Source: Syntrophaceae bacterium UBA2280
GTDB lineage: Bacteria; Desulfobacterota; Syntrophia; Syntrophales; Smithellaceae
DNA: 64,000 nucleotides
Direction of reading: 5' to 3'
Assembly: GCA_002347685.1 (NCBI GenBank)
Contig: DDWS01000046.1
Location: 151,772 to 215,771, forward strand
Made by a program: the position numbers and the translations under genes
In this document: positions 1 through 64,000 of the stretch, piece after piece
Layout of the letters: every line of letters starts with the position of its first letter
Position numbering within the stretch: the first letter of the stretch is position 1
The notes under the pieces: generated by a model
The model's database searches: none
The model's input: only the letters and a program-made list of their open reading frames with translations
Told to the model about the DNA's origin: nothing

Positions 1-1167
1 CCCTGCGGCAATGGCATCCGTAGCTTTTTTGAGAATGCGGATTCTCTTGATAATGCTATTGCCCAGACGAAGGGAAATGATAAACGCTATGAGCATTCCC
101 AGGGTTGTGACCCCTATACTCGTCCAGATCAAATCCCATTTTATATCCCGATATTTGGCTTCCAGCATTCCGGTGTAGAGTACGCCAATGCGCTTTTCAT
201 CCATGTTGAAAATAGGCGTATAGGTGGTGATATACCAATCTTTCACAACGAAAGCCCTGCCTACCCAATCCTCCCCTTCTTTGACGACGCGATCATAAAC
301 TTCTTTGGAAAGAATAGTGCCAATGGCCCTTTTGTTATCCTTCGTCATAACATTGGTAGATATGCGCACTCCTCCCTGAAATATAGTAGCCACACCCATA
401 TTCTGGCCTTTGTATTTTTCACCATGATACACGGTCTCCTGTATCTTATCGACAATCGTATTGTCCTTGTTAACCAGAATGCCTCCTACCAAAACGCCCG
501 CCAGAAGGTTAGTTTTTCTATCGATGATGGGATAGGCGGCTCTCATCACCATACCTTCCGAGAGAATATCTTCACTGATTTCGGCGGATAAAGGCGTTTT
601 AATAATATCCGTCAGCGCCCGGTCTGAAAGCTCGGGGTTTTCCCGTAAGATATCTTCAATGGGCATGAGTTCGGTTGAAGTGATGGAAATTCTTTTTTCG
701 ATGCAGCTTCTCACTACGGGATCTTTAAGGAGACTGTCACCCCTGATTGCCGGATTAGACGCTCTGTACAATACCGTCCCTCCGGCATCCACAACCGCAA
801 GCATATCGATGGAAAAATGGTCATTCCCCGGGGGTATCGCTGTCTGGCTGCGAATGAGTGATTTCAGTGATTCCATACTGGAAATATCACGTCTTTTAAT
901 AAGTTCCCGCAGGTCGTACCCCTCGGCGGTGAACTGAATCAGGGACGTCATTTTCTCCAGCGAATGATTGTAAATCAGTTGAGCAGTATTGATATCCAGA
1001 CACACTCTGTTTTGCACCTCTGCAATGGTGCTCTTGTTTATCGTCCAGATACTGATAATGGTGGCAAAGATGCCCGTAAGGCAGGTGGCAATCAGAAACC
1101 CAAACACCAGACGGCTTTGCAAATCTAATTTGAAAAGACGCTGTATTCGTTCAGTGTTGATTTTCAT
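1..1167 (-). CDS. Sensor protein, N-terminal part only (TM, extracytoplasmic Cache-like domain, TM, start of HAMP); the output domain lies beyond the window edge
   Basis: Absent from the ORF track because it runs off the window. My reverse-strand translation from ATG 1167-1165 gives MKINTERIQRLFKLDLQSRLVFGFLIATCLTGIFATIISIW... and stays open to position 1. It has one N-terminal TM, about 290 aa of extracytoplasmic sequence, a second TM (IWTSIGVTTLGMLIAFIISL) and then a HAMP-like RLGNSIIKRIRILKKATDAIAAG. Confidence 0.6.
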   Translation of the reverse strand, partial: MKINTERIQRLFKLDLQSRLVFGFLIATCLTGIFATIISIWTINKSTIAEVQNRVCLDINTAQLIYNHSLEKMTSLIQFTAEGYDLRELIKRRDISSMESLKSLIRSQTAIPPGNDHFSIDMLAVVDAGGTVLYRASNPAIRGDSLLKDPVVRSCIEKRISITSTELMPIEDILRENPELSDRALTDIIKTPLSAEISEDILSEGMVMRAAYPIIDRKTNLLAGVLVGGILVNKDNTIVDKIQETVYHGEKYKGQNMGVATIFQGGVRISTNVMTKDNKRAIGTILSKEVYDRVVKEGEDWVGRAFVVKDWYITTYTPIFNMDEKRIGVLYTGMLEAKYRDIKWDLIWTSIGVTTLGMLIAFIISLRLGNSIIKRIRILKKATDAIAAG

Positions 1168-1270
1168 GGCATCGGCCCGATGTTAGCAATGTGATTTGCA
1201 TACTATCATGAATACCATGGCATTATCAAACATTCTTTAGATACACCGGGCGGTGGGATACTCCTCCAGC

Positions 1271-1660
1271 TTAGCCGATCAGTTTATTTACACGCAAAAG
1301 AAGTTCGGATGCAGGAACAGGCTTGGCCACATAATCGTCTGCCTGAAGGTATTCACCATCTGTTTCCGGAGAAAATTTAAATCCCGTTTTGTCGGTAACG
1401 GCGGTGACCATCAGAATGGGTATGTTCTTGAATTTCTCATCATGCTTCAAATTATAACACAAATCAAATCCATCCGTGTGTTTGTCCATCATGACGTCCA
1501 GAACAATTAATGCCGGCCTGTCGGTTTCGATTGATTTCCGGCCATCTGTTACGTTCAGGACATGATGTACCTGGAAACCCTTATTTCCCAAAATAATTTT
1601 GAGCGCTTCGCCATAGTCTTGATCATCATCAATAATCAGTATCTTCTTTTTCTCCAACAT
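1271..1660 (-). CDS. Stand-alone response regulator receiver (CheY-like)
   Basis: 129 aa. ILIIDDD acidic pocket, LIVLDVMMD phospho-acceptor context and a conserved Lys in VAKPV. GGAGG Shine-Dalgarno just upstream of the ATG. Confidence 0.85.
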   Translation of the reverse strand: MLEKKKILIIDDDQDYGEALKIILGNKGFQVHHVLNVTDGRKSIETDRPALIVLDVMMDKHTDGFDLCYNLKHDEKFKNIPILMVTAVTDKTGFKFSPETDGEYLQADDYVAKPVPASELLLRVNKLIG

Positions 1661-1695
1661 GGTGACCTCCGTTAGTGGATAAGTTGACGGCCGAT

Positions 1696-2712
1696 TTATG
1701 ATTCAGCAATCGCTTTTACAACCTCAAGCGTTCCAATGTGTACGGGGCAGTAATCGGAACAGCGCCCGCAGCCGACACAGCCGCATAAGCTTCCCTGGAT
1801 ATCAATTTCATTGTAATGAAGCAGTTTATGCTCATGACGCCTTTTGAGCCTTAAAGCCTGGCTGGCTCTGGGATTATGGCCGGACGCCTCTTTCGTAAAA
1901 CCGCCGTAGAGACAAGCATCCCAAATCCTCGCGCGAAGGCCGTTACCCGGAGAAAACTGATGATCGTAGACACTGAAACAGGTGCAGGTAGGACACACAA
2001 AAGCGCAGCCGCCGCAGGTAATGCACTTCTGACCGAAGCTGTCCCAGATTTTTTCATCGGCTTTATCATCCTTTAGTTTTTTCATGGCTTTCGCAACCGA
2101 CTTCACTTCAGGCAGGTGTCGGAGGGCCTTCTTTTGAAATTTCGCTATTTGCTGTTCAGCATGGGTGTCATCGATATCGGTAAGCGGAATGGCCGACAGC
2201 AAGGCTTCGCCTCCGGGTGTACCAATCTCAATCAGGAAGGTATCGCCCACGTCGTAGAACTGCAAATCAAAACCTTTTCGCGCGAATGGTCCACTATGAG
2301 TCGTGGTACAAAAACAGGTTTCATTCTGCGGGCCGGGGCAGGCCATGACAATCGTCATCCCCATGTTGCGCTTTGCGGAATAATAAATATCTTTCTGATC
2401 ACGAGACATAAAACTTGTTGCCTGAAGAATTCCCATCATGTCACAGGCGCGAATTCCAAATATAAGCGTGTTTTTCGACGATACGACTTCCCGGTATTCG
2501 TTATTTTCAACTTTAAAGGTAATCTCGGAATGGGGAAAAAACACAGCCTTGGGGGAAAGCGGCGGCTTTTTGTAGTCAAGCGTAAATGTCTTTTCCCGAA
2601 ACGTATCGAAGATACAGTCGCCCGGATCCGTCTGGGTGGGACACAAAACATCATGTTTTTGAGCCCAGATCGTCAGGGTCTCAATGAGGTCTTTTTTGGC
2701 CAATGTCTTCAT
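1696..2712 (-). CDS. 4Fe-4S cluster subunit of the formate dehydrogenase module (sulfhydrogenase beta / AsrA-like)
   Basis: Two ferredoxin-type motifs (CITCGGCAFVCPTC and CGCVGCGRCSDYCP). I moved the start to ATG 2712 (MKTLAKK) because AGGAGG lies 5 nt upstream and this ATG overlaps the fdhA stop as ATGA. Confidence 0.75.
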   Translation of the reverse strand: MKTLAKKDLIETLTIWAQKHDVLCPTQTDPGDCIFDTFREKTFTLDYKKPPLSPKAVFFPHSEITFKVENNEYREVVSSKNTLIFGIRACDMMGILQATSFMSRDQKDIYYSAKRNMGMTIVMACPGPQNETCFCTTTHSGPFARKGFDLQFYDVGDTFLIEIGTPGGEALLSAIPLTDIDDTHAEQQIAKFQKKALRHLPEVKSVAKAMKKLKDDKADEKIWDSFGQKCITCGGCAFVCPTCTCFSVYDHQFSPGNGLRARIWDACLYGGFTKEASGHNPRASQALRLKRRHEHKLLHYNEIDIQGSLCGCVGCGRCSDYCPVHIGTLEVVKAIAES

Positions 2713-4745
2713 ACGCACCTCCTGATTTTCACGGCACATCCTTTGTATTCTGGAATCTTGGCAACAGGATCATACGCCGAGTTGGTCAACAGGTTGATGG
2801 GAGCTTCGTGAAAATGGAAGGTAGAAAATACCACGCTTTGCGGAACCCTTTTGGTTATCTCCGCCTTGAGTCTTACGGCCCCCCGGCGGGAAGTCACCTC
2901 AACCACGTCATTGTTTCTTATCCCCATTTTTTTGGCATCATCCGGATGAATTTCCAGGAGCGCCTCCGGCGCTTCTCTTTCCAGAATACTGATGCGGCGG
3001 GTCATGGTTCCGGTATGGTAGTGATAATAGATGCGTCCCGTGGTGAGCATAAAATCGTACTCTTCATCAGGCATCTCCGCAACCGGCTTGAATTCACACG
3101 GCAGAAATGTTCCCAACCCTTTGCTGAATTTATCTTTATGTAAAACCGGTGTTCCCGGATGTTCCACATTGGGACACGGCCACTGAAGTCCATAGCCGCC
3201 GGCCAACCTCTCATGCGTGATGCCCGCGTAGGAAGGCGTCACGGCATTAATCTCCTTCATGATGTCGGCCGGTGATGAATAATTCATCGGATATCCGGCA
3301 AGCGTGCTCAGTTCACAAATAATCCGCCAGTCCGGGCGGGCTTCTCCCGGAGGAGATATGGCCTTTCCCGACAATTGTACCCTTCTTTCCGTGTTCGTGT
3401 AAGTGCCCTCCTTTTCGGCAAATGAAGCGGCTGGAAGAACAACGTCGGCCTTAACAGCCGTCTCTGAAAGAAACATATCCTGCACAACAAGAAAATCCAG
3501 ATTGGACAGGGCCTGTTCGATATGGGATGTATCCGGGTCACTCATCAGGGGATTTTCTCCCATAACGAAGAGAGCTTTAAGCTCACCTTTTTGCGCCGCG
3601 ATCATCATATCGGTGATGGTCAGGCCCACCTTGTCGTCCAGCGCCGCCACGCCCCAGGCGTCCTCAAATTTCTTTTTCGCAGCAGCATCGATCACAGGTT
3701 GATAACCACTGTATACATTCGGCAAGCCTCCCATGTCACAGGCGCCCTGGACATTGCTTTGTCCGCGCAGGGGATTGACCCCCGTTGCCGGCCTGCCCAG
3801 ATGGCCGGTCAGCATGGCCAGGTTGGCGCAAGATTTTACATTATCCACGCCCGTCGTATGCTGGGTGATGCCCATGGCATAAGCCAGCATGGCCTTGTCC
3901 GCTTTAGCATACATGTTCGCCGCCTTTTTAAGATCGCGGCTTGCGACACCGGAAATCTTTTCCACCACGTGCGGCGGATATTTTCTGACGATCTCCTTTA
4001 ATTGCTCAAATCCTTCCGTTCTTGTTTCGACAAATTCCTTATCGTAGAGCTCTTCTTCTATAATGATGTTCATGATGCCATTGAGCACAGCTACGTCCGT
4101 ACCGATATTCTGGCGCAGATGCAGATCGGCGAACTCAGCCAGTGGTATCTCTCTGGGATCAATCAATAGCAGTTTTGCTCCTCTTTTGACGGCATTGATG
4201 ATGCGCGATCCGATCAGAGGATGCTGCGCTGTGGTGTTAGAACCCGTTACCAGAAAAAGATCGGCATCGTCAAAATCGTTAATCGAGTTTGTCATTGCTC
4301 CGGAACCGAATGTTGCGGCCAGACCGACCACGGTGGAGCTGTGTCAAAGCCTTGCACAGTGATCCACATTGTTTGTGCCGAATGTCGCCCGTGCCATTTT
4401 CATAAAGAGATAGTTTTCTTCATTGGTGACTTTGGCGGAGGCGAGAAAAGCCAGAGCACGAGGGCCGAATTGTTTCTTGATGTCCAATAATCTGTCCGCA
4501 ACAAGCTTCAATGCCTCGTCCCATGTGCTCTCGACTTGCTCTCCATGCTTCCGGATCAGCGGCTTGGTCAGCCTTTCCGGAGAGTGTATAAATTCGTGCG
4601 CGTTCCATCCTTTTACACACAGCATGCCTTTATTGACCGGGTTTGACGGGCTGGGTTCTATGCCTGTCACCCTGTCTCTCTCGGATAAAAGATAGAAGCT
4701 GCATCCACATCCGCAAAATGGACATACGGTTCGCGTCCTGGTCAT
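2709..4745 (-). CDS. fdhA: Formate dehydrogenase catalytic subunit (Mo/W-bis-PGD), selenocysteine-containing; one gene that the ORF track splits in two
   Basis: ORFs 4344..4745 and 2709..4331 are in the same frame, separated only by TGA at 4346-4344. Read-through gives ...[30 protein letters not shown], the conserved Sec/Cys active-site context of FdhA/FdhF. N-terminal CPFCGCGCS 4Fe-4S motif and no Tat signal, so it is cytoplasmic. 678 codons in total. Confidence 0.9.
4315..4346 (-). promoter_or_regulatory. Sec-UGA codon (4346-4344) plus bacterial SECIS hairpin (4331-4315)
   Basis: Minus-strand RNA reads UGA CAC AGC UCC ACC then GUGGUC-GGUCU-GGCCGC. This is a 6-bp stem (with G-U pairs) and an apical GGUCU loop, starting 12 nt after the UGA. 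From memory, the UGA CAC context and GGUC-type loop resemble the E. coli fdhF SECIS. Confidence 0.7.
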
Positions 4746-4747
4746 GA

Positions 4748-5590
4748 TTAAATTGCCTCCTTCATCTTCTCGATCTCTGTAAAGGGGAAAACAGGTCCGT
4801 CAATGCAGCAATACTTATCTCCAAAAGCGCAGTGACCACATTTTCCGACGCCGCACTTCATCATCCTTTCCAGCGACATAAAGATGTGTTCTCTGGGAAA
4901 ATTTAAGCTCAGAAGCTTCTGCAAAACAAAACGATACATAATGGGAGGGCCGCACAGCACCACCTGGGTTGCAAAGGGAAAGAGAACAGCTCTATCAAAT
5001 AATCCCGTCACCACACCTACATATTGTTTCCAGATTCCTTCGTCATCGCGGTCCACGCTGTAATGATACTGGATGTCATCGCGGTCGAAAAAACTCAGCA
5101 GTTCATACTTGAACAGGACGTTTTCGGGATTATTGGTGCCGTACATCAGGATGATATCATCAAACTCCTTCCTTTTGTCCAGAGCATAGAGCAAGAGAGA
5201 ACGCAGCGGGGCAAGCCCCAGACCGCCGGCAACAAAAAGCAGTTTCTGCCCCTTGAGTTGCTCCACGGGAAATCCTCTTCCATAGGGGCCACGGATGTGA
5301 AAGGTGGAACCTTTGCCCATTTCGAAAAGGGCATCTGTCACTTTGCCCGTGCGCCTGACACAAATTTCGAGTGTATCAGGCCTCGTTGGCGGGGAGGATA
5401 TGCTGATGGGCGCTTCTCCCTTACCGAAGATGGATACTTCAATGAACTGTCCCGGCTGATGACCAAAGCTTTCCCATGTCCCTCCATCTTCCAACTTCAG
5501 TTGAAATAACCTGTGATCTTTGATTTGTGGCAAAGAACGGATTATAGAAACAGGTCGAAGATCATAGATATTACCGCAATCACCGCCCAT
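4748..5590 (-). CDS. FAD/NAD(P)-binding [2Fe-2S] electron-transfer subunit (PyrK / sulfhydrogenase gamma / AsrB-like)
   Basis: Ferredoxin-reductase-type fold motifs (RPVSII..., GKGEAPISISS, LLFVAGGLGLAPLRS) and a C-terminal CGVGKCGHC...C cluster motif. The start is trimmed to ATG 5590 (MGGDCGNIY), which has GGAGGT upstream. The track's 66-aa N-terminal extension looks non-coding. Confidence 0.75.
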   Translation of the reverse strand: MGGDCGNIYDLRPVSIIRSLPQIKDHRLFQLKLEDGGTWESFGHQPGQFIEVSIFGKGEAPISISSPPTRPDTLEICVRRTGKVTDALFEMGKGSTFHIRGPYGRGFPVEQLKGQKLLFVAGGLGLAPLRSLLLYALDKRKEFDDIILMYGTNNPENVLFKYELLSFFDRDDIQYHYSVDRDDEGIWKQYVGVVTGLFDRAVLFPFATQVVLCGPPIMYRFVLQKLLSLNFPREHIFMSLERMMKCGVGKCGHCAFGDKYCCIDGPVFPFTEIEKMKEAI

Positions 5591-5933
5591 AGCTCTACCT
5601 CCTTCATTCCGAGGATTCTTGATATGACTATTCAGAAACAGCAAGTTTAATACCAAAAGGAGATCCACTTGATATAACGACGATATTGGGAATACAACAT
5701 GATGTATTATGAATGGATGGGGCAGGATACCCCGACTTCGGGGTAATATTACCCTTCTTTCTATATGGCTCCTGGTTTTCTCAATCAAGCTCTGTCAAGA
5801 TATTTTTTTTTACGGCCTCCGGCGTAATATTTCCGCATACGAGTATAAGATAGGATAGGATAGAAAAACAGTTCCGTACACATTCTAATCCTTGACATGG
5901 TCACCCATCGTTTGTTATTGAATATATTATTCA

Positions 5934-6003
5934 GGCGATGGGGTTCGCCTTTAACCGCACACATTGCTGATAACTCCTACGACCTATCTTAGAACCGTGG
6001 GAG
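5934..6003 (+). promoter_or_regulatory. Fluoride riboswitch (crcB motif), copy 1, with SD-sequestering expression platform
   Basis: GGCGAUGGGGUUCGCCUUUAACCGC...GCUGAUAACUCCUAC. P1 is GGCGA/UCGCC. Loop GGGGU (5940-5944) can form a pseudoknot with ACUCC (5973-5977). Anti-SD CUCCUACG (5974-5981) can pair with CGUGGGAG (5996-6003), which covers the GGGAG SD of the GTG start at 6010. Confidence 0.85.
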
Positions 6004-6009
6004 CTCTAT

Positions 6010-7680
6010 GTGACATCATCAAATCCAATGCCCATCAATCAAATCCGAGAATTGCTCGATCTTCTGTCATCAACTGTGAACAGTTTTTCCATGGTATCTC
6101 TTGAAAAGCAACTGGCTGCCGCGCAGGATTTGCTTTTGGAAAATCCACCCATCGATGTGGCAGTTCTGGGACAGTTCAAGGCCGGAAAGAGTTCTTTTCT
6201 CAACAGCTTGCTCGGTCAGAACGTTTTGCCTGTCGGCGCTATTCCGGTCACCACCGCTGTTACCCGCCTGCAATATGGAGAACGTGAGCGTGCGCTGGTT
6301 CGTCATTTTAATGGGCACACCACGAAAGCGAAAGTGCCTCTGGCCGATATTGCAGAGTTTACCTCGGAGACCAGGAATCCCGGCAATGAGAAAAACGTCG
6401 CGATTGTGGACATTGAATTGCCGGCTATGGGAAAATATCCCGGCTTGCGATTGGTCGATACACCCGGACTAGGCAGTGTTTACAAATATCACCAGTCGGC
6501 GTCGGAAAATTGGCTTCCATCGGTCGGCACAGCCCTTTTGGCCGTAAGCTCCGACAGGCCCTTGTCGGAAAATGACCTGGAGCTGATTCGTGAACTAACC
6601 AGCCACACTCCAAACATTATTATTTTGTTGACCAAGGCCGATTTGCTTTCACCGGAACAGCAACAGGAAGTCATCTCGTTTTTTCAGCAGACCCTCCAGC
6701 GGGAGCTCCACCGGACGCTTCCGGTCTATCTTTATTCAACGAAAAGCGGAACCGAAGACTATAAACAGCTTATTGAACAAGACATTTTCCAGACCACTTG
6801 TACCAACCGGGATGATGAATTTTTAAGAATTCTGCGTTATAAGACTCGTTCGCTGTCACAAAGCACACTGAGCTATCTGAGTATTGCGCTGCGTTCATCT
6901 TTGCAGGCTGACTTGAATCGGGACAATCTGCGTGGGCAAATATTCAACGAAAAAATCAACGAAGATCTGATGAACGAGGAACTGGGCATCATCTCCCGTG
7001 AGCATCAACGGCAAACCCGCCCTCTAATTGAGGCTTATCTGGAACCGTTTTTGCCGCCCCTGATTAAAAAAGTTAAAGCCAAACTCGAAAGAGACATGCC
7101 GTCCTGGCAGGGCAATCTCTGGAAACTATCCCGGCGCTATGAGGCATGGGTATCTGAAACGCTCTCCGAGGAGATACGCGGCATTTCAAAAACCGAACAC
7201 ATCCATTTTCTAGGCACTCAGAAAAAAGCCCATGCGAGCTTTTCGAGAACGTTAGAGGTGTTTCGCAAATTTTTAGGCGACAATATTGAAAATGTGCTGG
7301 GCGTAAAGATGGCCGGGGTCGACTGGAAAATCGATGTGGTTGAACCCGATCACCCGGACATTGCCTTCACCAAATCTTTTGATGTTCATCTGGATCTGCT
7401 CTGGTTTCTGATTCCCCTGTTTGTATTCCGGCGGATCTTCGAACGGCATTTTATGAAAGGCTTGCCGAAAGAAGTCGGAATCAATCTGTCACGTCTGGCC
7501 TATCAATGGGAAAAAAGTGTGAATAACGCCATCGATGCAATGCGCATCCAGGCGACCGGCTATATCCATGAAGAACTCGCGACTATCGAAGCCCTGCTTT
7601 CACGGACACAGGGGCAGACGGATGACATTAAACAACTGATCGCTCGGATTGAAAAGTTAACGGATGATTTATCAAAATAG
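6010..7680 (+). CDS. Bacterial dynamin-like GTPase
   Basis: 556 aa. G1 GQFKAGKSS, G3 DTPG and G4 TKAD motifs in dynamin-like order, a long helical region, and a C-terminal hydrophobic segment LLWFLIPLFVF. GTG start with GGGAG 6 nt upstream; an ATG at 6028 is the alternative. Confidence 0.8.
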   Translation: MTSSNPMPINQIRELLDLLSSTVNSFSMVSLEKQLAAAQDLLLENPPIDVAVLGQFKAGKSSFLNSLLGQNVLPVGAIPVTTAVTRLQYGERERALVRHFNGHTTKAKVPLADIAEFTSETRNPGNEKNVAIVDIELPAMGKYPGLRLVDTPGLGSVYKYHQSASENWLPSVGTALLAVSSDRPLSENDLELIRELTSHTPNIIILLTKADLLSPEQQQEVISFFQQTLQRELHRTLPVYLYSTKSGTEDYKQLIEQDIFQTTCTNRDDEFLRILRYKTRSLSQSTLSYLSIALRSSLQADLNRDNLRGQIFNEKINEDLMNEELGIISREHQRQTRPLIEAYLEPFLPPLIKKVKAKLERDMPSWQGNLWKLSRRYEAWVSETLSEEIRGISKTEHIHFLGTQKKAHASFSRTLEVFRKFLGDNIENVLGVKMAGVDWKIDVVEPDHPDIAFTKSFDVHLDLLWFLIPLFVFRRIFERHFMKGLPKEVGINLSRLAYQWEKSVNNAIDAMRIQATGYIHEELATIEALLSRTQGQTDDIKQLIARIEKLTDDLSK

Positions 7681-7811
7681 GACATACTCTTTTTCTAAAG
7701 AAAGAGTGGTGCACTTTGAACTGGAATTCACCATTTATATTCGATCTTGACAAGCACGTCTTGCTTTGATTAAAAGGTCACGCCGTTTAAGCATGTAACC
7801 TTAATCGCGCG

Positions 7812-7879
7812 GGCGATGGAGTTCGCCTTTAACCGCCTTTGCAGCTGATGACTCCTGAAAATGAATCTAAGGAGTCATC
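7812..7879 (+). promoter_or_regulatory. Fluoride riboswitch (crcB motif), copy 2, with SD-sequestering hairpin
   Basis: GGCGAUGGAGUUCGCCUUUAACCGCCUUUGCAGCUGAUGACUCCUG. The GGCGAUGGAGUUCGCC and UGAUGACUCCU blocks match the crcB-motif consensus as I remember it. Loop GGAGU (7818-7822) pairs with ACUCC (7851-7855). GAUGACUCCU (7847-7856) is perfectly complementary to AGGAGUCAUC (7870-7879), which contains the SD. Confidence 0.9.
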
Positions 7880-7881
7880 AT

Positions 7882-9084
7882 ATGGAAACGATCTATCTCG
7901 TCGCCGCGTTCTGGTTCTTTGCCGCCGTCTTATCCACTGTTTTAGCCAATCGCCTGAAAATCTCCATCGCGCTGATGGAAATCATGGTCGGCGCCATCGT
8001 TGGCTTTGCGGCCTTCCAGCTCGGCTATTTCGACAACCTCTCACTCAACGCTGAATGGATGAAATTCTGCACCGGCCTCGGTGCTATTCTGCTGACGTTT
8101 CTTGCGGGCGCGGAGCTTAACCCCGACGCCATGAAAGCAAAAATAAAGGAAGTCTCCATCATCGGCATGATTGGCTTTTCCGCCCCGTTTATCGGCTGCT
8201 TTCTGATTGCCTATTACCTCATCGGCTGGAGTATGCAGGCAAGCCTGTTATGCGGTATCGCTTTATCCACCACCTCCATGGCCGTGGTTTACGCGGTTAT
8301 GCTGGAATACGGATTCAATAAAACAGAATTCGGTAAGGGCATCCTGGGCGCGTGTTTCGTCAATGACCTGGGCACCGTCATCGCACTGGGACTTATTTTC
8401 GCGCCTTTCACTTATAAAACCGTCATATTCATTGCGGCGACAATCATTCTGATGTTTACCTTGCGTCCAATGACGGATTACATCATCAAGCGTTTCGCAT
8501 ACAAAACGGCAGCCATCCGTGCCAAGTGGATCCTCTTCATCCTTCTGGCAATGGGTGTTCTTGCCGCTTGGTCAGGAAGTGAACCGGTCCTGCCGGCTTA
8601 TATTCTGGGCATGGTTTTGGCCCGGACCATGGAGAAAGACGGCCATTTTGTCAGACGTTTAAGAACATTAACTGTCGGCTTTTTGACCCCGCTGTATTTT
8701 CTCAGGGCCGGAGCACTTGTCTCTATCCCGGCGCTTCTGTCTGGTTCGGGTGTTTTTCTTCTACTTTTCGGCGGGAAGGTCGTCTCTAAGATATTTGGCT
8801 TATACCCGGCTATTCATCATTTCCGGGAGGATAAGAAAGAAAAGTGGTACTATACCTTGCTGATGAGCACGGGGCTGACGTTCGGAACCATCTCGGCGCT
8901 CTATGGCCTGTCCAATAATATTATTTCTCAGGAACAGTATTCGCTGATTGTCGGTGCCGTGATTGCAAGCGCCGTGATCCCGACGCTGATTGCCAATAAG
9001 TTCTTCCTGCCCGGTCATCTGCTGGAACCGCCTATACTGGATGATCAGGTGCCGGATGAAAAAGATATTCACAATAAGTTGTAA
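7882..9084 (+). CDS. Cation:proton antiporter (CPA2 / Na+-H+ exchanger family)
   Basis: About 400 aa polytopic membrane protein with an N-terminus (METIYLVAAFWFFAAVLSTVLANRLKISIALMEIMVGAIVGF) typical of the KefB/NapA-type family. Start set at ATG 7882, 7 nt after AAGGAG. The track's 7861 start lies inside the riboswitch hairpin loop. Confidence 0.85.
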   Translation: METIYLVAAFWFFAAVLSTVLANRLKISIALMEIMVGAIVGFAAFQLGYFDNLSLNAEWMKFCTGLGAILLTFLAGAELNPDAMKAKIKEVSIIGMIGFSAPFIGCFLIAYYLIGWSMQASLLCGIALSTTSMAVVYAVMLEYGFNKTEFGKGILGACFVNDLGTVIALGLIFAPFTYKTVIFIAATIILMFTLRPMTDYIIKRFAYKTAAIRAKWILFILLAMGVLAAWSGSEPVLPAYILGMVLARTMEKDGHFVRRLRTLTVGFLTPLYFLRAGALVSIPALLSGSGVFLLLFGGKVVSKIFGLYPAIHHFREDKKEKWYYTLLMSTGLTFGTISALYGLSNNIISQEQYSLIVGAVIASAVIPTLIANKFFLPGHLLEPPILDDQVPDEKDIHNKL

Positions 9085-9090
9085 AACCGA

Positions 9091-9888
9091 CTACGCTGCC
9101 CAGCGGTAAAACGCGACGCCCAGAACCAGAATGCCCAGTCCGAAACGGTAAATTACAAAAGGCAGGAACGTGCGCGTCTGAACATAGCGCAGTAAAAATC
9201 CGATGGCGGCAAGCCCCGAAACACAGGCCACTGCGACACCGGTAAGAAATCCCGCATCGATCATCTCCGGGTTGGCCATCAGAACCGGAGCCTTGACTGC
9301 CGCCGCACCCAGAATGATCGGGGCGGAAAGCAAAAAGGAGAAGCGCGCCGCGCCTTCCCGAGTCATCCCTAAAGCCAGCGCCATCGTCATCGTTACGCCG
9401 GATCGCGACACACCGGGAATGATCGCCATCGCCTGGGAAAGACCGATGAGAAAACTGGTCTTGAGCGAGATATGCTGAAGATCAATTTGCTTTTTGCCCC
9501 TGCGGTCAACGATATAAAGAATAACGCCCATGAGAATCAGCATGCAGGCGATTAAAACCGGATTACGGAAAACCGTCTCAACAATATCCTCCAGCATGAA
9601 TCCGATGAAAGCCCCGGGTATGGTCGCCAAAACCAGATACCAGAAGAGCTTCCCTTCCCTTTCTTTCGGCTTCGTGAAGCCTTTGGACAATAAAACCAGC
9701 CAGTCCTTCCAGAAATAAATCACCACGGCGATCAGTGTGCCGACATGCAAAGCGATATCGAAGGTCAGTCCATGGTCCACCCACTTCATGAGCCACGGCA
9801 CTAAAATCAGGTGCGCGGAACTCGATATCGGGAGAAACTCGCCCAACCCCTGTACCAGTCCTAAAACAATTGCGTGCAGAATGTCCAT
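9091..9888 (-). CDS. uppP: Undecaprenyl-diphosphate phosphatase
   Basis: 265 aa. The N-terminal GLVQGLGEFLPISSSAHL motif and the SRSG motif are characteristic of BacA/UppP. Confidence 0.9.
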   Translation of the reverse strand: MDILHAIVLGLVQGLGEFLPISSSAHLILVPWLMKWVDHGLTFDIALHVGTLIAVVIYFWKDWLVLLSKGFTKPKEREGKLFWYLVLATIPGAFIGFMLEDIVETVFRNPVLIACMLILMGVILYIVDRRGKKQIDLQHISLKTSFLIGLSQAMAIIPGVSRSGVTMTMALALGMTREGAARFSFLLSAPIILGAAAVKAPVLMANPEMIDAGFLTGVAVACVSGLAAIGFLLRYVQTRTFLPFVIYRFGLGILVLGVAFYRWAA

Positions 9889-10014
9889 TATATCTCTTTC
9901 CTTGTCTAATGATTTACGATGGTCGAGTAGCCTTACATGATAAATCCGTTTTTGTCCACTTCACTCGATCAATTCATCATCATTTCGTAATGATATAGGA
10001 TACCGGCGATCTTC

Positions 10015-10043
10015 TTGACACCCTGACGTCTAACGCTTATACT
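10015..10043 (+). promoter_or_regulatory. Sigma70-type promoter candidate, TTGACA-17 nt-TATACT
   Basis: Consensus -35 at 10015-10020, a 17-nt spacer and a near-consensus -10 at 10038-10043, about 45 nt upstream of the aldehyde dehydrogenase start. Confidence 0.5.
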
Positions 10044-10086
10044 AAAAGCGCTTGTCATTGCTTTCTTCATTCCCGGAGGACGGATC

Positions 10087-11475
10087 GTGGAACAAAATGC
10101 TTTTATGTCTTTGTACCAACAGCAGAAGGAATTTTTCCATTCCGGAAAGACACGCGACATCGCATTTCGCATCGCCGCACTCAAAACACTCAAGGATCTG
10201 ATCCATACTCACGAAAAGGAAATTCTGTCCGCCGTTTATGACGATCTGCACAAAGAGGAAACAGATGCTTACGCCACGGAAATCTCCGGTGTCTATAATG
10301 AAATCAAAGTGGCGATTTCCAATGTCCGCGACTGGTCGGCGCGTGAAAAAGTATCCACACCCTTTTACATGCTGCCTGCAAAAAGTTACATCTACAAAGA
10401 GCCCTACGGGGTGACGCTGATTATCGCGCCCTGGAATTATCCTTTTTTGCTGATTATGATGCCGCTCATCGGCGCGATTGCAGCGGGAAACACCGCCATT
10501 GTCAAGCCCTCGGAGGTGTCGGTGCATACGGCAGCGGTTCTTGAAAAAATAATCAACAGCGCCTTTCCCATGGAATATATCCATGTCGTATCCGGCGTAG
10601 TCACGGAAACTCAGGCGCTTCTGGATCTGCCGGTGGATTATATTTTCTTTACCGGCTCTGTGCCTGTCGGCAAAGTGGTGATGGCCGCGGCGGCGAAGCA
10701 CCTGACGCCTGTCACGTTGGAACTGGGGGGCAAAAGTCCTGCCATTGTGCATGAGAGCGCAAATCTTAAAACATCCGCCAGCCGCATCTGTTGGGGAAAG
10801 TTTCAAAATGCCGGGCAAACCTGCATCGCACCGGATTATGTTCTGGTGCATGAATCTGTGAAGGACGCCTTTATCGATGAAGTCATCAAGGTGATCCTGA
10901 AGTTTTACGGAGAGGACGCCTCGGCCCATGCCCGCTATTGCCGGATCATCAATGACCGTCACTTCCAGCGCTTGCGTGCGCTCATGGATCCGCACAAGAT
11001 CGTTTACGGCGGGAAAACAAATGCAGGCAACCGCTATATCGAACCCACTGTGCTTTATCCAGTTCACTGGGATGATCCGATCATGCAAGATGAAATCTTC
11101 GGCCCGCTACTGCCCGTGATTCCCTATGCCGACCTGGATGAAACCATCCGGAAAATCAACGAACGCCCTAAACCGCTTTCGTTGTATATGTTTGTCAATG
11201 ACAAGGTCGTGCGCAGAAGAATCATCCATGAAATCTCGTTCGGCGGCGGCGCGGTGAATAACACGATCGTTCACATTGTCAATCACCTGCTGCCATTCGG
11301 CGGTGTCGGATCAAGCGGGATCGGTCAATACCACGGGAAATACAGCTTCGACACTTTCTCTCACAAAAAAAGCATTCTGCAAAGCTGCAGCCGGACCGAC
11401 CCGGTGGACATCGTCCAGCCACACAAGGGCAGGCTTTTTAAGTTTACGTTAAAACTGATGAGATATTTCTCCTAA
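10087..11475 (+). CDS. NAD(P)-dependent aldehyde dehydrogenase (class 3-like)
   Basis: 462 aa. FTGS..VGK, catalytic ELGGKSP and QTCIAPDY (Cys) motifs. GTG start 7 nt after GGAGGA. Confidence 0.85.
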   Translation: MEQNAFMSLYQQQKEFFHSGKTRDIAFRIAALKTLKDLIHTHEKEILSAVYDDLHKEETDAYATEISGVYNEIKVAISNVRDWSAREKVSTPFYMLPAKSYIYKEPYGVTLIIAPWNYPFLLIMMPLIGAIAAGNTAIVKPSEVSVHTAAVLEKIINSAFPMEYIHVVSGVVTETQALLDLPVDYIFFTGSVPVGKVVMAAAAKHLTPVTLELGGKSPAIVHESANLKTSASRICWGKFQNAGQTCIAPDYVLVHESVKDAFIDEVIKVILKFYGEDASAHARYCRIINDRHFQRLRALMDPHKIVYGGKTNAGNRYIEPTVLYPVHWDDPIMQDEIFGPLLPVIPYADLDETIRKINERPKPLSLYMFVNDKVVRRRIIHEISFGGGAVNNTIVHIVNHLLPFGGVGSSGIGQYHGKYSFDTFSHKKSILQSCSRTDPVDIVQPHKGRLFKFTLKLMRYFS

Positions 11476-11492
11476 ACAGAAAGGACCCTTCC

Positions 11493-12476
11493 ATGAAAAA
11501 GACCATTGTGTTTTTGGCTGTCTTTGCAATTCTGCTTTTGAGCGCCTGCTCAGCTCCCCGGCTCAACCTTTTTGATACGACGCCCCGGGCTCTCCAGGAA
11601 TACACCCTCGAAGGAACGGGCAAGGAAAAGATATTGCTGCTCTCCGTCAACGGGTTGATTTCCGACACACCGAAAAGAGGCATGTTCGGCACATCTCCCA
11701 GTCTCGTCGAACAAATCTCCGTCCAGCTCAACAAGGCAAAAACCGACCCGCAGATCAAAGCCGTGTTACTGAAAGTCAACTCCTCAGGCGGCACCATTAC
11801 CGCAAGCGATATCCTTTATCAGGAATTGACGCTGTACAAATCCAAAAGCGGCAGCAAAATTGCCGTCATCATGATGGATGTCGCCGCCTCCGGGGCCTAT
11901 TACCTGTCTTTGCCTGCGGACATGATCATGGCGCATCCCACCACAATCACCGGTTCTGTCGGTGTGATTCTGCTTCGGCCGAAAGTCAATACGCTGATGG
12001 AAAAAGTGGGCGCCAGTGTTGAAATCACCAAATTTGGAAGCCATAAAGACATGGGATCACCCTTTCGCCCGAGTACAGATGACGAGCGGAAACTGATCCA
12101 GAAAACCGTGGACACGATGGGTAAACGCTTTATCGATCTTGTTGCCAAACATCGTCAACTCGACGAGGCATCGCTCAAGGAAGTATCCACGGCCCGGGTT
12201 TTCGTGGCGGATGAGGCGTTGCAGCTTCGGCTCATCGATAAAATCGGCTACATTTCAGACGCGGTCAAAAACACCAGGGAACTGGCCGGCCTGAGCGCGG
12301 ATGCGCGCGTCGTGGTATATCGACGCAAGGATATGCCGGAGGAAAACTATTACCGGGTATCCACATCGAGCGCCGAAGCCGTCAATCTTTCATTGATCAA
12401 CATCACACTGCCGGACATCTTCACAACCGGCGCCGGCTATTATTATCTCTGGCCCGGATCCTTGAACTTCGAATAA
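11493..12476 (+). CDS. sppA: Signal peptide peptidase SppA (36K type), lipoprotein signal
   Basis: 327 aa. LLLSAC lipobox and ClpP/crotonase-like motifs (SSGGTITASD, AASGAYYL, TGSVGV). Confidence 0.85.
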   Translation: MKKTIVFLAVFAILLLSACSAPRLNLFDTTPRALQEYTLEGTGKEKILLLSVNGLISDTPKRGMFGTSPSLVEQISVQLNKAKTDPQIKAVLLKVNSSGGTITASDILYQELTLYKSKSGSKIAVIMMDVAASGAYYLSLPADMIMAHPTTITGSVGVILLRPKVNTLMEKVGASVEITKFGSHKDMGSPFRPSTDDERKLIQKTVDTMGKRFIDLVAKHRQLDEASLKEVSTARVFVADEALQLRLIDKIGYISDAVKNTRELAGLSADARVVVYRRKDMPEENYYRVSTSSAEAVNLSLINITLPDIFTTGAGYYYLWPGSLNFE

Positions 12477-12499
12477 CCTGAAAACGGCGATCGGCTGCT

Positions 12500-13477
12500 A
12501 TGGCAATAATTGAAACGCGCTCTCTGACCAAAACATTCGGTAAAATTCAAGCCGTCTGCGGAATTGATCTGGATATTGAAAAAGGCGAAATCTTCGGCCT
12601 GCTGGGCCCCAACGGCGCCGGCAAGACCACAACCATCGGGATGCTTTGCACCATCGTGCGCCCGACCTCCGGCAGCGGCACCATTGCGGGCTTTGATATC
12701 GCAAAACAGCCGACACAGGTCCGGCGCAAGGTCGGCATCGTTTTTCAGGACCCGACACTCGACACCATCCTGACCGGACGCGAAAATCTTCAGCTCCATG
12801 CCCGTCTCTACGGGTTACCACCCGTCCTGCGAAAGCAATGGATCGACGAAATGCTTGAGCTCGTTGACCTTACAAAGCGCGCCGACGACCTGACCCGAAC
12901 CTATTCCGGCGGCATGAAACGCAGGCTGGAACTGGCTCGCGGCCTGCTGCACCGCCCTGCTGTTTTATTTCTGGATGAACCGACGCTGGGACTCGACCCG
13001 CAGACCCGTGCGCGCACATGGGAATACATTCGCAAGATGGCGCGCAAGGAAGAAACCACCGTGGTCCTCACTACGCACTACATGGAGGAGGCCCAGCAAA
13101 TGTGCGACCGCATCGGGATCATCGACACAGGCCGGATCATCGCGCTCGATACCCCGGAAAACATGATCGACTCGATGGGAGGAGATATCGTCGCCCTGCG
13201 CGCGCCATCACCGCCGCTCGACATAATCCGCCTGCTGCCGTATGTCTCCGGGGTAAAAACCACGGACGGGTTATTTGAAATTACCATGAAATCCGCGCAT
13301 CTGCATCTTGCTGAAATTCTGTCTTTGATTCCGGATGTCGCAAGCGTCGAGATGAGAAAACCCACACTCAACGATGTCTTCATTAAGCTCACCGGCCGCG
13401 ATATCCGTCAGGACGCCGTTGAAAACGGTGAAGGGTGGGTGGAAACCGTCGCACGCTACCGCCAGAGAGGAAAGTGA
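12500..13477 (+). CDS. ABC transporter ATP-binding protein (ABC-2/DrrA-like exporter)
   Basis: Walker A GPNGAGKTT, signature YSGGMKRRL and Walker B LFLDEPT. Confidence 0.9.
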   Translation: MAIIETRSLTKTFGKIQAVCGIDLDIEKGEIFGLLGPNGAGKTTTIGMLCTIVRPTSGSGTIAGFDIAKQPTQVRRKVGIVFQDPTLDTILTGRENLQLHARLYGLPPVLRKQWIDEMLELVDLTKRADDLTRTYSGGMKRRLELARGLLHRPAVLFLDEPTLGLDPQTRARTWEYIRKMARKEETTVVLTTHYMEEAQQMCDRIGIIDTGRIIALDTPENMIDSMGGDIVALRAPSPPLDIIRLLPYVSGVKTTDGLFEITMKSAHLHLAEILSLIPDVASVEMRKPTLNDVFIKLTGRDIRQDAVENGEGWVETVARYRQRGK

Positions 13478-13481
13478 TTCG

Positions 13482-14246
13482 ATGATTTCCGATTTGATCC
13501 GAAGAGAATTGATGGGGATTTCCGCCGTCTGGTGGCGGGAGTTCAAAGTCTTCTGGCGGGAGAAAAGCAGAATCGTTTCCAGCGTCGTCGCGCCCTTGAT
13601 GTGGCTTTTTTTATTCGGCAGCGGTATCGGGGCATCCATGATGGTCGGCAACGTCAATTATCGGGACTACATTTATCCGGGTGTGTTGACCATGTCGGTT
13701 ATTTTCGGGTCTGTTTTTTTTGGGCTGTATATCATCTGGGACCGGAAACTCGACGTGCTCAAAGCCGTCCTGGTGGCGCCTGTATCCCGCATCAGTATCT
13801 TTTTCGGTAAAGTGATCGGCGGCTGCACCGATGTTTTGCTGCAGGTGACGATTCTTTTTGTCTTTAGCTTTCTTTTTCCCTCGGTGAATCCATGGGGGAT
13901 ACCGCAGGCCTTATTGCTTCTGCTCGTCACCTCGATTGCCCTTGTGTCCCTGGGACTGGCGCTGGGCTCTCTGATGGAGAGCCTGGAGGGATTTCAGGTG
14001 ATCTCGGCGTTTCTGATCTTCCCTCTGTTCTTTTTATCGGGAGCGCTTTTCCCCGTGGACGAACGCCTGCCTGCCTGGCTTTCAGGACTGGTCAAACTCA
14101 ACCCGCTTAGCTACACGGTGGACGGCGTCCGAGGCGCGCTTCTGGGGATCAGTGTTCACCCTTTTTACGTCAACCTCGGAATCATCGGACTTTTCGCGTC
14201 GGTCATGCTGGTTTTGGGAAGCATACTCTTCAGCCGTATGAAATAG
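13482..14246 (+). CDS. ABC-2 type transporter permease
   Basis: Six predicted TM segments, directly after the ATPase gene. Start trimmed to ATG 13482 (MISDLIRRELMGISAVWWREF), just past the ATPase stop. Confidence 0.8.
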   Translation: MISDLIRRELMGISAVWWREFKVFWREKSRIVSSVVAPLMWLFLFGSGIGASMMVGNVNYRDYIYPGVLTMSVIFGSVFFGLYIIWDRKLDVLKAVLVAPVSRISIFFGKVIGGCTDVLLQVTILFVFSFLFPSVNPWGIPQALLLLLVTSIALVSLGLALGSLMESLEGFQVISAFLIFPLFFLSGALFPVDERLPAWLSGLVKLNPLSYTVDGVRGALLGISVHPFYVNLGIIGLFASVMLVLGSILFSRMK

Positions 14247-14276
14247 CCACGACTACAATGAGCAAAGGAAACAGCT

Positions 14277-14984
14277 ATGAAAGATCATGGAATGAAGTCT
14301 CTTGTTTTTTTCATTTTATTCTTTATCTGCACGCCCGCGCAGGCCTGGCATGATCATACCCATGTAATGGTTGCCAAAGTCGCGGGCATGGCCTCCTGGT
14401 ATAATGCCGCCGGCCCTGATCTTGCCAAAATCAAGGCGCGTAACATTGAATCCTATAATCACTGGTTCAACAATAATGCTGAAGTGGAAGTGACCGTGAA
14501 AATGGTCTTCGATCAGATCGGACGTTACAATCAAAGAAGGATAACGGATGCGGAAGGTCATCTCTACGGTGCGATCCTCGCTTCGCTTCGCGCCTACGAT
14601 AAGACGGCGCGAGCCGGAAAATACGCCGAGTATCACCTGGCCTACTGCGCTCATTATATCGCCGATCTATCCCAGCCCCTGCACAACATTCCTCACGATG
14701 ATTTCAACAAGGCCTTTCACCACGCCGCCGACGGCATTGTAGAGTCAACAATTTGGGACGAATCGCATAAGATCATGGAACATATGTACGACATCAAACT
14801 GGACCGGAACCATTTCGAAGCGGACCTCGCCCGGGAAATCGCGCGGATTGCCAATATCAGCCGAAAACTGGGGTACAAAATGCGCGCCCAAAAAAGAAAC
14901 ATCACCAGACAGGAAGCGTATATTCAACTCGGCCACAGCGCCTCGCTTTTAAAAGCTGTCTTGGTGCACTATCAAAAACCATAA
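14277..14984 (+). CDS. Secreted zinc-dependent S1/P1 nuclease / phospholipase C-fold protein (compact form)
   Basis: Signal peptide ending AQA, so the mature N-terminus is WHDHTHVMVA (Trp1 and His6 as in P1 nuclease). HYIADLSQPLHN matches the H-x3-D-x5-H zinc signature (HFIGDxxQPLH). HHAAD gives the later H-x3-D pair. Confidence 0.6.
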   Translation: MKDHGMKSLVFFILFFICTPAQAWHDHTHVMVAKVAGMASWYNAAGPDLAKIKARNIESYNHWFNNNAEVEVTVKMVFDQIGRYNQRRITDAEGHLYGAILASLRAYDKTARAGKYAEYHLAYCAHYIADLSQPLHNIPHDDFNKAFHHAADGIVESTIWDESHKIMEHMYDIKLDRNHFEADLAREIARIANISRKLGYKMRAQKRNITRQEAYIQLGHSASLLKAVLVHYQKP

Positions 14985-15085
14985 AAACCCTGTCCTGAAC
15001 GGATGCTTAATTGACAAATTTCCGGAATTATGCGCATGGAAATTTAAAGTTTAACACATGACTTCAGGGGAGGTATATTTTCAGT

Positions 15086-16330
15086 ATGGAAAGTTTGAAG
15101 GATCTGCAGTCTCGTTATGAATCCCTCAAAGGGATGGGTTTGAAATTGAATATTGAGCGCGGCCAGCCCGGAGACGAAAATTTCAATCTCTCAAATCCTC
15201 TTTTGGGCATTGTGAGTGAAAATGACGTCATGACCCAAAGCGGTTTCGATATCCGCAATTATCCCGGGGGCGTTTTAGGCCTGCCCGAAGCGCGCGAGCT
15301 TTTTTCTTCCATTCTCGGCGCAAAACCGGAAGAGACCCTTGTCGGCAACAACGCCAGTCTGCTGATCCTCTCCAAGGTCCTGATGTGGGCGCTGCTTCGG
15401 GGTGTGGTCGGAAGCCCTTCACCCTGGTGTACAATCGACAAACCGAAAATGATCGTCACCGTGCCCGGATACGACCGGCATTTCCTGCTGCTGGCCGAAA
15501 TGGGCTTTGAAATGATTCAGGTTCCAATGACCCCGAACGGTCCGGATATGGATGAAATTGAAAAAGTTTCCGGTGCGGATGCGTCCGTAAAGGGAATCCT
15601 CTTTGTTCCCACCTATTCCAATCCCACCGGGGATACGGTATCCGACGAGACGGTCAAAAGGCTCGCCGCCATGAAGACAGCCGCGCCTGATTTCACCATT
15701 TTCGCCGACGACGCCTACGTTGTCCATCACCTGGCTGAGAATCCCCGAAAACCAAAAAATCTGCTGCGTGCCTGCGAAGAGGCTGGAAATCCCAACAGGG
15801 TTTATCTGTTCAGCTCTACCTCCAAAATCACATTTGCCAGCGCGGGTCTCGGTTTCATGGCCACCAGCAAGGACAACCTCGCATATATTTCAAAGTTTTT
15901 CGGCACCATGTTTATCGGCCCCAATAAGGCCGAACAGCTCCGCCACGTGAAATTTTTGAAAGCTTTCCCAGGCGGTGTGGCTGGCCTGATGAAAGAACAC
16001 GCCAAACTGCTCAAACCAAAATTCGACATATCGCAAAAAGTTCTGGAAAGAGAACTGGGCGGCACATCCCTGGCCTCCTGGAGCAAACCGGATGGCGGCT
16101 ATTTTATCAGCCTCGACACAACAAAACCGGTCGCGAAGCGCGCGGTGGCGCTGTGCAAAGATGCGGGCGTTGCGATTACACCTGCCGGCGCGACGTTTCC
16201 CCTCGGCAAAGACCCCCGGGACGCCAATATCCGGATTTCACCGACACGTCCGCAGGTGGCCGAACTGGAAAAAGCCATTGAGATCCTGGCGGTGTGCGTC
16301 AAACTGGCTTCCCTGGAATATGGCTCATAG
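15086..16330 (+). CDS. PLP-dependent aminotransferase, class I/II fold
   Basis: 414 aa. PTYSNPTG and the SSTSKITFASAGLG (PLP-lysine) motif. Confidence 0.8.
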   Translation: MESLKDLQSRYESLKGMGLKLNIERGQPGDENFNLSNPLLGIVSENDVMTQSGFDIRNYPGGVLGLPEARELFSSILGAKPEETLVGNNASLLILSKVLMWALLRGVVGSPSPWCTIDKPKMIVTVPGYDRHFLLLAEMGFEMIQVPMTPNGPDMDEIEKVSGADASVKGILFVPTYSNPTGDTVSDETVKRLAAMKTAAPDFTIFADDAYVVHHLAENPRKPKNLLRACEEAGNPNRVYLFSSTSKITFASAGLGFMATSKDNLAYISKFFGTMFIGPNKAEQLRHVKFLKAFPGGVAGLMKEHAKLLKPKFDISQKVLERELGGTSLASWSKPDGGYFISLDTTKPVAKRAVALCKDAGVAITPAGATFPLGKDPRDANIRISPTRPQVAELEKAIEILAVCVKLASLEYGS

Positions 16331-16393
16331 TAAAGAAGCCGTGGATGGTGGATGGTGGATAGGGAATGGGAAATAGCTCATAGCTCATAGTCA

Positions 16394-16432
16394 GCCCGGC
16401 GGTTTTCAACGGTCCGGGTTTTTTCAATTATC
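16394..16432 (+). terminator. Rho-independent terminator candidate
   Basis: An imperfect CCCGG...CCGGG hairpin followed by TTTTTT, downstream of the aminotransferase stop. Confidence 0.5.
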
Positions 16433-16684
16433 AACCTTCCTTCGTTCACCGATGTAACATGGTTTGCAAGAGCGAGGTTTGTGGAATTTTTCTCAGCTTC
16501 AGTTTGCTCCTGGCATATTTCCATGCTTTGCTAAGACTTTCAACACTTTGCATAAGCTTTAAGATTTTTTATAGAAATGCCGATGTCATGTGATAGGGGC
16601 TATATACAACCGTTGATTCGGCAGTCATGTTGTCTGCCGAATATCTGAACTTTATGCCAGCAAGAAAGGAATGGGAAATAAAAA

Positions 16685-18355
16685 ATGCAGAATATGACAT
16701 TGCGGGCAAAAATGCTTGCGGGGTTTGGCTGTGTGGCCATCATTGTCTTGCTAGTCGGTATCGTGGGATATTACGGGACGGTCAATGGCGCGAACGCCGT
16801 CAACGAAATCGGCACCGCACGTCTCCCCGGCATTGAAAACATGATGATCATCAGCGAGGCGCAGACGGCGATTAACAGCGCCGAAATCGTGCTGATGAGC
16901 AAGGACATGAGTGTATATGAAGGCATAATCATTAATCCTAATACCCGTGAGCCTGTTTATGATAAAATTACGTCCAGCTGGAAACGCATAGATGATGCGT
17001 GGGCGGTTTATGCGTCGCTGCCAAAAACGCCCGAAGAAGCTCAGCTTTGGGATCAATTTGCCCCGGCCTGGGAAAGTTGGAAAAATGATCATAAAAAGTT
17101 TATCGGCTTGAGCCTGGAATATGAGAGAAGCATACAGGATCCGGCCGTTTATGCCCTTATGTGGGATCAAGCGATCGCCAGTGGCGTGTCATTTGCGGCA
17201 GCCCGAAAGATCCTCAACCAGATTGTCGATATTAATCGAACTGTCGCATCCGACGTCGTGAAATCAACCACAACAACGGCAACGTTTCTGGAAATATTTA
17301 ATCTGGTCTTTGCCATTGCTGGTATCCTGATCGCCTTGGTTATGGGATTTTTCCTTGCAAATTACATTACAAAACCCATTAATCGGGTGGTCACAGGGCT
17401 GACAGAAGGAGCCAGCCAGGTTGCTTCAGCCGCTTCTGAAGTATCTTCTGCCAGTCAGTCCCTGGCGGAAGGAGCATCCGAACAGGCGGCATCCCTGGAG
17501 GAAACCTCCTCGTCTATGGAAGAAATGTCGTCCATGACCAGGCAGAATGCCGATAACGCGCAAAGAGCCAATGACATGATGACAAAAGAAGCGGGTCCCA
17601 ATTTCAAACTGATTGAAGAACGCATGGATATCATGAAAAAGGCGATGCAGGCATCCGTTACGGCAAGCGCAGAAACATCGAAAGTCATCAAAACCATCGA
17701 TGAAATCGCGTTTCAGACCAATCTTCTCGCCCTCAATGCCGCAGTGGAAGCAGCGCGTGCAGGCGAAGCCGGCGCGGGCTTTGCCGTGGTGGCCGACGAG
17801 GTGAGAAACCTTGCCATGAAGGCGACCAATGCTGCCAAGAACACGCAGGGGCTTATATCAAACTCGTCCGACCGGATTAAAGAAGCCACGATCGTATATG
17901 ATCAGATATCCGAAGCGATGCAAAAGAACGGGCAGATTGCCGGAAAGGTTACAGAGCTGATCGGACAGATCGCCATGGCCTCTCAGGAACAGGCCAAGGG
18001 CATCTCGGAAGTGGGCACCGCCATCAGCGGAATGAACGGCGTCACCCAGCAGACAGCAGCCAACGCCGAAGAATCGGCAAGTGCCTCTGAAGAGCTCAAT
18101 GCCCAGGCGGAACAAATGAAAAGTTACGTGGCAGACTTAAGTGCCGTTGTGGGCGGGACATCGTCCGGTCAGTCTAATCAACCGGGTGAGCCTGAAGGCT
18201 ACAGTCCAAAGGCATCCGGAACGCAACTGAAGCTCAAAGCTCTGAAAACCATTGCCGCCCCTCAGAAACAGTCGCGAGCGACATTTGCCAGGGCGAAGTC
18301 AGTAGACCCGAAACAGGTTATTCCCATGGAAAAGGGGGATTTCAAGGATTTCTGA
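16685..18355 (+). CDS. Methyl-accepting chemotaxis protein
   Basis: 556 aa. TM, helical periplasmic sensor, TM, HAMP, and the signalling hairpin IDEIAFQTNLLALNAAVEAARAGEAGAGFAVVADEVRNLA. Confidence 0.9.
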   Translation: MQNMTLRAKMLAGFGCVAIIVLLVGIVGYYGTVNGANAVNEIGTARLPGIENMMIISEAQTAINSAEIVLMSKDMSVYEGIIINPNTREPVYDKITSSWKRIDDAWAVYASLPKTPEEAQLWDQFAPAWESWKNDHKKFIGLSLEYERSIQDPAVYALMWDQAIASGVSFAAARKILNQIVDINRTVASDVVKSTTTTATFLEIFNLVFAIAGILIALVMGFFLANYITKPINRVVTGLTEGASQVASAASEVSSASQSLAEGASEQAASLEETSSSMEEMSSMTRQNADNAQRANDMMTKEAGPNFKLIEERMDIMKKAMQASVTASAETSKVIKTIDEIAFQTNLLALNAAVEAARAGEAGAGFAVVADEVRNLAMKATNAAKNTQGLISNSSDRIKEATIVYDQISEAMQKNGQIAGKVTELIGQIAMASQEQAKGISEVGTAISGMNGVTQQTAANAEESASASEELNAQAEQMKSYVADLSAVVGGTSSGQSNQPGEPEGYSPKASGTQLKLKALKTIAAPQKQSRATFARAKSVDPKQVIPMEKGDFKDF

Positions 18356-18365
18356 TGCATTTTTT

Positions 18366-18403
18366 TCATGCCCCGGTTTATTGTGCGATAAACCGGGGCA
18401 TGA
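18366..18403. other. 16-bp perfect inverted repeat between convergent genes (possible bidirectional terminator)
   Basis: TCATGCCCCGGTTTAT-tgtgcg-ATAAACCGGGGCATGA. The T-run sits 5' and the A-run 3' of the stem on the plus strand, so neither strand has a U-tract after the hairpin. Confidence 0.35.
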
Positions 18404-18533
18404 AAACAGCTTAAAGAATAGCAAATATCGGATCTTTGCCATCATCTCTCACTAAAAAAAGCAATATGCGCTGTCCGTACGCTCAACAGGGGGAACAGAC
18501 ATGCTGCCGTGCCTGATGAATAGGGTCGCAGTT

Positions 18534-19769
18534 TTATTCCACATCCAGTTTTGAGGGCATGTTGGCTTTTGTTTCTACTGAACCGCTGTCATTTGCGGTT
18601 TCAAGGCTAATGCCCATCGTCCTGGCACGCTCCTCCCACTGCTTCCGGGCCAACACACGCATATCTATGACTGTATCCGTTTCGTCTGCTATTTCCATTC
18701 CGATCAATGTTTCCACCAGATCCTCGAGGGTGACCAGACCGGTCGTTCCTCCATACTCGTCAACAACAATGGCAATATGCTGGCGGTCCTTAAGGAACAT
18801 TTCCAGCAAAGCGGTCAGCGACACCGACTCGGGAACGACGAGGATATTGCGCTTCAGGGACTGGAGCGTTGCCTCACTTCCTACCTGAGCTTTTTTCGAT
18901 AACACTTCATCTTTGAGAACAAAGCCGCATATATCGTCAATGTCCGTCTTGTAAACCGGCAGGCGCGAAAACGGTTTTTCTTCAATGTACTCCAAGCCAT
19001 CCGCTACCGTCATATCCTCGGGAAGTGCTGAAATGACAGTGCGCGGTGTCATAATATCCGTCACTTCCATGGATCCGAACCTAAACAGATTTCGGATCAT
19101 ACGGGCCTCGTTATCAAGAATCTGTCCCGTCTGTTCGCCAATACGGGCCATAGCGATGAACTCATCTCTGCTGAAAACGTGTACGTTTTTCCCGTGCGAA
19201 ATGAACTTCGTCATTCTCTCGGATACCCATACGATCGGGTAGAGTACGACGATCAAACTATTCACAAAAAATGCTGTGGGACCAGCAAGTTTCGACCAGT
19301 AGATGGCGCCGATGGTTTTAGGAATAATTTCAGATAGAAAGAGGATCATTAACGTCATCACGGCCGAGAACAGCCCAAACCATGCACTTCCAAATACGAC
19401 GGTAGCCTGCGCCCCGGCGCCAATAGCGCCAACGGTGTGCGCGATCGTGTTCAGTGTAAGGATGGCGGCAAGTGATCGATCCACGTTTTCCTGTCTTAGT
19501 CGCGTAAGAAGCGCCGCGCGTTTCGGTTGTTTTTCTTTTTGTTCTTCAATATAGGAAGGTGTTAAACTCAGGAGTACTGATTCCGCTACCGAGCAAAGAA
19601 AAGAAAAGACCAGGGCCAACAGGACATAAACGATTAACAACACGACGGCTTCGTTCACATTTTCAACGGGGTTGATAAATGGACTGGCCGCATCGACAGA
19701 CTTTATCAAAACCGTCATCACCATGGCTAAGACAACAAGTGAAACCCATTTCAATCTTTTCAATGGCAA
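18534..19769 (-). CDS. CNNM/DUF21 plus CBS-pair transporter (HlyC/CorC family)
   Basis: 411 aa. N-terminal 4-TM DUF21-like region, then a CBS pair (TPRTVISALPEDMTV..., RQHIAIVVDEYGGTTGLVTLEDLVE). The exact start is uncertain because of TTG candidates. Confidence 0.8.
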   Translation of the reverse strand: MPLKRLKWVSLVVLAMVMTVLIKSVDAASPFINPVENVNEAVVLLIVYVLLALVFSFLCSVAESVLLSLTPSYIEEQKEKQPKRAALLTRLRQENVDRSLAAILTLNTIAHTVGAIGAGAQATVVFGSAWFGLFSAVMTLMILFLSEIIPKTIGAIYWSKLAGPTAFFVNSLIVVLYPIVWVSERMTKFISHGKNVHVFSRDEFIAMARIGEQTGQILDNEARMIRNLFRFGSMEVTDIMTPRTVISALPEDMTVADGLEYIEEKPFSRLPVYKTDIDDICGFVLKDEVLSKKAQVGSEATLQSLKRNILVVPESVSLTALLEMFLKDRQHIAIVVDEYGGTTGLVTLEDLVETLIGMEIADETDTVIDMRVLARKQWEERARTMGISLETANDSGSVETKANMPSKLDVE

Positions 19770-19983
19770 CCTCTCGGGAATTATGACGACTTTAAACTAT
19801 ATGATTTTCTGGATTCTGACAAGATCCCATTCATTTCGATGCGTCGCATACACGACTTGAATAACGTTCTACAAAAGCAGCTACTATACGCAACCCGATA
19901 CATGGCATGTCTCGATACGGTTTTTCGCGACGGTGCCTGCATAAAGTTTCACGTCCGGCATCCGACGGATTACGCACTTTGCA

Positions 19984-20913
19984 CTACAGCTCACGCTTTT
20001 TTCGCCAATCCAGCCACATGATGTAAACAATCATAAAGACGCTATAGACCGCCGACGGCAAAGCGGTTTCCCCGGTAAACAGCGTGATAGCCAACCCGCC
20101 CGCAATCCCCTGGTTTTTTAAAGTTCCCAAAAGCACCAGGCTGACGATATTCTTCCGGGCGACACCCAGCAGGGCGGCCGTTTTCCCTACAACAAATCCC
20201 AGAACAAACGTCGCGATGAAAACCACGGTCGCCACCGGCACCAAAAGCAGCGGCCTGGCAAATATCAGATCACGGTTGACGGCAATCATGGTGTAAACGA
20301 CAATGAAAAATCCCCAATCCGTCAGCAGGCCGCGAACCGGTTCAATCCGCGCCTGAAGCTTGAACACGAGGATAAAACGCGACAGGATCAATGGCAGCAT
20401 GATCAATAAAACAAGAATTTTGAGCAGATCATAAGGATCCCCTAAGCCCGACCCTAGCAGCAGTGCCAGCATCAACGGAGTGATGAACAAAGCTCCCAGA
20501 TAGGCGGCAATCGTGCCGGACAGGGTATAGGACACGTTGCCATCGAGGATGCCGGTGAAGGGGATCACCGCCACGGCAGGCGGCACTGCGGCAATCAGGA
20601 CAAACCCGATCCACATATTGGAATTCGAAATGATGAGGGCAGCCCCGATCAGGATGACGCCCCCCAAAATGACATAGGTCATCACGATGCCCCAAAGCGA
20701 CGGCATCAGAATCTCCCGGGGATTTCGAAAATAGTTGTTGGGCACATTCATCGTCGCCAGGGTCATGATCATCGCCAGAGCCGGCAGCATCAGCAGTTTT
20801 GTCCAGACCGCCGGCTGCGGCAGGATCAGTCCCAGGCCGATGGCCAGAAGAAAAATAACATTGCGGTTTTTCAGGTGTCGAATCATCATCCATGCCCCCC
20901 TTGAGCAATCCAT
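19984..20913 (-). CDS. Polytopic membrane transporter, family uncertain (AEC/BASS-like size and topology)
   Basis: About 300 aa with roughly 9-10 hydrophobic segments. I could not confirm any diagnostic motif. The likely start is the internal ATG at about 20889, after a G-rich SD. Confidence 0.45.
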   Translation of the reverse strand: MDCSRGAWMMIRHLKNRNVIFLLAIGLGLILPQPAVWTKLLMLPALAMIMTLATMNVPNNYFRNPREILMPSLWGIVMTYVILGGVILIGAALIISNSNMWIGFVLIAAVPPAVAVIPFTGILDGNVSYTLSGTIAAYLGALFITPLMLALLLGSGLGDPYDLLKILVLLIMLPLILSRFILVFKLQARIEPVRGLLTDWGFFIVVYTMIAVNRDLIFARPLLLVPVATVVFIATFVLGFVVGKTAALLGVARKNIVSLVLLGTLKNQGIAGGLAITLFTGETALPSAVYSVFMIVYIMWLDWRKKREL

Positions 20914-20996
20914 GTTGCACCTTAGTCTAAAATCACCAGGCGGGCAACGGGTTATCCTGTCAGGCCTCCATAATTCTTAAGGTTTTCGGATTGCTC

Positions 20997-21025
20997 TTGA
21001 CAGGGGCGGATCTCTTCCTTATACT
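20997..21025 (+). promoter_or_regulatory. Sigma70-type promoter candidate, TTGACA-17 nt-TATACT
   Basis: Consensus -35 at 20997-21002 and -10 at 21020-21025, about 43 nt upstream of the Na/Pi cotransporter ATG. Confidence 0.5.
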
Positions 21026-21067
21026 CCGCCCAACGCTAAGAAGGGCTATTCTAATAAAGGCAACAAT

Positions 21068-22678
21068 ATGGAATACTTGAGTGTGATTGTCGGTCTCGTC
21101 GGCGGGTTAGGCCTCTTTATTTACGGTATGTACCTTCTGAGCGATTCGCTCAAGAAATTGTCCCTCGGACTTCTGAAAAAACTGCTGGAAAAGATCACGT
21201 CCAACCGCATCAAGTCGATGTTTGTCGGGCTCGGCGTCACCGCGCTGATTCAGAGCTCGAGTGCCACCTCCGTCATCCTGATCGGCTTTCTCAACGCGGG
21301 TCTTCTTCCGCTGGCGGCCGCTATCGCCATCATGATCGGCGCCAATGTAGGAACAACGATCACGGCCCAGCTGATTGCCTTTAAGCTGACGGCAATTGCC
21401 CCGGTTTTTGTATTTTCCGGTGCCATTTACTTTTTCTTCGCAAAAAAGCAAAAGGAGAAAAACAAAGGACTCGTTGTTCTCGGTTTCGGCATGCTGTTTC
21501 TGGGACTGGCAATGATGAGCATGGCGGTTGCCCCGCTTGCAGGCAATGAAACAACCCGAAATGCGATTCTCGCCTTCGGCAAATATCCGCTGCTCGGCGT
21601 GCTGACGGGATTGCTCGTCACCGTCATTTTTCAGAGTTCCAGCACGACCACTGGTATGATCATCGCCTTTGCCTCAGCGGGACTTATGGATCTTCCCACA
21701 TCCATTTATCTGATCTTCGGAACGAACATCGGCACCTGCATCACCGGCATTCTCGCCAGCATCGGGGGCAACCTGTCGAGCAAAAGACTCGCCTGGGGGA
21801 ACACCATCTTCAATATAGCCGGAACCTTGATCGCCGTTGCAATGGTTCCAATCTACTTAAAATATATTCCCATGGCCTCCGCTGATGTCGCCCGTCAGGT
21901 CGCCAACACGCATACCCTTTTCAACGTGTTCAACACAATCGTTTTCCTTCCGGTTGTGTCTCTCTTCGTTTTACTGATGCATAAAATCATACCGGGAGAA
22001 GACTACGTCAGAAAAGGCATTAAGTACCTGGACAAGAACCTGCTGACCCTCCCGCATCTGGCCATCCGCGCGGTCATCGATGAAATGGTGGTGATGCTCG
22101 ATACCTGCGCCGAAATGCTCAATAAGGCGAGAAAATGCACCGTCGCGTACGACCACAAGCTTCGCAATGAAATCGCCATCGACGAAGAATCCGTCGACGA
22201 AATGCAAAAAGAAATCACAGAATATCTTGTGGAAATCACGCAAAATGCACTCCAGGAAAAACATTCCCGGTTGATCCCCGCCCTGCTTCACAGCGTCAAC
22301 GATCTGGAAAAAGTCGGCGACTATTGCGAGGCCATCGTGCTTTTGTCGCAGCGGGCGTATGAAAACGATCTGAAATTCTCCGATGATGCGGATCGGGAAC
22401 TCATCAAGCTGTTTGATAAAACGGAAGCCATTATGAGGCAAACCCGAAAGGCCATGCAGAAAAACGATGAGAGAGCCGCGGCGATCACGCTCACTATCGA
22501 GGCCGAAATCGACGAACTGATCTCCCAGTATAAACTCAACCACATCAAACGTCTGGAAAACTCCGTCTGCATCAGCAACGCAGGTCTGGTATTCAACGAC
22601 ATTCTGACGGATATCGAAAGACTCAACAATCATCTTTGCAACATCACCAAGGGCATCCTGCATCTGGGCAAAAGATAG
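21068..22678 (+). CDS. Na/Pi cotransporter family protein with C-terminal PhoU-like domain
   Basis: 536 aa. Duplicated QSSSATS / QSSSTTTG motifs typical of type II Na/Pi cotransporter-related proteins, and a helical PhoU-like C-terminal half. Confidence 0.85.
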   Translation: MEYLSVIVGLVGGLGLFIYGMYLLSDSLKKLSLGLLKKLLEKITSNRIKSMFVGLGVTALIQSSSATSVILIGFLNAGLLPLAAAIAIMIGANVGTTITAQLIAFKLTAIAPVFVFSGAIYFFFAKKQKEKNKGLVVLGFGMLFLGLAMMSMAVAPLAGNETTRNAILAFGKYPLLGVLTGLLVTVIFQSSSTTTGMIIAFASAGLMDLPTSIYLIFGTNIGTCITGILASIGGNLSSKRLAWGNTIFNIAGTLIAVAMVPIYLKYIPMASADVARQVANTHTLFNVFNTIVFLPVVSLFVLLMHKIIPGEDYVRKGIKYLDKNLLTLPHLAIRAVIDEMVVMLDTCAEMLNKARKCTVAYDHKLRNEIAIDEESVDEMQKEITEYLVEITQNALQEKHSRLIPALLHSVNDLEKVGDYCEAIVLLSQRAYENDLKFSDDADRELIKLFDKTEAIMRQTRKAMQKNDERAAAITLTIEAEIDELISQYKLNHIKRLENSVCISNAGLVFNDILTDIERLNNHLCNITKGILHLGKR

Positions 22679-22795
22679 AACGTCCTTCCAGCCGCCGCAT
22701 TGCCGGGAAATAACGGGCGTCCTTTTTCAGGGCATCGGAAAGAAAGATGTGCTAGGGTGTTTTGAATTCTCTGAAAAGAAGGTATCTTCTGATCC

Positions 22796-23995
22796 ATGAC
22801 CAGCTATCTGCTCATTATTTTCTGCCTCATGGTCCTCATGGCCTATATCTTTGATATTACGGCCAAGCACACCCGGATCCCCGGAGTGATTTTGCTGATT
22901 CTCAGCGGTATGGTCATGAACTACCTGGCTTTTGTCTTTGGCATCCGGATTCCAAACCTTTCGGTCCTTCTTCCCTTGATGGGAACGCTGGGCCTGATTC
23001 TCATTGTGCTTGAAAGCAGCATGGAATTGTCTATCTCCGCCGACAAACGTCGTCTCATCCTCAGCGCCATTGGTTCCGCTTTCTTGCTGTTGACCGTTTT
23101 TACAGGCGTTGTCACCTGGATCTGTGTTTATCATTTTCAACTGGACGTGAAAAGCTCCCTGATCAGCATCCTGCCGCTGGCCATCATCGGCAGCACGGTG
23201 GCCATCTCCGCGGCGGTCCACCTTAGCGAAACCGACAGGGAATTCATTGCCTATGAAAGTTCCTTATCCTGCATATTCGGCATTTTGATCTTTGATTTCA
23301 TATTACTCGGCAACGGAGCGCTCGGGATCGGCATTGCGGGTTTCGCAGGCGAGCTTTTCATCACCATCGTCGGCGCCGTTGTGATTTCAACCGGGTTGGC
23401 CATCGTGCTTCACAAAATCACTCACCAGGTCAAATATATCGTGATCATGACGGTAATCGTTTTGGTCTATGCGGTGGCGAAACTCATCCACCTGCCATCG
23501 CTTCTGGTGGTTTTGATTTTCGGCCTTGTGATGAACAATACGCATTTCTTCAAAACCGAATGGTCTGAAAAGATCGTCAACTTTCAGGCTTTCGCAATGG
23601 AGCTGATTTCCTTTCGCGGGATTACCGGGGAATTGTCCTTTGTCGTTCGCTCCTTTTTCTTCATCCTGTTCGGCTACTATACGAACCTTTCCGACCTGAT
23701 GAATCTTACAAACTTAAGCCTGTCGGCTCTGATCGTTCTTTGCATTCTGCTGATCCGGGGACTTTTCCTGCTTGCCTTGCGTCAACCGCTCATTCCTCTG
23801 TTGTTCTTCGCCCCTCGCGGACTGATCACCATTTTGCTGTTTTTGAGCATACCCGATCATCTGATGCTTCCCTTCATGAATGAGGGCGTCGTCACCCAGG
23901 TCATTTTTCTCTCGATCCTTGTGATGATGCTGGGAAACATTTTCTTTGGAAAACGTCATCTGCAGACACAAAACGGATCTTCCCAGAACACTTGA
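22796..23995 (+). CDS. Cation:proton antiporter (Na+/H+ exchanger family)
   Basis: 399 aa, about 11-12 TM. The N-terminus (IFDITAKHTRIPGVILLILSGMV) is typical of CPA1/CPA2 exchangers. Confidence 0.7.
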   Translation: MTSYLLIIFCLMVLMAYIFDITAKHTRIPGVILLILSGMVMNYLAFVFGIRIPNLSVLLPLMGTLGLILIVLESSMELSISADKRRLILSAIGSAFLLLTVFTGVVTWICVYHFQLDVKSSLISILPLAIIGSTVAISAAVHLSETDREFIAYESSLSCIFGILIFDFILLGNGALGIGIAGFAGELFITIVGAVVISTGLAIVLHKITHQVKYIVIMTVIVLVYAVAKLIHLPSLLVVLIFGLVMNNTHFFKTEWSEKIVNFQAFAMELISFRGITGELSFVVRSFFFILFGYYTNLSDLMNLTNLSLSALIVLCILLIRGLFLLALRQPLIPLLFFAPRGLITILLFLSIPDHLMLPFMNEGVVTQVIFLSILVMMLGNIFFGKRHLQTQNGSSQNT

Positions 23996-24115
23996 TGTAT
24001 TTATCTTTGCCGGTCCGTGAGGCATACAGCCTGGCCTCTGATTAAGCAACTTCAATGTTGACGAAAGCGATAAAACACGGCATAGTCGCCGCATCTTCAT
24101 CTCAGAGGTTGATGT

Positions 24116-27100
24116 ATGCTGCACATTGTCGGAATAGACATTGGTTCTGTCGCGCTTTCGGTTGTGATCACGGACGATTGCGGTTCTCTTATCAGCGCAT
24201 CCTATCAGTTTCACAGGGGCGCCATCCCCGAAACACTGCGCGCAATCCTGAAAAATATTGACATCGGGGAAATCGGCGGTCTGGCCATGACAAGCTCCGG
24301 ACCTGAGCTATTCTCGGACATCCTCCGTTTCGACACGCAGATCGCCATGATCGCGGCGGTGAAAAAACATCATCAGGATGTCGGCAGCATTCTGTTTGTC
24401 GGAGGAGAAAATTTCGGCCTGATCACATTCAACGAACAGGGAGACTATGAAAAATTCCGTTCTAACTCGTCTTGCGCTGCGGGCACCGGAAGTTTTCTGG
24501 ATCAGCAGGCCAAGCGGCTCAATCTCAAATGCATCGAAACTCTCAGCACCGTTGCCTTTTGCAACCAAAGCGCAACGCCAAAGATCGCCACGCGCTGCGC
24601 CGTATTCGCCAAAACCGACCTGATTCACGCCCAGCAGGAAGGCTATTCGGTAGGCCAGATCAGCGACGGTCTTTGCGAAGGATTAGCCAGAAACGTCATC
24701 GACACCCTCGTCCCCGATTCGAGCATTCGCACACCGCTGATTCTCGCAGGCGGCGTTTCCATGAATGCCGCGGTTGTCAAGCACTTTACCCAACTGCTGC
24801 AGACACAACCCGTGATCGGCGAACACAGCCATCTCTATGGTGCAATCGGCGCTGCCCTGCTTTACCTGGAGGAAGCAAAACCAGCGCATCTTGACAAAAA
24901 GAGCTGGAATGACCTTTTCGTAGCGGAGAAGAAGGAGACAACTTACGGCTATCCGCCCCTTACGCTGACGCTCTCGCACTATCCTGAATTCACCACTGAA
25001 TCCAGCCAGCTTTTCAACCCCGCAAACGGGCATGCCGCCGTGGAAGTTGACATCTACCAGCCCCTTTTACCGATCCAAAACGTGTATCTGGGCATCGACA
25101 TCGGGTCGACCAGCACCAAGGCTGTTTTGATTAACAACCGCAATGAAGTGATCGCCGGCCTTTACACGCAGACCGCAGGCCAACCGGTTAAAGCCGTTCA
25201 GGCGCTCTTTGAGACCATCGATCACATCGGACGGCTGCAGGCCTGTGAATTTGTTTTTGACGGTGTCGGCGCCACCGGTTCCGGCCGGAAATTTATCGGC
25301 CGCATTATTAACGCTGATCTGATTATCGATGAAATCACCGCTCACGCCCGCGCCGCCTATGAGCTCAACCATGAGGTCGACACCATCATCGAAATCGGCG
25401 GTCAGGACGCCAAATTCACCACGCTGAAAAACGGCATGGTCACTTCCTCCATCATGAACAACGTCTGTGCCGCCGGCACCGGCAGTTTCATTGAGGAACA
25501 GGCTGTCAAACTCGGTGTCTCGCTTGGCGAATATGCCGGACGCGCCCTGAACACCCCTGCCCCCGTTTCCAGCGACCGCTGCACCGTTTTTATGGAACGC
25601 GACATCAACAATTACCTGACAGAGGGGTACACCGTTGATGAAGTGCTGGCAAGTGTTTTGCATTCCGTGTGTGAAAACTATCTGGCCAAGGTCGCCGTCG
25701 AAGCAGGCATCGGGCAAAGCGTCTGTTTTCAGGGTGCCACCGCACGCAACCAGGCGCTGGTGGCCGCCTTCGAACACCGTCTGAAAAAACCGATTTTTGT
25801 TTCCAAATTCTGCCACCTCACCGGCGCGCTTGGCAGCGCGCTCATTCTGGCCGAGACCGCCGTCAGAAATTCCACCTTCCGCGGTCTTTCACTTTACCGC
25901 GAGACAATTCCCGTCGAAAACGAAATTTGCGAACTGTGTCACAATAACTGCAAGATCAATAAAGTCACCGTCCAGGATGATACCGTGGCCTTCGGTTTTC
26001 TCTGCGGGCGCGACTACGATACCAAGCATTACGTCGGCAAAACCAAAAAACAATACGACCTGATCAAAGAACGAAGCTTCGCATTCCCTGTGGAAAAAAA
26101 GCAGAAACCTATCAGGAACAAGGTGAAGATCGGAATCCCCAACGCCCTTTATCTGACCGAAGAGATGCCCCTGTGGAAACATTTTTTCGCCACACTCGGC
26201 GTGGAAACGATCTCATCGGAAGGAATGAAAAATGCGATCAAGGCCGGCAAGAAGCTCTCCGGGGCGGAATTCTGCGCACCGATGAGCGCCTTCTTCGGTC
26301 ATGTTCAGTATCTGGTGGATAAGTGCGATTATATTTTTCTGCCAATTTACCTGGAAGCCGCAAAGAATAAAGACGAAGAATTCCGCTACTACTGCTATTA
26401 TACGCAGTTTGCGTCCACTCTCGCGGCGGGCATCAAAAGCCTGCGTGCAAAAAACAGAACCGTCATGCCGGTCATCGACCATTCCTCCTTTCAGTCGCGC
26501 ATTGAGCTTTTTTCCATCTTGAAAACGATTCTGGGCACCGGCTACTGGGAAATATACAACGCGTACGAAGCGGCTCTTTCGTATTACAACGAAGGCCGCG
26601 GAAATCTTCAAAATGTCTATGAGAGAGAAAAACCCGCAGACGGTGAAATCAGTGTGGCACTTCTGGGCCGACCCTACTCCATCATGCAAAAGTCCATGAA
26701 TAAGGGCATCCCGGATATCTTCAGCGCGCTTTCCGTCAAAACGTTTTATCAGGACATGCTGCCGGCCGATGCGGAGGATTTGTCGGAAATCACACCGCTG
26801 CTCAAGCGAATGCACTGGAACTATGCTGCAAGGATCCTGAAGTCTGCGCTTCACGTTGCCCGCACCCCCGGACTTTACCCGGTCTACGTCACCACGTTCA
26901 AATGCAGCCCCGATTCCTTCACACTGGATTATTTCAAGCGCATCATGGACAAATACGGAAAACCCTATCTGATCCTGGAACTCGATGAACATGACTCCAA
27001 TGTCGGCTATGAAACCCGTATCGAGGCGGCTATCCGATCCTTTCATAATCACCATCTCAATAAAAATCTCCGACAGGCCTCAACCCGCGTTTTGCCGATC

Positions 27101-28360
27101 AATTCAGAAAGTACCGGTAAAATCAAAGGCAAAACCCTGCTCCTTCCCTGCTTTGATCCCATCAATTCCAAGCTTCTGGAAGCGGTGTTCATCAAAGAAG
27201 GCATCGACGCGCGAATGGTCCCCCTCACGGAAAAGATTATTCAGCGCGGTCTGCGCACCAATACCGGCCAGTGCCTGCCTGTAAACCTGATGGCGCAAAG
27301 CTATATGGATTATATCGAAGAAAACCTTCTGGACCCTTCCCAGACCGTAGGCTGGTGTTTTGACAGCCATGTTGCCTGTAACATCCGCCTGTATCCGCAA
27401 TTCATGAAAGGCATCATGGAAGCGGCAGGACACGGCATGGAAAAGGTCGACATGTATGTCGGCAGTCTATCGCTTTCCGACATCTCCATACAGGCCTCCA
27501 TTGAGGCATACTTCGCGCACATGCTCGGAGGCATGTTGCGTAAAATCGGCTGCAAGATTCGCCCCTATGAAAAAGAAAAAGGCATGACGGATAAGCTGAT
27601 TACCCAGTCTGTAAACATCCTCTATAATACCCTGCTGGGCGGCAGAAACAAGGATGACGATCTGACCCGTGTGATCAACCTGTTCAAACATATCGAGACT
27701 ACCTCGGGACACCGCCCGAAAGTCGCCATTTTCGGCGATATGTATGCCCGTGACAATGATGTGTTTAATCAGGATTTGATCCACTGCATTGAGGAATACG
27801 GAGGAGAAGTCATTACCACCCCGTTTAATGAATTCGCCAAACTCATCGCCGGCCCCTACATGCGCCGCTGGTTTCTGGAAGGCGAATTCATGGACGTCCT
27901 GTTTACCAAAACGATCATCACACTCGTCAGCCAGCTGGAGAAAAGCTATTATAAAATATTCAATGAACTTCTTGAGGAACCGGCGCCGGATGGCAACATG
28001 GATTATAAAATTTTATATGATCATTTTGATCTTACAGCGCAGCATTTTGGCGAATCGGCCGACAATCTGCTTAAAATTAACGCACTGATGCAGAAACACC
28101 CCGACATATCGCTCTTTGTGCAGACCAATCCCGCTTTCTGCTGCGCGGGTCTGGTCACCGAAGCCATGGCCGCCCGCATTGAAGAATACACAGGCGTTCC
28201 CGTCGTCACCCTCAATTACGACGGCACGGGAAAAAACATCAATTCCAGAATCAGTCCGTATATTCGATTTCCGCGAAACAAGAAAGGAAGTGCCAACGGA
28301 TATCCGCCAGACAACGCGACTTCTGTCAACGGCAGGGGCACCGTACTGCAAAGGAAATGA
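24116..28360 (+). CDS. Fused double BcrAD/BadFG (HgdC-like) activase plus 2-hydroxyacyl-CoA-dehydratase-like (DUF2229-type) protein; PlsAR / Ger-like candidate ether-lipid enzyme
   Basis: 1414 aa. Two ASKHA ATPase modules (VGIDIGS...SSCAAGTGSFLDQQA and LGIDIGSTSTKA...VCAAGTGSFIEEQA), a Cys-rich linker (CELCHNNCK), then two dehydratase-component-like halves (IGIPNALYLTEEMPLWKHFFATLG..., TLLLPCFDPINS...). The functional assignment rests on my recollection of the plsA/plsR and Ger families. Confidence 0.7.
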   Translation: MLHIVGIDIGSVALSVVITDDCGSLISASYQFHRGAIPETLRAILKNIDIGEIGGLAMTSSGPELFSDILRFDTQIAMIAAVKKHHQDVGSILFVGGENFGLITFNEQGDYEKFRSNSSCAAGTGSFLDQQAKRLNLKCIETLSTVAFCNQSATPKIATRCAVFAKTDLIHAQQEGYSVGQISDGLCEGLARNVIDTLVPDSSIRTPLILAGGVSMNAAVVKHFTQLLQTQPVIGEHSHLYGAIGAALLYLEEAKPAHLDKKSWNDLFVAEKKETTYGYPPLTLTLSHYPEFTTESSQLFNPANGHAAVEVDIYQPLLPIQNVYLGIDIGSTSTKAVLINNRNEVIAGLYTQTAGQPVKAVQALFETIDHIGRLQACEFVFDGVGATGSGRKFIGRIINADLIIDEITAHARAAYELNHEVDTIIEIGGQDAKFTTLKNGMVTSSIMNNVCAAGTGSFIEEQAVKLGVSLGEYAGRALNTPAPVSSDRCTVFMERDINNYLTEGYTVDEVLASVLHSVCENYLAKVAVEAGIGQSVCFQGATARNQALVAAFEHRLKKPIFVSKFCHLTGALGSALILAETAVRNSTFRGLSLYRETIPVENEICELCHNNCKINKVTVQDDTVAFGFLCGRDYDTKHYVGKTKKQYDLIKERSFAFPVEKKQKPIRNKVKIGIPNALYLTEEMPLWKHFFATLGVETISSEGMKNAIKAGKKLSGAEFCAPMSAFFGHVQYLVDKCDYIFLPIYLEAAKNKDEEFRYYCYYTQFASTLAAGIKSLRAKNRTVMPVIDHSSFQSRIELFSILKTILGTGYWEIYNAYEAALSYYNEGRGNLQNVYEREKPADGEISVALLGRPYSIMQKSMNKGIPDIFSALSVKTFYQDMLPADAEDLSEITPLLKRMHWNYAARILKSALHVARTPGLYPVYVTTFKCSPDSFTLDYFKRIMDKYGKPYLILELDEHDSNVGYETRIEAAIRSFHNHHLNKNLRQASTRVLPINSESTGKIKGKTLLLPCFDPINSKLLEAVFIKEGIDARMVPLTEKIIQRGLRTNTGQCLPVNLMAQSYMDYIEENLLDPSQTVGWCFDSHVACNIRLYPQFMKGIMEAAGHGMEKVDMYVGSLSLSDISIQASIEAYFAHMLGGMLRKIGCKIRPYEKEKGMTDKLITQSVNILYNTLLGGRNKDDDLTRVINLFKHIETTSGHRPKVAIFGDMYARDNDVFNQDLIHCIEEYGGEVITTPFNEFAKLIAGPYMRRWFLEGEFMDVLFTKTIITLVSQLEKSYYKIFNELLEEPAPDGNMDYKILYDHFDLTAQHFGESADNLLKINALMQKHPDISLFVQTNPAFCCAGLVTEAMAARIEEYTGVPVVTLNYDGTGKNINSRISPYIRFPRNKKGSANGYPPDNATSVNGRGTVLQRK

Positions 28361-28384
28361 TGGATGTGTAAAGGTTCATGCCGG

Positions 28385-28410
28385 GCGCAAAGCGTTGCGC
28401 TTTTGTTTTT
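28385..28410 (+). terminator. Rho-independent terminator
   Basis: GCGCAA-agcg-TTGCGC followed by TTTTGTTTTT, 25 nt after the stop of the 1414-aa gene. Confidence 0.75.
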
Positions 28411-28415
28411 ATATT

Positions 28416-30029
28416 TCAGCCCCAGTGCCAGGATACACCGCCTGCATCCTGCTGAACTTTTAAATAACCGCGGGCGATGAATTCGGAAACGGTGTCGCGG
28501 ATCAGCCGCGTGTCACCGGAAATGCATTGAGCCATGTGATCGGCCAGCATTTTCGCCGCCGTGTCACTGTTGCCGTTTATTGAAACGGATTCAATCCTCC
28601 CCAGTTTTTCGACGAGGTCTTCTTTCAGCATGGAAAATACGATCTTCGTCCGGTGATGACCGATCACGCGCATCTCGTCGCGCGGCGTGTTTGCGCCTGT
28701 CCCGTAATCGTCGAGCGTTTTCTGCCAGCCTTCGTTTATTTCCGCGTCATAGAGGGCGACAAAATCGCGCATATCCTGAGGTGAAACCGCCGATGTTCTC
28801 ACAATCGCGTCATTGGCGTCATATCGAGACCAGTTATCCGTCAGAATTTCCAAATCGTAGCGCTCTTTTTTCACACGTAAAGTCGTTCCGGGAAAGGGCG
28901 CCAGATAATGATATCCGAAAAAAAAGTCCAGTTCACGGGCAAATTTGTCCGTCTGCGCGAGAGTTTCCCGGGTTTCGCCCGGCAGGCCGACCATAAACGA
29001 TCCGTGCGGTATCATGCCGGCATTTTTACACATCTGCACCGCGTTTCTTGCCTGTTCCAGCGTAATGCCCTTGCGGACCCTTTTGAGCATCTCAGGACTA
29101 CCCGACTCGATTCCAAAACTGATGCTGTCGCAGCCTGCGGCCGCCATGACATCGAGCATTTCCTGTGTGACCGTGTCCACCCGCGCAAACGCGCTCCAGG
29201 ATAATTTCAGACCCCGCTCATGAATCCCCCGGCAAATCAACTTCACCCGTTCGGTATCCGACGCGAACAAATCATCGGCGATGTTGATGCGTTCAAAACC
29301 TAAATTCAGTATTTGCTCCATCTCGTCGAGCACCCGCTGCGGATCCCTGCGGCGCACTTTCGCGCCCACCATCTTTCGACCCAGGCAGAAGATGCAGCCA
29401 TGCGGACAGCCCCGTCCCGTGATCATGCTGACGGGATAACCCAGCGCCCGGTAGCGCGATATCGGCAGCAGATGACGCGCCGGCATGGGAAGGCGGTCGA
29501 TATCGGCGATGAAATCCCGCCTGCCGCTCTGGAATACTTTTTCACCTTCCCGCCAGGCGATGCCGGGGATGTCCGGCCATTTTGCTTTGTCGTTTGCTGC
29601 CGGAACCCATTCGGCGATCGTGCCTTCCGCCTCACCGATGAAGATCAGATCAATTTCCGGATAGGTGTTCAGCGTCTCTTCGACCGTAAACGACACATGC
29701 GGCCCGCCCATCATGGTGAGAATATCCGGATTGATGCTTTTCACATCGCGCAAAATCTTCTGCGCCTCGTAAAAATTCATCGTGACGGAACCGGCGCCCA
29801 CGGCGTCCGGCTGAAATTCCGCCAGTTGCGCTTCGAGTTTTTCTTTTGAATATCTGGAAATAATATAGTCGAAGATGCGCACTTCACAGCCCAACGCCTC
29901 GAACGCCGCGGCTACATACGATATGCCCAGCGGCGGCGATGGGAATTCTTCCAGCGGATAGGGTGCGGCAATGACGGCAACGCGCAATGTCAATCTCCTT
30001 TGCGCGGAAACAGGATGGATCTGATCCAT
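28416..30029 (-). CDS. B12-binding-domain radical SAM protein (class B rSAM)
   Basis: N-terminal Rossmann-like B12-binding region (RVAVIAAPYP..., RIFDYI...). CxxxCxxC motif GRGCPHGCIFCLG. The real start is probably TTG at about 29987, 7 nt after AAGGAG and just past the upstream stop. Confidence 0.8.
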   Translation of the reverse strand: MDQIHPVSAQRRLTLRVAVIAAPYPLEEFPSPPLGISYVAAAFEALGCEVRIFDYIISRYSKEKLEAQLAEFQPDAVGAGSVTMNFYEAQKILRDVKSINPDILTMMGGPHVSFTVEETLNTYPEIDLIFIGEAEGTIAEWVPAANDKAKWPDIPGIAWREGEKVFQSGRRDFIADIDRLPMPARHLLPISRYRALGYPVSMITGRGCPHGCIFCLGRKMVGAKVRRRDPQRVLDEMEQILNLGFERINIADDLFASDTERVKLICRGIHERGLKLSWSAFARVDTVTQEMLDVMAAAGCDSISFGIESGSPEMLKRVRKGITLEQARNAVQMCKNAGMIPHGSFMVGLPGETRETLAQTDKFARELDFFFGYHYLAPFPGTTLRVKKERYDLEILTDNWSRYDANDAIVRTSAVSPQDMRDFVALYDAEINEGWQKTLDDYGTGANTPRDEMRVIGHHRTKIVFSMLKEDLVEKLGRIESVSINGNSDTAAKMLADHMAQCISGDTRLIRDTVSEFIARGYLKVQQDAGGVSWHWG

Positions 30030-30733
30030 CCGAACAGCGAGTTTTTTTCGCGCATCGACCGTTCAATCATATCGTAAAATTCAGCCATTTTCTTTGGATC
30101 GGCCATCCACTGAGATCGCGACTTAATCGGCCTGTCCACTTCGAGATATCTGACCACGGAAGCGGGATTCCCGGCGGCAATCGCGTTGGCGGGAATGTCC
30201 TTGACCACGATGGAACCCGCGCCAATGACCGCGTTTTCCCCGATATGAACCCCCTTGCAAACCATCGCGCTGTCTCCAATCCACACATTTTTGCCGATAT
30301 GGACTTCTTGTGTGTTCCCGATGGATGCGCTTCGGTCATAAAGATCGTGCCAGTCAGCATCGGTAATGCAGACATTCTGGGCCAGCATGCAGTCATCGCC
30401 GATGATGACACCCGTGGCCGCCATGATTCTTGTCCCGGGGCAGATCAGGCAATGCCTGCCGATTTCAACCCTGCCGAACTGTTCATTCGCCGTCCAGGAC
30501 GTTAGACGGATTCGCTTTTCCGGGGTAGCAATCAATGTCGTGTGATCCCCAATGGAGACCAACCCGCCGTAAATTTCCACTCCCCATGGCTTCATAAAGA
30601 CCAGGTTGCGGCCGAAATATTCACATTGCGGGGCAAGGAAATGCTGGGCGTACCACTTTTCAAATTTGTAGCTTAATTTTTTAAGATAATATGGCCGATG
30701 ATCATGTCTCAATGTGATAAACCCTGAAACCAC
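29990..30733 (-). CDS. Left-handed beta-helix (hexapeptide repeat) acyl/acetyltransferase
   Basis: 247 aa. Repeated [LIV]G-x4 hexapeptides (IGDHTTLIA, IGRHCLICPG, IGDDCMLAQNV, IGKNVWIGDSAMV, IGENAVIGAGSIV). Confidence 0.8.
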   Translation of the reverse strand: MVSGFITLRHDHRPYYLKKLSYKFEKWYAQHFLAPQCEYFGRNLVFMKPWGVEIYGGLVSIGDHTTLIATPEKRIRLTSWTANEQFGRVEIGRHCLICPGTRIMAATGVIIGDDCMLAQNVCITDADWHDLYDRSASIGNTQEVHIGKNVWIGDSAMVCKGVHIGENAVIGAGSIVVKDIPANAIAAGNPASVVRYLEVDRPIKSRSQWMADPKKMAEFYDMIERSMREKNSLFGWIRSILFPRKGD

Positions 30734-30810
30734 TTCTTGCGTTGATTTGCAAAGACGCTGTAACCCATGTCCCTGATGTTTTATTCGCCGTCGTCATCTG
30801 TATTGCCGCG

Positions 30811-31860
30811 TCACTCACCTATATACAACGACGCTTGCTCCCGCCAATACTGATGGTTAAACAGGCCTGCGGCAGGCGTTATCTTGTTGATGGCGTCCCA
30901 TGCCATGAGGACCGCCGCGGCCGTCCAGCTGGTTTTCTCTTCCGGCCAGATAACGCTGTCCGGAAATGTCACACCCATCCAGTAGGACCCGTCCGGGTAA
31001 CGCTTATCGGACAGCCAGCTGAAGATGGTTCTCGCCCGGGTATCATCTCCAATCGCCGCAAGCGTCATGATGAGTTCGGATGATTCCGCCATCGTCACCC
31101 AGGGGCGATCGCTTACGCAGCGCACGCCCCAGTCAGGCACGACAAACTTCTCCCAAAGGTGACTGATTCGTTTTACGGCATCATCACCACTGAGGGCCCC
31201 GCACAAAACAGGGTAATACCAGTCCATCGAAAAACGGGATTTGATCATATTGAAAAGATCAGGACGGGTGCGAATCGCTGTTCCCAAACGTTCCTGGGCG
31301 GCCTGCCATGCGGACCGCTTCTTGCCCAGAATCCTGGCCACGGCAACCGCGCATTTGATGCTCATGTATATGGAACTGCACCCGGTCAGCAAAGACATCC
31401 GGTCTATGGCTCCTTCACGGTTTCTTGCCCAGTAGATTTCGCCGTTGGGCGTCTGCATGTTGATTGCGTACTGAATTCCCCGGGACAACACAGGCCACAT
31501 GGTTTTTAGAAAATCAAGGTCACCCGTGATCAGATAGTGATGGTATACGCCTACCGCCAGATAAGCGGCAAAGTTCGTTTCCTTGTTGTGATTGATAATC
31601 TCCCCGTCTTTGGTTTCCGACCACCAGCTGCCGTCGGGCAGCTGCGAAGAGGCCATCCATTGATAGGCGCTCTCGGCCTGAGGATAATAACCGGCGATAC
31701 TCAACCCCATGGCGCTTTCCACATGATCCCACGGATCGGTCTTCCCGCCGATCGACCAGGGAATCTCCCCGCTTTCCTTTTGCATCGATGTGATAAAATC
31801 AGCGATTTTTTCCACCTCAATGGGTTTGATCTGTTCACTCAATGATATATTCAATTCCAT
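30811..31860 (-). CDS. Alpha/alpha-toroid protein (prenyltransferase / terpene-cyclase-repeat-like, or six-hairpin glycosidase-like)
   Basis: 349 aa. Repeated aromatic and Asp-Gly-rich motifs (QKESGEIPWS, QLPDGSWW, QTPNGEIYW, RYPDGSYW) typical of prenyltransferase/squalene-oxidase repeats. Confidence 0.55.
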   Translation of the reverse strand: MELNISLSEQIKPIEVEKIADFITSMQKESGEIPWSIGGKTDPWDHVESAMGLSIAGYYPQAESAYQWMASSQLPDGSWWSETKDGEIINHNKETNFAAYLAVGVYHHYLITGDLDFLKTMWPVLSRGIQYAINMQTPNGEIYWARNREGAIDRMSLLTGCSSIYMSIKCAVAVARILGKKRSAWQAAQERLGTAIRTRPDLFNMIKSRFSMDWYYPVLCGALSGDDAVKRISHLWEKFVVPDWGVRCVSDRPWVTMAESSELIMTLAAIGDDTRARTIFSWLSDKRYPDGSYWMGVTFPDSVIWPEEKTSWTAAAVLMAWDAINKITPAAGLFNHQYWREQASLYIGE

Positions 31861-31864
31861 GGTC

Positions 31865-32566
31865 TTATCCTTTTTTCAGATAATAAACGATACTCTTACC
31901 CATCAGCGGGTTTAAGAGCTCTTCCAGCAGCCGCACCAAACGCGGTTTTTTCATAATATCCCATTCGAGAAACTTCTTATAAAGCCGAATCAGTATATTT
32001 CTTTCATTTTTCAGACCCACCAGGCACTTGAGCCACCAGTAGGGCGCATGCAGGGCATGCTTGTAGTTGATCTTCCAGCAGGTGGTGCCCTGTTTGGAGA
32101 GCATCTTTTGCAGCTTTTTCTTTTTGTAAATGCGGATATGGCCGCCTTCCTCATGGTAGTAGGCCGATGATATCAGCCAGCAGATTCTTTCTGAAAAATA
32201 GCGCGGCACACTGACGACCAGGTCGCCCTTCGGTTTTAATACGCGAACCAGTTCGGCAAGGGCCTTTTCGTGTTCGGGGATGTGTTCTAATACCTCCGAA
32301 CAGATCACACAGTCAAATACCGCATCGTCAAACGGCAGGACATTGATATCGGCACAGGCAACATGAAAGTCATGAGACAATGCGTCCGGCATCGTTTTCA
32401 GGCCTTGAATCGCCTCTTTGACATCGGCTTCATTCCGGTCGATGCCGAATATTTTTAAATCCGGCAGCTTCGCCAGTGCGCGCAGATGCCTGCCGCTGCC
32501 GCAGCCGGCATCAAGCACCATGGAACCGGGCTTTAACTTCAGTTCATGAAAGTCGATGGTGACCAT
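31865..32566 (-). CDS. Class I SAM-dependent methyltransferase
   Basis: 233 aa. Motif I VLDAGCGSGRH and a post-I acidic residue (FGIDRN). Overlaps the GT4 3' end by 23 nt. Confidence 0.85.
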   Translation of the reverse strand: MVTIDFHELKLKPGSMVLDAGCGSGRHLRALAKLPDLKIFGIDRNEADVKEAIQGLKTMPDALSHDFHVACADINVLPFDDAVFDCVICSEVLEHIPEHEKALAELVRVLKPKGDLVVSVPRYFSERICWLISSAYYHEEGGHIRIYKKKKLQKMLSKQGTTCWKINYKHALHAPYWWLKCLVGLKNERNILIRLYKKFLEWDIMKKPRLVRLLEELLNPLMGKSIVYYLKKG

Positions 32567-33806
32567 CTATTGCCTCACGATAAACTTCAACCACTTCCGC
32601 AGCGGCTTTGTTCCAGCTGAAAACCGATTGAACACGGGCAATGCCCGCCTGGGCGTATTTCTTTCGTTCTTCGGGAGAATTCAGCAGGTGCATAATCGCA
32701 TGAGCCAGCGCCCCGGCGTTTCCCGGAGGCACAATGATTCCCGCGTCGCCGACGACTTCCGGCAGTGCGCCGCCAGAGGTCGAAATCAGCGGCACTCCGC
32801 AGGCCATCGCCTCCGCCGCGGGGATACCGAACCCTTCATAAAGCGACGGAACAACGGCCACTGTTGACTTTGCGTAGTACTCGGCAAATTCCTCATTGGC
32901 AATTCGCCCGGTAAATTGCACGACGTCACTCACGCCCAATTTTGCGACAAGATTTTCAATGATGCCGTTTTTCTTCGGCTCTCCAATGACGGTCAGTTTG
33001 ACTGACTGCTTCTTGCGAATTTGCGCCACCGCCTCCAGAAGGAAATTAAGCCCCTTCAACGGCGTATCCGCGCTGTTGGTGACAATAATGGTATTTTCAG
33101 GTCTCGGACCGTTTTGTACCGGATAAAAATATTCATGATTGATCCCGTTGTGGACCACCCGGAATTTATTTTCATCCAGCGAAAATTCTTTTGCGATATC
33201 TTTCTTGGTGAATTCAGATACCGTAATGATGTGGGAAAACTTTCTGGCCACCTTCAGTTGCATCCGGATGAATGAATACCAGCGTAAAACACGATACTTC
33301 TGATAAAGGTTTTTTGCCACCTTGAAATCCTCGTGCTTATCCACCGTGATCGGGTGATGGATGGTTACAACCGTCGGCATCACTTTTTGGGCGATTCTTC
33401 CGATCCCGTAGGACAGGCACTGGTTATCATGAACGATATCATAATCATTGCGATGTTTTTTCAGATACGAATAGACCCGCTCGCCAAAGGTGAAGGGCTC
33501 CGGGAAACTTCCCGTGCAAACATTTAAATATTCATACAGATTGAGCGGACGTACCAGATCTCTGATTTTTTCGGGAATAAAAAGATGTTCAGCATTGTAC
33601 AGATCGAGACTGGGCAGCCGGATGAGGCGGACATTGTCGTCCAGGTGTGGGTAAGGCGGCCCGGAGATAACATCGACATGATGTCCGAGATCCGCCAGCG
33701 CCTTGCTTAAATGCTTGATATAAACACCCTGCCCGCCGCAGGTAGGATTACCACGATAGGTCAGCAGGCAGATTTTCAACGGTCTTGAATTGGAACCCTT
33801 TTTCAC
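32544..33806 (-). CDS. Glycosyltransferase family 4 (GT-B, group 1)
   Basis: 420 aa. N-terminal GGQGVYIKHLSKALADLGHHV, and a C-terminal EGFGIPAAEAMACGVPLISTSGGALPEVV (E-x7-E type) motif. The GTG start overlaps the PHP stop (GTGA). Confidence 0.85.
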   Translation of the reverse strand: MKKGSNSRPLKICLLTYRGNPTCGGQGVYIKHLSKALADLGHHVDVISGPPYPHLDDNVRLIRLPSLDLYNAEHLFIPEKIRDLVRPLNLYEYLNVCTGSFPEPFTFGERVYSYLKKHRNDYDIVHDNQCLSYGIGRIAQKVMPTVVTIHHPITVDKHEDFKVAKNLYQKYRVLRWYSFIRMQLKVARKFSHIITVSEFTKKDIAKEFSLDENKFRVVHNGINHEYFYPVQNGPRPENTIIVTNSADTPLKGLNFLLEAVAQIRKKQSVKLTVIGEPKKNGIIENLVAKLGVSDVVQFTGRIANEEFAEYYAKSTVAVVPSLYEGFGIPAAEAMACGVPLISTSGGALPEVVGDAGIIVPPGNAGALAHAIMHLLNSPEERKKYAQAGIARVQSVFSWNKAAAEVVEVYREAIDGHHRLS

Positions 33807-34504
33807 GCACAGGCCCTCTGGATAAGCTTATTTGAATTCTCAAACATGACGGAAATTTCTTCGTCGGACAAACCCGCGCCGCGGGCGATATTCATCGCCA
33901 TTTTGGCGCCGACATAATCGCCGGGAGTGTGTGCGTCGTTGTTGAGAACCAGTTTTGCGTTATATTTTCTGGCCGCCTGGGCGACATGGCCGTTTGTGTA
34001 ACTGTGCCCACGGCGCGTCGTAATCTCCAGACAGATGCCCTTTTCAGCTGCAAGCTTTACTTCAGAATCCTTGATTAACCCGGGATGGGCTAAAATATCG
34101 ACGCCCGCCTCAATGGCCGCCAGATTCGTGCCGGCCGGTACGGGTTCTGTTAGCGTTTCGCCATGGACAATGACAATTTTCGCTCCGAGTTTACGGGCTT
34201 CGGCGGCAAGGGATGCAATATCGGAAGGATCGACATGCGTCAGTTCCACACCGGGAATCACCTGAATGTTCCCTTTCTGGGTGATCCTCGTGCAGGCCTT
34301 GACAATCCTTGGAATCATGAAATCCAAATTGGAGTAATCCCCGTGATCCGTGACGGCAATCGTTTTGTAACCGGCGGCAAACGCGCGCTGCGCGGATTCC
34401 GAAGGAACCAGCACCCCGTCACTGAAAATGGAATGTGTATGCAGATCAATCACTTGGAAAGCCCAACCCGGATATTTAACAATCTTGTGAAAACCTTTGG
34501 TCAT
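33803..34504 (-). CDS. PHP-domain metal-dependent phosphoesterase
   Basis: 233 aa. DLHTHSIFSDG, AVTDHGD, VELTH, IVHGE, ILAHPG and NNDAHTPGD are the His/Asp ligand motifs of the PHP family. Confidence 0.8.
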   Translation of the reverse strand: MTKGFHKIVKYPGWAFQVIDLHTHSIFSDGVLVPSESAQRAFAAGYKTIAVTDHGDYSNLDFMIPRIVKACTRITQKGNIQVIPGVELTHVDPSDIASLAAEARKLGAKIVIVHGETLTEPVPAGTNLAAIEAGVDILAHPGLIKDSEVKLAAEKGICLEITTRRGHSYTNGHVAQAARKYNAKLVLNNDAHTPGDYVGAKMAMNIARGAGLSDEEISVMFENSNKLIQRACA

Positions 34505-34673
34505 TTAACAGATTTATAACCGGGAGTCAATAAAGATCATGATATTCCTGCATAATAAAAAACAAATAGACTTTCTGGATCATTGCCCATGCTGTCTTCG
34601 ATGCGAGAATCCACATGTTTATCCCACGGCGCGTGATGTTCAACTTTGATATGTGCTTAAGTGTTTTAACACC

Positions 34674-34718
34674 TTGACAAATGTAGCATTTAGCTTTACA
34701 TAAAGCTTGGTAATACCA
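34674..34718 (+). promoter_or_regulatory. Promoter candidate (TTGACA-17 nt-TACATA) followed by a FadR/GntR-type operator TGGTAATACCA
   Basis: -35 at 34674-34679 and -10 at 34697-34702. A perfect 11-bp palindrome at 34708-34718 fits the TGGT-N3-ACCA operator consensus of FadR-subfamily GntR regulators. It lies 30 nt upstream of the GntR gene. Confidence 0.55.
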
Positions 34719-34747
34719 CCTGCCATATTGATAGAAATGAGGGAACC

Positions 34748-35479
34748 ATGCTCGAAGATTTGCTCGAACCCATTAAGACAGAGAGCCTCAAAGATGTTTT
34801 TGTGCTTCGTTTCGAAGAACTGATTCTCTCGGGCAAATTGAAGATCGGGCAGAAGCTGCCGTCGGAAAGAGAGCTTGCCCTTCAGCTTGGTGTGAGCCGT
34901 CCTGTCGTGCACGAAGGTCTCGTTTTGCTCACAACGCGCGGCCTTGTCTCACTTAAACCCCGTTTCGGCGCGACGGTTAACGATTATCGGAAAGAAGGGT
35001 CCATTACCCTGCTCTCATCGCTGATACATTATCAAAAAGGAAAACTTGAGCCTGAACTTCTTGAGAGCCTGCTGCAAATGAGACTGCTTCTGGAACCACC
35101 GTTTGCCCGTTTAGCAGCAGAAAATCGAACACAGGAACAAGTCCGGGAATTCCAGAGGATCCTTGAGATGGAAGAATCCGCCGATGCCAGGAATACTCAA
35201 ATGATAACCGATCTGGATTTTGATTTCCATCTTCTGATCGCCGTGGCTTCGGGCAATACGGTATACCCGCTTCTTTTAAATTCCTTCAGGCCTGTTTACA
35301 CCAATCTCTCCGGCCAGTTTTTCAAAGACCCGCAGGTGATCGCCGCCGTTCATCAATATCATCGGAATATGATCAAAGCCATTGAAGCCGGGCACGGGGG
35401 AAAAGCAACGTCCGTCATGAAGGAGATCCTTTGCCACGGAGAAAAACATCTCCGGCGAATGATTGACCGGCAAGCATAA
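34748..35479 (+). CDS. GntR-family transcriptional regulator, FadR subfamily (FCD C-terminal domain)
   Basis: 243 aa. Winged-HTH motif KLPSERELALQLGVSRPVVHEGL and an all-helical C-terminal domain. Confidence 0.85.
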   Translation: MLEDLLEPIKTESLKDVFVLRFEELILSGKLKIGQKLPSERELALQLGVSRPVVHEGLVLLTTRGLVSLKPRFGATVNDYRKEGSITLLSSLIHYQKGKLEPELLESLLQMRLLLEPPFARLAAENRTQEQVREFQRILEMEESADARNTQMITDLDFDFHLLIAVASGNTVYPLLLNSFRPVYTNLSGQFFKDPQVIAAVHQYHRNMIKAIEAGHGGKATSVMKEILCHGEKHLRRMIDRQA

Positions 35480-35504
35480 CCGCGTCTTAACAAGGGAGGT
35501 TCAA

Positions 35505-38015
35505 ATGAATACCCGTTCAGCACCCGAATATGACATCAAACAGCCCCGGGGGTTATCCGATCGTATCTCGTGGCTTCGGAATTACTATTTCAGGGGCAAC
35601 GATCGGCCATGGAACAACGAATACACATCCTGGACGACAGGAACCCCCTGGGACATCATCTATAATGAACTGACTTTTTATATCGTGCCCGAAACCTATA
35701 CGCTGCTCAACACACTGGGGGCTTCCTATCTTCAGGCCGCCCGCCCTGTCGTCCTTCATCCGGATTTCTGGCAGTGGCCGCTTGTGGAACGGCGTGCGTG
35801 GTTCGTCCGGGAGGCAATCGTGAATTATGTGCCTCAGGAAATTCTGCCGGGCGATCTGCTGGCTGGCGCAAGGTTTAATATTCAGACATCCATGTGCCTG
35901 ACTCAGAAGGAAAGCAGCAAATGGGTAATGCAGGTGAAAGGCAAAAACGGAGCCCGGGCAAAAATGAAATGGTTTCATGACCATGGTTACGGCAATGCCG
36001 GTGCCACAAGCGGTCATCTGATCCCCGGCCATGAGCGCCTGCTCAAAATCGGCTGGAAGGGTGTGCACGCGGAACTCATGTCTTTCTACAACGCCCTCAG
36101 CAAAACCAAACGCTCCGGATCAAAAGGCTCTCAATTGAGAGCCATGATCACCGCTTCGACCATGGCACGCGATCTGGCTTCAAAATATAGAGGATTATGC
36201 GAGAACCTCGCATCAAACGAACCGGATGCTGTTCGCGCAGGCGAGCTTCGAAGCATGGCTGAAAACCTGAACAAAGTGCCGTGGGAACCGGCAAAAACGT
36301 TCTGGGAGGCCGTGCAGGCGCTGTGGATCAACCACATGCTTGTGATGACGGATGAAAATTATCCCGGCGCGGGCGTTTCATTCGGCCGAGTCGACCAGTA
36401 TCTGTATCCTTATTATGAAAGGTCCATCCGCGACGGCATGAATCGGGAGTTCGCCAAAGAAATTCTTAAATGCTTCTGGATTCACGCCAACACGGCTTAT
36501 GACGCGATGATCCGAAACGGCAATCAGGGAATTACCGCCGGATTCGGACAGCTCATCACGCTTTCCGGCCTCGGGGCGGAAGGCAGGGACATGACCAATG
36601 ATCTCACCTATGTCATTCTTGAAGTGATAGACGAAATGTCGCCCATTTTGGAACCTAAACCCAATATACGACTGCACCATAACACCCCCGAAGAGCTGTA
36701 TGACAGGATCGTCGATATGATCGAATCCAGTCAGGGAGCGCCCTTCCTGTTGAATTTTGACGAACGTTCCATGGCCGGCATGATGCTTGAGGCAAGAAAA
36801 GCCGGCCTGACCCATCTGATTCATAAGGATAATGTTCATGAATATGCGCCTGTCGGATGTCTGGAAAATACGATGGTCGGCAATGACCGATCCGGCACGG
36901 TGGACAATAATCTCAACCTGCTCAAAGCCGTGGAGCTTGCACTGACCGGTGGAAAAGATCTGCTGCCTTTTTGCGACCCCATGACGGGGAAAACCCATTC
37001 CGTCAGGCAGGACGGTCCCCGCACCCGGGATGCAGCGGCTTTTAAAACCTGGGAGGCATTCTGGAAAGCGTATACTCTACAAACACGATACATTATTCAA
37101 AAATGCGTTGATGTGTATGAAGCATCCGAATCCATACGCGCCCGCTTCTTTCCCACACCTTACCTTTCCTGCCTGGTCGAGGGCTGCGCCCAAACGGGTA
37201 AGGACGTCACCCAGGGCGGCGCTCAGATCAGTTTCACCACTCTTGAAGCGGTTACCTATGCCACAACCGTGGATTCACTGCTGGCTATCAAATACCTTGT
37301 CTTTGACAAAAAAGCCTGCACCATGTCTGAATTGGTTTGTGCTCTCACGGCGAACTGGCAGGGATTTGAGGTTCTTCAGGCCATGGCCAAAAATCGCGCC
37401 CCCAAATACGGCCGCGACGATGATGAAGCGGATGCTCTTGCCCGCCGGGTGATGCAACTGTGGTGCGATGAAACCTGGAGACACAGCACCCGGGCAACAG
37501 GACGCAGATACCGCCCGGGCATGCTGAGTTGGAACTACTGGGCCGGCGACGGGTACATCCTGCCTGCAAGCGCCGATGGAAGACAGAAGGGCCAGTTTCT
37601 ATCCAATGCTATCTGTCCATCAAACGGGGCGGACACCAAGGGCCCCACTGCAAACGCAAACTCGGTGGGCAAGGTGCTTGGCGGGAAAGCGAAAGATACA
37701 TCCGGAGACTGGCCAGACTACGTAAATGATCTCCCGAATGGCGCAAGCCACACGATCACGTTCAATCCTTCTATTCTGAAAGATCCGGTGCATAAAGATA
37801 AATTCAAAGCGTTTCTAAAGGGCTATACACATAACGGTGGCACAGCTTTACAGATCAACATCCTTGATCCCGGGATGCTCAAAGACGCGCAAGCGCATCC
37901 GCAGGACTACCGCCATCTTCTGGTGCGCATCACCGGTTATAATGCCTACTTTACAACCGTCGGACGGGAACTTCAGAATGAAGTGATTGAACGCGTCAGC
38001 CATCATAAATTTTAA
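35505..38015 (+). CDS. Glycyl radical enzyme (PFL2 / glycerol-dehydratase-like clade), substrate unknown
   Basis: 836 aa from ATG 35505, with GGGAGG upstream. Thiyl loop VGCLEN (Cys codon 36858-36860, Glu 36864-36866). C-terminal glycyl radical motif VRITGYNAYFTTVGRELQNEVIERV (Gly codon 37935-37937). Confidence 0.85.
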   Translation: MNTRSAPEYDIKQPRGLSDRISWLRNYYFRGNDRPWNNEYTSWTTGTPWDIIYNELTFYIVPETYTLLNTLGASYLQAARPVVLHPDFWQWPLVERRAWFVREAIVNYVPQEILPGDLLAGARFNIQTSMCLTQKESSKWVMQVKGKNGARAKMKWFHDHGYGNAGATSGHLIPGHERLLKIGWKGVHAELMSFYNALSKTKRSGSKGSQLRAMITASTMARDLASKYRGLCENLASNEPDAVRAGELRSMAENLNKVPWEPAKTFWEAVQALWINHMLVMTDENYPGAGVSFGRVDQYLYPYYERSIRDGMNREFAKEILKCFWIHANTAYDAMIRNGNQGITAGFGQLITLSGLGAEGRDMTNDLTYVILEVIDEMSPILEPKPNIRLHHNTPEELYDRIVDMIESSQGAPFLLNFDERSMAGMMLEARKAGLTHLIHKDNVHEYAPVGCLENTMVGNDRSGTVDNNLNLLKAVELALTGGKDLLPFCDPMTGKTHSVRQDGPRTRDAAAFKTWEAFWKAYTLQTRYIIQKCVDVYEASESIRARFFPTPYLSCLVEGCAQTGKDVTQGGAQISFTTLEAVTYATTVDSLLAIKYLVFDKKACTMSELVCALTANWQGFEVLQAMAKNRAPKYGRDDDEADALARRVMQLWCDETWRHSTRATGRRYRPGMLSWNYWAGDGYILPASADGRQKGQFLSNAICPSNGADTKGPTANANSVGKVLGGKAKDTSGDWPDYVNDLPNGASHTITFNPSILKDPVHKDKFKAFLKGYTHNGGTALQINILDPGMLKDAQAHPQDYRHLLVRITGYNAYFTTVGRELQNEVIERVSHHKF

Positions 38016-38027
38016 GGCCGCTTAGCG

Positions 38028-39047
38028 ATGATGCAACCTGAAACTAAAAAAGGCGTTATTCTGGAAATTCACCGCATGTCCACCGAAGACGGTCCCGGCA
38101 TCAGAACGACTGTATTTTTTAAAGGATGTTCACTGGCCTGCCTTTGGTGTCATAATCCGGAGAGCATCAGCCCCAAACCACAGATCCAGTGGATGCAGAC
38201 AAGCTGCATCGGATGTGGAATCTGTGCTGAAACCTGTCCCGAAAAAGCCCTGAAGAAAACCACAAGAGGGATCACGATCAATCGGCTGTTGTGCAACGGC
38301 TGCGGTTTATGTACGGAGGAATGCCCCACAACCGCCATGGAGCTTCTGGGAAAGAAATGGTCGGTGCACGACCTTGCGGACGAACTGGCAAAGGACCGTG
38401 TATATTTTGAACAGTCCGGCGGCGGCGTTACCCTGTCCGGTGGCGAGGCGGCCCTGCAGAGCGATTTTAGCCTTGCGCTTCTAAAAGATCTCCGCGGCAG
38501 AGGCATTCAAACCGCGCTGGATACCTGCGGTCAGGTACCGCAGGTGGTTCTGGCAAGCCTGTTGCCGTATGTGGATATTCTTCTGTATGACCTCAAAGAA
38601 ATTGATTCTAAAAAACATAAGTCTTTTACCGGTTCAGGCAATAAAAAGATTCTGGCCAACGCCCGGTTCGTGGCCGATTACAGAAAATCGCACATCTTTC
38701 CCAAAACCATCTGGATTCGCACCCCGGTGATTCCGGACGCAACAGACACGCCTGAAAACATTCGGGGGCTTGGTGAATTTATCATGGACAACATGCAAGG
38801 CGCCATTGACCGCTGGGAGCTGTGCGCTTTTAACAACCTTTGTCGGGACAAGTACATCAGGCTGGGGCTGAGCTGGCCGTATGCGCATACAGCTCTTCTT
38901 GAGAAAAGGCGAATGGAAGAACTCACACAGATCGCCAAAAGCATTGTGACGCCCTCTGTGGTTTACTGGAGCGGGTCAACCAGGCTGCCTGCAGCCCCCC
39001 ATCCTAAACCGGCGGAAAAGCAAAAAGTACCCGTTTCCCGGTGCTGA
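38028..39047 (+). CDS. Glycyl-radical enzyme activating protein (radical SAM with ferredoxin-type insert)
   Basis: GPGIRTTVFFKGCSLACLWCHNPE (CxxxCxxC) plus two auxiliary cluster motifs (CIGCGICAETCP, CNGCGLCTEECP). Confidence 0.9.
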   Translation: MMQPETKKGVILEIHRMSTEDGPGIRTTVFFKGCSLACLWCHNPESISPKPQIQWMQTSCIGCGICAETCPEKALKKTTRGITINRLLCNGCGLCTEECPTTAMELLGKKWSVHDLADELAKDRVYFEQSGGGVTLSGGEAALQSDFSLALLKDLRGRGIQTALDTCGQVPQVVLASLLPYVDILLYDLKEIDSKKHKSFTGSGNKKILANARFVADYRKSHIFPKTIWIRTPVIPDATDTPENIRGLGEFIMDNMQGAIDRWELCAFNNLCRDKYIRLGLSWPYAHTALLEKRRMEELTQIAKSIVTPSVVYWSGSTRLPAAPHPKPAEKQKVPVSRC

Positions 39048-39070
39048 TGATAACGGAAAGGAGCCGTGCC

Positions 39071-39916
39071 ATGACCCAAATAAATCACTTCGCCGATGCC
39101 GATATGAAGGCTTTTGCGCCTTCCGAGAAAGTCGGCATCCTTGCAACAGTGACACCTGAAGGCCTGCCCCACCTGTCTCTTTTGACATCGATGATGGCGG
39201 CAGGTCCAAAACAGCTGATCATTGGTGAATTCTGCAAAGGCGTCAGCAAGGAATACATGCAGCGCACCCGGAAAACCGGCTTTGCCATTCTGACTCTGGA
39301 TAAAATGCTCTGGCGCGGCAAAGCCATCTGGACGCACTTGCAAAAAGAAGGCGCGGAATACGAGATATACAACCAGCAACCCATGTTCCGGTACAACACC
39401 TATTTCGGCATCAATACGGTCCATTACCTCGATCTGCTTGAAACGACGAAGGGCAATCCGCTGCCTCTGGGATCTGTTGTGCGTTCAGCGCTCCTGACGA
39501 AAATGGCAAAGGGTGGAGCGTTGAAATCCGATCCTGAAAGGGTTCTTTCGTACTTCGGTGAAAAATTATTCAACGGACTCGATTCCCTTAAATTTTTATC
39601 CTTCATTGAGGAGGACGGTTTCCCGGTCATCATCCCCGTCATTCAATGTCAGGCGGCGGGCAGTGGACGTTTGGCCTTTCATCCCGGAGCTTTTCGACAG
39701 GAGCTGAAAATACTGAAACCGGGCATGACGGTATCTGTATTTTGTCTGACGATGCAGATGGAGGATGTTCTGACGCGTGGCATTTTTAACGGCTATAACC
39801 GATATCGGGGAGTCAGTCTGGGTACTTTGGATATTGACTGGGTCTATAACTCCATGCCCCCCAATCACGGACAGATTTATCCGCCCCTGCCCCTGGAGGC
39901 GGTCGTCAATTTCTAA
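39071..39916 (+). CDS. Pyridoxamine 5'-phosphate oxidase-like (FMN-binding split-barrel) protein, apparently two tandem domains
   Basis: 281 aa from ATG 39071, with AAGGAG upstream. VGILATVTPEGLPHLSLL and a second FLSFIEEDGFPVIIPV segment resemble PNPOx-family N-terminal strands. The assignment is by pattern only. Confidence 0.5.
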   Translation: MTQINHFADADMKAFAPSEKVGILATVTPEGLPHLSLLTSMMAAGPKQLIIGEFCKGVSKEYMQRTRKTGFAILTLDKMLWRGKAIWTHLQKEGAEYEIYNQQPMFRYNTYFGINTVHYLDLLETTKGNPLPLGSVVRSALLTKMAKGGALKSDPERVLSYFGEKLFNGLDSLKFLSFIEEDGFPVIIPVIQCQAAGSGRLAFHPGAFRQELKILKPGMTVSVFCLTMQMEDVLTRGIFNGYNRYRGVSLGTLDIDWVYNSMPPNHGQIYPPLPLEAVVNF

Positions 39917-40098
39917 TTTTCTGGATTCGTGATTGGAATATTCTGCATCTGCGGCCAAACACAGGGATCCATACTTGACGGACTGGATCTGATCCCGTTT
40001 CCTTCTACACCGCCGTAGCCGTCAGCCGGCAAAGCAACAAAGAAGTTGAAGCCCAACAGCAGATTTCCTCTGCTCATGGCTTCAACACTCTTTCCCTA

Positions 40099-40443
40099 TT
40101 ACTTTTTTTTAAGCAGCATAAATGTGGCCGACACACGGCAGATTTGTTTGCCTTTGTCATCGGTTACCAGGCAATCGCCGATCATCAGGCTCTGGCCTTT
40201 CTTAAACACACCTGCCTCGGCGATCAGTTCACCACTGTTGACGCCTGAAAGAAAATCGCTTTTGAGTTCGATGGTGGTCAGACCTTCGTCAGGGCTAAGC
40301 TGTGTCATCATCGCGTGCGCGATGGTCTCATCAGCCAGCGCAACGATCAGACCGCCCTGCATGGCTTTGGCACCCTGCAGGTACTCTTGCCGCACCGGCA
40401 TTTTAAACGAGGCACGCCCCGAGGCAAGATCCAATACCGTCAC
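40099..40443 (-). CDS. PaaI-family hotdog-fold thioesterase (the N-terminus appears disrupted or frameshifted; see findings)
   Basis: MPVRQEYLQGAKAMQGGLIVALADETIAHAMM matches the PaaI/4HBT signature region. Conserved-looking coding sequence continues upstream in frame with no ATG/GTG. A well-placed ATG with AAGGAGGG sits at 40528 in another frame. Confidence 0.7.
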   Translation of the reverse strand: MTVLDLASGRASFKMPVRQEYLQGAKAMQGGLIVALADETIAHAMMTQLSPDEGLTTIELKSDFLSGVNSGELIAEAGVFKKGQSLMIGDCLVTDDKGKQICRVSATFMLLKKK

Positions 40444-40712
40444 GTTAAAATAATCCAGATAGGGATTGAGCCCCTTCTTTCCCTCGCAAAGACCTTTCAG
40501 ATAAAGAGGATAATTAAAAATAGCTCATCCCTCCTTTGAACGGATATGAGCTATTTGTATATGCGATTTTCAGATTTTTGCGAGCTTTTTATTCGCGGAG
40601 TTCGTTCTTATGAAGCGTATCTTTTCGTTTGCGGAAAACATCTCACTTACGTGCAGCCTCCGGCAGGCAGCAATTTTTCTTTCGCCTTGCTCCTGATTCG
40701 GGTTCCTCTTTT

Positions 40713-41804
40713 TTACGCACCGCTTTTTATCACATGTACGGCAGTGGCTTTGAATGATGCCTTCAGAAGACTGCCTTCACGGATATCCATCTCTTCGAAA
40801 GAAGGCAGTGTAATATAGGCGCCAATCCTGAAGCCGCAATCCAAGATGAGTTTATAGAAGTAAGCCTGTCGAACAATTTTCTCGACTCTGGCATCGAAGA
40901 TATTGCGCGCGCTGGTTTTTCCGGTAACCGCCCGGGTCACAGTAATATGTTCAGGCCGCAGGCAGCAATGAACCTTTGTGCCTTGCGGGTAGTTTCCGGA
41001 TGCTTCAATGATATGGCCATTCACCCCGATTTCCATCAACCCGGCAATGCTTTTCATTACCAAGCCTTCGAGGATGGTATCCGCTCCCACGAAGCCGGCG
41101 ACAAATTCATCGGCAGGCTGATTAAAAACCTCTGCTGCCGTCCCGGCTTGAACGATTCTCCCTTCTTTCATCACGGCCACATCGTTCGCCAGACGCAGGG
41201 TTTCTTCACGGTCGTGCTGCGCCAGAATGGCTGTAACCTTCGTTTTTTGCAATGTCTTTTGCAAATCATCAATAATCGTTTCGCGCGTAGGCGGATCGAG
41301 TGAATTGAAAGATTCGTCCAGGAGAATCACGCCTGGCGAAATCGCGAATGCACGCGCCAGCGATACCCTCTTCGCCTCGCCACCTGAGAGCGTTTTCGCC
41401 GAACGTTTCGCCAGATGAGCGATGCCGAAATTGGTCATGGCCTCCTCCACACGCTCGGCTGTCTGTCTGGCGTCCATGTGCCTGAATTTCAGTCCCAGCG
41501 CCACGTTTTTATAAACCGTGTCATTGATGAGGAGCGGTTCCTGAAAGACGACAGCGACGTTTCGCCGCAGCATGTCCAACGATGATCGGTCGCCAATGGG
41601 TTTGGCGTGAAAGAACAACCCGCCGCTCGTCGCCGGAAGCAGACCTGCAAGCGTCAAAAGCAGGGTGGATTTTCCGGCACCGTTGGGTCCGATGAGCGCG
41701 AGCGTTCGCCCAGGCACGATGTCCAGCCGGTCTATGTCGAGCACTGTCACCTTGCCGCGCTTCACAATCAGACTTTGAACGGCTATAATAGGAAAATTGG
41801 TCAT
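40713..41804 (-). CDS. tupC: Tungstate/molybdate ABC transporter ATP-binding protein with C-terminal TOBE-like domain
   Basis: Walker A GPNGAGKST, signature LSGGEAKRV and Walker B ILLDES, plus an OB-fold-like extension of about 120 aa. Its start overlaps the permease stop by 4 nt. Confidence 0.75.
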   Translation of the reverse strand: MTNFPIIAVQSLIVKRGKVTVLDIDRLDIVPGRTLALIGPNGAGKSTLLLTLAGLLPATSGGLFFHAKPIGDRSSLDMLRRNVAVVFQEPLLINDTVYKNVALGLKFRHMDARQTAERVEEAMTNFGIAHLAKRSAKTLSGGEAKRVSLARAFAISPGVILLDESFNSLDPPTRETIIDDLQKTLQKTKVTAILAQHDREETLRLANDVAVMKEGRIVQAGTAAEVFNQPADEFVAGFVGADTILEGLVMKSIAGLMEIGVNGHIIEASGNYPQGTKVHCCLRPEHITVTRAVTGKTSARNIFDARVEKIVRQAYFYKLILDCGFRIGAYITLPSFEEMDIREGSLLKASFKATAVHVIKSGA

Positions 41805-42499
41805 TGTGGACGTTGCCTCTGCTGAATCTGCGTGAGCATAAAGTTAATGATAAACGCCAGAAGCAGAAGGATGATGGACAGGGCAATGGCTATGTCAAAA
41901 TTGCCTTTGCCGGTTTCCATGACCGTGGCGGTCGTTAACACGCGTGAATAGCCTTTAATGTTGCCTCCCACCATGATAGACGCGCCGACTTCGGAAATGA
42001 CACCGCCGAATCCGGCCATGACCGCCGCAAGCAGCGGCAATCGGGATTCCTTCACCAGAACCCAGACCATCTGCAGGCGGCTGGCCCCGAGCGTCAGCAT
42101 CTGCAAACGCAGATTGGGTGGCAGATTCTGAATGGCGGCAAGTGAAATCCCCATGACGATCGGTGTGGCAATAATCGCCTGAGCGATGATCATGGCATAG
42201 GGGGTATAGAGAATCTCCAGAAAACCGAACGGCCCGCTGCGCCAGATCATCATGGTTACAAACAGTCCCACGACCACCGGCGGCAGACCCATGCCCGTAT
42301 TGATGATGCTGATGACTACCCTCTTGCCGAAAAAATCATTGAGTGCAACAGCGGTGCCGATAGAAACGCCGATGAAAAGACTGATGAACGTGGCCGTTCC
42401 TGATATTTTCAGCGACAGCCACGTAATCCCCAGCACTTCCGTGTCGAATGTAATCAGCAGCTCAATCGCTTTGATGATGCCTTGTAGAAATATATCCAT
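41801..42499 (-). CDS. tupB: Tungstate/molybdate ABC transporter permease
   Basis: 232 aa, 5-6 TM, lying between the binding-protein and ATPase genes. Confidence 0.75.
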   Translation of the reverse strand: MDIFLQGIIKAIELLITFDTEVLGITWLSLKISGTATFISLFIGVSIGTAVALNDFFGKRVVISIINTGMGLPPVVVGLFVTMMIWRSGPFGFLEILYTPYAMIIAQAIIATPIVMGISLAAIQNLPPNLRLQMLTLGASRLQMVWVLVKESRLPLLAAVMAGFGGVISEVGASIMVGGNIKGYSRVLTTATVMETGKGNFDIAIALSIILLLLAFIINFMLTQIQQRQRPQ

Positions 42500-42507
42500 A
42501 GTCCTTC

Positions 42508-43383
42508 TTATTTACCCAAATCTTCCACTTTCTTGCCGGCATCCGGAAAAAACAAAGGCGCGCCGAATTTATCCACACCGAACGTTTTGATCACATCCTG
42601 GGCTTCCTTTGAGACCATAAAATCGGCAAAGGCCCTGGCGCCTTCGCCATTCACTTTCGGCCATTTATCGGCCGGCACTTCCATCACATGGTAAATATTG
42701 AGGAGTGACGCGTCGCCTTCCACCAGAATCTCAAGTGCGATGTTTTTCTTCAGCGCCAGATACGTGCCGCGGTCGGCCAGCGTGTAGCCTTTCTTTTCAG
42801 AGGCGACGTTGAGCGTCTGCCCCATGCCCAGGCCCGTTTCCTGATACCATCTCTGTCCCGCAGGATCAATGCCGGTCTGCTTCCAAAGCGCTTTTTCCTT
42901 TGCGTGCGTACCGGAATTGTCGCCCCGGGAAATGAAAAGTGCGTTGCCCGCCGCGATGGTTTTTAGAGCGTCGGCCGAAGCTTTAATGCCTTTGATCTTG
43001 ACCGGATCTTCCGCCGGACCGACGATAATGAAGTCGTTATGCATGATCAGCCTGCGGTTGACGGCAAAACCTTCTTCCACCATTTTAATTTCCGCGTCCG
43101 GTGAGTGCACCAGCATCACATCGGATTCGCCCTTTCTTCCCATCGCCATCGCCTGGCCGGAACCGACGGCAATCGTTTTAACGAAGTAACCCGTCTTTTT
43201 TTCAAAATTTGGAATCAACACATCAAGCAGACCGCTGTCCTGCGTGCTGGTGGTCGTCGTCAGAATAATGTTTTTCTGCGCGGGCGCTTTCTTTGCCGCC
43301 TGGGCCATTGACGCTCCCGATACCAAAAGCAGTGCGGCTGCGACAACCGCAAATACGGTTTTCATATTTCGCATTCTTTTCAT
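42508..43383 (-). CDS. tupA: Periplasmic tungstate-binding protein
   Basis: Signal peptide, then ILTTTTSTQDSGLLDVLIPNFEKKTGY. From memory, the TTTS-x2-DSGL motif is the TupA-type oxyanion-binding signature. Confidence 0.7.
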   Translation of the reverse strand: MKRMRNMKTVFAVVAAALLLVSGASMAQAAKKAPAQKNIILTTTTSTQDSGLLDVLIPNFEKKTGYFVKTIAVGSGQAMAMGRKGESDVMLVHSPDAEIKMVEEGFAVNRRLIMHNDFIIVGPAEDPVKIKGIKASADALKTIAAGNALFISRGDNSGTHAKEKALWKQTGIDPAGQRWYQETGLGMGQTLNVASEKKGYTLADRGTYLALKKNIALEILVEGDASLLNIYHVMEVPADKWPKVNGEGARAFADFMVSKEAQDVIKTFGVDKFGAPLFFPDAGKKVEDLGK

Positions 43384-43395
43384 TTGCTTTCTCCT

Positions 43396-44259
43396 TTATG
43401 ATTTTTTGTTCTTTTTCTGCCATTCCACGGAATTGGGGAAAAACAGAGGGGCTCCGTATTTATCCTTTCCGAAATCCCGGATGATAATCTGACCATTTTT
43501 GGGTGAGGTCAACCATTTAACAAATGTCATCGTATCCTTATGATTGACTTTCGGAAATTTGGCGGGATTGACGGGTATAAGCGAAATGTAATTGAGAAGC
43601 GCTTCGTCCCCTTCAACCAAAATACCAATCTTGATGTCATCTTTAAGGGATAGATACGTGGCCCGGTCGATGACCGTGTAAGCCGACTGGCTGTCGGTGT
43701 ATTTGAGCGTGACCGAATTGCCTTCCGTGCCTTTTTCATAGACCACATACCAGGCGCCTTCCGGTTTCAAACCGGCCGTTTCCCAAAGCACCATCTCGGC
43801 CACATGCGTACCGGACTTATCGCCCCGGCTGATAAATTTCACCTGCTTGTCCATCATTTTTTTCAGCGCGACCGTGACGGATTTCTCGCTCTTGATCCCT
43901 GCCGGATCTTCCGCAGGCCCAACGATTACGAAATCGTTATACATCAGTGGAAATCTTTCCGTGCCTAATCCGTCGGCAATGAACTTTTCCTCCAGTGATT
44001 TCGCGTGCGCCATCACCAGATCAATCTGACCATTCTCAGCCATTTTCAGCGCCGCGCCCGTTCCCGCGCCGACATGCCGCACGCGAATGCCTGTTTCTTT
44101 TTCAAAAGCGTCTTCTAGCGCCGCCACCACACCCGAATCAATCGGGCCAATCGTACTGGATAAAAAAACAAACCGATCCCCATCAGAGGCCAGCGCAGCA
44201 CTGGACCAAATCAAAAAAAACAGCACCAGACATTTTCCAACAAATACTTTCATTGTCAT
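43396..44259 (-). CDS. Second TupA-like periplasmic oxyanion-binding protein (divergent paralogue)
   Basis: Signal peptide, and collinear similarity to the neighbouring TupA (FLSSTIGPIDSGVVAALEDAFEKETGI; NDFVIVGPAEDPAGIK vs NDFIIVGPAEDPVKIK; ISRGDKSGTH vs ISRGDNSGTH). The TTTS motif is replaced by SSTIG. Confidence 0.7.
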   Translation of the reverse strand: MTMKVFVGKCLVLFFLIWSSAALASDGDRFVFLSSTIGPIDSGVVAALEDAFEKETGIRVRHVGAGTGAALKMAENGQIDLVMAHAKSLEEKFIADGLGTERFPLMYNDFVIVGPAEDPAGIKSEKSVTVALKKMMDKQVKFISRGDKSGTHVAEMVLWETAGLKPEGAWYVVYEKGTEGNSVTLKYTDSQSAYTVIDRATYLSLKDDIKIGILVEGDEALLNYISLIPVNPAKFPKVNHKDTMTFVKWLTSPKNGQIIIRDFGKDKYGAPLFFPNSVEWQKKNKKS

Positions 44260-44290
44260 ATCTCCTTATAATAAATTATGCGGTTGACGT

Positions 44291-45202
44291 TTAAGAATAC
44301 AGAATTCGTCCCGCATCCCTGAAATTATAATTTCCGATTTTCCCGACACGGGTTTTAAAGGTATCGGATTGAAGCGTTTCAATGAAAGCCTGGACAGGCG
44401 GCTGAAAAAAAGTGTTTTTGTCCAGGATCATATCAAAGCGTTCCAAAACGAGGGGCTGAAAATCGAGATCCAGAATTTTTGCGACGGCGGCGGAGGCGAT
44501 GCCGACATCCGCTTCTCCGGAAACCAGCGACAGGCCGACTTCAAAGTGCGTATAGACCTCGTTTTCGTAACCGGTAATCCGCTGTGCCTCGATCCCTCTT
44601 CCGGCCAGTTCATGATCCAGAAGCACCCGAATGCCCGAACCCTTCTGGCGGTTGACCAGACGAAGTTTTTCATCCGCCAGACTTTCCCATCCCTTAAAAA
44701 CACAGGACGCGGATTTTACCGTCAGAAAACCGATCTGACGGTAAAAGAGATTCACAACCACCGGTGAGTGATCCGGACAGTACTGATTTAAATAAGGCGT
44801 GTTGTAGTCGCCGGATTCAGGATCATACAAATGCGAAAACGCGATGTCCGTCAGTCCCGAATTGAGTGACGTCAACCCTTCGACACTTCCGGTATTGGCT
44901 GTGAAAATATTAAAGGCGGGGTGGTCCTTTTTCATGGCCGTCAAAAGCATGTCCAGCACTGGATCGTTGCTGCCGGATGCCAGAAGCGCGCCTTCCATTT
45001 GATTGATTCTTTTTCTGGCCTGCTGAAGGCCGTCGTGGGCACTGGATTCTATCCATTCATCAATGAGCTTGACGGGAAAAATCCACTTGCCTGTGACCCG
45101 CGTACAGGGAATCTTCCCCGCCTTAATAAGCAGATAAACCTGTTTTTCATGAATATCCAAATAATTGGCCACTTCCTTTGTGTTCATCAGTTCTTCAGAC
45201 AT
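44291..45202 (-). CDS. TunR-like regulator: excisionase/MerR-type HTH fused to a PBP-like oxyanion-binding domain
   Basis: MNTKEVANYLDIHEKQVYLLIKAGKIPCTRVTGKWIFP is an excisionase-family HTH. The C-terminal 220 aa is PBP-like. The gene is first in the tup operon. Start set at ATG 45202, after GGAGG. Confidence 0.65.
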   Translation of the reverse strand: MSEELMNTKEVANYLDIHEKQVYLLIKAGKIPCTRVTGKWIFPVKLIDEWIESSAHDGLQQARKRINQMEGALLASGSNDPVLDMLLTAMKKDHPAFNIFTANTGSVEGLTSLNSGLTDIAFSHLYDPESGDYNTPYLNQYCPDHSPVVVNLFYRQIGFLTVKSASCVFKGWESLADEKLRLVNRQKGSGIRVLLDHELAGRGIEAQRITGYENEVYTHFEVGLSLVSGEADVGIASAAVAKILDLDFQPLVLERFDMILDKNTFFQPPVQAFIETLQSDTFKTRVGKIGNYNFRDAGRILYS

Positions 45203-45262
45203 GGCGCCTCCATAAAATTCACCTGCTGGATAAAACATTTTCTTCATTTTTTCAATCTAAAA

Positions 45263-45320
45263 ATTACCTATTTATACTATTTATTACTTATTATTACTAT
45301 TTATTACTTTTTATATTTAC
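45263..45320. repeat. Six helically phased about-10-bp direct repeats (consensus TATTTATTAC) in the tunR/porin divergent intergenic region
   Basis: ATTAC or a close variant recurs at 45263, 45273 (TATAC), 45283, 45293, 45303 and 45316 (TTTAC). Confidence 0.8.
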
Positions 45321-45413
45321 ATGCGGACTAATTTCTGTTAAATGGCGGCAAACGAATAACAGATAAGGACAACCTTATTTTCAGTTCAATACATTTTGAT
45401 TCAGGAGGAGACA

Positions 45414-46748
45414 ATGAAAAGAGTATTGGTATGTATGTTGGCGCTGGGGCTGGTGGGAGCATTCAGCACAGTATCCTTCGCGCAGCTAACCGTGAAAAAC
45501 AGCGGTGAGTTTTACGTCGCAGGCATGTACCTGGACCGGACATCTTTACAAAAAGATGTGGGTCCGTCTACCGCGTTTTATTTTCAGAGATTGAGAGTCC
45601 GGACTGATTTCACCGTAACGCCGGGCCTGACACTGACCACGCGCTTCGACGCGCTGGAGAGGTCATGGGGGGCGACCAGAAACAACTCTGCCACCACGAC
45701 GCTGGCGTCCGATTCCGCCGGAACACGAGCGGAAAATGAAAATATCGCGTTTGACTGGGCTTATGTCACGTATAAGTCGCCCATCGGCGTGTTCGACGCG
45801 GGATATATGAATGACGGTGCCACCGGCACCATTTTCGGGAACAGTTATGGGCCCAAGGGAAGAATCAAATATTCCAATACGTTCGGTCCCGTGAAGATCG
45901 ACCTCGCCTACACGAAGGAAAGAGAAGCCAGCCGCACGGCGATCAACACGGTTAACACAGCGGATGCGGACAATGATAAATACGGTATCGGGGCGATATA
46001 CAGCTGGAAGGACGGAAGGGCCGGTATACAGGCGAATTACTACAACTTTGCTAATAACCGCCCGGCGGACAATTACCGCAGGAAGTATTTTCTCTTCACG
46101 CCTTATGCGATCGCCAAGTTCGGCCCCGTAGCGCTGCAGGCGGAACTCAATTACCTGACCGGTAAGCAGGAGTACGAGGCGCCTTCCATCACGGCCGACA
46201 GAGACCTTCAAAACATCACCGGCTGGGTGGACGCAACGGCAAGCTTCGGGCTGTTTTACGCGGGCGGCAGCATCGCGTATGTCTCCGGCGACAATCCCGG
46301 CAGCGACAAGATTGAAGGCGGCATCATCAACGGCGGCCGCGACTGGAATCCCTGTCTGATCATGTGGAACTACGACCGGACGAACTGGGCGGGAAATTTA
46401 AGAGGCTACAACAATGCCGCTCAGGATACGGCCATGTCCAACGCCTGGTTTTTCCAGGGAAGAGCCGGTGTGAAGCCGGTTGCGAATCTGGACGTGATGG
46501 CATCTGTGTCTTATGCCATGGCGGACAAGAAACCGTGGGCCACGGCGGGTGATCCCACCTCCGTCTATGTCGGTGATGTCTATGGATGGGAAGTGGACGT
46601 AACCGCAACATACAAGATCACGCAAAACCTGTATTACATGCTGGGCGTGGGTTACCTGTTTACCGGTGATTACTACAAGGGTGCATCCGATGTCAACCAG
46701 CTGACAAATGATTACCTGGTGGTCAACAAGCTGACGCTCACATTCTAG
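45414..46748 (+). CDS. Outer-membrane beta-barrel porin
   Basis: Signal peptide MKRVLVCMLALGLVGAFSTVSFA, alternating hydrophobic/aromatic beta-strand pattern and a C-terminal ...LTLTF ending in Phe. Confidence 0.65.
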   Translation: MKRVLVCMLALGLVGAFSTVSFAQLTVKNSGEFYVAGMYLDRTSLQKDVGPSTAFYFQRLRVRTDFTVTPGLTLTTRFDALERSWGATRNNSATTTLASDSAGTRAENENIAFDWAYVTYKSPIGVFDAGYMNDGATGTIFGNSYGPKGRIKYSNTFGPVKIDLAYTKEREASRTAINTVNTADADNDKYGIGAIYSWKDGRAGIQANYYNFANNRPADNYRRKYFLFTPYAIAKFGPVALQAELNYLTGKQEYEAPSITADRDLQNITGWVDATASFGLFYAGGSIAYVSGDNPGSDKIEGGIINGGRDWNPCLIMWNYDRTNWAGNLRGYNNAAQDTAMSNAWFFQGRAGVKPVANLDVMASVSYAMADKKPWATAGDPTSVYVGDVYGWEVDVTATYKITQNLYYMLGVGYLFTGDYYKGASDVNQLTNDYLVVNKLTLTF

Positions 46749-46771
46749 AAAACACGAGAATCAAACCATAC

Positions 46772-46798
46772 ATCCCCGCGGGTTCTGCCCGCGGGGAT
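46772..46798 (+). terminator. 11-bp perfect GC-rich hairpin after the porin gene (no U-tract)
   Basis: ATCCCCGCGGG-ttctg-CCCGCGGGGAT, 24 nt after the stop codon. Confidence 0.45.
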
Positions 46799-47082
46799 CC
46801 TGCCTACAATGTATCCAGTCGCACCAACCAAATGGATACATAATGCCCATCTTTCCCTGGTTGCTCGCCTTCACCAAGCGCCACACTACATATCTTTATA
46901 AATAAAATCAGGATATTAAACATTTTCAAGAAAACTGGCATAATCATTGATAGGCATGCACTCAGATAGCGCAAACCCTATCACAAAGTATCCAATTGTA
47001 ATGGTGAATCATGTTTGTGTTTGAGGAGCTTTAAACTTGTGATAAAAAGACAAATAAACCATCAGCAGGATATTGAAGCGAA

Positions 47083-48360
47083 ATGAATACAAAAAAAGGG
47101 ATTCTTCTATTATTGATTTTACTGGCTTCCCATACTCTCTGGGCGGCTGAACCCATATCGAAAGGCGACATTCTGACGCTGGACAGATCCCTGCAAATCG
47201 CCCTGAAAGATCACCCCGCGATCCATGCGGCCCAATCCGGCATCCTTCAGGCGGAAAGCAGAATCGGTCAGGCCAGATCCGGCTACTATCCTCAGGTCAA
47301 TCTTCAATCCGGCTATTCGCGGGTTGGACCGGCGCCCACAGCGCTCAGAAGCGATCCCTACAACTATTATTCCAATGCGCTGCACCTGAACCAGACACTT
47401 TTCGATTTCGGCAAAACCTGGACACAGGTGGACATTTCCACCCTCAACAGGGAATCCGCCCGGGCGGATTTTCAAGACGTCTTAGCCTCTGTGGTTTTCG
47501 GCGTGAAGGAAGCCTATTACGCCGTTGTCAAAGCTCGAATGAGCGAGAAGGTTGCCGCCGAAACAGTGATCCAGTTCCAGCAGCACTACGAAATTGCGAA
47601 ACTTTTTTTTGAAACGGGGAAAAGTTCGAAAATCGATGTGACAAGCGCCGAGGTGAATGTAAGCAACGCGCGCATTTCGCTGCTTTCCGCGCAAAACGGG
47701 CTGCGTATTGCCCGGGTTACACTCAACCGGGCGATGGGAATCTCGCAGGCCCCCGAATATAACATTCAGGAAGAATTCCAGATGGAGACGGAAGGGATAT
47801 CTTTTCAAGACGCGCTTTTACTGGCTTATGAAAACAGGCCTGAGCTGATTTCCACCGCCCGGAAAAATGAAGCCCTTGAAAAGGGCGTTCTTTTGAATAA
47901 AAAAGGATACCTGCCGGTGCTCGCCGGCAGCGCGTCTTATGGGTATGCGGGCGACGACACCGCGATGGACAGGGCCTGGAATGTCGGTCTGACGTTAACT
48001 TTTCCCCTCCTCTCCGGCCTTTCCACCAAATACGCCGTTGAAGAAGCCCAAGCCGGCCTGGACATCGCCCGAGCCAATGAGGACGCACTCAGACAAATCA
48101 TCCATCTGGAAGTAGAGTCTGCGTACCTCAACCGCAAAGAGGCCTTCGAGCGCATTGAAGCGGGAAGAATCATGATCCGCCAGGCAGAGGAAACCCTTGA
48201 ACTCGCGCAAGGACGCTACAGGACCGGCGTGGGCAGTTCCATTGAGATCACGGATGCGATGATCAAACTCAATAACGCCAAAATGACCTATATCAGTGCA
48301 ATGTCCGACTTCTCGGTCGCACAGGCCTTTCTGGAAAAAGCCATTGGAGCGAAACAATGA
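47083..48360 (+). CDS. TolC-family outer membrane efflux protein
   Basis: 425 aa. Signal peptide and two OEP-type repeats with long coiled-coil segments. Overlaps the next gene by 4 nt. Confidence 0.85.
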   Translation: MNTKKGILLLLILLASHTLWAAEPISKGDILTLDRSLQIALKDHPAIHAAQSGILQAESRIGQARSGYYPQVNLQSGYSRVGPAPTALRSDPYNYYSNALHLNQTLFDFGKTWTQVDISTLNRESARADFQDVLASVVFGVKEAYYAVVKARMSEKVAAETVIQFQQHYEIAKLFFETGKSSKIDVTSAEVNVSNARISLLSAQNGLRIARVTLNRAMGISQAPEYNIQEEFQMETEGISFQDALLLAYENRPELISTARKNEALEKGVLLNKKGYLPVLAGSASYGYAGDDTAMDRAWNVGLTLTFPLLSGLSTKYAVEEAQAGLDIARANEDALRQIIHLEVESAYLNRKEAFERIEAGRIMIRQAEETLELAQGRYRTGVGSSIEITDAMIKLNNAKMTYISAMSDFSVAQAFLEKAIGAKQ

Positions 48361-49529
48361 AAAAAATAATTCTCGCTTTCGTGATCTTGCTCATCATCGC
48401 CATTGGTCTTACAGTTTTTTTAAAAAAAGGTGATCCGGCACCTCAATACCTTACCCAAAAGGTCGACCGCGGCGACATCCGTGCAACTGTTTCCGCCACG
48501 GGCACCGTCAACGCGGTGACAACCGTTTTAGTCGGCACACAGGTTTCCGGGACCATCCAGGCACTTTTCGCAGATTTCAATTCACAGGTGAAACAAGGGC
48601 AACTGCTGGCACAGATCGATCCGTCCACCTTTGAAGCCCAGGTGCAGCAATCGCAGGCCAACTTGTCTTTGGCTCAGGCCAATCTGGAAAAAGCAAACGT
48701 GGCCCTGCGCGACACGGTCAACGTTTTCGAAAGAAACAAGATCCTCTTTGAAAGAAATTTCATCTCCCGGCATGATCTGGATGTTTCCGAAACCGGCTAT
48801 CTTTCCGCGCTGGCCCAGATCAAAGGTTCCTTAGCCCAGGTACAACAGGCGCGCGCCTCGCTGCAGATCGCACAGACCAATCTGCGCTATACCCGGATTG
48901 TCTCGCCGGTCACCGGAACGGTGATTTCCCGCAGTGTGGACGTGGGACAGACAGTGGCTGCCAGCTTCCAGACGCCGACGCTTTTTACCATTGCCCAGGA
49001 CCTGACCAAAATGCAGATCAACACCAGCGTTGATGAAGCGGATATCGGCAGAATCCGCAACGATCAACCCGTAACCTTCACGGTAGACGCCTATCCGGAA
49101 ATGACATTTCAAGGCAGCGTATCGGAAATCCGCAACGCGCCGACCACCCTGCAAAACGTGGTAACCTATGATGTGATTGTGAACGTGGCCAATCCCGATC
49201 TCAAACTCAAACCCGGCATGACGGCCAATGTCTCCATCATTGTCGCCGACAAGAAGAACATCCTTCGCGTTCCCAACGCCGCACTTCGTTTGCGGATAAC
49301 CGACACCGCGCTGACCGCCGATGCACCCAGGGGACCCGGAGTCTGGGTGCTGGATCATCAAACACCCAAGCGTGTCGTTCTATCGCTCGGCATCAGTGAC
49401 AACCGTTTCACGGAAGTCCTCGCGGGTGACATCGCTGAAGCCGATGGAATCATCATCGAAGTTAAATCCAACCAGACAACCGCCGCCGGGCAACAGCCCA
49501 GGCCCCCCGGACCGGGTTTTTTAAGATAA
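48357..49529 (+). CDS. Efflux periplasmic adaptor (HlyD/MacA membrane fusion protein)
   Basis: 390 aa. N-terminal TM, a lipoyl-like motif (VGTQVSGTI...QGQLLAQID), a coiled-coil hairpin and a beta-barrel domain. Confidence 0.85.
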   Translation: MKKIILAFVILLIIAIGLTVFLKKGDPAPQYLTQKVDRGDIRATVSATGTVNAVTTVLVGTQVSGTIQALFADFNSQVKQGQLLAQIDPSTFEAQVQQSQANLSLAQANLEKANVALRDTVNVFERNKILFERNFISRHDLDVSETGYLSALAQIKGSLAQVQQARASLQIAQTNLRYTRIVSPVTGTVISRSVDVGQTVAASFQTPTLFTIAQDLTKMQINTSVDEADIGRIRNDQPVTFTVDAYPEMTFQGSVSEIRNAPTTLQNVVTYDVIVNVANPDLKLKPGMTANVSIIVADKKNILRVPNAALRLRITDTALTADAPRGPGVWVLDHQTPKRVVLSLGISDNRFTEVLAGDIAEADGIIIEVKSNQTTAAGQQPRPPGPGFLR

Positions 49530-50224
49530 TGACGCTGATAAAAACAAACCAGCTTGAAAAAAAATACGACGTCGGCGATACCATTGTCCACGCACTCGAC
49601 CGTGTATCCGTAAGGATTGACGCCGGAGAATTCGTCGCAGTGATGGGTCCCTCCGGCTCCGGAAAATCTACATTCATGAACGTCATCGGCTGCCTGGATA
49701 AATCGACCGCCGGACTGTACCTGCTCGATGGGATTGATGTGAGCCGGATGGAACGCGATGAGCTCGCGCGTATCCGCAATGAAAAAATCGGATTCGTTTT
49801 TCAGGGATTCAATCTCCTTTCCAGAACATCAGCGCTGGAAAACGTGGAAGTTCCCCTGCTTTACCAAAGAAACGGAGTCTCACCGAAAGAAAGAAAAGAC
49901 AGGGCACGGCAGGTGCTTGCCATGCTGGGTCTGGAAGATCGCCAGCATCACCATCCCAACCAGCTTTCCGGCGGGCAGCAGCAGCGTGTTGCCATCGCCC
50001 GCGCGCTGGTCAACAACCCGCCTCTACTTCTGGCTGACGAACCCACCGGCAATCTGGACACGAAAACCAGCATTGAAATCATGGAATTGTTCGTCCGGCT
50101 CAACGAGGAAAAACACATTACGATTGTCCTGGTCACCCACGAACCGGACATCTCCGCCTACAGCAGGAGGATGATCCGCTTTCTGGACGGACAGGTCGTC
50201 AATGACGAGGTAAACCGGCCATGA
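49529..50224 (+). CDS. MacB/LolD-type ABC ATP-binding protein
   Basis: Walker [10 protein letters not shown], signature [15 protein letters not shown] and Walker [12 protein letters not shown]. Confidence 0.9.
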
Positions 50225-51447
50225 TTCATCTGCCCTCCATCATTAAAATTGCACTTCGGGCGCTGCGCGTCAACAAAATGCGCTCCGCTCTGACCATGCT
50301 GGGCATCATTATCGGCGTCGCGGCCGTGATTACGATGCTGGCGGTGGGAAAAGGAGCAAGCGACAAAATATCGGACCAGATCGCGACCGTGGGCAGCAAT
50401 CTGATCATCGTCGTTCCCGGCTCAACCACCGCGGGCGGCGTCCGCATGGGATCCGGGTCGTTTCAAAGCCTGACTCGCGGGGATGCCGATGCCATCTCTT
50501 CGGAGTCTTCGGTAATGCTTGCCGCGCCCGTCATCAGCGGCGCATCTCAAGTTGTTTACGGCAACGCCAACTGGGCCACCTCCGTTGTCGGCACGACTCA
50601 TGATATGCTGGGTGTGCGGGACTGGACGCTTGCCTCCGGCCGGAATTTCTATGAACAGGAAATCCGCAGTGCCGCTAAAGTCTGTCTTCTGGGCCAGACC
50701 GTCGCGGACAATCTTTTCGGCAATGCCAACCCTCTGGATCAAACCATCCGCATCCGCAAGGTACCCTTTACGGTGGTCGGCGTTTTGGGATCCAAGGGCC
50801 AGTCCATGATGGGACAGGACCAGGACGATATTATTTATGTGCCGGTGACCGCCGCGGAGCGAAACCTTTTCGGACGCCGCATCCCCGGCAGCGTCCATTA
50901 CATTATGGTCAAAGCGGTCAACACGGAAGAACTCTCCCGCGCTGAAGAACAGATCCGGCAGCTTCTGCGCCAGCGTCATCGCATCGGCCCGGATCAGGAC
51001 GACGATTTTACCGTTCGCAATCTCACGCAAATGCTGCAGCTGACCGAACAAGCCTCCCGTGTCATGTCGCTTCTGCTGGCCGCTATCGCCGGCGTGTCAC
51101 TTCTGGTGGGCGGCATCGGGATTATGAACATCATGCTGGTCTCGGTCACGGAACGGACTCGCGAAATCGGTATCCGCATGGCCGTCGGAGCCAAAACCTG
51201 GGATATCCGGACGCAGTTCATCATTGAAGCACTCATTCTTTCAATGATCGGCGGCCTGATCGGGATCTTACTGGGTGTCGGGTTTGCTGAAATTCTTTCT
51301 CACTTTACCGGCTGGACCATCCTGATTTCGCCTTTCTCCATAGCCATGTCATTCGGATTCTCAGCCCTGATCGGTATTTTTTTCGGATTCTACCCTGCTT
51401 ATAAGGCCTCCTTACTGGATCCGATTGATGCCCTGCGGCATGAATAG
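50221..51447 (+). CDS. MacB-type ABC permease (MacB periplasmic domain plus FtsX domain)
   Basis: 408 aa. TM1, a periplasmic domain of about 220 aa, and a C-terminal 3-TM FtsX-like region (VSVTERTREIGIRMAVGA). Confidence 0.85.
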   Translation: MIHLPSIIKIALRALRVNKMRSALTMLGIIIGVAAVITMLAVGKGASDKISDQIATVGSNLIIVVPGSTTAGGVRMGSGSFQSLTRGDADAISSESSVMLAAPVISGASQVVYGNANWATSVVGTTHDMLGVRDWTLASGRNFYEQEIRSAAKVCLLGQTVADNLFGNANPLDQTIRIRKVPFTVVGVLGSKGQSMMGQDQDDIIYVPVTAAERNLFGRRIPGSVHYIMVKAVNTEELSRAEEQIRQLLRQRHRIGPDQDDDFTVRNLTQMLQLTEQASRVMSLLLAAIAGVSLLVGGIGIMNIMLVSVTERTREIGIRMAVGAKTWDIRTQFIIEALILSMIGGLIGILLGVGFAEILSHFTGWTILISPFSIAMSFGFSALIGIFFGFYPAYKASLLDPIDALRHE

Positions 51448-51605
51448 GCAGGCAACGCTTCCCCTACAAATTTGATTGACCTATCCATGCATTTACGGTA
51501 AAAAGCCGCGAAGTAATTCGGAACAAAGGTATGAACGCCTGTAGATTTTTAAGGCAAAGAATATCAGAATCAAAAATTATAACAAGGGAGGCAGCAGACA
51601 AAATC

Positions 51606-51821
51606 ATGAGTATGGACATCACAGCCCCTATGCCGGGGAAAATCGCGAGCATTCCAATGAGTGTCGGAAGCAAGGTTACCGAAGATGACGAGGTCATCAT
51701 CATGGACGCCATGAAGATGGAAATCCCGGTTTATGCAACGGGTTCGGGAACCCTCAAAGAGTTCAAGGTTAAAGTGGGCGATTCCGTTACTGAAGGCCAG
51801 GTACTGGCAATTATTGAATAA
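51606..51821 (+). CDS. Stand-alone biotin/lipoyl attachment domain protein (biotin carboxyl carrier-like)
   Basis: 71 aa from ATG 51606, with GGGAGG upstream. Contains the biotinyl-lysine motif EAMKME-type (MDAMKMEIPV). The track's longer upstream extension is unlikely to be real. Confidence 0.7.
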   Translation: MSMDITAPMPGKIASIPMSVGSKVTEDDEVIIMDAMKMEIPVYATGSGTLKEFKVKVGDSVTEGQVLAIIE

Positions 51822-51850
51822 CGTTTAACTGAAGCGATTCATTGAGAAAA

Positions 51851-51896
51851 CCCCGTCGGCGTATAGAATCTTTGAAAAGCCGACGGGAGTTTTTTC
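51851..51896 (+). terminator. Rho-independent terminator
   Basis: CCCGTCGGC...GCCGACGGG stem followed by TTTTTT. Confidence 0.8.
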
Positions 51897-51905
51897 GATA
51901 TACCT

Positions 51906-53324
51906 TTAATTTTTTCCCGCGCTGTACGTGTCAAACTGCTGCATCATGAACCGATATTTCCGGATGGCTTCATTGCGGCGGCTGACTGCTCTATTGTATA
52001 CTTCCACGTAATGCCGCTGATAACGCCTTTCGAGATATTCTTTTTCGGCCGACGTTAAAGTTCCATCATTGACAGATTTGTGCGGAAACATACTTCGGAA
52101 AAGACTTTCGCGATGATCTTCCAGATCGGCACGGGCTTCACGTTCCGGATCGATTGTGTCGGGATTGCCGCCGATTTGCTCGATGACCCACTTTTCGAAC
52201 CGGCCGCGGTCCAGAGATCCGTCGGGGCGCGACACCTGCATTCCGGTTCGCCACTCTACAAAGGAAACCTTTCCGCTCGAATCGGCATAACAGTAAACGG
52301 GTTTTTCCTCCGGCGCAGAAAAATCGCCGGACGCGGATGAATCCCCGGACGGCCCCGCACCCGTGTGCAGACTGTTGACCCTGCCCGCTGCAACACAGAA
52401 ATTCAGATTCTGTCCCTGCCTGAACTGAAAGGTTGCAACGCCGATGACTTCTCCCATCATATTCAGTAGCGGGCCGCCACTGTTACCCGGCGATACGGGC
52501 GCAGTCACCTGGATAAAATGCACGGATGCCTGATTCACGCGGATCGCCGATACGATACCGTCCGACACAGTCTGTTCGAGCCCCAGGGGATTTCCGATGA
52601 CAATCACTTTTTCACCTACTTCAGGCAGCCGCGTATTGAGACTGACCGGAATCGATTCGCGGGGGGGTGCGCCCGTGGACGCGATCACCAGATCAGCCTG
52701 ATGATCCTCTGAAATGATTTCTAGAATATTGTAAACATGCCCCGTGCTGGTCTTGATCGACGCCTGACCGGCGCCGGGAAGCACATGTTTGTTCGTTACG
52801 ATATGTCCCCTGGTATTGATGAAAAAACCGGTTCCCACACCTGTCGGCGTTCGGACCAGAACAACGCTGTCACGCGTCTGACGAATAATATCGGCAATCG
52901 ACAGCTCTCTTTTGCTTTCAATCGGCTGGAGCGGCCTGACTTCCCGGACACGCATGACCTGATCCGAAACAGACAGGCCTTTTTGATCCGGGAAAGAAAC
53001 ATCCCGGGCCTCGGCAACGGCAGGTTGCGTTTCTTTTGATGGCGACGCTTTTTTCACGAAAGGAATAATGAAAGAGTGAACCGCAACGATCGAGACAACC
53101 AACACGACGGCGACGATCAAGAGTCGTTCAATGGTTAATCGGTCTTTGAATCCCCCGCCGCCTGTATTCTGCGGAGACATGCCGGCCGAATCGGGTTTCG
53201 GAACCGGTCGAACTTCCGCAGACGTCCATTTGGAATAGACAATTCCGCATTTGGGGCATTGAGACGCATCAATAATCTCGTCGATTTCTTTTCTTTCATA
53301 ACCGCAGGAAGGACATTTTGTCAT
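51906..53324 (-). CDS. Membrane-anchored trypsin-like serine protease (S1C/HtrA-like catalytic domain) with N-terminal zinc ribbon and uncharacterised C-terminal domain
   Basis: CPSCG...CPKCG zinc ribbon, one TM (LLIVAVVLVVSIVAV) and catalytic-triad contexts (TNKHVL, ADLVI, GNSGGPL). The last 130 aa or so have no motif I recognise. Confidence 0.75.
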   Translation of the reverse strand: MTKCPSCGYERKEIDEIIDASQCPKCGIVYSKWTSAEVRPVPKPDSAGMSPQNTGGGGFKDRLTIERLLIVAVVLVVSIVAVHSFIIPFVKKASPSKETQPAVAEARDVSFPDQKGLSVSDQVMRVREVRPLQPIESKRELSIADIIRQTRDSVVLVRTPTGVGTGFFINTRGHIVTNKHVLPGAGQASIKTSTGHVYNILEIISEDHQADLVIASTGAPPRESIPVSLNTRLPEVGEKVIVIGNPLGLEQTVSDGIVSAIRVNQASVHFIQVTAPVSPGNSGGPLLNMMGEVIGVATFQFRQGQNLNFCVAAGRVNSLHTGAGPSGDSSASGDFSAPEEKPVYCYADSSGKVSFVEWRTGMQVSRPDGSLDRGRFEKWVIEQIGGNPDTIDPEREARADLEDHRESLFRSMFPHKSVNDGTLTSAEKEYLERRYQRHYVEVYNRAVSRRNEAIRKYRFMMQQFDTYSAGKN

Positions 53325-53409
53325 GCAGCCTCTCCCATGAAATAAATCGTTTATAGTATTGTAGATGTGTATCGGTTTTTTTATCGTAAAGCATTAATGA
53401 CCGGTTGTC

Positions 53410-53457
53410 AAAAAAAGGATCTGCCATCAGGAAAACAATTACGGCAGATCCTTTTTT
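53410..53457 (-). terminator. Bidirectional rho-independent terminator after abfD
   Basis: AAAAAAA-GGATCTGCC...GGCAGATCC-TTTTTT: a 9-bp stem flanked by an A-run and a T-run. Confidence 0.8.
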
Positions 53458-53472
53458 GCAAATCTTGAATGC

Positions 53473-54921
53473 TTATTTGACACCGGCAATTTTTTTTGCC
53501 AGTTTCTTTTTTTGTTCCAGATTGCCCTGACGGGCAATCATAATGCGCTGGGCCTGGGGCGAACCCGCACCGTGCATCGATTCCGTCCGGTAACCGACAG
53601 CCGCCGTGCCGAGTGTGAGATTTTCGACCAGGCGCATGATCCGCGCACGATCCTCACAGGAAATGTCGGCGTTGCCTTTCATGTATTTCTCAATGATCTT
53701 GCCGATTTCCGGATGCTTCATGTCTTTTTCGGAAGGCATCGTCACCATCATGCCGCCCGCGATATCTTCGGCCAGACGGCATATTTCGTAAGGGAAGCGC
53801 GTTACATTCTGCTTGCAGACATTGGCCAGAAGCAAATCGATCAGATAGGTACCCGAAGCCGTTTTGTGGCCCTGCGCGGAACAGGCAAGACCGCAGGAAA
53901 ACAGTGTTTCGTTCAGATGCGTCATCTCAATGAGCTTATCTTTGATGTGGGAAGCCTTGGCCGCGCCGTTGTATTCCGCCGCCAGCGCCGCCGCACCGAT
54001 CAGAACGTCTCCCACGCCGACTTTGCAGCCGCCGTAGCTCTGACGGTGGTAACCGGCAAAGCGCTCGACCAGCATGCCGCTGAACTCCGTCTCCCCGCAC
54101 ATCAGAACATTTTCCCAGGGAATGAACACATTATCAAAAACCATCAGGGCTTCATGGCCGCCGAACTGATGGTTCCCCACATCAATCGTACCGCCTTCGA
54201 GTTTGCGTGTGTCGCAGGACTGGCGTCCGTAAATATAGAAAACACCTTTTTCATCCGCCGGACAGACAAACGAAACGGCATAGTCCGCGTCATCTTTGCC
54301 CATGGCAATCGTCGGCATGACTAAAATCCAATGGGAGTTCACCGCGCCGGTTTGATGAGCTTTCGCTCCCCGCACGACAATTCCTTTATCATTTTTTTCA
54401 ACAACATGGACAAACATATCCGGATCGGCCTGCTGATGAGGGGCCAGGCCACGGTCTCCCTTCACGTCCGTCATCGCACCGTCCACGGTCAGGTCTTCTT
54501 CCTGGACCATCTTCAGAAATTTAATAAAGCGTTCATGGTATTGGGTGCCCAGTTTCTGATCCATCTCATAAGTGGTGCTGTCCACGGCGTTCATGGCGTC
54601 CATACCCACGCAACGCTGAAAGCATGACGCAGTCTGCTGGCCCAAAAGACGCTGCATTTTGACTTTTTTCATCAGATCATCCGTGCTCTGGTGGAGATGC
54701 GTAAAGCGATTAACCTTCGTGCCTGTCAAATGCGACTTGGCCGTCATCAGCTCCTCGTATTCCGGCTTTTGCGCCAAATCATAGGTCATTTTTACAGAAT
54801 TCATGGACGGACGAATAATCGGATGATCCACCCAGTTGTCCACCAACTCACCCATCAGGTAAATTTTAAAATTCATTTTGCGTAAACTGTCTTCATACTG
54901 CTCGGGTGTTTTCATAGCCAT
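53473..54921 (-). CDS. abfD: 4-hydroxybutyryl-CoA dehydratase / vinylacetyl-CoA isomerase family (HpaB-fold)
   Basis: N-terminus MAMKTPEQYEDSLRKMNFKIYLMGELV, and overall length typical of AbfD. Start set at ATG 54921, 7 nt after AGGAGG. Confidence 0.75.
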   Translation of the reverse strand: MAMKTPEQYEDSLRKMNFKIYLMGELVDNWVDHPIIRPSMNSVKMTYDLAQKPEYEELMTAKSHLTGTKVNRFTHLHQSTDDLMKKVKMQRLLGQQTASCFQRCVGMDAMNAVDSTTYEMDQKLGTQYHERFIKFLKMVQEEDLTVDGAMTDVKGDRGLAPHQQADPDMFVHVVEKNDKGIVVRGAKAHQTGAVNSHWILVMPTIAMGKDDADYAVSFVCPADEKGVFYIYGRQSCDTRKLEGGTIDVGNHQFGGHEALMVFDNVFIPWENVLMCGETEFSGMLVERFAGYHRQSYGGCKVGVGDVLIGAAALAAEYNGAAKASHIKDKLIEMTHLNETLFSCGLACSAQGHKTASGTYLIDLLLANVCKQNVTRFPYEICRLAEDIAGGMMVTMPSEKDMKHPEIGKIIEKYMKGNADISCEDRARIMRLVENLTLGTAAVGYRTESMHGAGSPQAQRIMIARQGNLEQKKKLAKKIAGVK

Positions 54922-55086
54922 GTTGATTCCTCCTGACATTGCGACTACAGGATGCCGCATTGTTCTTGATGTATTCACTAGTAATTTGCTTATGATTCTC
55001 CGGCTGTCAACAAATCGCAGCGGGATTTTCCCTTAAGGGATTAAATCCTTTTACATGAAAGCCGAATATTCCCTGCCATTCAATCT

Positions 55087-56268
55087 TTAGAGTGCCTCTA
55101 CGATAAACGCGTGAGCGGGGCCGCCGCTGGCGCACAGCGACGCACAACCGTATCTCGCGCCGCGCCGTTTCATTTCATTGATCATCGTGATGATCAGGCG
55201 GGCGCCGGTGGCACCTACCGGATGACCCATGCTGATTCCGGAACCGACAGCATTGATCTTGTCGAGGGAAATATTTAATTCGCGATTGCAACCGATGACC
55301 TGCGCGGCAAAGGCTTCATTGAATTCCCAGTAATCAATCTCGTTTTGTTTCATCCCGGCGAATTTCAAAGTATTTTTGACCGCCGGCACAACGCCCATCC
55401 CCATAATACGGGGCTCGACGGAGCCGGGAGCGGACGCAACGACTTTGGCAATGGGCTTAACCCCCCATTTTTGTGCGGTTTCGGCGGCCATCATAATCAT
55501 ACAGGAGCCGGCATCATTCAAACCGGAAGCATTGCCGGCGGTGACGGTTCCATCTTTTTTAAAAGCGGGCCTCAGTTTACCCAGTGCTTCCATGTTTGTG
55601 TCAGCCCTTGGGTGCTCGTCTGTATCGAAGGTAGCCATACCCTTTCTGGTTTTGATTTCGACCGGAACGATTTCACTTTTGAACAAGCCTTTTTGGATGG
55701 CGTCGCAGGCTCTTTGATGGCTCATCAACGCCCATTCATCCTGCTCCTGACGTGATATTTTATAGTGATCGGCAATATTATCCGCCGTGATCCCCATGTG
55801 ATAGCCCAGAAGCGCATCGACAAGACCGCCGATCATCAGACTGTCCTGAATTTTTTCTCCATCTGCCAACCGGTAGCCTTTACGCGCACCGAACAGTAAA
55901 TATGGCGCATTGCTCATGCTTTCCACGCCGACGATCGCGCCGACATCAATCTTCCCCAGCATGATTTCCTGTGCAAGCAGCTCGGCGCCGCGCATGGATG
56001 AGGCGCACTGCTGATGAACGGTAAAGGCAAAAGACTCGATGGGCAGCTCGGCGCCCATTGCGATGTGACGTGCGGTGTTTCCCGGGGAACCTGCCTGGTT
56101 ACACTGACCGCAGACGACCTCCTGAATCAGGCTCTTGTCGATGTTCGCTTTTTCAATTGCTCCCTTGAGTGCGGCTACACCGAGCTCAACCGGACTCCAC
56201 CCCGAAAGAGACCCCATGTAATCCCCGATGGCCGTTCTGGCGCCGCTGACAATAACAACTTCTCTCAT
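55087..56268 (-). CDS. Acetyl-CoA C-acetyltransferase (thiolase II)
   Basis: 393 aa. MREVVIVSGARTAIG, active-site Cys context QQCASSM, a GHPVGATGAR motif, and a C-terminal CASLCASGG. Confidence 0.9.
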   Translation of the reverse strand: MREVVIVSGARTAIGDYMGSLSGWSPVELGVAALKGAIEKANIDKSLIQEVVCGQCNQAGSPGNTARHIAMGAELPIESFAFTVHQQCASSMRGAELLAQEIMLGKIDVGAIVGVESMSNAPYLLFGARKGYRLADGEKIQDSLMIGGLVDALLGYHMGITADNIADHYKISRQEQDEWALMSHQRACDAIQKGLFKSEIVPVEIKTRKGMATFDTDEHPRADTNMEALGKLRPAFKKDGTVTAGNASGLNDAGSCMIMMAAETAQKWGVKPIAKVVASAPGSVEPRIMGMGVVPAVKNTLKFAGMKQNEIDYWEFNEAFAAQVIGCNRELNISLDKINAVGSGISMGHPVGATGARLIITMINEMKRRGARYGCASLCASGGPAHAFIVEAL

Positions 56269-56707
56269 AATGGTCTACCTCTCTTTATATTATTATTTTT
56301 AATTATTTTTACTTTTTCGATAGGCTTTCATTCTTTGAATGAAACCATCGTTATAAAGGCCATTGCGGATCTGTCAGGCCAACGATTAAAATTACCATGG
56401 TTTTTTTGCCTACCAATTATTTTGCTTAGAGGCAAGTATTTACTGTCAAAGCGATTCATGCAAACGACATCTGACTTTCGGAGAACAACGGGTCTTGTGT
56501 AACCCCTCCGTTTCCAAATCTTTTCTTCGGTAACATCGGTTTATGAGTCAACGTACCTCTTTCATCTCCTCCTTAGGTAACATTATATTTGAAGCAATTC
56601 GCCTGTTACTTATCAGTTGTTGATATTTACGAAATATGCAATATTGCACATGTTGTCAGTATTAGCAGCGAATATAACGGCGCGCAAAAGGAAAGAAGGC
56701 AACCCAT

Positions 56708-59209
56708 ATGTTCTATATGGATTTAATTTTCAATTTATCCTTTCTGGTCGCCTTAAGCGTTGTCTCCGTTTTTATTGAAAAGCGCTGGTCACGCAATACA
56801 CGGACGGGCGTTTTACTTCAGGGCTTTCTTTTCGGAAGCATGGCCATCATCGGCATGCTCAATCCGCTGGTTCTGGGGCCCGGCTTGATCTTTGACGGTC
56901 GTTCAGTCATACTCAGCCTGTGCGCGCTGTTCTTCGGCCCCCTGGCCATTTCCGTGGCCTGCGTGATGACAATCGCCTGCCGGGTTTTGCTGGGCGGGGC
57001 GGGGATGTTCATGGGCGTTTCCGTGATCCTGGCGTCTTCGCTCATCGGCCTGTGGGCTCATTACCGCTTCAGACCTTCCGTTCAAACACCATCCCTTCTT
57101 CGTCTCTATGCCCTGGGACTGGTAGTCCATCTGACCATGGTTGCCCTCATGTTCACTCTTCCCGGAGACCTGGCCATGGCTACATTCAAACGCCTGGGGC
57201 TGCTGGTTATCCTTTTGTACCCTCTGGCCACAATTCTTATCGGCAAGATCCTGTCGGATCAGGTGGATGCCTGGGGACGCGTGAAGGCACTGCAAGACAG
57301 TGAGGAAAGATACAGAATAGCCTTTCATACTCAGCAGGATGCCATCAATATCAATCGCGTCGACAATGGGAAATACATCCTGGTTAACGAAGGATTCACC
57401 AACATCACCGGCTATACGGAAGCGGAGATTATCGGCAAAACCTCACTGGAAATGAGCATCTGGGCAAACCCGACAGACAGGGACCGGATGCTGGAGATAC
57501 TCAACCGTAACGGAAAGGTGGATAATCTCGAAGCGGTTTTTCGAAAAAAGGACGGAAATCTCATCAACGGACTCCTTTCTGTATCTTTGATCATCCACGA
57601 TAGCGTTGCGCATATTTTCTGTGTCACCAAGGACATCACCGGGCGCAAGCAAAACGAAGAGGCGCTGCGATTGAGCGAGAAAAACCTGAGGGAATCACAG
57701 CGAATTGCCCATTTAGGCAGTTGGCATCTCGATCTGGCAACCAATCAGGTCGTATGGACGGAAGAACTGTACAAAATGTATGGTTTTGATCCGTCCCTTC
57801 CGCCGCCGCCCTACACGGAGCATATGAAGCTGTTTACGCCGGAAAGCTGGGAAATACTGTCTGCTTCTCTGGCCAGAACCAGAGAAACCGGAATCCCTTA
57901 TGAGCTTGAGCTGGAAACCGTGAGGAAAGAGGGAAGCCATGGCTGGATGTGGGTGCGTGGAGAGGCCTTAAAGGATTCCGCAGGCAACACAACCGGCCTT
58001 TGGGGAGCAGCCCAGGATATCACCGAGCGTAAACAGGCTGAAGCGGAACGGGAGAAGCTCCTGACCCAGCTCACCCATGCCCAGAAGATGGAATCCGTGG
58101 GACGTCTGGCAGGTGGCGTGGCGCACGATTTCAACAACATGCTGGGAGTGATCCTCGGGCACACGGAGATGGCTATGGACAAACTCGACCCGTCGCAGCC
58201 TCTTTACAGGGATCTTCAGGAGATCCGGAAAGCCGCCGAGCGGTCCGCCGACCTGACCCGGCAACTGCTGGCTTTTGCCCGCAAGCAGACCATCGCCCCC
58301 AAAGTGCTCGACCTCAACGACACGGTAGAAGGCATGCTCAAGATGCTGAGGCGATTGATCGGCGAGGACATTGATCTGGCCTGGATGCCGGGCAAAAACC
58401 TCTGGCCGGTGAAGATGGATCCGTCCCAGATCGACCAGATCCTGGTCAACCTGTGCGTCAACGCCCGCGACGCTATTAAAGGCGTGGGGAAGATCACCAT
58501 CGAAACGCAGGACATCACTTTCGACGAGGCCTATTGCGCCGTGCATACGGACTTTATCCCCGGGGAATATGTCCTGCTGGCCGTAAGCGACGACGGCTGC
58601 GGCATGGACAAGGAAACGCAGTCACATCTTTTTGAGCCTTTTTTCACCACCAAGGGCATGGGTCAAGGCACCGGCCTGGGACTGGCCACGGTGTACGGCA
58701 TCGTCAGGCAGAACAATGGCTTCATCAACGTGTACAGCGAGCCGGGCCACGGCACGCGGTTTGCGATCTACCTGCCGAGGCATGCGGAATTAAAAGTATC
58801 CCTGACCGAACAGGCCCCGGCCCGGGAAACGAAACACGGCAGTGAAACCATCCTGCTGGTGGAGGACGAACCGACGATCCTGAGAATGACCGCAATGATG
58901 CTCGAAAGGCTCGGCTACAAGGTGCTTTCCGCGGACAGACCGGGCAAGGCAATGAGTCTGGCCAGGGAATACTCCGGCCGGATCGATCTGCTCATGACCG
59001 ACGTGGTCATGCCCGGGATGAACGGCCGCGACCTGGCCGCAAACCTCCTGTCCATCTACCCGGACATCAAGTGTCTGTTCATGTCGGGTTACACGGCCAA
59101 TGTGATCGCTCATCATGGCGTGCTGGAAGAAGGCGTGCAATTCATCCAGAAGCCGTTCTCACTGAAGGATTTATCGGAAAAACTGCGCGAGACGCTCGCC
59201 AGCGATTAG
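56708..59209 (+). CDS. Hybrid sensor histidine kinase (5TM LytS-type sensor, two PAS domains, HisKA, HATPase, receiver)
   Basis: 833 aa. Multi-TM N-terminus, two PAS modules, H-box VAHDFNNML, N/G boxes (NARDAI, DDGCGM, GTGLGL) and a C-terminal receiver (ILLVEDEP...DLLMTDVVMPGMNG). Confidence 0.9.
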   Translation: MFYMDLIFNLSFLVALSVVSVFIEKRWSRNTRTGVLLQGFLFGSMAIIGMLNPLVLGPGLIFDGRSVILSLCALFFGPLAISVACVMTIACRVLLGGAGMFMGVSVILASSLIGLWAHYRFRPSVQTPSLLRLYALGLVVHLTMVALMFTLPGDLAMATFKRLGLLVILLYPLATILIGKILSDQVDAWGRVKALQDSEERYRIAFHTQQDAININRVDNGKYILVNEGFTNITGYTEAEIIGKTSLEMSIWANPTDRDRMLEILNRNGKVDNLEAVFRKKDGNLINGLLSVSLIIHDSVAHIFCVTKDITGRKQNEEALRLSEKNLRESQRIAHLGSWHLDLATNQVVWTEELYKMYGFDPSLPPPPYTEHMKLFTPESWEILSASLARTRETGIPYELELETVRKEGSHGWMWVRGEALKDSAGNTTGLWGAAQDITERKQAEAEREKLLTQLTHAQKMESVGRLAGGVAHDFNNMLGVILGHTEMAMDKLDPSQPLYRDLQEIRKAAERSADLTRQLLAFARKQTIAPKVLDLNDTVEGMLKMLRRLIGEDIDLAWMPGKNLWPVKMDPSQIDQILVNLCVNARDAIKGVGKITIETQDITFDEAYCAVHTDFIPGEYVLLAVSDDGCGMDKETQSHLFEPFFTTKGMGQGTGLGLATVYGIVRQNNGFINVYSEPGHGTRFAIYLPRHAELKVSLTEQAPARETKHGSETILLVEDEPTILRMTAMMLERLGYKVLSADRPGKAMSLAREYSGRIDLLMTDVVMPGMNGRDLAANLLSIYPDIKCLFMSGYTANVIAHHGVLEEGVQFIQKPFSLKDLSEKLRETLASD

Positions 59210-59457
59210 AATATGAGATCAATACAGGGTGGGAAATTCTTTGGACTTCTGACTCAACATTCTGGTCAAAATCATAGAGTGTTTTGTCCCATACATTACA
59301 CACCGAATGACACAACCATTACTTCTTTGGCAATACAATAATATATAAACAACTGCCACGGATGTGATCTTCCCCCAGAATTGCCCCTCAATCCAGCAGT
59401 CTTTCCCGTATGAGCTTTCATACGCGTCAGGAATAATAAACTGCAATGATCTGACAG

Positions 59458-60123
59458 TTATTCCACCCAGTGAACAATTTCATCGAGTTTCGCTCTGTCC
59501 CTCGCGAAATTGTTGATAGGGAATGACGAATCCGGATACCCCAGAGCGATTCCCAGAACAATTTTCCTGTCATCAGGAATGGCAGCGATCCTTCTGATTT
59601 CAGCGGGGTAACGCGCGGCGGCGGCCAGCATGCAGGTGCCAAGCCTTTTGTCGTGAGCAACCAGGCAGATCGTCTGGGCGATGAGGCCTATGTCCAGCAT
59701 CTGGTATTCAACGAGATTGTCACGGGAAATACACGCAAGAATCAGACAAGGCGCATCAAAGAAAGAGACCATCTCCTGATAGTATTTATCTCGACTTGCT
59801 TTGTCTTCCCTTTTTATGCCCTGCGCACTTAAAACGAGTTTGCCCAAATCCGCGTATCTTATTTTCATGGCATCCGGCCACTTCTCCAGCATGGGGACAT
59901 CGGACGAAATTGCTTCAGCGGCCAGTGTTTTACGAAGATTCATTTCTTTAAATTTTGCCAGAGCATCGCCCGTTAACACATAGAAGTCCCAGGGCTGCGT
60001 GTTTCCCCAGGATGGCGACCAGCGAGCTTCTTCCATAATCTCCGTAATAATGTTTTTCGGTACATCCTGCGCTTTGAATTTTCGAACACTTCTTCTTTCC
60101 CTGATTGCAGTAACTAATTCCAT
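59458..60123 (-). CDS. Nitroreductase-family flavoprotein
   Basis: 221 aa. N-terminal AIRERRSVRKF and SPSWGNTQPW motifs. Confidence 0.8.
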   Translation of the reverse strand: MELVTAIRERRSVRKFKAQDVPKNIITEIMEEARWSPSWGNTQPWDFYVLTGDALAKFKEMNLRKTLAAEAISSDVPMLEKWPDAMKIRYADLGKLVLSAQGIKREDKASRDKYYQEMVSFFDAPCLILACISRDNLVEYQMLDIGLIAQTICLVAHDKRLGTCMLAAAARYPAEIRRIAAIPDDRKIVLGIALGYPDSSFPINNFARDRAKLDEIVHWVE

Positions 60124-60215
60124 GGCAACCTCCTTCGCGGATTCAATCCACCTGCTATTGACGTTATATTTGCGAAAATCATTTTATAATATCCGGGTTT
60201 CTTCCATCCGCCATT

Positions 60216-60632
60216 TCAGGCATGAAGGGCTATCCTTTCCCCGTTAATTTCAACCGATGTCTTGGAGTAGGTAAGCTTTTCGATAATTTTTCCATCCTTG
60301 AAATGGAGCAGATCAACCCCTCGCCGCCGTTCAGGCTTTCCCTCAAAACCTTTTTCAAATGATGGATTCTCCAACATCCAGCGGTAGAGTATTTTTTGAT
60401 CCTGCTCGTCTATGAATATATCCTCTCCGGAAAAACGAAATCCGCCGTGGTTTACAAACCATGGCATCCAGGCCTTCCGGAGCGCCTCCTTTCCCTTAAC
60501 TTTGGCGCCTGTCCAGTTTTCAAACAGGATGTCGTCGTCGAAAAGCGCAACAACACCATCCAGATCGTGATTATCCCAGGCCTGGTTCCAATCCTGCAGT
60601 ACTCTGATCAACTCCTGCCGTGATAATTTCAT
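60216..60632 (-). CDS. SnoaL/NTF2-like fold protein
   Basis: 138 aa. The W-x-x-AW-x-x-D-x-D motif (WNQAWDNHDLDGVVALF) is typical of SnoaL-like domains. Confidence 0.6.
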   Translation of the reverse strand: MKLSRQELIRVLQDWNQAWDNHDLDGVVALFDDDILFENWTGAKVKGKEALRKAWMPWFVNHGGFRFSGEDIFIDEQDQKILYRWMLENPSFEKGFEGKPERRRGVDLLHFKDGKIIEKLTYSKTSVEINGERIALHA

Positions 60633-61001
60633 GGTGCTCTCCTTTCATTCACCGATAGCCCTTTGATAAGGAACCCCATTCCGGGGTGAAGGAATTATAG
60701 GCAAGCCAAACTTTTATGTCAATTGTTTGTTAGAAACAATAAAATATTAGAAGCGAGATGTGAAGGGTGTTGTCGATTCCGATTTTCATACGTTTGACAG
60801 CATTTAAGGTGATGAGCACTCTGTGGACATCAGAGACAGGTGACAGGTTTTCTTTAGTGCAATCGATGGGCAAAAGATTTATAATCACAAACAAATCGTA
60901 TAAACGGATTCAAATGCTCAAAGGATGCGCTAAGAAACATGAAGGCAACCTTATCGTTAACGTAAACAAGGTTTTTCTGAAGGACAAGATGAGGATTGAT
61001 C

Positions 61002-62048
61002 ATGAATGATCTCTTGATTGAAAAAGTGAAGGGTAAGGAAAAACCATATGTTGAATCTCTGCGAAAACTTTTAGGCCGATTCCGGTCGCCCTTTGTTTCC
61101 GGCGATAGCGTCGGGATCAAACTTCATTGGGGGGAGCGAGCCAACAAAGGCTATCTTCCGCCTGACTACGCCAAAGAAATCGCCGCCTGGCTGATCGCTG
61201 ATGGAGCAAAACCCTTTCTATTTGATACAACGGTGCTCTATTCCGGCGGTAGACGCACAGCCGAAGATTCTCTGAAAACCGCTGCCAATCACGGGTATAC
61301 AAGTGATTTTCTGAGGTGCCCGATCCTGATTGCTGACGGCATGGATGGGAGAGAAGTCGTTGATATTCCTTCTGGCTACAGGCACTTTAAAACTGTCCAG
61401 GTTGGATCGGTCTTCGATAAGGCAAGCGGTTTCGTTATTTTTTCTCATTTCAAGGGACACATGGTTTCAGGATTTGGCGGATCGATCAAGAATATTTCCA
61501 TGGGTTTTGCATCCCGCGCGCAAAAACAGCGAATGCATGCCGATTATCATCCCGTTCTGGATCCGGGAAAATGCACTTGCTGCGGTATTTGCGTCAACGT
61601 CTGTCCGACAAAGGCGGCAGGGATTTCTGAGCATGATTATCCCGACTATGATCTAAAAAAGTGCATCGGCTGCGCCCAGTGTATTGCCATGTGCCCGGAA
61701 TTAGCTCTCCGGATCTTCTGGAATTCGGATATAACGGTTTTTCAGGAAAAGCTTGTCGAGACAGCGGCTGCTGTCTGGAAAAAGATCCGGGGAAAAACCA
61801 TCGTCATCAACGCCCTGCTTAATATCACCACGGAGTGCGATTGCCTGCCGGGCAAACATCCCATTATCGGCGAGGATTTCGGTTTTATTGGAGGATTTCA
61901 TCCTGTGGTCTTGGATGAGGAATCCCTGGCAATGACGGGAACAGATATCTTTGAGAAAGCTCATCCCGGGGTTCCCTGGCAACGCCAGTTTTCCTACGCC
62001 CGGGAAATCGGATTTACAGACACGGCGAATAAAGAAAAGATTGAGTAG
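61002..62048 (+). CDS. DUF362-family protein with inserted 2x[4Fe-4S] ferredoxin domain
   Basis: VGIKLHWGE...FLFDT... is a DUF362-like N-terminus. Two CxxCxxCxxxCP motifs are present (CTCCGICVNVCP, CIGCAQCIAMCP). ATG 61002 lies 6 nt after GAGGA. Confidence 0.65.
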   Translation: MNDLLIEKVKGKEKPYVESLRKLLGRFRSPFVSGDSVGIKLHWGERANKGYLPPDYAKEIAAWLIADGAKPFLFDTTVLYSGGRRTAEDSLKTAANHGYTSDFLRCPILIADGMDGREVVDIPSGYRHFKTVQVGSVFDKASGFVIFSHFKGHMVSGFGGSIKNISMGFASRAQKQRMHADYHPVLDPGKCTCCGICVNVCPTKAAGISEHDYPDYDLKKCIGCAQCIAMCPELALRIFWNSDITVFQEKLVETAAAVWKKIRGKTIVINALLNITTECDCLPGKHPIIGEDFGFIGGFHPVVLDEESLAMTGTDIFEKAHPGVPWQRQFSYAREIGFTDTANKEKIE

Positions 62049-62232
62049 CAGGTTGGGCAGCGGGACCACTTATCTTCCCAAACACAAATTTTGTTTATAT
62101 CTCGAACCGATCTGGCAAAAATGGACAGGGATATAAGTGGCAATTCTGCCCTACAGTTGCCACTTACAACCCCCTGTACACTGTCTAAAAACTCCAGAAC
62201 ACCCGTTACCAAAACCAATTCTTGTAAAACAA

Positions 62233-63444
62233 CTACCTTTGTTGATGGCCCTGAGGTTGACCTTGCTGCCGGCCTTGGGGTTTCTTCTGTTGCTGACCCT
62301 GAGGCTGTATCTCCTGTTGTTGAACTCGGGGTCTCTGTCGCTGTTGAGACTGAGGTTGCCTTTGTTGTTGCACTTGAGGTTGGCTCGGCGGCTGTTGAAC
62401 CTGAGGCTGTCTTTGCGGCTGATTAACGTCAGGTCGCCTCTGTGGTGGTTGTGCCTGGAGTCTCTGCCGCTGTTGCACCTGAGGTTGCCTCTGCTGTTGC
62501 ACCTGAGGTTGGCTCTGTTGCTGCTGGCCCCATGTTCGTCTCTGTTGCTGATCAACCTGAGGCTGTCTTTGCGGCTGATAAACTTCAGGCCGCCTCTGTG
62601 GTGGTTGCACCTGAGGCTGTCTCTGTTGATATTGCTGTTGCCTTTGTTGCCTGATTTCTTGCCTCTGTTGTTGTGGCCGAGGCTGATAGTTCCGAATGCC
62701 CCAGATCTCTTGCCTTTCCCAATGCCGATCTTTTTGCCATCTTTTCCAGTTCTGTTGCAGTCGCTGGTGAGGAATCCGTTTGTAATCCCATCGGTGCCCA
62801 TACCAATTACGGTCTCTGTAGTATACTCTCCAGCCTGGATCTACATCATAATAGAAAATTGGAATAGCGTTATAATATCCCCAACCATGGTTATAATACA
62901 GGGAACGATACCAATGGCCTCCCCATGGACGCCACCACCAGCCACTCCAGAAGAACAAGTCTACCTCTATACCAGGAACAACGTAAACATCGTTTGTATC
63001 GGGCATCACGATCACATCCGGAGGTGCGTCAAACGGAAGCGGCGGAGGTGGGGTGGCTTCAACAAAATCATTCACTACTAAAAAAGCATAACGGCCGGAT
63101 ACCAAGTAGCCGTAACGTCTATAGTTGTAATAAGCCCTCACCTCGTATTGTCCTGGAGAGGGAGGGTCAAAGATTAATACCCCCTGATACAATCCACCGG
63201 GTAAATATTTCCAGTCCCCGCCGTCAGTATCTGGAGAACCTGCCGGCACTATACATATCCAGTCATTGAAGTTGCCTGGCGCATTCGTAAAATTTACTCT
63301 GATTATCTCACCCTGATTATAGGTGTCCTTGTCAGTCCATACAACTGATGCGCCTTCAACAAAGTTTGGCTTGCAGAAGAAGGTCACTATAATCAAAAGG
63401 ACAACGGAAACGATTGGTCTAATCTTGAGAATCTTTATATGCAT
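62233..63444 (-). CDS. Secreted protein: Ig-like N-domain, W/Y/R/G-rich segment and about 150-aa Q/P/R-rich tandem-repeat tail
   Basis: 403 aa. N-terminal signal/anchor (IVSVVLLIIVTFF). The C-terminal tail is built from QRQPQVQQ-type units. This frame has the only credible start and signal peptide of the three long ORFs over the repeat. Confidence 0.6.
   Translation of the reverse strand: MHIKILKIRPIVSVVLLIIVTFFCKPNFVEGASVVWTDKDTYNQGEIIRVNFTNAPGNFNDWICIVPAGSPDTDGGDWKYLPGGLYQGVLIFDPPSPGQYEVRAYYNYRRYGYLVSGRYAFLVVNDFVEATPPPPLPFDAPPDVIVMPDTNDVYVVPGIEVDLFFWSGWWWRPWGGHWYRSLYYNHGWGYYNAIPIFYYDVDPGWRVYYRDRNWYGHRWDYKRIPHQRLQQNWKRWQKDRHWERQEIWGIRNYQPRPQQQRQEIRQQRQQQYQQRQPQVQPPQRRPEVYQPQRQPQVDQQQRRTWGQQQQSQPQVQQQRQPQVQQRQRLQAQPPQRRPDVNQPQRQPQVQQPPSQPQVQQQRQPQSQQRQRPRVQQQEIQPQGQQQKKPQGRQQGQPQGHQQR
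62240..62700. repeat. Coding tandem repeats: about 24-nt units nested in a 155-bp higher-order duplication
   Basis: 62398-62457 and 62553-62612 are near-identical 60-mers (AACCTGAGGCTGTCTTTGCGGCTGAT[T/A]AAC[G/T]TCAGG[T/C]CGCCTCTGTGGTGGTTG...). TTGCACCTGAGGTTG[C/G]CTCTG units recur throughout. Confidence 0.8.
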
Positions 63445-64000
63445 CTGTTAACTCCTTTGGTCGCTAATATACCCAAACCTGAAAGCAAATGCAGTGACAC
63501 TCAGGAGCAGGCCCACTGTAATTGCCATTTTCGACGTTATCTTTTCTTCACTCAAGTTACTATTACGCAAGGCTTATGCCAGTTGGAATTATTGCCGATA
63601 ACATGCTGAAATCAAATGCTTGTTTCTTACGGAGTGAAAATATTTTGTGTAACATAATCTGAATAAATGGAGAAAATATATCCAGCCGCACTATCCAATT
63701 GAGTACTTATTATCCAACGATAATCTGACATTACTGACCATACGCCAACGCCTAATCATCGTTTGTCAGGATATTCTCCGCAGTCGCAATTTCCTGAATT
63801 CCGCGCTGTTCATCGCTTGTTGGCGTGTCTAGAGATATCGGATTTGGTAAACAGAGGGATGCGGACAGCGAAGGAAATGTTGCTGCCTGAATACATATCG
63901 CTACTTCGGAAATACCGAATAACAGATATATTAACAGTCTCATAATATTATTAACATCTGGAGCTATTCTGTTTTCAGTCGTCTTCACGGCGAAAGCCGG

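Follow-up and report, generated by a model that had tools for sequence, protein, structure and literature searches.

A gene in the analysed window (the whole 64-kb stretch of DNA) that encodes a 556-aa bacterial dynamin-like protein (DLP) appears to be a well-conserved addition to the known fluoride regulon, previously undescribed in the fluoride stress response. Its GTG start codon at 6010 lies 24 nt past the 3′ end of a fluoride riboswitch aptamer, and fluoride very probably induces the gene via the leader at 5925–6005. To our knowledge, the physiological roles of bacterial DLPs are largely unknown, and a defined switch-on signal has seldom been at hand. Here, a riboswitch whose ligand is known gives a whole DLP subfamily such a signal, and its function thereby becomes directly testable. 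A membrane-active GTPase would also join a regulon that has until now been explained through export, homeostasis of pH and ions, and the replacement of inhibited enzymes, and the finding bears on how fluoride lyses bacteria. The leader comprises the following elements:

5892–5897, + strand: candidate −35 box TTGACA, read by eye, tentative
5925–5986, + strand: fluoride riboswitch aptamer 1 (crcB motif, RF01734), from the Rfam covariance model
5934–5938 and 5945–5949, + strand: P1 of aptamer 1, GGCGA with UCGCC
5957–5959 and 5965–5967, + strand: P2 of aptamer 1
5940–5944 and 5973–5977, + strand: pseudoknot of aptamer 1, GGGGU with ACUCC
5972–6005, + strand: expression platform 1, CUCCUACG (5974–5981) paired with CGUGGGAG (5996–6003), from MFE and centroid folds and covariation

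In the Rfam covariance-model scan, aptamer 1 matched RF01734 over the full length of the model (positions 1–64 of 64) with 55.9 bits (E 8e-13) against a gathering threshold of 34 bits, a match far beyond chance, and this score equalled the best among the orthologues. Across 33 orthologous leaders, 97.2% of the cells in P1, P2 and the pseudoknot were paired, compared with 36%–54% in slid controls; pairing reached 100% in the pseudoknot, and one covarying pair was found in each of P1 and P2. On sequence grounds, aptamer 1 is a canonical fluoride riboswitch aptamer. The significant covariance-model match bore out the original prediction of a crcB motif at this site, whose readings of P1, the loop, the pseudoknot, CUCCUACG, CGUGGGAG, the Shine–Dalgarno sequence (SD) and the GTG codon all agree with the sequence. 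The candidate −35 box lies approximately 30 nt 5′ of the aptamer; the promoter scan did not report it, and no good −10 box was found at the standard spacing from it.

The 3′ pseudoknot strand ACUCC overlaps CUCCUACG, and the SD GGGAG (5999–6003), 6 nt 5′ of the GTG codon, sits in the 3′ arm of the hairpin formed by CUCCUACG and CGUGGGAG. This SD-sequestering hairpin, also part of the original prediction, was present in both the MFE and centroid folds of the window leader. It was conserved in 33 aligned orthologous leaders, where 85% of its cells were paired and compensatory double changes occurred at 4 of 11 pairs; for the two-state structure overall, 89% of cells were paired in register versus 37%–50% when slid. 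Under the proposed mechanism, CUCCUACG would pair with CGUGGGAG without fluoride, hiding the SD. Binding of fluoride with Mg2+ would lock ACUCC in the pseudoknot with GGGGU, the SD would be exposed and the DLP would be translated, making this an ON switch.

At least five U residues were found in the 8 nt 3′ of the hairpin in 62 of 74 unique orthologous leaders, and in most orthologues the same hairpin, with the U-tract 3′ of it, probably also terminates transcription. A two-hairpin relay platform was observed in some orthologous leaders. In the window copy, the hairpin is followed by CUCUAUGUG with no U run, and the terminator scan found no + strand terminator between aptamer 1 and the start codon at 6010. 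Since this copy has apparently lost the U-tract, translational control of the DLP is most likely here. We consider it very unlikely that the window leader works chiefly by transcription termination or represents a decaying copy. Termination would fit the terminator-like hairpins with U-tracts in the 62 orthologous leaders, and crcB motifs are commonly overlapped by terminators (Weinberg 2010). However, both the sequence CUCUAUGUG and the lack of a predicted + strand terminator before 6010 argue against this reading, as do the position of the SD within the 3′ arm, a design common to both fluoride-responsive leaders predicted in the window, and an aptamer score as high as that of any orthologue.

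A comparison of loci showed that the aptamer–DLP pairing is conserved across Syntrophales and recurrent in many distant clades, with well above one hundred related loci in all. The aptamer was located 5′ of the DLP gene in each of the 78 Syntrophales genome loci for which upstream sequence existed (51%–83% protein identity); 77 of 80 genome loci were detected by pattern and one more (L046) by Rfam, which also confirmed the 20 most divergent loci. Among metagenome DLP loci, the aptamer was present in 33 of 33 close loci (at least 50% identity) and in 22 of the 39 that were < 40% identical. Representatives of 12 distant clades (29%–42% identity) included six positives, three negatives and three truncated loci, so that six of nine informative clades were positive. 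In the remaining 17 of the 39 distant metagenome loci, Rfam detected no aptamer within the upstream sequence at hand; these loci, together with the 3 negative clades of 12, indicate that the wider DLP family is not uniformly linked to the aptamer. Aptamer negatives were based on Rfam, as a regular expression alone had missed, among distant loci, 12 of 29 scored as “none” in which Rfam detects an aptamer. The distant clades were sampled by looking up contigs directly and by a single metagenome scan; a profile search with distant representatives yielded mostly more Syntrophales sequences. Tandem fluoride aptamers suggested by a loose pattern (up to three mismatches) in L060, L069 and L073 proved false, with Rfam giving one per site.

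The regulatory link of the original prediction therefore extends to orthologous DLP genes, and a one-off duplication of the leader is ruled out by the presence of the aptamer in every informative orthologous locus. The co-oriented placement of the DLP gene 3′ of the aptamer recurred across divergent genomes, as expected of a fluoride-regulon member. Where one MAG carried two DLP paralogues (L014/L016; L053/L054), both had an aptamer, which favours a dedicated stress function over a housekeeping one. NC_007759 is presumably the accession of S. aciditrophicus. Within the 200 of 438 supplementary files searched, this accession was not in the crcB alignments of Weinberg 2010, of which one file was cut short. 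In agreement with the original prediction that such a GTPase is not a described member of fluoride regulons, no publication linking the fluoride riboswitch to dynamin or GTPase genes was found in a search outside which Baker et al. 2012 and its supplement lay, and the DLP was missing from the gene-association descriptions of the riboswitch that were found (the table of Baker et al. 2012 not among them).

The sole invariant element among the DLP loci was the aptamer–DLP pair itself. The gene 3′ of the DLP varied (enolase, AAA-like, HIT, GGGtGRT, prenyltransferase-like or none), and the operon partners in the 80 Syntrophales loci were enolase (22 loci), AAA-like (20), HIT (18) and the GGGtGRT pair (8), with a CPA2 antiporter within 3 kb of the DLP in 17. 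Further co-regulated neighbours were His_Phos_1, MutS_V (MutS-like) and a metallophosphoesterase–dUTPase. Some distant aptamer-bearing DLP loci were operons with crcB, enolase or an antiporter, and a CrcB–DUF190–DLP operon was found in the distant locus L136. The classic fluoride-regulon genes in operons with the DLP thus comprise crcB, DUF190, enolase, the CPA2 antiporter and MutS-like. Standard members of the fluoride regulon include Na+/H+ antiporters and enolase (2024 review). Recurrent uncharacterised regulon members were also observed, namely an AAA/STAND-like P-loop protein, a prenyltransferase-like protein, the GGGtGRT pair, a metallophosphoesterase–dUTPase fusion and protein C14.

A second fluoride-responsive unit, absent from the original prediction, was predicted downstream of the DLP gene in the window:

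7803–7864, + strand: fluoride riboswitch aptamer 2 (RF01734), from the Rfam covariance model, 52.1 bits
7847–7879, + strand: expression platform 2, GAUGACUCCU (7847–7856) paired with AGGAGUCAUC (7870–7879), from sequence and MFE fold
7882–9084, + strand: CPA2-family Na+/H+ (cation/proton) antiporter gene (Pfam Na_H_Exchanger, 114.5 bits; NCBIfam CPA2 subfamily)

Aptamer 2 starts 123 nt past the DLP stop codon and precedes the antiporter gene; the terminator scan detected no + strand terminator between that stop codon and the aptamer. Its expression platform hides the SD AGGAG (7870–7874), 7 nt 5′ of the ATG at 7882, in an 11-bp hairpin of the MFE fold (z = −3.98), and 0 of 200 shuffles folded as well. 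The antiporter likely starts at this ATG and not at the in-frame ATG at 7861, which lies within aptamer 2, because the N-terminus from 7882 matches the orthologues (cluster C4). A TTGACA like that of leader 1 was observed at 7747–7752, 5′ of aptamer 2. The original prediction had described the riboswitch as preceding the DLP gene instead of a fluoride exporter. No exporter was indeed found elsewhere in the 64-kb window, in which a heuristic CrcB screen returned no CrcB-sized multi-TM ORF and no CLC was detected. That framing is nevertheless incomplete, because an antiporter with its own aptamer adjoins the DLP gene and the DLP of L136 shares an operon with crcB. The membrane proteins of the window include an ABC-2 permease, CNNM/CBS, SBF, a Na/Pi cotransporter, a second Na_H_Exchanger, BPD_transp_1 (ABC permease) and MacB/FtsX.

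The features of the DLP gene itself are:

6010–7680, + strand: 556-aa bacterial DLP gene, from ORF call, Pfam, AF2/Foldseek and PDB profile search
6145–6744, + strand: G domain (approximately aa 46–245), followed by long helical bundles
7390–7428, + strand: hydrophobic segment LDLLWFLIPLFVF (aa 461–473), a candidate membrane-inserting paddle, the top Kyte–Doolittle window

The dynamin-type GTPase with a long helical stalk expected from the original prediction was recovered by several lines of evidence. The protein matched Pfam Dynamin_N with 90.7 bits (cutoff 27), and the G1 (GQFKAGKS, aa 54), G3 (DTPG, aa 150) and G4 (TKAD, aa 208) motifs were all located, with core residues invariant in DLP family alignments. 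In the AlphaFold (AF2) model (pLDDT 81.2, pTM 0.73), the stalk consists of long helices at aa 248–430 and 470–555 after the G domain. The top Foldseek matches were IniA (6j72), BDLP (2j68/2j69) and Cj-DLP (5owv), and the PDB profile search also matched solved DLPs. Alignments with IniA, BDLP, Cj-DLP and SynDLP were near full length with a probability of 1.00; the TM-scores to solved DLPs were low (0.33–0.37), as expected for hinged multi-domain proteins, and do not fix the overall conformation. For the proposed hydrophobic paddle, the 13-residue segment LDLLWFLIPLFVF is a candidate: it is conserved, with W465, F466 and P469 invariant in a 42-sequence alignment, but its local pLDDT is only 46–57 in the loop between helices 402–430 and 470–531 of the AF2 model. 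The protein is probably a BDLP/IniA-type GTPase that is competent for catalysis and carries a short hydrophobic paddle. The family comprised 676 clusters at E ≤ 1e-30 in a 50%-identity library. Orthology to DynA (NF052648; 39.8 bits vs. an equivalog cutoff of 1600) and to CrfC (NF007368; 17.8 bits vs. 1146) was rejected on the basis of the NCBIfam models.

Taken jointly, a functional fluoride riboswitch that turns on a DLP acting in membrane protection or repair is the reading that we slightly favour. For the role of the DLP alone, membrane protection or remodelling is a tentative assignment, plausible but short of probable. Fluoride toxicity is attributed to acidification and enzyme inhibition, and direct membrane damage is not known (2024 review), which counts against a membrane role. 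Under the membrane-protection scheme, the DLP would be made only under fluoride stress and would act at the cytoplasmic membrane, preserving or repairing it; at the same time, the co-regulated antiporter or exporter would deal with HF influx, acidification and ion imbalance.

Alternatively, more DLP might compensate for a GTPase poisoned by fluoride, as for enolase and pyrophosphatase, with no fluoride-specific membrane problem involved; we regard this as unlikely. The premise is that dynamin-family G domains are trapped by the transition-state mimics GDP–AlF4−, BeF3− and MgF3−, and metal-fluoride trapping occurs in the G domains of dynamin and mitofusin. In line with this, the structural matches of the DLP include the MFN1 entry 5gom in a transition-like state, and many of the co-regulated neighbours handle phosphoryl transfer or nucleotides (enolase, HIT, His_Phos_1, AAA-like P-loop, MutS_V and metallophosphoesterase–dUTPase). 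The upregulation of enolase and phosphatase counteracts inhibition by fluoride (2024 review), which also counts for compensation. However, an ON switch implies little expression without fluoride and is thus a poor fit to topping up a housekeeping activity. Furthermore, no constitutive copy was seen within this DLP subfamily, and both members of the paralogue pairs carry aptamers.

The gene neighbourhood raises another explanation, in which the DLP, instead of remodelling membranes, would serve a transporter encoded alongside it (the CPA2 antiporter or CrcB/DUF190) as GTPase partner or regulator. In distant clades, a Na_H_Exchanger gene begins 3 nt after the DLP end coordinate (L087/88) or the DLP gene begins at the base right after the antiporter end (L090/91); L094 and the window both have the DLP and antiporter genes side by side, with a separate aptamer for each. 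A transporter partner is also favoured by the operon of L136 and by the 17 of 80 Syntrophales loci in which a CPA2 gene lies no more than 3 kb away, and a precedent exists in E. coli, where the dynamin-like RdcA/RdcB system controls DgcE, a membrane diguanylate cyclase (PMC6510439, PMC13463826). Nonetheless, the DLP has no constant partner, as the next gene varies and the aptamer–DLP pair alone is invariant, and we consider a transporter partner distinctly unlikely.

A bolder version of the membrane hypothesis, which we regard as doubtful and speculative, is that fluoride acts twice, first by riboswitch induction and then as a Mg- or Al-fluoride transition-state mimic that locks the G domains in a dimerised, assembled state. 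The DLP would then be a fluoride-activated membrane scaffold or repair machine that polymerises on the membrane only with fluoride inside the cell. If so, this clade of approximately 550-aa DLPs would be the first among bacterial dynamin subfamilies for which a chemical trigger is defined, and the loss of membrane integrity would be an overlooked primary component of fluoride toxicity. Finally, a LeoA-type anti-phage defence dynamin with an incidental aptamer is extremely improbable and was rejected, since the PADLOC LeoA match (E 2.4e-10) was partial, at 38 bits and limited to aa 10–89 (the P-loop region) of a 559-position model, no LeoB/LeoC-like second dynamin was adjacent, the neighbours were fluoride-regulon and not defence genes, and the PHROGs match was negligible.

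Compared with known fluoride riboswitches (RF01734; Bacillus cereus crcB and Thermotoga petrophila), the window aptamer has the same P1, P2 and pseudoknot. Further similarities are the ON-switch design, which sets the 3′ pseudoknot strand against an expression-platform hairpin, and the multi-gene fluoride island with an antiporter and enolase. The window copy differs in that it controls a DLP GTPase and seems to act on translation only. Enolase, pyrophosphatase, Na+/H+ antiporters, MutS-like proteins, CrcB/Fluc and CLC-F share the aptamer class, and often the operons, of the DLP; these proteins either function in transport or have an active site known to be sensitive to fluoride, whereas the DLP has no described connection to fluoride chemistry.

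Among bacterial dynamins, E. coli RdcA (YjdA)/RdcB is a homologue that regulates the membrane protein DgcE (PMC6510439, PMC13463826). It belongs to a different subfamily from the window DLP (the CrfC/YjdA models are far below cutoff), acts on another partner and lacks a riboswitch. Nostoc punctiforme BDLP and Campylobacter jejuni DLP1/DLP2 share with the window DLP the G domain, a helical neck and trunk, and, close to the C-terminal fifth of the chain, a hydrophobic segment resembling a paddle. Their solved chains are longer (approximately 590–700 residues vs. 556 aa) with 14%–16% identity, and C. jejuni carries a DLP1/DLP2 pair, whereas the window has one DLP gene alone. We know of no established physiological trigger for BDLP or the C. 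jejuni DLPs. Bacillus subtilis DynA, a member of the same dynamin family but not an orthologue, protects membranes under stress; it is a two-headed fusion of approximately 1200 aa without riboswitch control. The best structural match was mycobacterial IniA (Foldseek E 1.6e-18, approximately 590 aligned columns), which is similar in size to the window DLP but only approximately 18% identical in sequence. IniA, a solo DLP whose tip interacts with the membrane, is induced by cell-wall drugs and is implicated in membrane fission or maintenance; its induction involves protein regulators in the iniBAC operon and no riboswitch, and the stress is that of cell-envelope antibiotics. By analogy, the role of the window DLP under fluoride would resemble the protection of membranes by IniA and DynA under other stresses.

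A covariance-model scan of the entire window returned the Rfam fluoride riboswitch (RF01734, crcB motif) twice and no other Rfam family. The first match covered the aptamer that the original prediction had placed at 5934-5980, and the leader sequence of 5925-6015 was identical to that originally read.

5925-5986, + strand, fluoride riboswitch aptamer 1 (RF01734, 55.9 bits against a gathering score of 34, E 8e-13, 64/64 model positions)
6010-7680, + strand, dynamin-like protein (DLP) ORF, 556 aa (Pfam Dynamin_N, 90.7 bits; cutoff 27)
7803-7864, + strand, fluoride riboswitch aptamer 2 (RF01734, 52.1 bits)

Both the aptamer and the dynamin ORF are real, far beyond chance, and the canonical nature of the aptamer is strongly supported. 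The ORF downstream of aptamer 2 (aptamer and ORF together 7803-9084) encodes a CPA2 Na+/H+ antiporter, the second most common gene class associated with fluoride riboswitches (2024 review, PMC11139923). A second Na_H_Exchanger-family gene (22796-23995) had no fluoride aptamer; of the antiporter paralogues in the window, one is under fluoride control and the other is not. Divergent from the riboswitch region lies a formate dehydrogenase-like operon, a synteny shared by comparison locus L017. Its alpha subunit (2709-4745, - strand) appeared as two ORFs divided by one in-frame TGA (4344-4346) in the motif CARL-U-HSSTVVGL, where it almost certainly encodes selenocysteine and does not mark a pseudogene.

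The dynamin-type assignment held, with G1 GQFKAGKS (aa 54), G3 DTPG (aa 150) and G4 TKAD (aa 208) motifs and a top hydrophobic stretch, LDLLWFLIPLFVF, at aa 461-473. Close homologues from Smithellaceae and Syntrophaceae were labelled "dynamin family protein", and a profile search of PDB sequences first matched Campylobacter DLP1/2, IniA and Nostoc BDLP. An AlphaFold2 model from a 42-sequence alignment (mean pLDDT 81.2, pTM 0.73) comprised a G domain (ca. aa 46-245), long helices (248-430 and 470-555) and a loop (431-469) running into the hydrophobic segment. Foldseek against the PDB ranked IniA first (E 1.6e-18), followed by BDLP, Cj-DLP1/2, SynDLP, dynamin-1 and mitofusins, all with probability 1.00 and near full-length alignments; the TM-scores were low (0.33-0.37), which is to be expected of hinged proteins. 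These results strongly support a BDLP-type GTPase, predicted to be active because the G-motif residues were invariant across the family alignments. Orthology to DynA or CrfC was ruled out by NCBIfam equivalog scores far under the cutoffs, and a LeoA-type defence dynamin by a match confined to the P-loop region.

The link between aptamer and gene extended well beyond the window. A genome scan with orthologue alignment yielded 80 Syntrophales loci (51-83% identity), including the complete Syntrophus buswellii DM-2 genome, and at 77 loci a pattern search placed the aptamer core 18-136 nt ahead of the DLP start. Two others (L036 and L043) were uninformative, the match beginning inside the gene at locus base 1-2 with no upstream sequence, and Rfam recovered the aptamer at the pattern-negative L046 as well as confirming it in 20/20 of the most divergent loci. 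The aptamer therefore preceded the DLP gene in all 78 informative loci. In the metagenome scan (80 further loci; pattern search, then Rfam on all negative or "far upstream" cases), it was present at 33/33 loci with upstream sequence and at least 50% identity to the window protein. Orthologous DLP genes thus carry the same leader, which strongly supports a conserved association at the sequence level. Two bins each contained two DLP paralogues with their own aptamers (L014/L016 in MAG JAGPFC01, L053/L054 in MAG DASRZZ01), and no aptamer-less copy of the subfamily was seen in either.

When a library of representatives at 50% identity was searched exhaustively, the family proved large, with 676 clusters at E ≤ 1e-30 and relatives of 540-580 aa. 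Contigs were examined for 12 distant representatives (28-42% identity): in six the aptamer lay directly upstream of the DLP gene or of a co-oriented gene abutting it, three had no aptamer, and in three the contig ended inside a co-oriented upstream gene. The aptamer was followed by the DLP gene at L083, L084 and L089, by enolase, DLP and GGGtGRT genes at L085/86, by antiporter and DLP genes at L090/91, and by an antiporter gene, a second aptamer and the DLP gene at L094. Among metagenome loci below 40% identity, the aptamer was adjacent in 14/39 and one or two co-oriented genes upstream in 8/39, with none within 2.5 kb in 17/39.

In the MFE and centroid folds of leader 1 (5925-6030), P1 was formed and the 3' pseudoknot strand CUCCUACG (5974-5981) paired with CGUGGGAG (5996-6003), burying the Shine-Dalgarno (SD) sequence GGGAG 6 nt 5' of the GTG start. 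Leader 2 showed the same design with a stronger hairpin of 10-11 bp, GAUGACUCCU (7847-7856) with AGGAGUCAUC (7870-7879), hiding AGGAG 7 nt 5' of ATG 7882 (z = -3.98; 0/200 shuffles as good). The antiporter probably starts at this ATG rather than at the listed, in-frame ATG 7861 within aptamer 2, since the N-terminus from 7882 agrees with orthologues. The terminator scan found no + strand terminator between the DLP stop codon and aptamer 2; the DLP and antiporter genes may therefore share a transcript and yet be gated separately.

Base pairs of the two mutually exclusive structures were counted in 33 aligned orthologous leaders, with slid alignments as controls. The ligand-bound aptamer (P1, P2 and pseudoknot) was 97.2% paired versus 36-54% in controls, and the SD-sequestering structure overall 89% in register versus 37-50%; its SD-sequestering helix was 85% paired, with both-side changes at 4/11 pairs. 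A separate anchored count of 51 unique hairpins gave the same picture for the switching hairpin, whose conservation and covariation are strongly supported by these alignments and lend comparative support to the two-state ON-switch model. Fluoride binding would stabilise the pseudoknot, which would free the SD and allow the DLP to be translated.

At least 5 U occurred within 8 nt 3' of the hairpin in 62/74 unique orthologous leaders (consensus GGAGUUUUUUUAUG), where one hairpin looks like both an intrinsic terminator and an SD trap. A U-tract was lacking in 12/74, the window copy (GGGAGCUCUAUGUG) among them, and the terminator scan found no + strand terminator between aptamer 1 and the start codon; translational control, as originally proposed, is therefore most likely for this leader, and the proposal needs refinement for the 62 terminator-like ones. 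Long leaders (64-108 nt from aptamer to start; L031-L033, L038, L039, L046, L064, L065, L074, L077, L078) carried the anti-SD (ACUCCUGC) in duplicate together with GCAGGAG, a decoy resembling the SD. The result is a two-hairpin relay, with pairing of the aptamer tail to the decoy and of the second anti-SD to the true SD; both hairpins were present in the L033 fold (z = -2.87). In the fluoride-bound state the second anti-SD would be taken up by the decoy, which would release the SD; these leaders would still be ON switches with one extra relay step. At L071, an nhaA-I RNA (RF03057; 2743-2788, - strand; 45 bits, threshold 37) lay ca. 120 nt ahead of the DLP-controlling aptamer and in divergent orientation, placing two ion-sensing RNA motifs in one intergenic region.

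The aptamer and DLP gene formed the only invariant unit among Syntrophales neighbourhoods. The DLP gene was followed by genes for enolase (22 loci), AAA-like (20), HIT (18) or prenyltransferase-like (9) proteins, or by a pair encoding an unannotated 230-aa protein (cluster C6, no Pfam match) and GGGtGRT (8); additional aptamers preceded genes for a CPA2 antiporter, a MutS_V protein and an unknown 314-aa protein (cluster C14). At distant metagenome loci, genes for AAA-like P-loop and prenyltransferase-like proteins and a metallophosphoesterase-dUTPase fusion intervened between aptamer and DLP. Recurrent uncharacterised fluoride-island genes, found downstream of the DLP or extra aptamers across the comparison loci (L001-L175), included those for an AAA_16/STAND-like P-loop protein of 220-250 aa (20 Syntrophales loci, L112, L172), a prenyltransferase or squalene-cyclase-like alpha-alpha toroid protein (nine loci, L083, L097), the fusion protein (L151, L155, L166), the C6/GGGtGRT pair and the C14 protein with its own aptamer.

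Genes listed in the literature as associated with fluoride riboswitches encode fluoride exporters, Na+/H+ antiporters, pyrophosphatase, HAD phosphatases, enolase, formate hydrogen lyase, chorismate mutase, MutS, K+/Cl- transporters, IscU and GTP cyclohydrolase; a dynamin or GTPase is absent from these sources (PMC11139923; Weinberg 2010 and supplement; Sherlock and Breaker 2020). Among the papers covered by full-text searches, none joined "fluoride riboswitch" with "dynamin", nor fluoride with Syntrophus and riboswitch; GTPase, or riboswitch alongside dynamin-like protein, was co-mentioned just in passing. An unremarked listing in the original gene-association data of Baker et al. (2012) is possible. 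The riboswitch class, the protein superfamily and the heterogeneity of the fluoride regulon are already known; what appears to be undescribed is the place of the DLP in that regulon, as a conserved member whose gene often comes first in the operon.

The original interpretation was supported in all parts open to testing, and its underlying observation was confirmed. Once translated, the DLP would act at the membrane during fluoride stress. IniA and DynA are stress-protective DLPs, and by this analogy we tentatively favour a role in membrane protection or remodelling; this reading also draws on the conserved hydrophobic segment, a candidate membrane tip, and on regulation of the ON type alone, which extends to both paralogues in single MAGs. 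Dynamin G domains are trapped by metal-fluoride. Compensation for a fluoride-inhibited GTPase, a less likely but live alternative, would fit the many phosphoryl-transfer enzymes among the co-regulated neighbours; upregulation of enolase and phosphatase has been explained likewise (PMC11139923). Also live, and somewhat less likely again, is a regulatory partnership of the DLP with a co-encoded transporter, which would fit DLP genes abutting antiporter genes in distant clades (gap 0-2 bases, compatible with translational coupling), DLP and crcB in one operon at L136 and the precedent of E. coli RdcA/RdcB-DgcE, in which a dynamin regulates a membrane protein (PMC6510439, PMC13463826). At L136 (808-1675), the aptamer is followed by genes for CrcB (Pfam, 101.5 bits), DUF190 and the DLP, placing the dynamin in the fluoride channel's own operon; the DLP gene also lies directly behind a DUF190 gene at L093 (261-656), likewise of a distant clade.

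The finding would leave riboswitch biology standing. It supplies a trigger, defined by its ligand, for a large bacterial dynamin subfamily to which no function is otherwise assigned, and points to a membrane-associated side of fluoride toxicity that is open to direct testing. At L092 (71-3669), from an aptamer-negative distant clade, the DLP gene lies directly behind a HAMP-guanylate/adenylate cyclase gene, a neighbourhood reminiscent of the partnership between the dynamin-like RdcA and the cyclase DgcE in E. coli.

What the first reader, a model, noticed from the sequence alone, without database searches (positions are those of the whole stretch)
28416..34504. Translationally coupled six-gene operon (PHP, GT4, methyltransferase, alpha/alpha-toroid, LbH acyltransferase, B12-rSAM) with no product I can assign
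All six genes are on the minus strand with overlapping or near-abutting ends: GTGA at 33803-33806, a 23-nt overlap at 32544-32566, a 4-nt gap at 31861-31864 and a stop/start junction at 29985-29992. Together they encode a phosphoesterase, a retaining-type GT4, a SAM methyltransferase, a prenyltransferase/terpene-cyclase-repeat or six-hairpin protein, a hexapeptide acyltransferase and a cobalamin-type radical SAM enzyme. This looks like a pathway that builds a methylated and acylated glycoside or glycolipid, possibly through a phosphorylated intermediate (GT4 plus phosphatase logic) with a radical C-methylation or C-C step. It converges on the PlsAR/Ger-like ether-lipid gene, so a membrane-lipid headgroup or chain modification role is plausible. 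I do not recognise it as any characterised cluster.
Basis: inference. Interest (0 to 1): 0.7.

Follow-up and report, generated by a model that had tools for sequence, protein, structure and literature searches.

The report
Methylmannose polysaccharide operon in a syntroph
This operon is an anaerobe's version of the mycobacterial gene cluster that builds and recycles a methylated mannose polysaccharide thought to bind fatty-acyl chains, here carrying three extra tailoring enzymes (a phosphatase, an acyltransferase and a B12 radical SAM enzyme) whose chemistry is still unknown.

Summary
In detail: six co-directional minus-strand genes with the stated overlaps. One 77-98 nt gap (mmpH/LbH) was not mentioned.

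The claim of "no characterised cluster" does not hold for the three central genes.
- The GT4 is a close homologue of M. hassiacum ManT, an alpha-1,4-mannosyltransferase (E 8e-103, 44% identity).
- The "alpha/alpha toroid" is a close homologue of the endomannosidase MmpH (E 4e-105, 49% identity). All catalytic and subsite residues are conserved.
- The methyltransferase is the syntenic orthologue of pMeT3.

The order manT-meT3-mmpH is conserved in Actinomycetota, marine Gammaproteobacteria and Desulfobacterota.

In Syntrophales-like genomes the LbH acyltransferase (33/33) and the B12-rSAM (27/28) follow mmpH. The MeT1 orthologue usually lies convergent just downstream, but it is absent from this 64-kb window.

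A search starting from the rSAM recovers the same cluster in 30 of 35 loci. PHP is an accessory gene (15/27). A HAD hydrolase takes its place in 6/27, and the two never co-occur.

The PlsA-like, GntR and glycyl-radical neighbours are not conserved next to the cluster.

Best reading: a cytoplasmic, probably O-acylated, radical-SAM-modified MMP-like polysaccharide. This is a new variant of a known kind. I found no report of such clusters outside Actinobacteria in the searchable library.

The parts
33803..34504 (-). PHP-family phosphoesterase (NCBIfam NF004981/PRK06361 type). First gene of the operon; its stop overlaps the manT start (GTGA).
   Evidence: Pfam PHP E 1.7e-10. NCBIfam NF004981 scores 291.9 bits against a cutoff of 117. 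Present directly upstream of manT in 15/27 Syntrophales-like genome loci and 24/30 metagenome loci; never together with the HAD alternative. Orthologues are mostly 216-219 aa, so the true start may lie about 15 codons downstream.
32544..33806 (-). ManT orthologue: GT4 (GT-B) alpha-(1->4)-mannosyltransferase of the methylmannose polysaccharide pathway.
   Evidence: PDB 7qsg (M. hassiacum ManT): E 7.8e-103, 44% identity over 401 residues. G15, H142, K240, E313, G314, F315 and E321 are invariant in 62 homologues. Syntenic with meT3 and mmpH in three phyla.
31865..32566 (-). pMeT3 orthologue: class I SAM-dependent methyltransferase, the putative mannose 3-O-methyltransferase.
   Evidence: Pfam Methyltransf_11 E 1.4e-22. 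It is 41-46% identical over 100% of its length to the methyltransferase lying between manT and mmpH in every mycobacterial locus. 56 positions are at least 95% conserved across 63 sequences, many outside the SAM-binding fold. No similarity to MeT1.
30811..31860 (-). MmpH orthologue: (alpha/alpha)6-barrel endo-alpha-(1->4)-mannosidase that cleaves MMP into primers.
   Evidence: PDB 7qsj: E 3.7e-105, 49% identity over 320 residues. The equivalents of W49, D50, N101, T163, M215, Y219, E262, E265 and W315 are invariant in all 78 homologues, and D47 in 77 of 78. No signal peptide is visible in the sequence.
29990..30733 (-). Left-handed beta-helix (hexapeptide) O-acyltransferase of the sugar/polysaccharide O-acetyltransferase type. 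The alternative TTG start at 30712 gives 240 aa.
   Evidence: Pfam Hexapep E 9e-16. Best NCBIfam hits are WbbJ, LacA and Maa, all below cutoff. Nearest solved structures are polysialic acid O-acetyltransferase, maltose O-acetyltransferase and galactoside O-acetyltransferase; His in DWHDL and Trp in NVWIG align with the NeuO active-site motifs. It follows mmpH in 33/33 Syntrophales-like loci.
28416..29987 (-). B12-binding radical SAM enzyme (523 aa from the TTG at 29987; Shine-Dalgarno AAGGAG at 29995-30000). Reaction unknown.
   Evidence: Pfam B12-binding scores 80 bits (cutoff 32) and Radical_SAM 95 bits. The CxxxCxxC motif is C194/C198/C201. It falls below the cutoff of every curated NCBIfam B12-rSAM family. 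Nearest structures are AprD4, MgmA/QCMT, TokK, OxsB, TsrM and CysS. It lies next to the MMP genes in 27/28 Syntrophales-like genome loci. In the reverse search, 30/35 loci carry ManT and MmpH upstream.
34505..34747 (.). 243-nt divergent intergenic region between the operon and a GntR/FadR-type regulator gene; presumed promoter region.
   Evidence: Sequence read. No Rfam element. No sigma-70 consensus match in this stretch.
28383..28402 (.). GC-rich hairpin between the convergent ends of the rSAM gene and the PlsA-like gene. Likely terminator, scored on the + strand.
   Evidence: 8-bp stem followed by TTGTTTTTAT; sequence.

Best explanation
The block is an operon for a cytoplasmic polymethylated polysaccharide of the mycobacterial methylmannose polysaccharide (MMP) type, in a Smithellaceae/Syntrophales bacterium.

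Core cycle, inferred by orthology with the characterised M. hassiacum enzymes:
- MmpH cuts existing alpha-(1->4)-linked 3-O-methylmannose chains into short oligomers.
- ManT elongates those oligomers with mannose, most likely from GDP-mannose.
- The pMeT3 orthologue 3-O-methylates the new residues with SAM.

Lineage-specific tailoring, inferred from family and conserved linkage:
- The LbH enzyme O-acylates the chain, probably with acetyl or another short acyl group from acyl-CoA. This would give something like the acetylated MMP of Streptomyces griseus.
- The B12-radical SAM enzyme performs a further, anaerobe-specific modification of the polysaccharide. Most likely this is C-methylation of a sugar carbon or of the O-methyl group.
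- The PHP phosphoesterase, replaced by a HAD hydrolase in other lineages, probably dephosphorylates a phosphorylated precursor or primer.

MeT1, which caps the reducing end by 1-O-methylation, flanks the cluster in most relatives but is missing from this window.

The physiological role is inferred from mycobacterial work: a soluble host for long acyl chains.
For: Shown:
- Strong full-length homology of two proteins to the solved, biochemically characterised ManT and MmpH.
- The mutagenesis-validated residues are invariant (D47 in 77 of 78 MmpH homologues): MmpH D47, D50 and E262; ManT K240, E313 and E321. So are the MmpH subsite residues (PMC9883506 sections read).
- The methyltransferase is 41-46% identical over its full length to the gene in the pMeT3 position of all mycobacterial loci.
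- The gene order manT-meT3-mmpH is conserved in Actinomycetota (25/25), Gammaproteobacteria (4/4) and Syntrophales-like genomes (31/31 and 30/31).
- The convergent gene after the rSAM in relatives is a MeT1 orthologue (PDB 6g7d, E 1.4e-52).
- LbH (33/33) and rSAM (27/28) are fixed parts of the Syntrophales-like cluster.
- A search seeded with the rSAM returns the MMP genes in 30/35 loci, and MeT1 within 1.5 kb in 42/59.
- The rSAM stays with the MMP genes in two loci without LbH (L046, L048). LbH stays with MmpH in loci without the rSAM. They are therefore independent tailoring modules acting on the same product.
- LbH belongs to the sugar O-acetyltransferase branch.
- An acetylated MMP exists in S. 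griseus (PMC9883506).
- No transporter, flippase, signal peptide or membrane domain is present in the six genes, which fits a cytoplasmic polymer.
Against: - No chemistry has been done on any organism carrying this version of the cluster.
- 44-49% identity does not prove identical sugar, linkage or donor. The ManT position that contacts the guanine base (D293) is Asp only in Actinomycetota. It is Asn here and variable in other Desulfobacterota.
- MeT1 is absent from the 64-kb window.
- The rSAM matches no curated family. Its nearest solved relative by sequence, AprD4, is a dehydratase that does not bind cobalamin (PMC12931638), so methylation is only a prior.
- PHP is missing from 12 of 27 Syntrophales-like loci, and its substrate is unknown.
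- Syntrophales presumably lack the FAS-I system that MMP is thought to modulate in mycobacteria (my own knowledge), so the physiological role may differ.
Confidence: 0.7

Rival explanations
1. The operon makes a related but chemically different methylated glycan, with another hexose, linkage or nucleotide donor. The homology to ManT, pMeT3 and MmpH would then reflect a shared enzyme family, not the same polymer.
For: Identities are only 41-49%. The guanine-contacting Asp293 of ManT is not conserved outside Actinomycetota. Desulfobacterota, Gammaproteobacteria and Actinomycetota form deep separate clades in the MmpH tree.
Against: Every MmpH residue proposed to bind the methylmannose units is invariant in 78 sequences from three phyla; F102, which varies among hydrophobic residues, is the one exception. 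The mannosyl-binding loop E313-G314-F315 of ManT is invariant. All four MMP genes, including MeT1, travel together in relatives.
Confidence: 0.15
2. One reading: the operon modifies a membrane lipid (glycolipid headgroup or chain), and is functionally linked to the adjacent PlsA/Ger-like ether-lipid gene.
For: The 1414-aa convergent neighbour has the BcrAD_BadFG + DUF2229 architecture expected of PlsA-type enzymes. One rSAM lineage has a PlsC-type acyltransferase immediately upstream. NCBIfam lists a lipid-biosynthesis B12-rSAM (TIGR04072) among the weak hits.
Against: The PlsA-like adjacency is found only in contigs of the same species. It is absent from 79 of the 80 other genome loci; the single exception (L037) carries a 36%-identical homologue about 6.6 kb upstream of mmpH on the same strand, not a convergent neighbour of the cluster. 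None of the six proteins has a membrane or lipid-carrier domain. The core enzymes are orthologues of soluble enzymes acting on a soluble cytoplasmic polysaccharide (PMC9883506).
Confidence: 0.05
3. The block is mainly catabolic or a salvage system. MmpH degrades methylmannans acquired from other organisms or from storage, and the other genes process the fragments.
For: MmpH is a hydrolase. In Desulfobacterales-like genomes MmpH and LbH occur without ManT, MeT3, rSAM or MeT1 nearby, and in three loci next to FadB/FadA-like genes.
Against: In this window and all Syntrophales-like loci the hydrolase is flanked by a glycosyltransferase and methyltransferases, which are biosynthetic. There is no uptake system in the operon. 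In mycobacteria MmpH is itself required for biosynthesis, because it generates the primers (PMC9883506).
Confidence: 0.07
4. PHP and/or the rSAM are passengers with unrelated functions that merely share a transcript with the MMP genes.
For: PHP is absent from many loci and belongs to a very large generic family (7889 relatives at E<=1e-10 among the 8000 candidates scored). The rSAM also occurs with MeT1 but without the core genes within 6 kb in one lineage.
Against: The rSAM subfamily is almost never seen away from MMP genes in either search direction. PHP is translationally coupled to manT, and the link is kept across 54-80% identity. PHP and the HAD hydrolase exclude each other at the same position, which looks like non-orthologous displacement of a needed activity.
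Confidence: 0.15

Closest known systems
Mycobacterial methylmannose polysaccharide (MMP) gene cluster meT1-mmpH-pmeT3-manT (M. hassiacum MHAS_04402-04405, M. smegmatis MSMEG_6481-6484; Maranha et al. 2023, PMC9883506)
   Same: Orthologues of ManT, pMeT3 and MmpH in the same order. Catalytic and substrate-binding residues are conserved. The proteins are soluble and there is no export machinery. A MeT1 orthologue flanks the cluster in most Desulfobacterota relatives.
   Different: The host is an anaerobic syntrophic Desulfobacterota bacterium, not an actinobacterium. Three extra genes (PHP, LbH acyltransferase, B12-rSAM) are never seen in the 25 actinobacterial loci examined. MeT1 is absent from this window. 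The ManT guanine-contact Asp is replaced by Asn.
Acetylated methylmannose polysaccharide (AMMP) of Streptomyces griseus (Harris & Gray 1977, cited in PMC9883506)
   Same: An MMP-type chain carrying ester groups, which is what ManT, pMeT3 and an O-acyltransferase together would produce.
   Different: The AMMP acetyltransferase gene is not identified in the literature I could read. No LbH homologue lies within 10 kb of mmpH in the Embleya (Streptomycetaceae) loci. Any similarity is therefore at product level only, and untested.
Mycobacterial methylglucose lipopolysaccharide (MGLP) locus Rv3030-Rv3037c plus GpgS/GpgP (own knowledge; PMC2674218, PMC3240985 and PMC4555173 listed)
   Same: The same logic: a GT4 alpha-1,4-glycosyltransferase, SAM methyltransferases, a hexapeptide acetyltransferase, and a phosphatase acting on a phosphorylated primer, all building a cytoplasmic polymethylated, acylated polysaccharide that binds acyl chains.
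   Different: The sugar is glucose, methylated at O-6. Apart from the family-level resemblance of the GT4 and LbH enzymes, the proteins are not orthologous. There is no radical SAM enzyme.
Cobalamin-dependent radical SAM enzymes acting on sugars or on O-methyl groups: GenK/GenD1, Fom3, MoeK5, CysS, TokK (review PMC12931638)
   Same: An N-terminal B12-binding domain plus a CxxxCxxC radical SAM core. The structural neighbours of the model are TsrM, CysS, OxsB, MgmA and TokK. There are precedents for C-methylation of carbohydrates and for iterative extension of a methoxy group.
   Different: It is below the cutoff of all curated families. Sequence distance to methylases and non-methylases (HpnJ, BchE, AprD4) is about the same. 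The substrate would be a polysaccharide, for which I know no precedent.

Membership tests
MMP biosynthesis/recycling cluster | ManT-type GT4 alpha-(1->4)-mannosyltransferase with the GT-B catalytic residues (G15, H142, K240, E313, E321) | tested here: met
   7qsg E 7.8e-103, 44% identity. All five residues are conserved in the window protein and invariant in 62 homologues.
MMP biosynthesis/recycling cluster | MmpH-type (alpha/alpha)6 endomannosidase with the catalytic D47/D50 and E262 and the subsite residues | tested here: met
   7qsj E 3.7e-105, 49% identity. W49, D50, N101, T163, M215, Y219, E262, E265 and W315 are invariant in 78 homologues and D47 in 77 of 78; all are present in the window protein.
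MMP biosynthesis/recycling cluster | pMeT3-type SAM methyltransferase encoded between manT and mmpH | tested here: met
   41-46% identity at 100% coverage to the gene in that position in all mycobacterial loci. 56 positions are at least 95% conserved over 63 sequences. The 3-O-methyltransferase activity is itself only putative in the literature.
MMP biosynthesis/recycling cluster | MeT1 1-O-methyltransferase in the cluster | tested here: not met
   tblastn with 33 MeT1 orthologues finds no hit anywhere in the 64-kb window. It is present and convergent after the rSAM in 19/27 Syntrophales-like genome loci and 42/59 metagenome loci. It could lie elsewhere in this genome.
MMP biosynthesis/recycling cluster | GDP-mannose as donor (guanine contact by Asp293) | tested here: inconclusive
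   The position is Asn in the window, and N, D, Y, H, Q or G in other Desulfobacterota. It is Asp in all 24 actinobacterial sequences. The mannosyl-binding loop is invariant.
MMP biosynthesis/recycling cluster | Product is a linear alpha-(1->4) 3-O-methylmannose chain | not testable with these tools
   Needs purification and MS/NMR of the polysaccharide.
Cobalamin-dependent radical SAM enzymes | CxxxCxxC cluster motif and an N-terminal B12-binding domain | tested here: met
   C194/C198/C201 are invariant. PF02310 scores 80.2 bits (cutoff 32.1) and PF04055 scores 95.3 bits. The structural neighbours are all class-1 B12-rSAMs, but the model is poor (pLDDT 67.5, pTM 0.43).
Cobalamin-dependent radical SAM enzymes | Membership of a curated functional family (HpnJ, BchE, ApyD, PhpK, BzaD, MgmA, HpnR, AprD4 and others) | tested here: not met
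   The best scores, 179-104 bits, fall far short of cutoffs of 360-750 bits.
Cobalamin-dependent radical SAM enzymes | Methyl transfer to an unactivated carbon | not testable with these tools
   Needs anaerobic reconstitution with cobalamin, SAM and methylmannose oligomers.
LbH sugar O-acetyltransferases (Maa/LacA/NeuO type) | Hexapeptide-repeat beta-helix with the active-site His and Trp | tested here: met
   Hexapep E 9e-16. DWHDL and NVWIG align with SDGHPIF and YVWVG of NeuO 3jqy. Which NeuO residues are catalytic comes from my own knowledge.
LbH sugar O-acetyltransferases (Maa/LacA/NeuO type) | Score above the cutoff of a curated equivalog (WbbJ, LacA, Maa, WcaF) | tested here: not met
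   77-70 bits against cutoffs of 192-347 bits. It is a distinct subfamily with an N-terminal extension of about 85 aa.
PHP phosphoesterase, NCBIfam NF004981 (PRK06361) | Score above the curated cutoff over the full length | tested here: met
   291.9 bits against a cutoff of 117, covering residues 19-231 of 233. The family has no assigned substrate.
   The PlsA-like gene is next to the cluster only in same-species contigs L001-L003. It is absent from all other loci except L037, where a 36%-identical homologue lies about 6.6 kb upstream of mmpH on the same strand, not convergent with the cluster.

The most novel reading that the evidence does not exclude
Polymethylated polysaccharides are not an actinobacterial speciality. 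Anaerobic Desulfobacterota (Syntrophales, Desulfomonilia, Desulfarculus relatives) and marine Gammaproteobacteria would make MMP-like cytoplasmic polysaccharides.

The anaerobes would decorate theirs with a modification installed by a dedicated cobalamin radical SAM enzyme acting on a polysaccharide. Examples would be C-methylation of mannose, or extension of the 3-O-methyl group to ethyl or isopropyl. Ester groups would be added as well.

The result would be a more hydrophobic acyl-chain host, used by syntrophic degraders of fatty acids and hydrocarbons.
Probability: 0.35. Interest if true: 0.72.

Novelty: new variant of a known kind. Interest (0 to 1): 0.55.

Why it matters
MMP and MGLP are described in the literature as unique to mycobacteria and a few related actinobacteria (PMC2674218, PMC9883506). 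The published cluster survey looked only at actinobacterial genomes.

Here the same four-gene system turns up as deep, phylum-level clades in Desulfobacterota and Gammaproteobacteria. Its role therefore cannot be tied to mycobacterial FAS-I or the mycobacterial envelope.

The anaerobic version adds a dedicated B12-radical SAM enzyme. If it acts on the polysaccharide, that would be a new substrate class for this superfamily.

The recurring phosphatase (PHP or HAD) may point to the unsolved de novo priming step of MMP synthesis. The mycobacterial work could not explain that step, because ManT does not extend mono- or dimannosides.

In practice, the NCBI name "phenyltransferase domain-containing protein" carried by these MmpH homologues is a misannotation that could be corrected.

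Tried and rejected
- Link to the PlsA-like, GntR/FadR and glycyl-radical neighbours. tblastn of nine flanking window proteins against 80 genome loci shows that none is conserved beside the cluster. Rejected as context.
- LbH-rSAM gene fusion (Rosetta stone) in L015 and L033. The long ORFs were artefacts of my ORF caller reading an out-of-frame upstream stretch. Rejected.
- Riboswitch or other RNA element (cobalamin, SAM) in the operon or its leader. Rfam finds nothing at E<=1.
- Assigning the rSAM to a function. Sequence search (NCBIfam, PDB) and an AlphaFold model with Foldseek (pLDDT 67.5, pTM 0.43) only confirm the B12-rSAM architecture. Methylases (TsrM, CysS, MgmA, TokK) and non-methylases (OxsB, AprD4) are about equally close.
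- The homologue searches for MmpH, the rSAM and PHP listed only close Smithellaceae orthologues without informative names.
- The rSAM methylating the LbH-installed acyl group. Made less likely because the rSAM persists without LbH (L046, L048) and LbH without the rSAM. However, one lineage has a PlsC-type acyltransferase directly upstream of the rSAM, so it is not excluded.
- rSAM loci without the core genes. L120 has a Mutator-family transposase fragment directly upstream. L123-L125 and L138 are a separate lineage with a stable alternative arrangement.
- The 2019 PNAS paper on MeT1 could not be read; it is not held.
- Literature searches for methylmannose together with Smithella or any Proteobacteria, and for 3-O-methylmannose in general, found no report outside Actinobacteria, fungi, algae, invertebrates and O-antigen caps.

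Full report
**The observation.** The window has six minus-strand ORFs at 33803-34504, 32544-33806, 31865-32566, 30811-31860, 29990-30733 and 28416-30029. Read on the minus strand, that last junction is TGA-CA-TTG, preceded by AAGGAG. The radical SAM gene therefore most likely starts at the TTG at 29987 and encodes 523 aa, the length of nearly all orthologues. Pfam and NCBIfam confirm the six domain calls: PHP, GT4, class I methyltransferase, a weak six-hairpin glycosidase signal, hexapeptide transferase, and B12-binding plus radical SAM. There is no convincing internal terminator, and no Rfam element in or upstream of the block.

**What the core is.** The GT4 matches 7qsg, the alpha-(1->4)-mannosyltransferase ManT from the same study (E 7.8e-103, 44% identity). 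The next-best GT4 structure scores only 1e-34. Both enzymes were characterised biochemically and structurally by Maranha et al. 2023 (PMC9883506). In mycobacteria the four genes meT1, mmpH, pmeT3 and manT make MMP, a cytoplasmic chain of 11-14 alpha-1,4-linked 3-O-methylmannoses. MmpH cuts mature chains into oligomers. ManT then re-elongates these and MeT1 re-caps them.

**Residue-level check.** The residues shown by mutagenesis or structure to matter are present in the window proteins. In MmpH these are D47, W49, D50, N101, T163, M215, Y219, E262, E265 and W315, invariant in 78 homologues from three phyla except for a single D47N. In ManT they are G15, H142, K240, E313, G314, F315 and E321, invariant in 62 homologues. 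The one exception is ManT D293, proposed to contact the guanine of GDP-mannose. It is Asp in all actinobacterial sequences, Asn in the window, and variable in other Desulfobacterota. The donor nucleotide is therefore inferred, not shown.

**The methyltransferase and MeT1.** I scanned one genome per GTDB species with an MmpH alignment. At least 598 loci encode a relative, and the best 80 were kept. In all 25 actinobacterial, all 4 gammaproteobacterial and 30-31 of 31 Syntrophales-like loci with enough sequence, the order is ManT, methyltransferase, MmpH. The window methyltransferase is 41-46% identical over its whole length to the mycobacterial gene in that position, which is pMeT3. Fifty-six positions are at least 95% conserved over 63 sequences, many of them outside the SAM-binding fold. 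Clustering all ORFs of the loci revealed a further shared family of about 205-235 aa. It lies convergent just after MmpH in mycobacteria and gammaproteobacteria, and just after the radical SAM gene in Desulfobacterota. It is the orthologue of MeT1 (PDB 6g7d, E 1.4e-52). The complete four-gene MMP system therefore exists in Desulfobacterota. In this window, however, MeT1 is absent (no tblastn hit in 64 kb), as it is in a few close relatives (L008, L086, L087, L089, L091, L098).

**The three extra genes.** In Syntrophales-like genomes the LbH gene follows mmpH in 33/33 loci, and the B12-radical SAM gene follows in 27/28. Neither occurs in the actinobacterial loci. I then ran the reverse test by scanning metagenome contigs with a radical SAM alignment. 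Of 35 loci with enough upstream sequence, 30 carry ManT and MmpH and 31 carry LbH. Of 59 loci with enough downstream sequence, 42 have MeT1 within 1.5 kb. The exceptions are a locus with a transposase fragment upstream (L120) and one lineage in which a PlsC-type acyltransferase precedes the radical SAM gene and MeT1 still follows it. The radical SAM gene also stays with the MMP genes in two loci that lack LbH (L046, L048). LbH stays with MmpH in Desulfobacterales-like loci that lack the radical SAM gene. I read the two as independent tailoring modules for the same product.

PHP lies directly upstream of manT, translationally coupled, in 15/27 Syntrophales-like genome loci and 24/30 metagenome loci. 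In 6/27 genome loci a divergent HAD-superfamily hydrolase sits there instead, and the two never co-occur. That pattern looks like non-orthologous displacement of a phosphatase activity the pathway needs.

**What the extra enzymes probably do.**
- LbH: its best matches are sugar and polysaccharide O-acetyltransferases (WbbJ, LacA, Maa; polysialic acid O-acetyltransferase NeuO). His and Trp align with the NeuO active-site motifs. Streptomyces griseus is known to make an acetylated MMP (PMC9883506). O-acylation of the methylmannose chain is therefore the natural assignment.
- Radical SAM enzyme: it has a bona fide B12-binding domain and a CxxxCxxC motif, but it falls below the cutoff of every curated family. 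Its nearest solved relatives are AprD4, MgmA/QCMT, TokK, OxsB, TsrM and CysS by sequence. In a Foldseek search of a mediocre model the order is TsrM, CysS, OxsB, MgmA, TokK, then AprD4. Most characterised members of this superfamily are C-methyltransferases, including enzymes acting on carbohydrates, and CysS extends a methoxy group (PMC12931638). I therefore favour C-methylation of the polysaccharide, at roughly 0.5. Other radical chemistry cannot be excluded.
- PHP: it belongs to NCBIfam NF004981 (292 bits against a cutoff of 117), a family without an assigned substrate. A role in dephosphorylating a phosphorylated primer is an inference only.

**Context.** Exact copies of the proteins occur on JGI and Logan metagenome contigs. 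The nearest named relatives are Smithella, Smithellaceae and Syntrophaceae MAGs. The divergent side carries a GntR/FadR regulator, a glycyl radical enzyme and its activase. None of these neighbours is conserved next to the cluster in other genomes, so the proposed ether-lipid link is not supported. The MmpH tree separates Desulfobacterota, Gammaproteobacteria and Actinomycetota into deep clades. This argues against a recent transfer from actinobacteria.

**Comparison with what is known.** The core is a member of the MMP system. Three of the four defining genes are present with their catalytic residues; the fourth (MeT1) is present in relatives but not in this window. The extended operon is a new variant: a different phylum and lifestyle, plus three added enzymes. 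I found no report of MMP-type clusters or of methylmannose polysaccharides outside Actinobacteria in the searchable library. The published survey was restricted to actinobacterial genomes. NCBI annotates these MmpH homologues as "phenyltransferase domain-containing protein" or as hypothetical.

**Verdict.** The statement that no product can be assigned is wrong for the core, which is an MMP-type polymethylated mannan system. What remains unknown, and interesting, is the chemistry of the B12-radical SAM enzyme and of the phosphatase, and the reason why syntrophic anaerobes keep such a polysaccharide. Interest 0.55; a new variant of a known kind.

Noticed in passing
window 5925-5986 and 7803-7864 (+): Two fluoride riboswitches (55.9 and 52.1 bits against a gathering score of 34). 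The first precedes a dynamin-family GTPase ORF (6010-7680), an unusual partner. The second precedes a Na+/H+ exchanger-family ORF (7861-9084).
   Followed up: partly
window 24116-28360 (+): A 1414-aa protein with two BcrAD_BadFG ATPase domains plus DUF2229, the architecture of fused PlsA-type plasmalogen/ether-lipid enzymes. It converges on the operon, but the adjacency is not conserved in other genomes.
   Followed up: partly
window 34748-39047 (+): Divergent from the operon: a GntR/FadR_C regulator, a PFL-like glycyl radical enzyme (850-aa ORF, called as 836 aa) and its radical SAM activase, followed by a 291-aa ORF with no Pfam match. The substrate of the glycyl radical enzyme is unknown.
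   Followed up: no
L038, L044, L049 (Desulfobacterium/Desulfobacteraceae MAGs), about 6000-11800: Desulfobacterales-like genomes carry MmpH plus LbH without ManT, MeT3, rSAM or MeT1 nearby. In these three loci the pair sits directly beside a FadB-like multifunctional enzyme (about 813 aa) and a thiolase. This may hint at a link between the polysaccharide and beta-oxidation.
   Followed up: partly
L125 5056-8361 (also L123, L124, L138): In one rSAM lineage a PlsC-family acyltransferase (PF01553) sits 51 nt upstream of the rSAM gene, in the place of LbH, and MeT1 follows convergently. No ManT or MmpH lies within 6 kb.
   Followed up: partly
L015, L016, L024, L026, L057 (and a fragment in L027), upstream of manT on the opposite strand: A HAD-superfamily hydrolase of about 330-360 aa occupies the position that PHP has in other lineages. 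PHP and HAD never co-occur.
   Followed up: yes
L077-L079, L054 (Luminiphilus, Halieaceae, Alteromonadaceae and Cellvibrionales MAGs): Marine Gammaproteobacteria carry ManT-MeT3-MmpH, in three of the four loci with a convergent MeT1. The arrangement matches mycobacteria, with no rSAM. One of them (L054) has a 37%-identical LbH after mmpH.
   Followed up: partly
L120 5181-5753 (-): A Mutator-family transposase fragment lies directly upstream of the rSAM gene where LbH and MmpH are expected. This suggests the cluster was disrupted in that organism.
   Followed up: no
proteins P0016, P0019, P0026, P0030, P0049, P0076: NCBI names the Smithella/Syntrophaceae MmpH homologues "phenyltransferase domain-containing protein". 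This looks like a misannotation of an (alpha/alpha)6 glycoside hydrolase.
   Followed up: no
window 33803-34504 (-): Most PHP orthologues are 216-219 aa and cover only about 92% of the 233-aa window ORF. The annotated ATG at 34504 may therefore lie upstream of the real start.
   Followed up: no

Follow-up and report, generated by a model that had tools for sequence, protein, structure and literature searches.

The locus described here lies in the window, the whole 64,000-nucleotide stretch of DNA that was analyzed. A check of open reading frames found four genes, all on the forward strand and in the order in which they were first described: gntR, a glycyl radical enzyme (GRE) gene, an activase gene, and the gene for a third protein, P291. 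The Pfam domains agree with the preliminary description of a FadR-type GntR regulator, a GRE, and an activase, and the two GRE motifs quoted there, with their coordinates, proved exact. The features of the locus are as follows (GD, glycerol dehydratase).

34674..34702, forward strand: putative sigma-70-like promoter, read directly, with −35 TTGACA at 34674-34679, a 17-nt spacer, and −10 TACATA at 34697-34702
34708..34718, no strand assigned: candidate operator palindrome TGGTAATACCA, of the FadR/GntR type TGGTnnnACCA, between the −10 hexamer and the gntR start codon
34748..35479, forward strand: gntR, repressor of the FadR/FCD subfamily, 243 aa (Pfam GntR 6e-15, FCD 2e-22, FadR_C 2e-20)
35505..38015, forward strand: GRE, 836 aa (Pfam PFL-like, E 2e-122, and Gly_radical; homologues 836-838 aa)
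36015..36017, forward strand: His171, proposed general acid in a G-H motif, aligned with His164 of GD (1r8w), the GH of 9rco, and the His of PFL2 (2f3o)
36852..36869, forward strand: cysteine loop VGCLEN, with TGT-CTG-GAA at 36858-36866; predicted thiyl Cys452 at 36858-36860 and general base Glu454 at 36864-36866
37614..37616, forward strand: Cys704, a second conserved Cys (SNAICP), family-specific in the alignment
37926..37952, forward strand: glycyl radical motif RITGYNAYF (Pfam Gly_radical 1e-20), with radical Gly811 encoded by GGT at 37935-37937
38028..39047, forward strand: GRE-activating radical-SAM enzyme, 339 aa (Pfam Radical_SAM and Fer4; TIGR02494 302.5 bits, cut-off 174)
38127-38150, forward strand: CX3CX2C of the activase, by motif reading
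38205-38240 and 38292-38327, forward strand: two ferredoxin-type cluster motifs of the activase, by motif reading
39071..39916, forward strand: P291, 281 aa, tandem split beta-barrel (AF2 model, Foldseek, and family profile)
39245-39250, forward strand: S59-K60 of P291, in the G-x-S-K motif of the N-terminal domain
39389-39397, forward strand: R107-Y108-N109 of P291, invariant in the family alignment
39851..39913, forward strand: C-terminal tail of P291, SMPPNHGQIYPPLPLEAVVNF, with little or no variation in alignments A1 and A2

Position 34674 is the first base of the −35 hexamer of the predicted operon promoter; a strict consensus promoter scan did not pick up the promoter at 34674..34702. 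The GRE reading frame spans 35463-38015 and contains an unlikely in-frame upstream start (TTG at 35463); the true start is almost certainly ATG 35505, which is preceded by GGGAGG and yields a protein of homologue length. For P291 (reading frame 39041-39916), the true start is almost certainly ATG 39071, preceded by GGAAAGGAG and giving the 281 aa of most homologues. The predicted repressor operator, which overlaps the promoter, is conserved: of 33 related loci in which a gntR was called, 30 have TGGTAATACCA, or a version that differs at one of the three central bases, no more than about 40 nt from the gntR start, with several phyla represented. The four genes are best explained as a single autoregulated operon. 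The regulator has the winged-helix GntR domain and the FCD/FadR_C effector domain of the FadR/FCD repressors PdhR, LldR, GlcC, NanR, and FadR and, like this group, a TGGTnnnACCA-type palindromic operator predicted over the promoter. Unlike these families, it falls below every NCBIfam equivalog cut-off (top matches NanR, GlcC, FadR, LldR, and PdhR), and roughly half of the related loci lack it (gntR upstream of the GRE in 43 out of 80). The usual ligands of FCD/FadR regulators are carboxylates or acyl-CoA, not polyols.

Membership of the GRE in characterized families was tested with NCBIfam equivalog models and their curated cut-offs, and the GRE scored below all of them. The best-scoring equivalog was HpfG (365 bits, cut-off 1000), and lower scores were obtained for HypD (355 bits, cut-off 1100), CutC (300 bits, cut-off 1050), IAD (222 bits, cut-off 1100), and PFL (92 bits, cut-off 994); the PFL2-3 subfamily model was also missed (398 bits, cut-off 678). 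Relatives in the PDB score about 250-280 bits at 19-26% identity and, among solved GREs, the diol and glycerol dehydratases, CutC, and HypD are about equally close. Overall, the nearest neighbors in sequence and structure are the eliminases (propanediol dehydratase [PD], GD, CutC, HypD, and HpfG), whereas PFL, the X-succinate synthases, and the decarboxylases are farther away. The GRE lies outside all characterized families, which upholds its initial description as an orphan eliminase/dehydratase-type enzyme, and its position outside every characterized clade indicates that the substrate may be new.

Close homologues carry JGI/NCBI names such as “formate C-acetyltransferase,” “pyruvate formate lyase family protein,” and “trans-4-hydroxy-L-proline dehydratase.” That the GRE is an ordinary PFL or trans-4-hydroxy-L-proline dehydratase, as these names would have it, is effectively refuted by its PFL and HypD scores. 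Furthermore, the GRE lacks the Cys-Cys pair and is therefore not a PFL, Asp278 of HypD (which we take to be a substrate-binding residue) aligns with Gly, and identity to the solved HypD and PFL structures is ∼23% or lower.

In the alignment, the VGCLEN loop corresponds to the GCVE(P/T) loops in GD, HypD, and CutC, and the family consensus around it is VGC(L/M)ENTMxGNDRS. The preliminary description had noted that the loop departs from the GCVEP form; the middle residue is L or M within the family and T in IseG and HpsG, and Leu alone is not diagnostic. Both the Cys-x-Glu and the Gly-His of His171 are conserved without exception in the family (for His171, down to 45% identity), and the roles assigned to Glu454 and His171 from these conserved catalytic residues suggest a 1,2-elimination or dehydration. 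Two further positions set the family apart: the radical-glycine motif is an unusual TGYN rather than AGYS or AGYC, and the position of Cys704 is occupied by Ser in GD, HypD, CutC, and PFL2 (DG(I/V)SP or PGVSP) and by Ala in IseG. The pocket residues appear to differ from those of known glycerol and propanediol dehydratases. His281-Ser282 of GD (the GHS motif, common to 9rco) align with Ala/Pro-Gly (family YPG(P/A)G), and Tyr339 of GD aligns with Phe or Tyr (Phe/Tyr347). His281, Ser282, and Tyr339 are presumably the glycerol contacts of GD and, with GHS replaced, the GRE is probably more than an isofunctional version of glycerol dehydratase. Its first 170 residues diverge from GD/PD, and the active-site loops are precisely where AF2 models the GRE poorly.

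The locus belongs to a large, conserved, and uncharacterized family of GRE systems, with the GRE present in no fewer than 187 species genomes, drawn from Smithellaceae, Syntrophaceae, Desulfobacterales, Leptospirales, and further groups. Among 80 related loci the activase follows the GRE in 79, and the order GRE, activase, P291 is kept in every one of the 68 species-level loci that are long enough to show the gene after the activase. The cluster persists in clades in which P291 is 25-29% and the GRE 45-58% identical, and most loci are self-contained, consisting of the repressor, the GRE, the activase, and P291 only. In one locus (L100) the activase is five genes away and P291 still adjoins the GRE. 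The P291 family is small and discrete (417 representatives matched out of 1.84 billion, almost all of about 280 aa), and P291-like proteins are confined to this GRE family, with none found beside other GRE activases. P291 is thus an invariant and apparently obligate partner of the GRE family.

The confident AF2 model of P291 (pLDDT 87.4, pTM 0.85) shows two split beta-barrels in tandem, with the PNPOx/HupZ/FMN-binding fold. By Foldseek, each half matches HupZ (Streptococcus pyogenes), 2htd, the Desulfovibrio vulgaris FMN-binding protein, PNPOx-like proteins, and F420-dependent reductases, with a target-normalized TM-score of ∼0.7 against small split-barrel proteins, and the family profile finds HupZ (E 1.7e-9) and Swol_0183 (2e-4). 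The fold of the “double PNPOx-like flavoprotein” first proposed is thus confirmed by structure prediction, but in Pfam the sequence scores too low (19.5 bits against a threshold of 28.1) and the flavin is suggested by the fold. P291 possibly carries FMN: the Lys of its G-x-S-K motif aligns with a Lys of the FMN-binding protein Swol_0183 (3in6) that presumably binds the FMN phosphate. Against a flavin role, HupZ, to which P291 is closest in sequence, binds haem. Whereas HupZ-type small split-barrel proteins are homodimers of a single domain of about 120-150 aa, P291 is a fusion of two diverged copies, with an added R-Y-N motif and a conserved tail, and is found only beside this GRE family. The tail is present in most clades and missing from the most distant one; it is apparently disordered in the model (pLDDT 40-52 across the last ∼20 residues) and is a probable docking peptide.

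The P291 gene usually lies directly after the activase gene, to which it is apparently translationally coupled. Together with the fold shared with the D. vulgaris FMN-binding protein and flavin/F420 reductases and with the aligned G-x-S-K Lys, this arrangement would suit a low-potential FMN electron donor, a flavodoxin substitute that reduces the [4Fe-4S] of the activase and takes no part in the GRE reaction. Such a role is fairly unlikely, given that P291-like proteins accompany one GRE family and not other GRE activases, that P291 stays with the GRE in L100, and that HupZ is not a flavoprotein. The presence of a redox-type fold beside the GRE in every informative locus, a Cys704 conserved where other aligned GREs have Ser or Ala, and the TGYN motif might alternatively reflect a net redox reaction, for example a ribonucleotide-reductase-like reductive dehydroxylation in which P291 is the reductant and Cys704 the redox partner of Cys452. 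This conjectural scheme is very improbable: the family alignments contain no conserved Cys pair and no Cys cluster motifs in P291, and no PFL-like GRE is known to require a reductant according to the GRE review.

The window itself contains no glycerol kinase, dihydroxyacetone (DHA) kinase, transporter, or aldehyde-handling neighbor, as the preliminary description had noted for the last two. Its further view that the substrate cannot be inferred from context does not extend to the relatives, which carry such genes and give a comparative lead. A glycerol kinase above the equivalog cut-off is located in or beside the operon in L061, L068, L075, L077, L086, L090, and L035, in at least three different arrangements, and a DHA kinase lies within the L100 operon. 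CUT2 ABC transporters of the sugar/polyol type occur near the cluster in four lineages, and L-lactate-type (SfMCT-type) MFS or LctP monocarboxylate transporters at four loci. The AOR and Fe-ADH genes, which are aldehyde-handling genes, share the operon in L038, L039, L049, L093, and L094, and AOR also adjoins the cluster in L003. Other neighbors are a sulfatase-AOR-SCP2-FeADH set, acyl-CoA dehydrogenase with enoyl-CoA hydratase, acyl-CoA ligases, PlsC-type acyltransferases, a GGR-like reductase, and a GDSL lipase. Taken as an analogy, the neighbor set of the relatives resembles the classical dha regulon of bacteria that ferment glycerol, with its dehydratase, alcohol dehydrogenase, and DHA kinase.

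On these comparisons, the substrate would most likely be a glycerol-related C3 vicinal diol, that is, glycerol or a phosphorylated or O-substituted derivative. About half of our confidence goes to the reading as a whole, a new dehydratase/eliminase-type GRE that acts on a glycerol-related C3 hydroxy substrate with P291 as a new obligate accessory protein. Several observations count against it: the informative neighbors are found in a minority of loci (C3 kinases in about 8 out of about 100) and no C3 kinase lies within the window, the GHS residues of GD are replaced, FCD/FadR regulators have the ligand preference given above, and HPAD-type decarboxylases likewise have C-x-E. In addition, the sulfatase-SCP2, acyl-CoA dehydrogenase, GGR-like reductase, and GDSL lipase neighbors suggest lipid or surfactant catabolism.

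These lipid-type neighbors, with the acyl-CoA ligases, enoyl-CoA hydratase, PlsC-type acyltransferases, and the full sulfatase-AOR-SCP2-FeADH set, would be accommodated if the GRE were a C-O (ether/glycoside) lyase or isomerase on a lipid-derived or O-substituted glycerol compound, such as alkylglycerol ethers, glycosylglycerols, or long-chain or sulfated diols. Ketyl-radical elimination would expel an alkoxide, and the freed glycerol or alcohol would then be phosphorylated or oxidized, which the kinase would fit, as would the small or hydrophobic residues at the G-H-S positions (YPG(P/A)G, Phe/Tyr347) and the FadR_C match of the repressor. The GRE review describes isomerases of this enzyme class that break ring C-O bonds in this way. 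However, each lipid-type neighbor is restricted to a few lineages and, since AOR and beta-oxidation genes are abundant in syntrophs, some adjacency by chance is expected; the candidate substrate is not defined, and simple elimination on alkylglycerols should give hydroxyacetone, not glycerol. We regard this alternative as unlikely.

A carboxylic-acid decarboxylase like HPAD, IAD, or PhdB is decidedly unlikely, although the FCD-type repressor could sense an acid that the SfMCT-type and LctP transporters adjoining four loci import, with P291 as a new small subunit. As the products would be CO2 and a volatile compound, downstream genes would be unneeded, in keeping with the self-contained operon of most loci, and the GRE review offers HPAD as an example of a GRE that requires a small subunit. 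The scores point the other way (IAD 222 and HPAD 167 bits vs. 347-398 bits for eliminase models; HPAD 117-189 bits in the PDB search), the conserved Gly-His aligned with the dehydratase general acid suits an OH leaving group, and the neighboring glycerol kinase, DHA kinase, sugar ABC, AOR, and ADH genes would be left unexplained.

Among known systems, the B12-independent GD (DhaB1/DhaB2 of Clostridium butyricum, 1r8w) and the GRE-type PD (5i2g, 9rco) are the best structural and sequence neighbors, sharing the fold, the aligned Cys-x-Glu loop and Gly-His general acid, and an adjacent activase with two extra ferredoxin-type clusters; the kinase and Fe-ADH neighbors of the relatives also recall the dha regulon. 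The GRE differs in its ∼23% identity to them, the missed curated cut-offs, G(P/A)G in place of GHS, the extra conserved Cys704, the absence of a microcompartment, and the apparently obligate P291, which GD and PD lack. The sulfonate group of HpfG (DHPS dehydratase), HpsG (sulfolyase), and IseG/IslA, which includes the top equivalog model, acts on a C3 vicinal diol with an anionic group and shares with the GRE a non-Val residue in the C-x-E loop (C-T-E in theirs) and an Arg about 10 residues past the Cys. Here the scores are far under the 1000-bit cut-offs, no sulfite-handling genes lie nearby, P291 has no equivalent in that group, and the Arg/Gln/Arg triad that binds sulfonate according to the review is not matched in the alignments. 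The catalytic subunits of HPAD (4-hydroxyphenylacetate decarboxylase) and the benzylsuccinate/alkylsuccinate synthases are much farther from the GRE than the eliminases. Their extra subunits are small Fe-S or rubredoxin-like proteins, unlike the tandem split barrel of P291 with no Cys cluster motifs. HPAD (HpdC) and these synthases (beta, gamma, delta) are nevertheless precedents for an always co-encoded small protein that affects radical chemistry or stability, and the MASS delta subunit is rubredoxin-like (GRE review).

For the preferred dehydratase/eliminase, a small acidic ligand would release the FadR/FCD repressor from TGGTAATACCA, and the activase, going by its family membership, would draw on its [4Fe-4S] clusters and on S-adenosylmethionine to generate a radical at Gly811 of what is an oxygen-sensitive radical enzyme. 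The radical would pass to Cys452, whose thiyl would take a hydrogen from the hydroxyl-bearing carbon of the substrate; Glu454 would deprotonate the hydroxyl and His171 would protonate the leaving group (OH or OR) on the neighboring carbon, giving an aldehyde or ketone. P291 would most likely act as an accessory subunit, its tail docking on either the GRE or the activase; candidate tasks are support of redox chemistry, maintenance or repair of the radical, and handling of the product.

P291 as an invariant partner, which the preliminary description did not notice, is the most interesting feature of the locus. An unstudied radical-enzyme family that is always accompanied by its activator and P291 suggests an anaerobic reaction that has probably not yet been described.

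The region 34674-39916 of the window contains four open reading frames (ORFs) in the same orientation on the plus strand, with the following features (residue numbering of the glycyl radical enzyme starts from ATG 35505).

Putative promoter upstream of gntR: TTGACA at 34674-34679, 17-nt spacer, TACATA at 34697-34702, plus strand
Perfect palindrome TGGTAATACCA, TGGTnnnACCA type: 34708-34718, 3' of TACATA
GntR regulator: 34748-35479, plus strand, 243 aa
Glycyl radical enzyme (GRE): longest ORF from TTG 35463, ATG 35505 preferred, plus strand, 836 aa
VGCLEN: 36852-36869, plus strand, Cys452-Leu-Glu454 at 36858-36866
RITGYNAYF: 37926-37952, plus strand, Gly811 codon at 37935-37937
Activase: 38028-39047, plus strand, 339 aa
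P291, a tandem split-barrel protein: ORF 39041-39916, ATG 39071 after GGAAAGGAG, plus strand, 281 aa (the typical family length)

The positions given in the preliminary description for the radical glycine codon and for the Cys-Leu-Glu codons agree exactly with these. The preferred start of the GRE is preceded by a GGGAGG ribosome-binding site and yields 836 aa, as in essentially all homologues. Pfam identifies GntR and FCD/FadR_C domains, PFL-like and Gly_radical domains, and Radical_SAM and ferredoxin-type domains in the operon. The activase scores 302.5 bits with TIGR02494 (cut-off 174) and carries a CX3CX2C motif and two ferredoxin-type motifs. A 135-aa ORF with a TTG start that lies 3' of P291 (40046-40453, plus strand) has no Pfam match, is matched in only 1 out of 80 related loci and is unlikely to be a gene; it contains a terminator-like hairpin (40137-40152).

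The GRE passes the Pfam gathering scores for the PFL-like barrel (PF02901, 2e-122) and the C-terminal glycine radical domain (PF01228, 1e-20). The glycine radical fingerprint RVxG[FWY]x6-8[IL]x4Qx2[IV]x2R is present as R-I-T-G811-Y-NAYFTT-V-GREL-Q-NE-V-IE-R with one conservative deviation, a Val at the [IL] position that is Ile in other family members. Family assignment was tested by comparing the whole-protein score with the curated NCBIfam equivalog cut-offs, none of which is reached.

Whole-protein scores of the GRE against curated NCBIfam families
PFL2-3 subfamily (TIGR01774): 398 bits, cut-off 678
HpfG: 365 bits, cut-off 1000
HypD: 355 bits, cut-off 1100
HpsG: 347 bits, cut-off 1000
CutC: 300 bits, cut-off 1050
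PflD-type (PRK09983): 250 bits, cut-off 1109
Indoleacetate decarboxylase (IAD): 222 bits, cut-off 1100
HPAD: 167 bits, cut-off 1150
PFL: 92 bits, cut-off 994

A search of all PDB sequences returned HypD, glycerol dehydratase (GD), CutC and Archaeoglobus fulgidus PFL2 as top matches, tied at ~276-282 bits, with the X-succinate synthases, HPAD and PFL scoring far below. A Foldseek search with the AF2 model of the GRE was led by 1,2-propanediol dehydratases (PD), GD, CutC and HypD at 19-26% identity, confirming that the GRE stands at about the same distance from all eliminases. The model has a pLDDT of 71.9, falls below 50 in the Cys and Gly loops and in residues 675-720, and is unfit for pocket analysis. 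The N-terminal ~170 residues of the GRE do not align with known GREs or family profiles. These results bear out the proposal that the locus encodes an orphan GRE of the eliminase/dehydratase type, since every equivalog cut-off is missed and the eliminases are nearest. They likewise sustain the earlier exclusion of PFL and of the X-succinate synthases: the G-C-L-E loop holds a single Cys in place of an adjacent Cys-Cys pair (and PFL reaches 92 of 994 bits), the operon contains no ORFs for the small Fe-S beta and gamma subunits, and matches to the structures of BSS and MasD reach only 157-169 bits. The PFL and HypD labels carried by homologues were rejected on scores (92 of 994 and 355 of 1100 bits) and motifs, and membership of the GD/PD group was rejected on the replacement of GHS by G(A/P)G and on the TIGR01774 score (398 against 678 bits). 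A microcompartment gene had been reported missing from the surroundings, and a search for BMC-domain proteins in the window flanks, the relatives' annotated gene tables and the 25 most frequent Pfam families of 106 neighbours indeed came back empty.

The Cys loop carries Cys452-Leu-Glu454, the C-x-E of the eliminases, and Cys452 aligns with the catalytic Cys of GD (1r8w), HypD and CutC. The C-x-E motif is defined for all GRE eliminases and isomerases (2026 superfamily review). It is not exclusive to the eliminase/dehydratase class, and the placement made earlier from the C-L-E loop holds as far as C-x-E is concerned; its middle residue is not diagnostic, being Thr in IseG and HpsG and Leu or Met here. 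Gly170-His171 does not vary within the family and aligns with G163-H164 of 1r8w, with the GH of the PD structure 9rco and with the His of PFL2; CutC has an Asp at the position of His171. The role proposed for His164 in GD is that of a general acid donating a proton to the departing hydroxyl (2026 superfamily review). The GHS motif common to GD (His281-Ser282) and 9rco is G(A/P)G in this GRE family, and the position of GD Tyr339 is occupied by Phe or Tyr. The GHS-motif residues and Tyr339 of GD presumably contact the substrate. The alignment of C-x-E and Gly-His combined with the replacement of GHS thus indicates that the elimination machinery is kept and the GD/PD motif residues are not.

Judged from the catalytic residues and the nearest neighbours alone, the chemistry is likely to be a 1,2-elimination of the eliminase/dehydratase type. 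The Cys452 thiyl radical would take a hydrogen off the carbinol carbon of the substrate, Glu454 would serve as the base and His171 as the acid assisting the departure of an OH or OR group, giving an aldehyde or a ketone. A decarboxylase is a rival that the non-exclusive C-x-E motif would accommodate; the scores with HPAD and IAD are among the lowest obtained. A redox-coupled reaction using Cys704 is another. Cys704 (codon 37614-37616) replaces the Ser of the DG(I/V)SP loop and is, together with TGYN (37932-37943) in place of AGY(S/C) around the radical glycine, a family-specific substitution within a highly conserved GRE motif.

The protein search returned at least 120 homologues with 72-100% identity and 826-866 aa among the matches listed, named at most "pyruvate formate lyase family protein" or carrying mis-transferred labels. 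A scan at one genome per species identified at least 187 encoding stretches or species-level genomes with the GRE, and 80 of the 187 loci were fetched as the sample for neighbourhood counts. These 80 loci belong to Smithella, Smithellaceae, Syntrophaceae, Desulfobacterales, Leptospirales and Spirochaetota and to MAGs labelled Poribacteria, Bacteroidetes and Phox-21; the GRE of the window is 85% identical to Smithella proteins, which makes a relative of Smithellaceae the probable source of the window. The following signature motifs are kept down to 57% identity, and down to 45% with conservative substitutions.

Signature motifs of the GRE family
GxxGxTxGH(L/I)IP
DENY(P/A)G(P/A)GxSFGR
GIT(A/S)G(F/Y)GQL
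VGC(L/M)ENTMxGNDRS
FR(P/G)GMLSWNYW
SNAIC704P, with Ser at the Cys position in GD, HypD, CutC and PFL2 (DG(I/V)SP or PGVSP) and Ala in IseG
LPNGASHTITF
R(I/V)TGYNAYF

The gene order around the GRE is strongly conserved. An activase lies 3' of the GRE in 79 out of 80 loci and a P291 homologue 3' of the activase in 68 out of 80, the other 12 being contigs that end before that position; gntR is found upstream of the GRE in 43. The association extends to distant relatives. A P291 clade with 26-29% identity shows the same GRE-activase-P291 order next to a GRE that is 57-58% identical to that of the window, and a clade with 25% identity lies 3' of a 798-aa GRE (45% identical over its full length) that keeps the signature motifs with conservative substitutions only. 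At one related locus (L100, 55-9312, plus strand) the order is GRE, P291-like gene, five HAAT-type ABC transporter genes, activase and dihydroxyacetone kinase, so that P291 still adjoins the GRE and the activase is displaced. On contigs long enough to judge, no P291 relative was seen without this GRE, which indicates that the association is old and specific to this GRE family. It is very likely that the locus represents a GRE family that is new and widespread and has a third, obligate component, and the interpretation first given to the locus is thereby refined: the partner protein is present in 68 out of 68 informative loci. At a further locus (L078), a second GRE of 789 aa (12437-14806, plus strand) starts 35 nt 3' of P291 and lacks a separate activase. 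This full-length PFL2-type protein (TIGR01774, 611 bits, below the cut-off) has a GCVEP loop and only 32% identity to the first GRE, and the two GREs may share one activase.

The AF2 model of P291 (62 homologues, pLDDT 87.4, pTM 0.85) consists of two tandem beta-barrels. In Foldseek each half matches single-domain split-barrel proteins (E 1e-6 to 1e-3, target-normalised TM-score ~0.7), as follows.

Foldseek matches of P291
HupZ
2htd, a putative PNPOx
FMN-binding protein of Desulfovibrio vulgaris
F420-dependent reductases
PhdC, a prFMN maturase

The P291 family profile matches HupZ (E 1.7e-9) and the FMN-binding protein Swol_0183 (2e-4) through the N-terminal domain. Against Pfam PF01243 (PNPOx_N), P291 scores 19.5 bits, below the gathering score of 28.1; a precomputed match to this family is present in some homologues. 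The double PNPOx-like fold proposed for the protein is therefore confirmed by the AF2 model, Foldseek and the HupZ profile match. The sole hint of a flavin is a G-x-S-K motif kept in the N-terminal domain, whose Lys aligns with a Lys of Swol_0183. P291 is at most a putative flavoprotein, since its closest relative, HupZ, binds haem and not flavin. Gly94, Arg107-Tyr108-Asn109, Gly183 and Gly237 are invariant family-wide. The last ~21 residues (SMPPxHGQIYPxxPLxxVxxF) are near-invariant in most clades, absent from the most distant one and modelled with a pLDDT of 40-52, a pattern typical of a peptide that would fold onto a partner. P291 matches at E <= 1e-3 only 417 of 1.84 billion cluster representatives, almost all of ~280 aa, and the family comprises ~2,300 clusters at 90% identity, all labelled "hypothetical"; it is a small, discrete family.

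One possible role for P291 is that of an electron donor to the activase, to which the split-barrel fold and the kept G-x-S-K motif would lend themselves; the old, family-specific association with this GRE argues against a generic helper of all activases. A bolder reading, which we regard as improbable, makes P291 a redox-active or radical-relay subunit and the system the first PFL-like GRE with a three-component catalytic core. If true, such a core could allow chemistry unlike that of known GREs, for example a reductive dehydroxylation via Cys704 or, alternatively, the breaking of ether or glycoside bonds of glycerol under anaerobic conditions as syntrophs turn over lipids or necromass. A 2026 superfamily review covers every characterised eliminase, isomerase, decarboxylase and multi-subunit GRE, and none of them has a flavoprotein-like or split-barrel partner. 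Literature searches returned nothing on this GRE family, on a GRE with a split-barrel or PNPOx partner, or on ether cleavage by a GRE; the 1,2-ethanediol GRE proposed for Pelobacter was rejected as a precedent because the gene concerned is another one and resembles GD. A GRE module of three components that includes a tandem split-barrel partner is undescribed and the GRE family uncharacterised, the individual parts being of known kinds.

The regulator scores above the Pfam cut-offs for GntR, FCD and FadR_C (a winged helix and an all-helical effector domain) and below all equivalog cut-offs, with about equal similarity to NanR, GlcC, FadR, LldR and PdhR. The palindrome TGGTAATACCA was spotted by eye and confirmed by a pattern search; an inverted-repeat search of the promoter region returned nothing, the palindrome being short. 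It occurs, unchanged or with one of the central three bases altered, in 30 out of 33 loci with a called gntR, ~40 nt or less from the gntR start and in hosts from Smithella to Spirochaetota. The palindrome is likely, by its position and conservation, to be the operator of an autoregulated operon, which adds a defined site to the regulatory part of the earlier interpretation. Neither the window nor 11 related loci without gntR showed a riboswitch or other RNA element 5' of the GRE.

Elsewhere in the window, two fluoride riboswitches (RF01734, gathering score 34) were identified on the plus strand at 5925-5986 (55.9 bits) and 7803-7864 (52.1 bits). A 556-aa ORF (6010-7680) with only a weak GTPase-like match follows the first. 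The second comes before a CPA2-family cation:proton antiporter-like protein of 407 aa (7861-9084) that does not belong to the usual fluoride exporters (crcB or eriC).

Beyond the triad, with or without gntR, no neighbouring gene is conserved and the module is self-contained. The genes on either side in the window appear only sporadically among the relatives. A cluster upstream of and divergent from the operon (28416-34504, minus strand) encodes a B12-binding radical-SAM enzyme (matched in 6 out of 80 related loci) and a 349-aa protein without a Pfam match, a class I methyltransferase, a GT4 glycosyltransferase and a PHP-domain protein (1 out of 80 each). Downstream (40713-44259, minus strand) lies an ABC transporter of the phosphate, tungstate or molybdate type, with a 363-aa ATPase, a 232-aa permease and two tandem PBP_like_2/SBP_bac_11 binding proteins. 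It was rejected as a substrate clue because it is on the opposite strand and its components occur in only 1-3 out of 80 related loci, and it is probably unrelated to the GRE.

The preliminary description held that the substrate could not be inferred from context, and here the relatives provide a C3/glycerol lead rather than none. A glycerol kinase gene (glpK, above the equivalog cut-off) lies 1-43 nt upstream of the GRE in four related loci (L061, L068, L075 and L077), 3' of P291 in L086 and, as a fragment, also in L090, and four genes downstream in L035; gntR is absent from loci with glpK. The dihydroxyacetone kinase (dak) of L100 lies within the operon. A single-copy gene such as glpK would be expected within a few genes of a given locus in ~0.2-0.3% of genomes (a rough estimate that was not computed), and because this expectation is so low, chance is an unlikely explanation for glpK or dak at ~8 of ~100 loci in several arrangements. 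Transporters in the neighbourhoods include CUT2 sugar/polyol-type ABC transporters (L082/84, L087, L088/89 and L090), an SfMCT-equivalog L-lactate MFS transporter 3' of P291 (L075 and L077; L019 has a relative at 33% identity) and an LctP permease (L081). Five loci (L038, L039, L049, L093 and L094) have an aldehyde:ferredoxin oxidoreductase (AOR), an SCP2 protein and an iron alcohol dehydrogenase (Fe-ADH) 3' of P291 on the same strand, with a sulfatase between P291 and the AOR in L093, L094 and probably L038; in L003 an AOR precedes the GRE by 14 nt. In L093/L094 (~10890-16900, plus strand), which belong to a Desulfobacterales clade, the operon extends past P291 with a 186-aa protein (no Pfam or NCBIfam match), a 471-aa sulfatase-family protein, AOR, SCP2, Fe-ADH and a 142-aa protein without a match. 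Kbl and Tdh beside L077 were discarded as a clue, being found at that single locus only.

It is plausible, if still the less probable outcome, that the substrate lies within glycerol or C3 metabolism. The gene set of the relatives would then resemble the dha regulon, with a dehydratase, an alcohol dehydrogenase or aldehyde oxidiser and a kinase for the oxidative branch. The monocarboxylate carriers could move 3-hydroxypropionate or lactate, and the FCD regulator could sense an acid such as one of these two. Simple glycerol dehydration is disfavoured: the G-H-S of GD/PD is not kept, the regulator belongs to a type that senses carboxylates, and several contexts are lipid-flavoured. The neighbours that point to lipids are acyl-CoA ligases, an acyl-CoA dehydrogenase with an enoyl-CoA hydratase, PlsC-type acyltransferases, a geranylgeranyl-reductase-like flavoprotein and a GDSL lipase. 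A C-O lyase acting on O-substituted glycerols or lipid diols is a rival that these neighbours would suit, and the proposed OR leaving group would allow it.

GREs catalyse important steps of anaerobic metabolism, and the characterisation of each further family has brought a new pathway to light, such as those from choline to TMA and of hydroxyproline, sulfonates and anhydro-sugars. The locus offers a compact set of four genes open to direct testing, an operator suited to ligand screening and a substrate shortlist, of interest to radical enzyme specialists and to the study of anaerobic carbon cycling. The invariant third protein, with a fold never linked to GREs, suggests a new form of radical support or control or a new reaction. 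The family is abundant. Its members cluster in Smithellaceae and Syntrophaceae, which are syntrophs, and in sulfate reducers living in peat, groundwater and digesters, hosts that govern the flow of carbon to methane.
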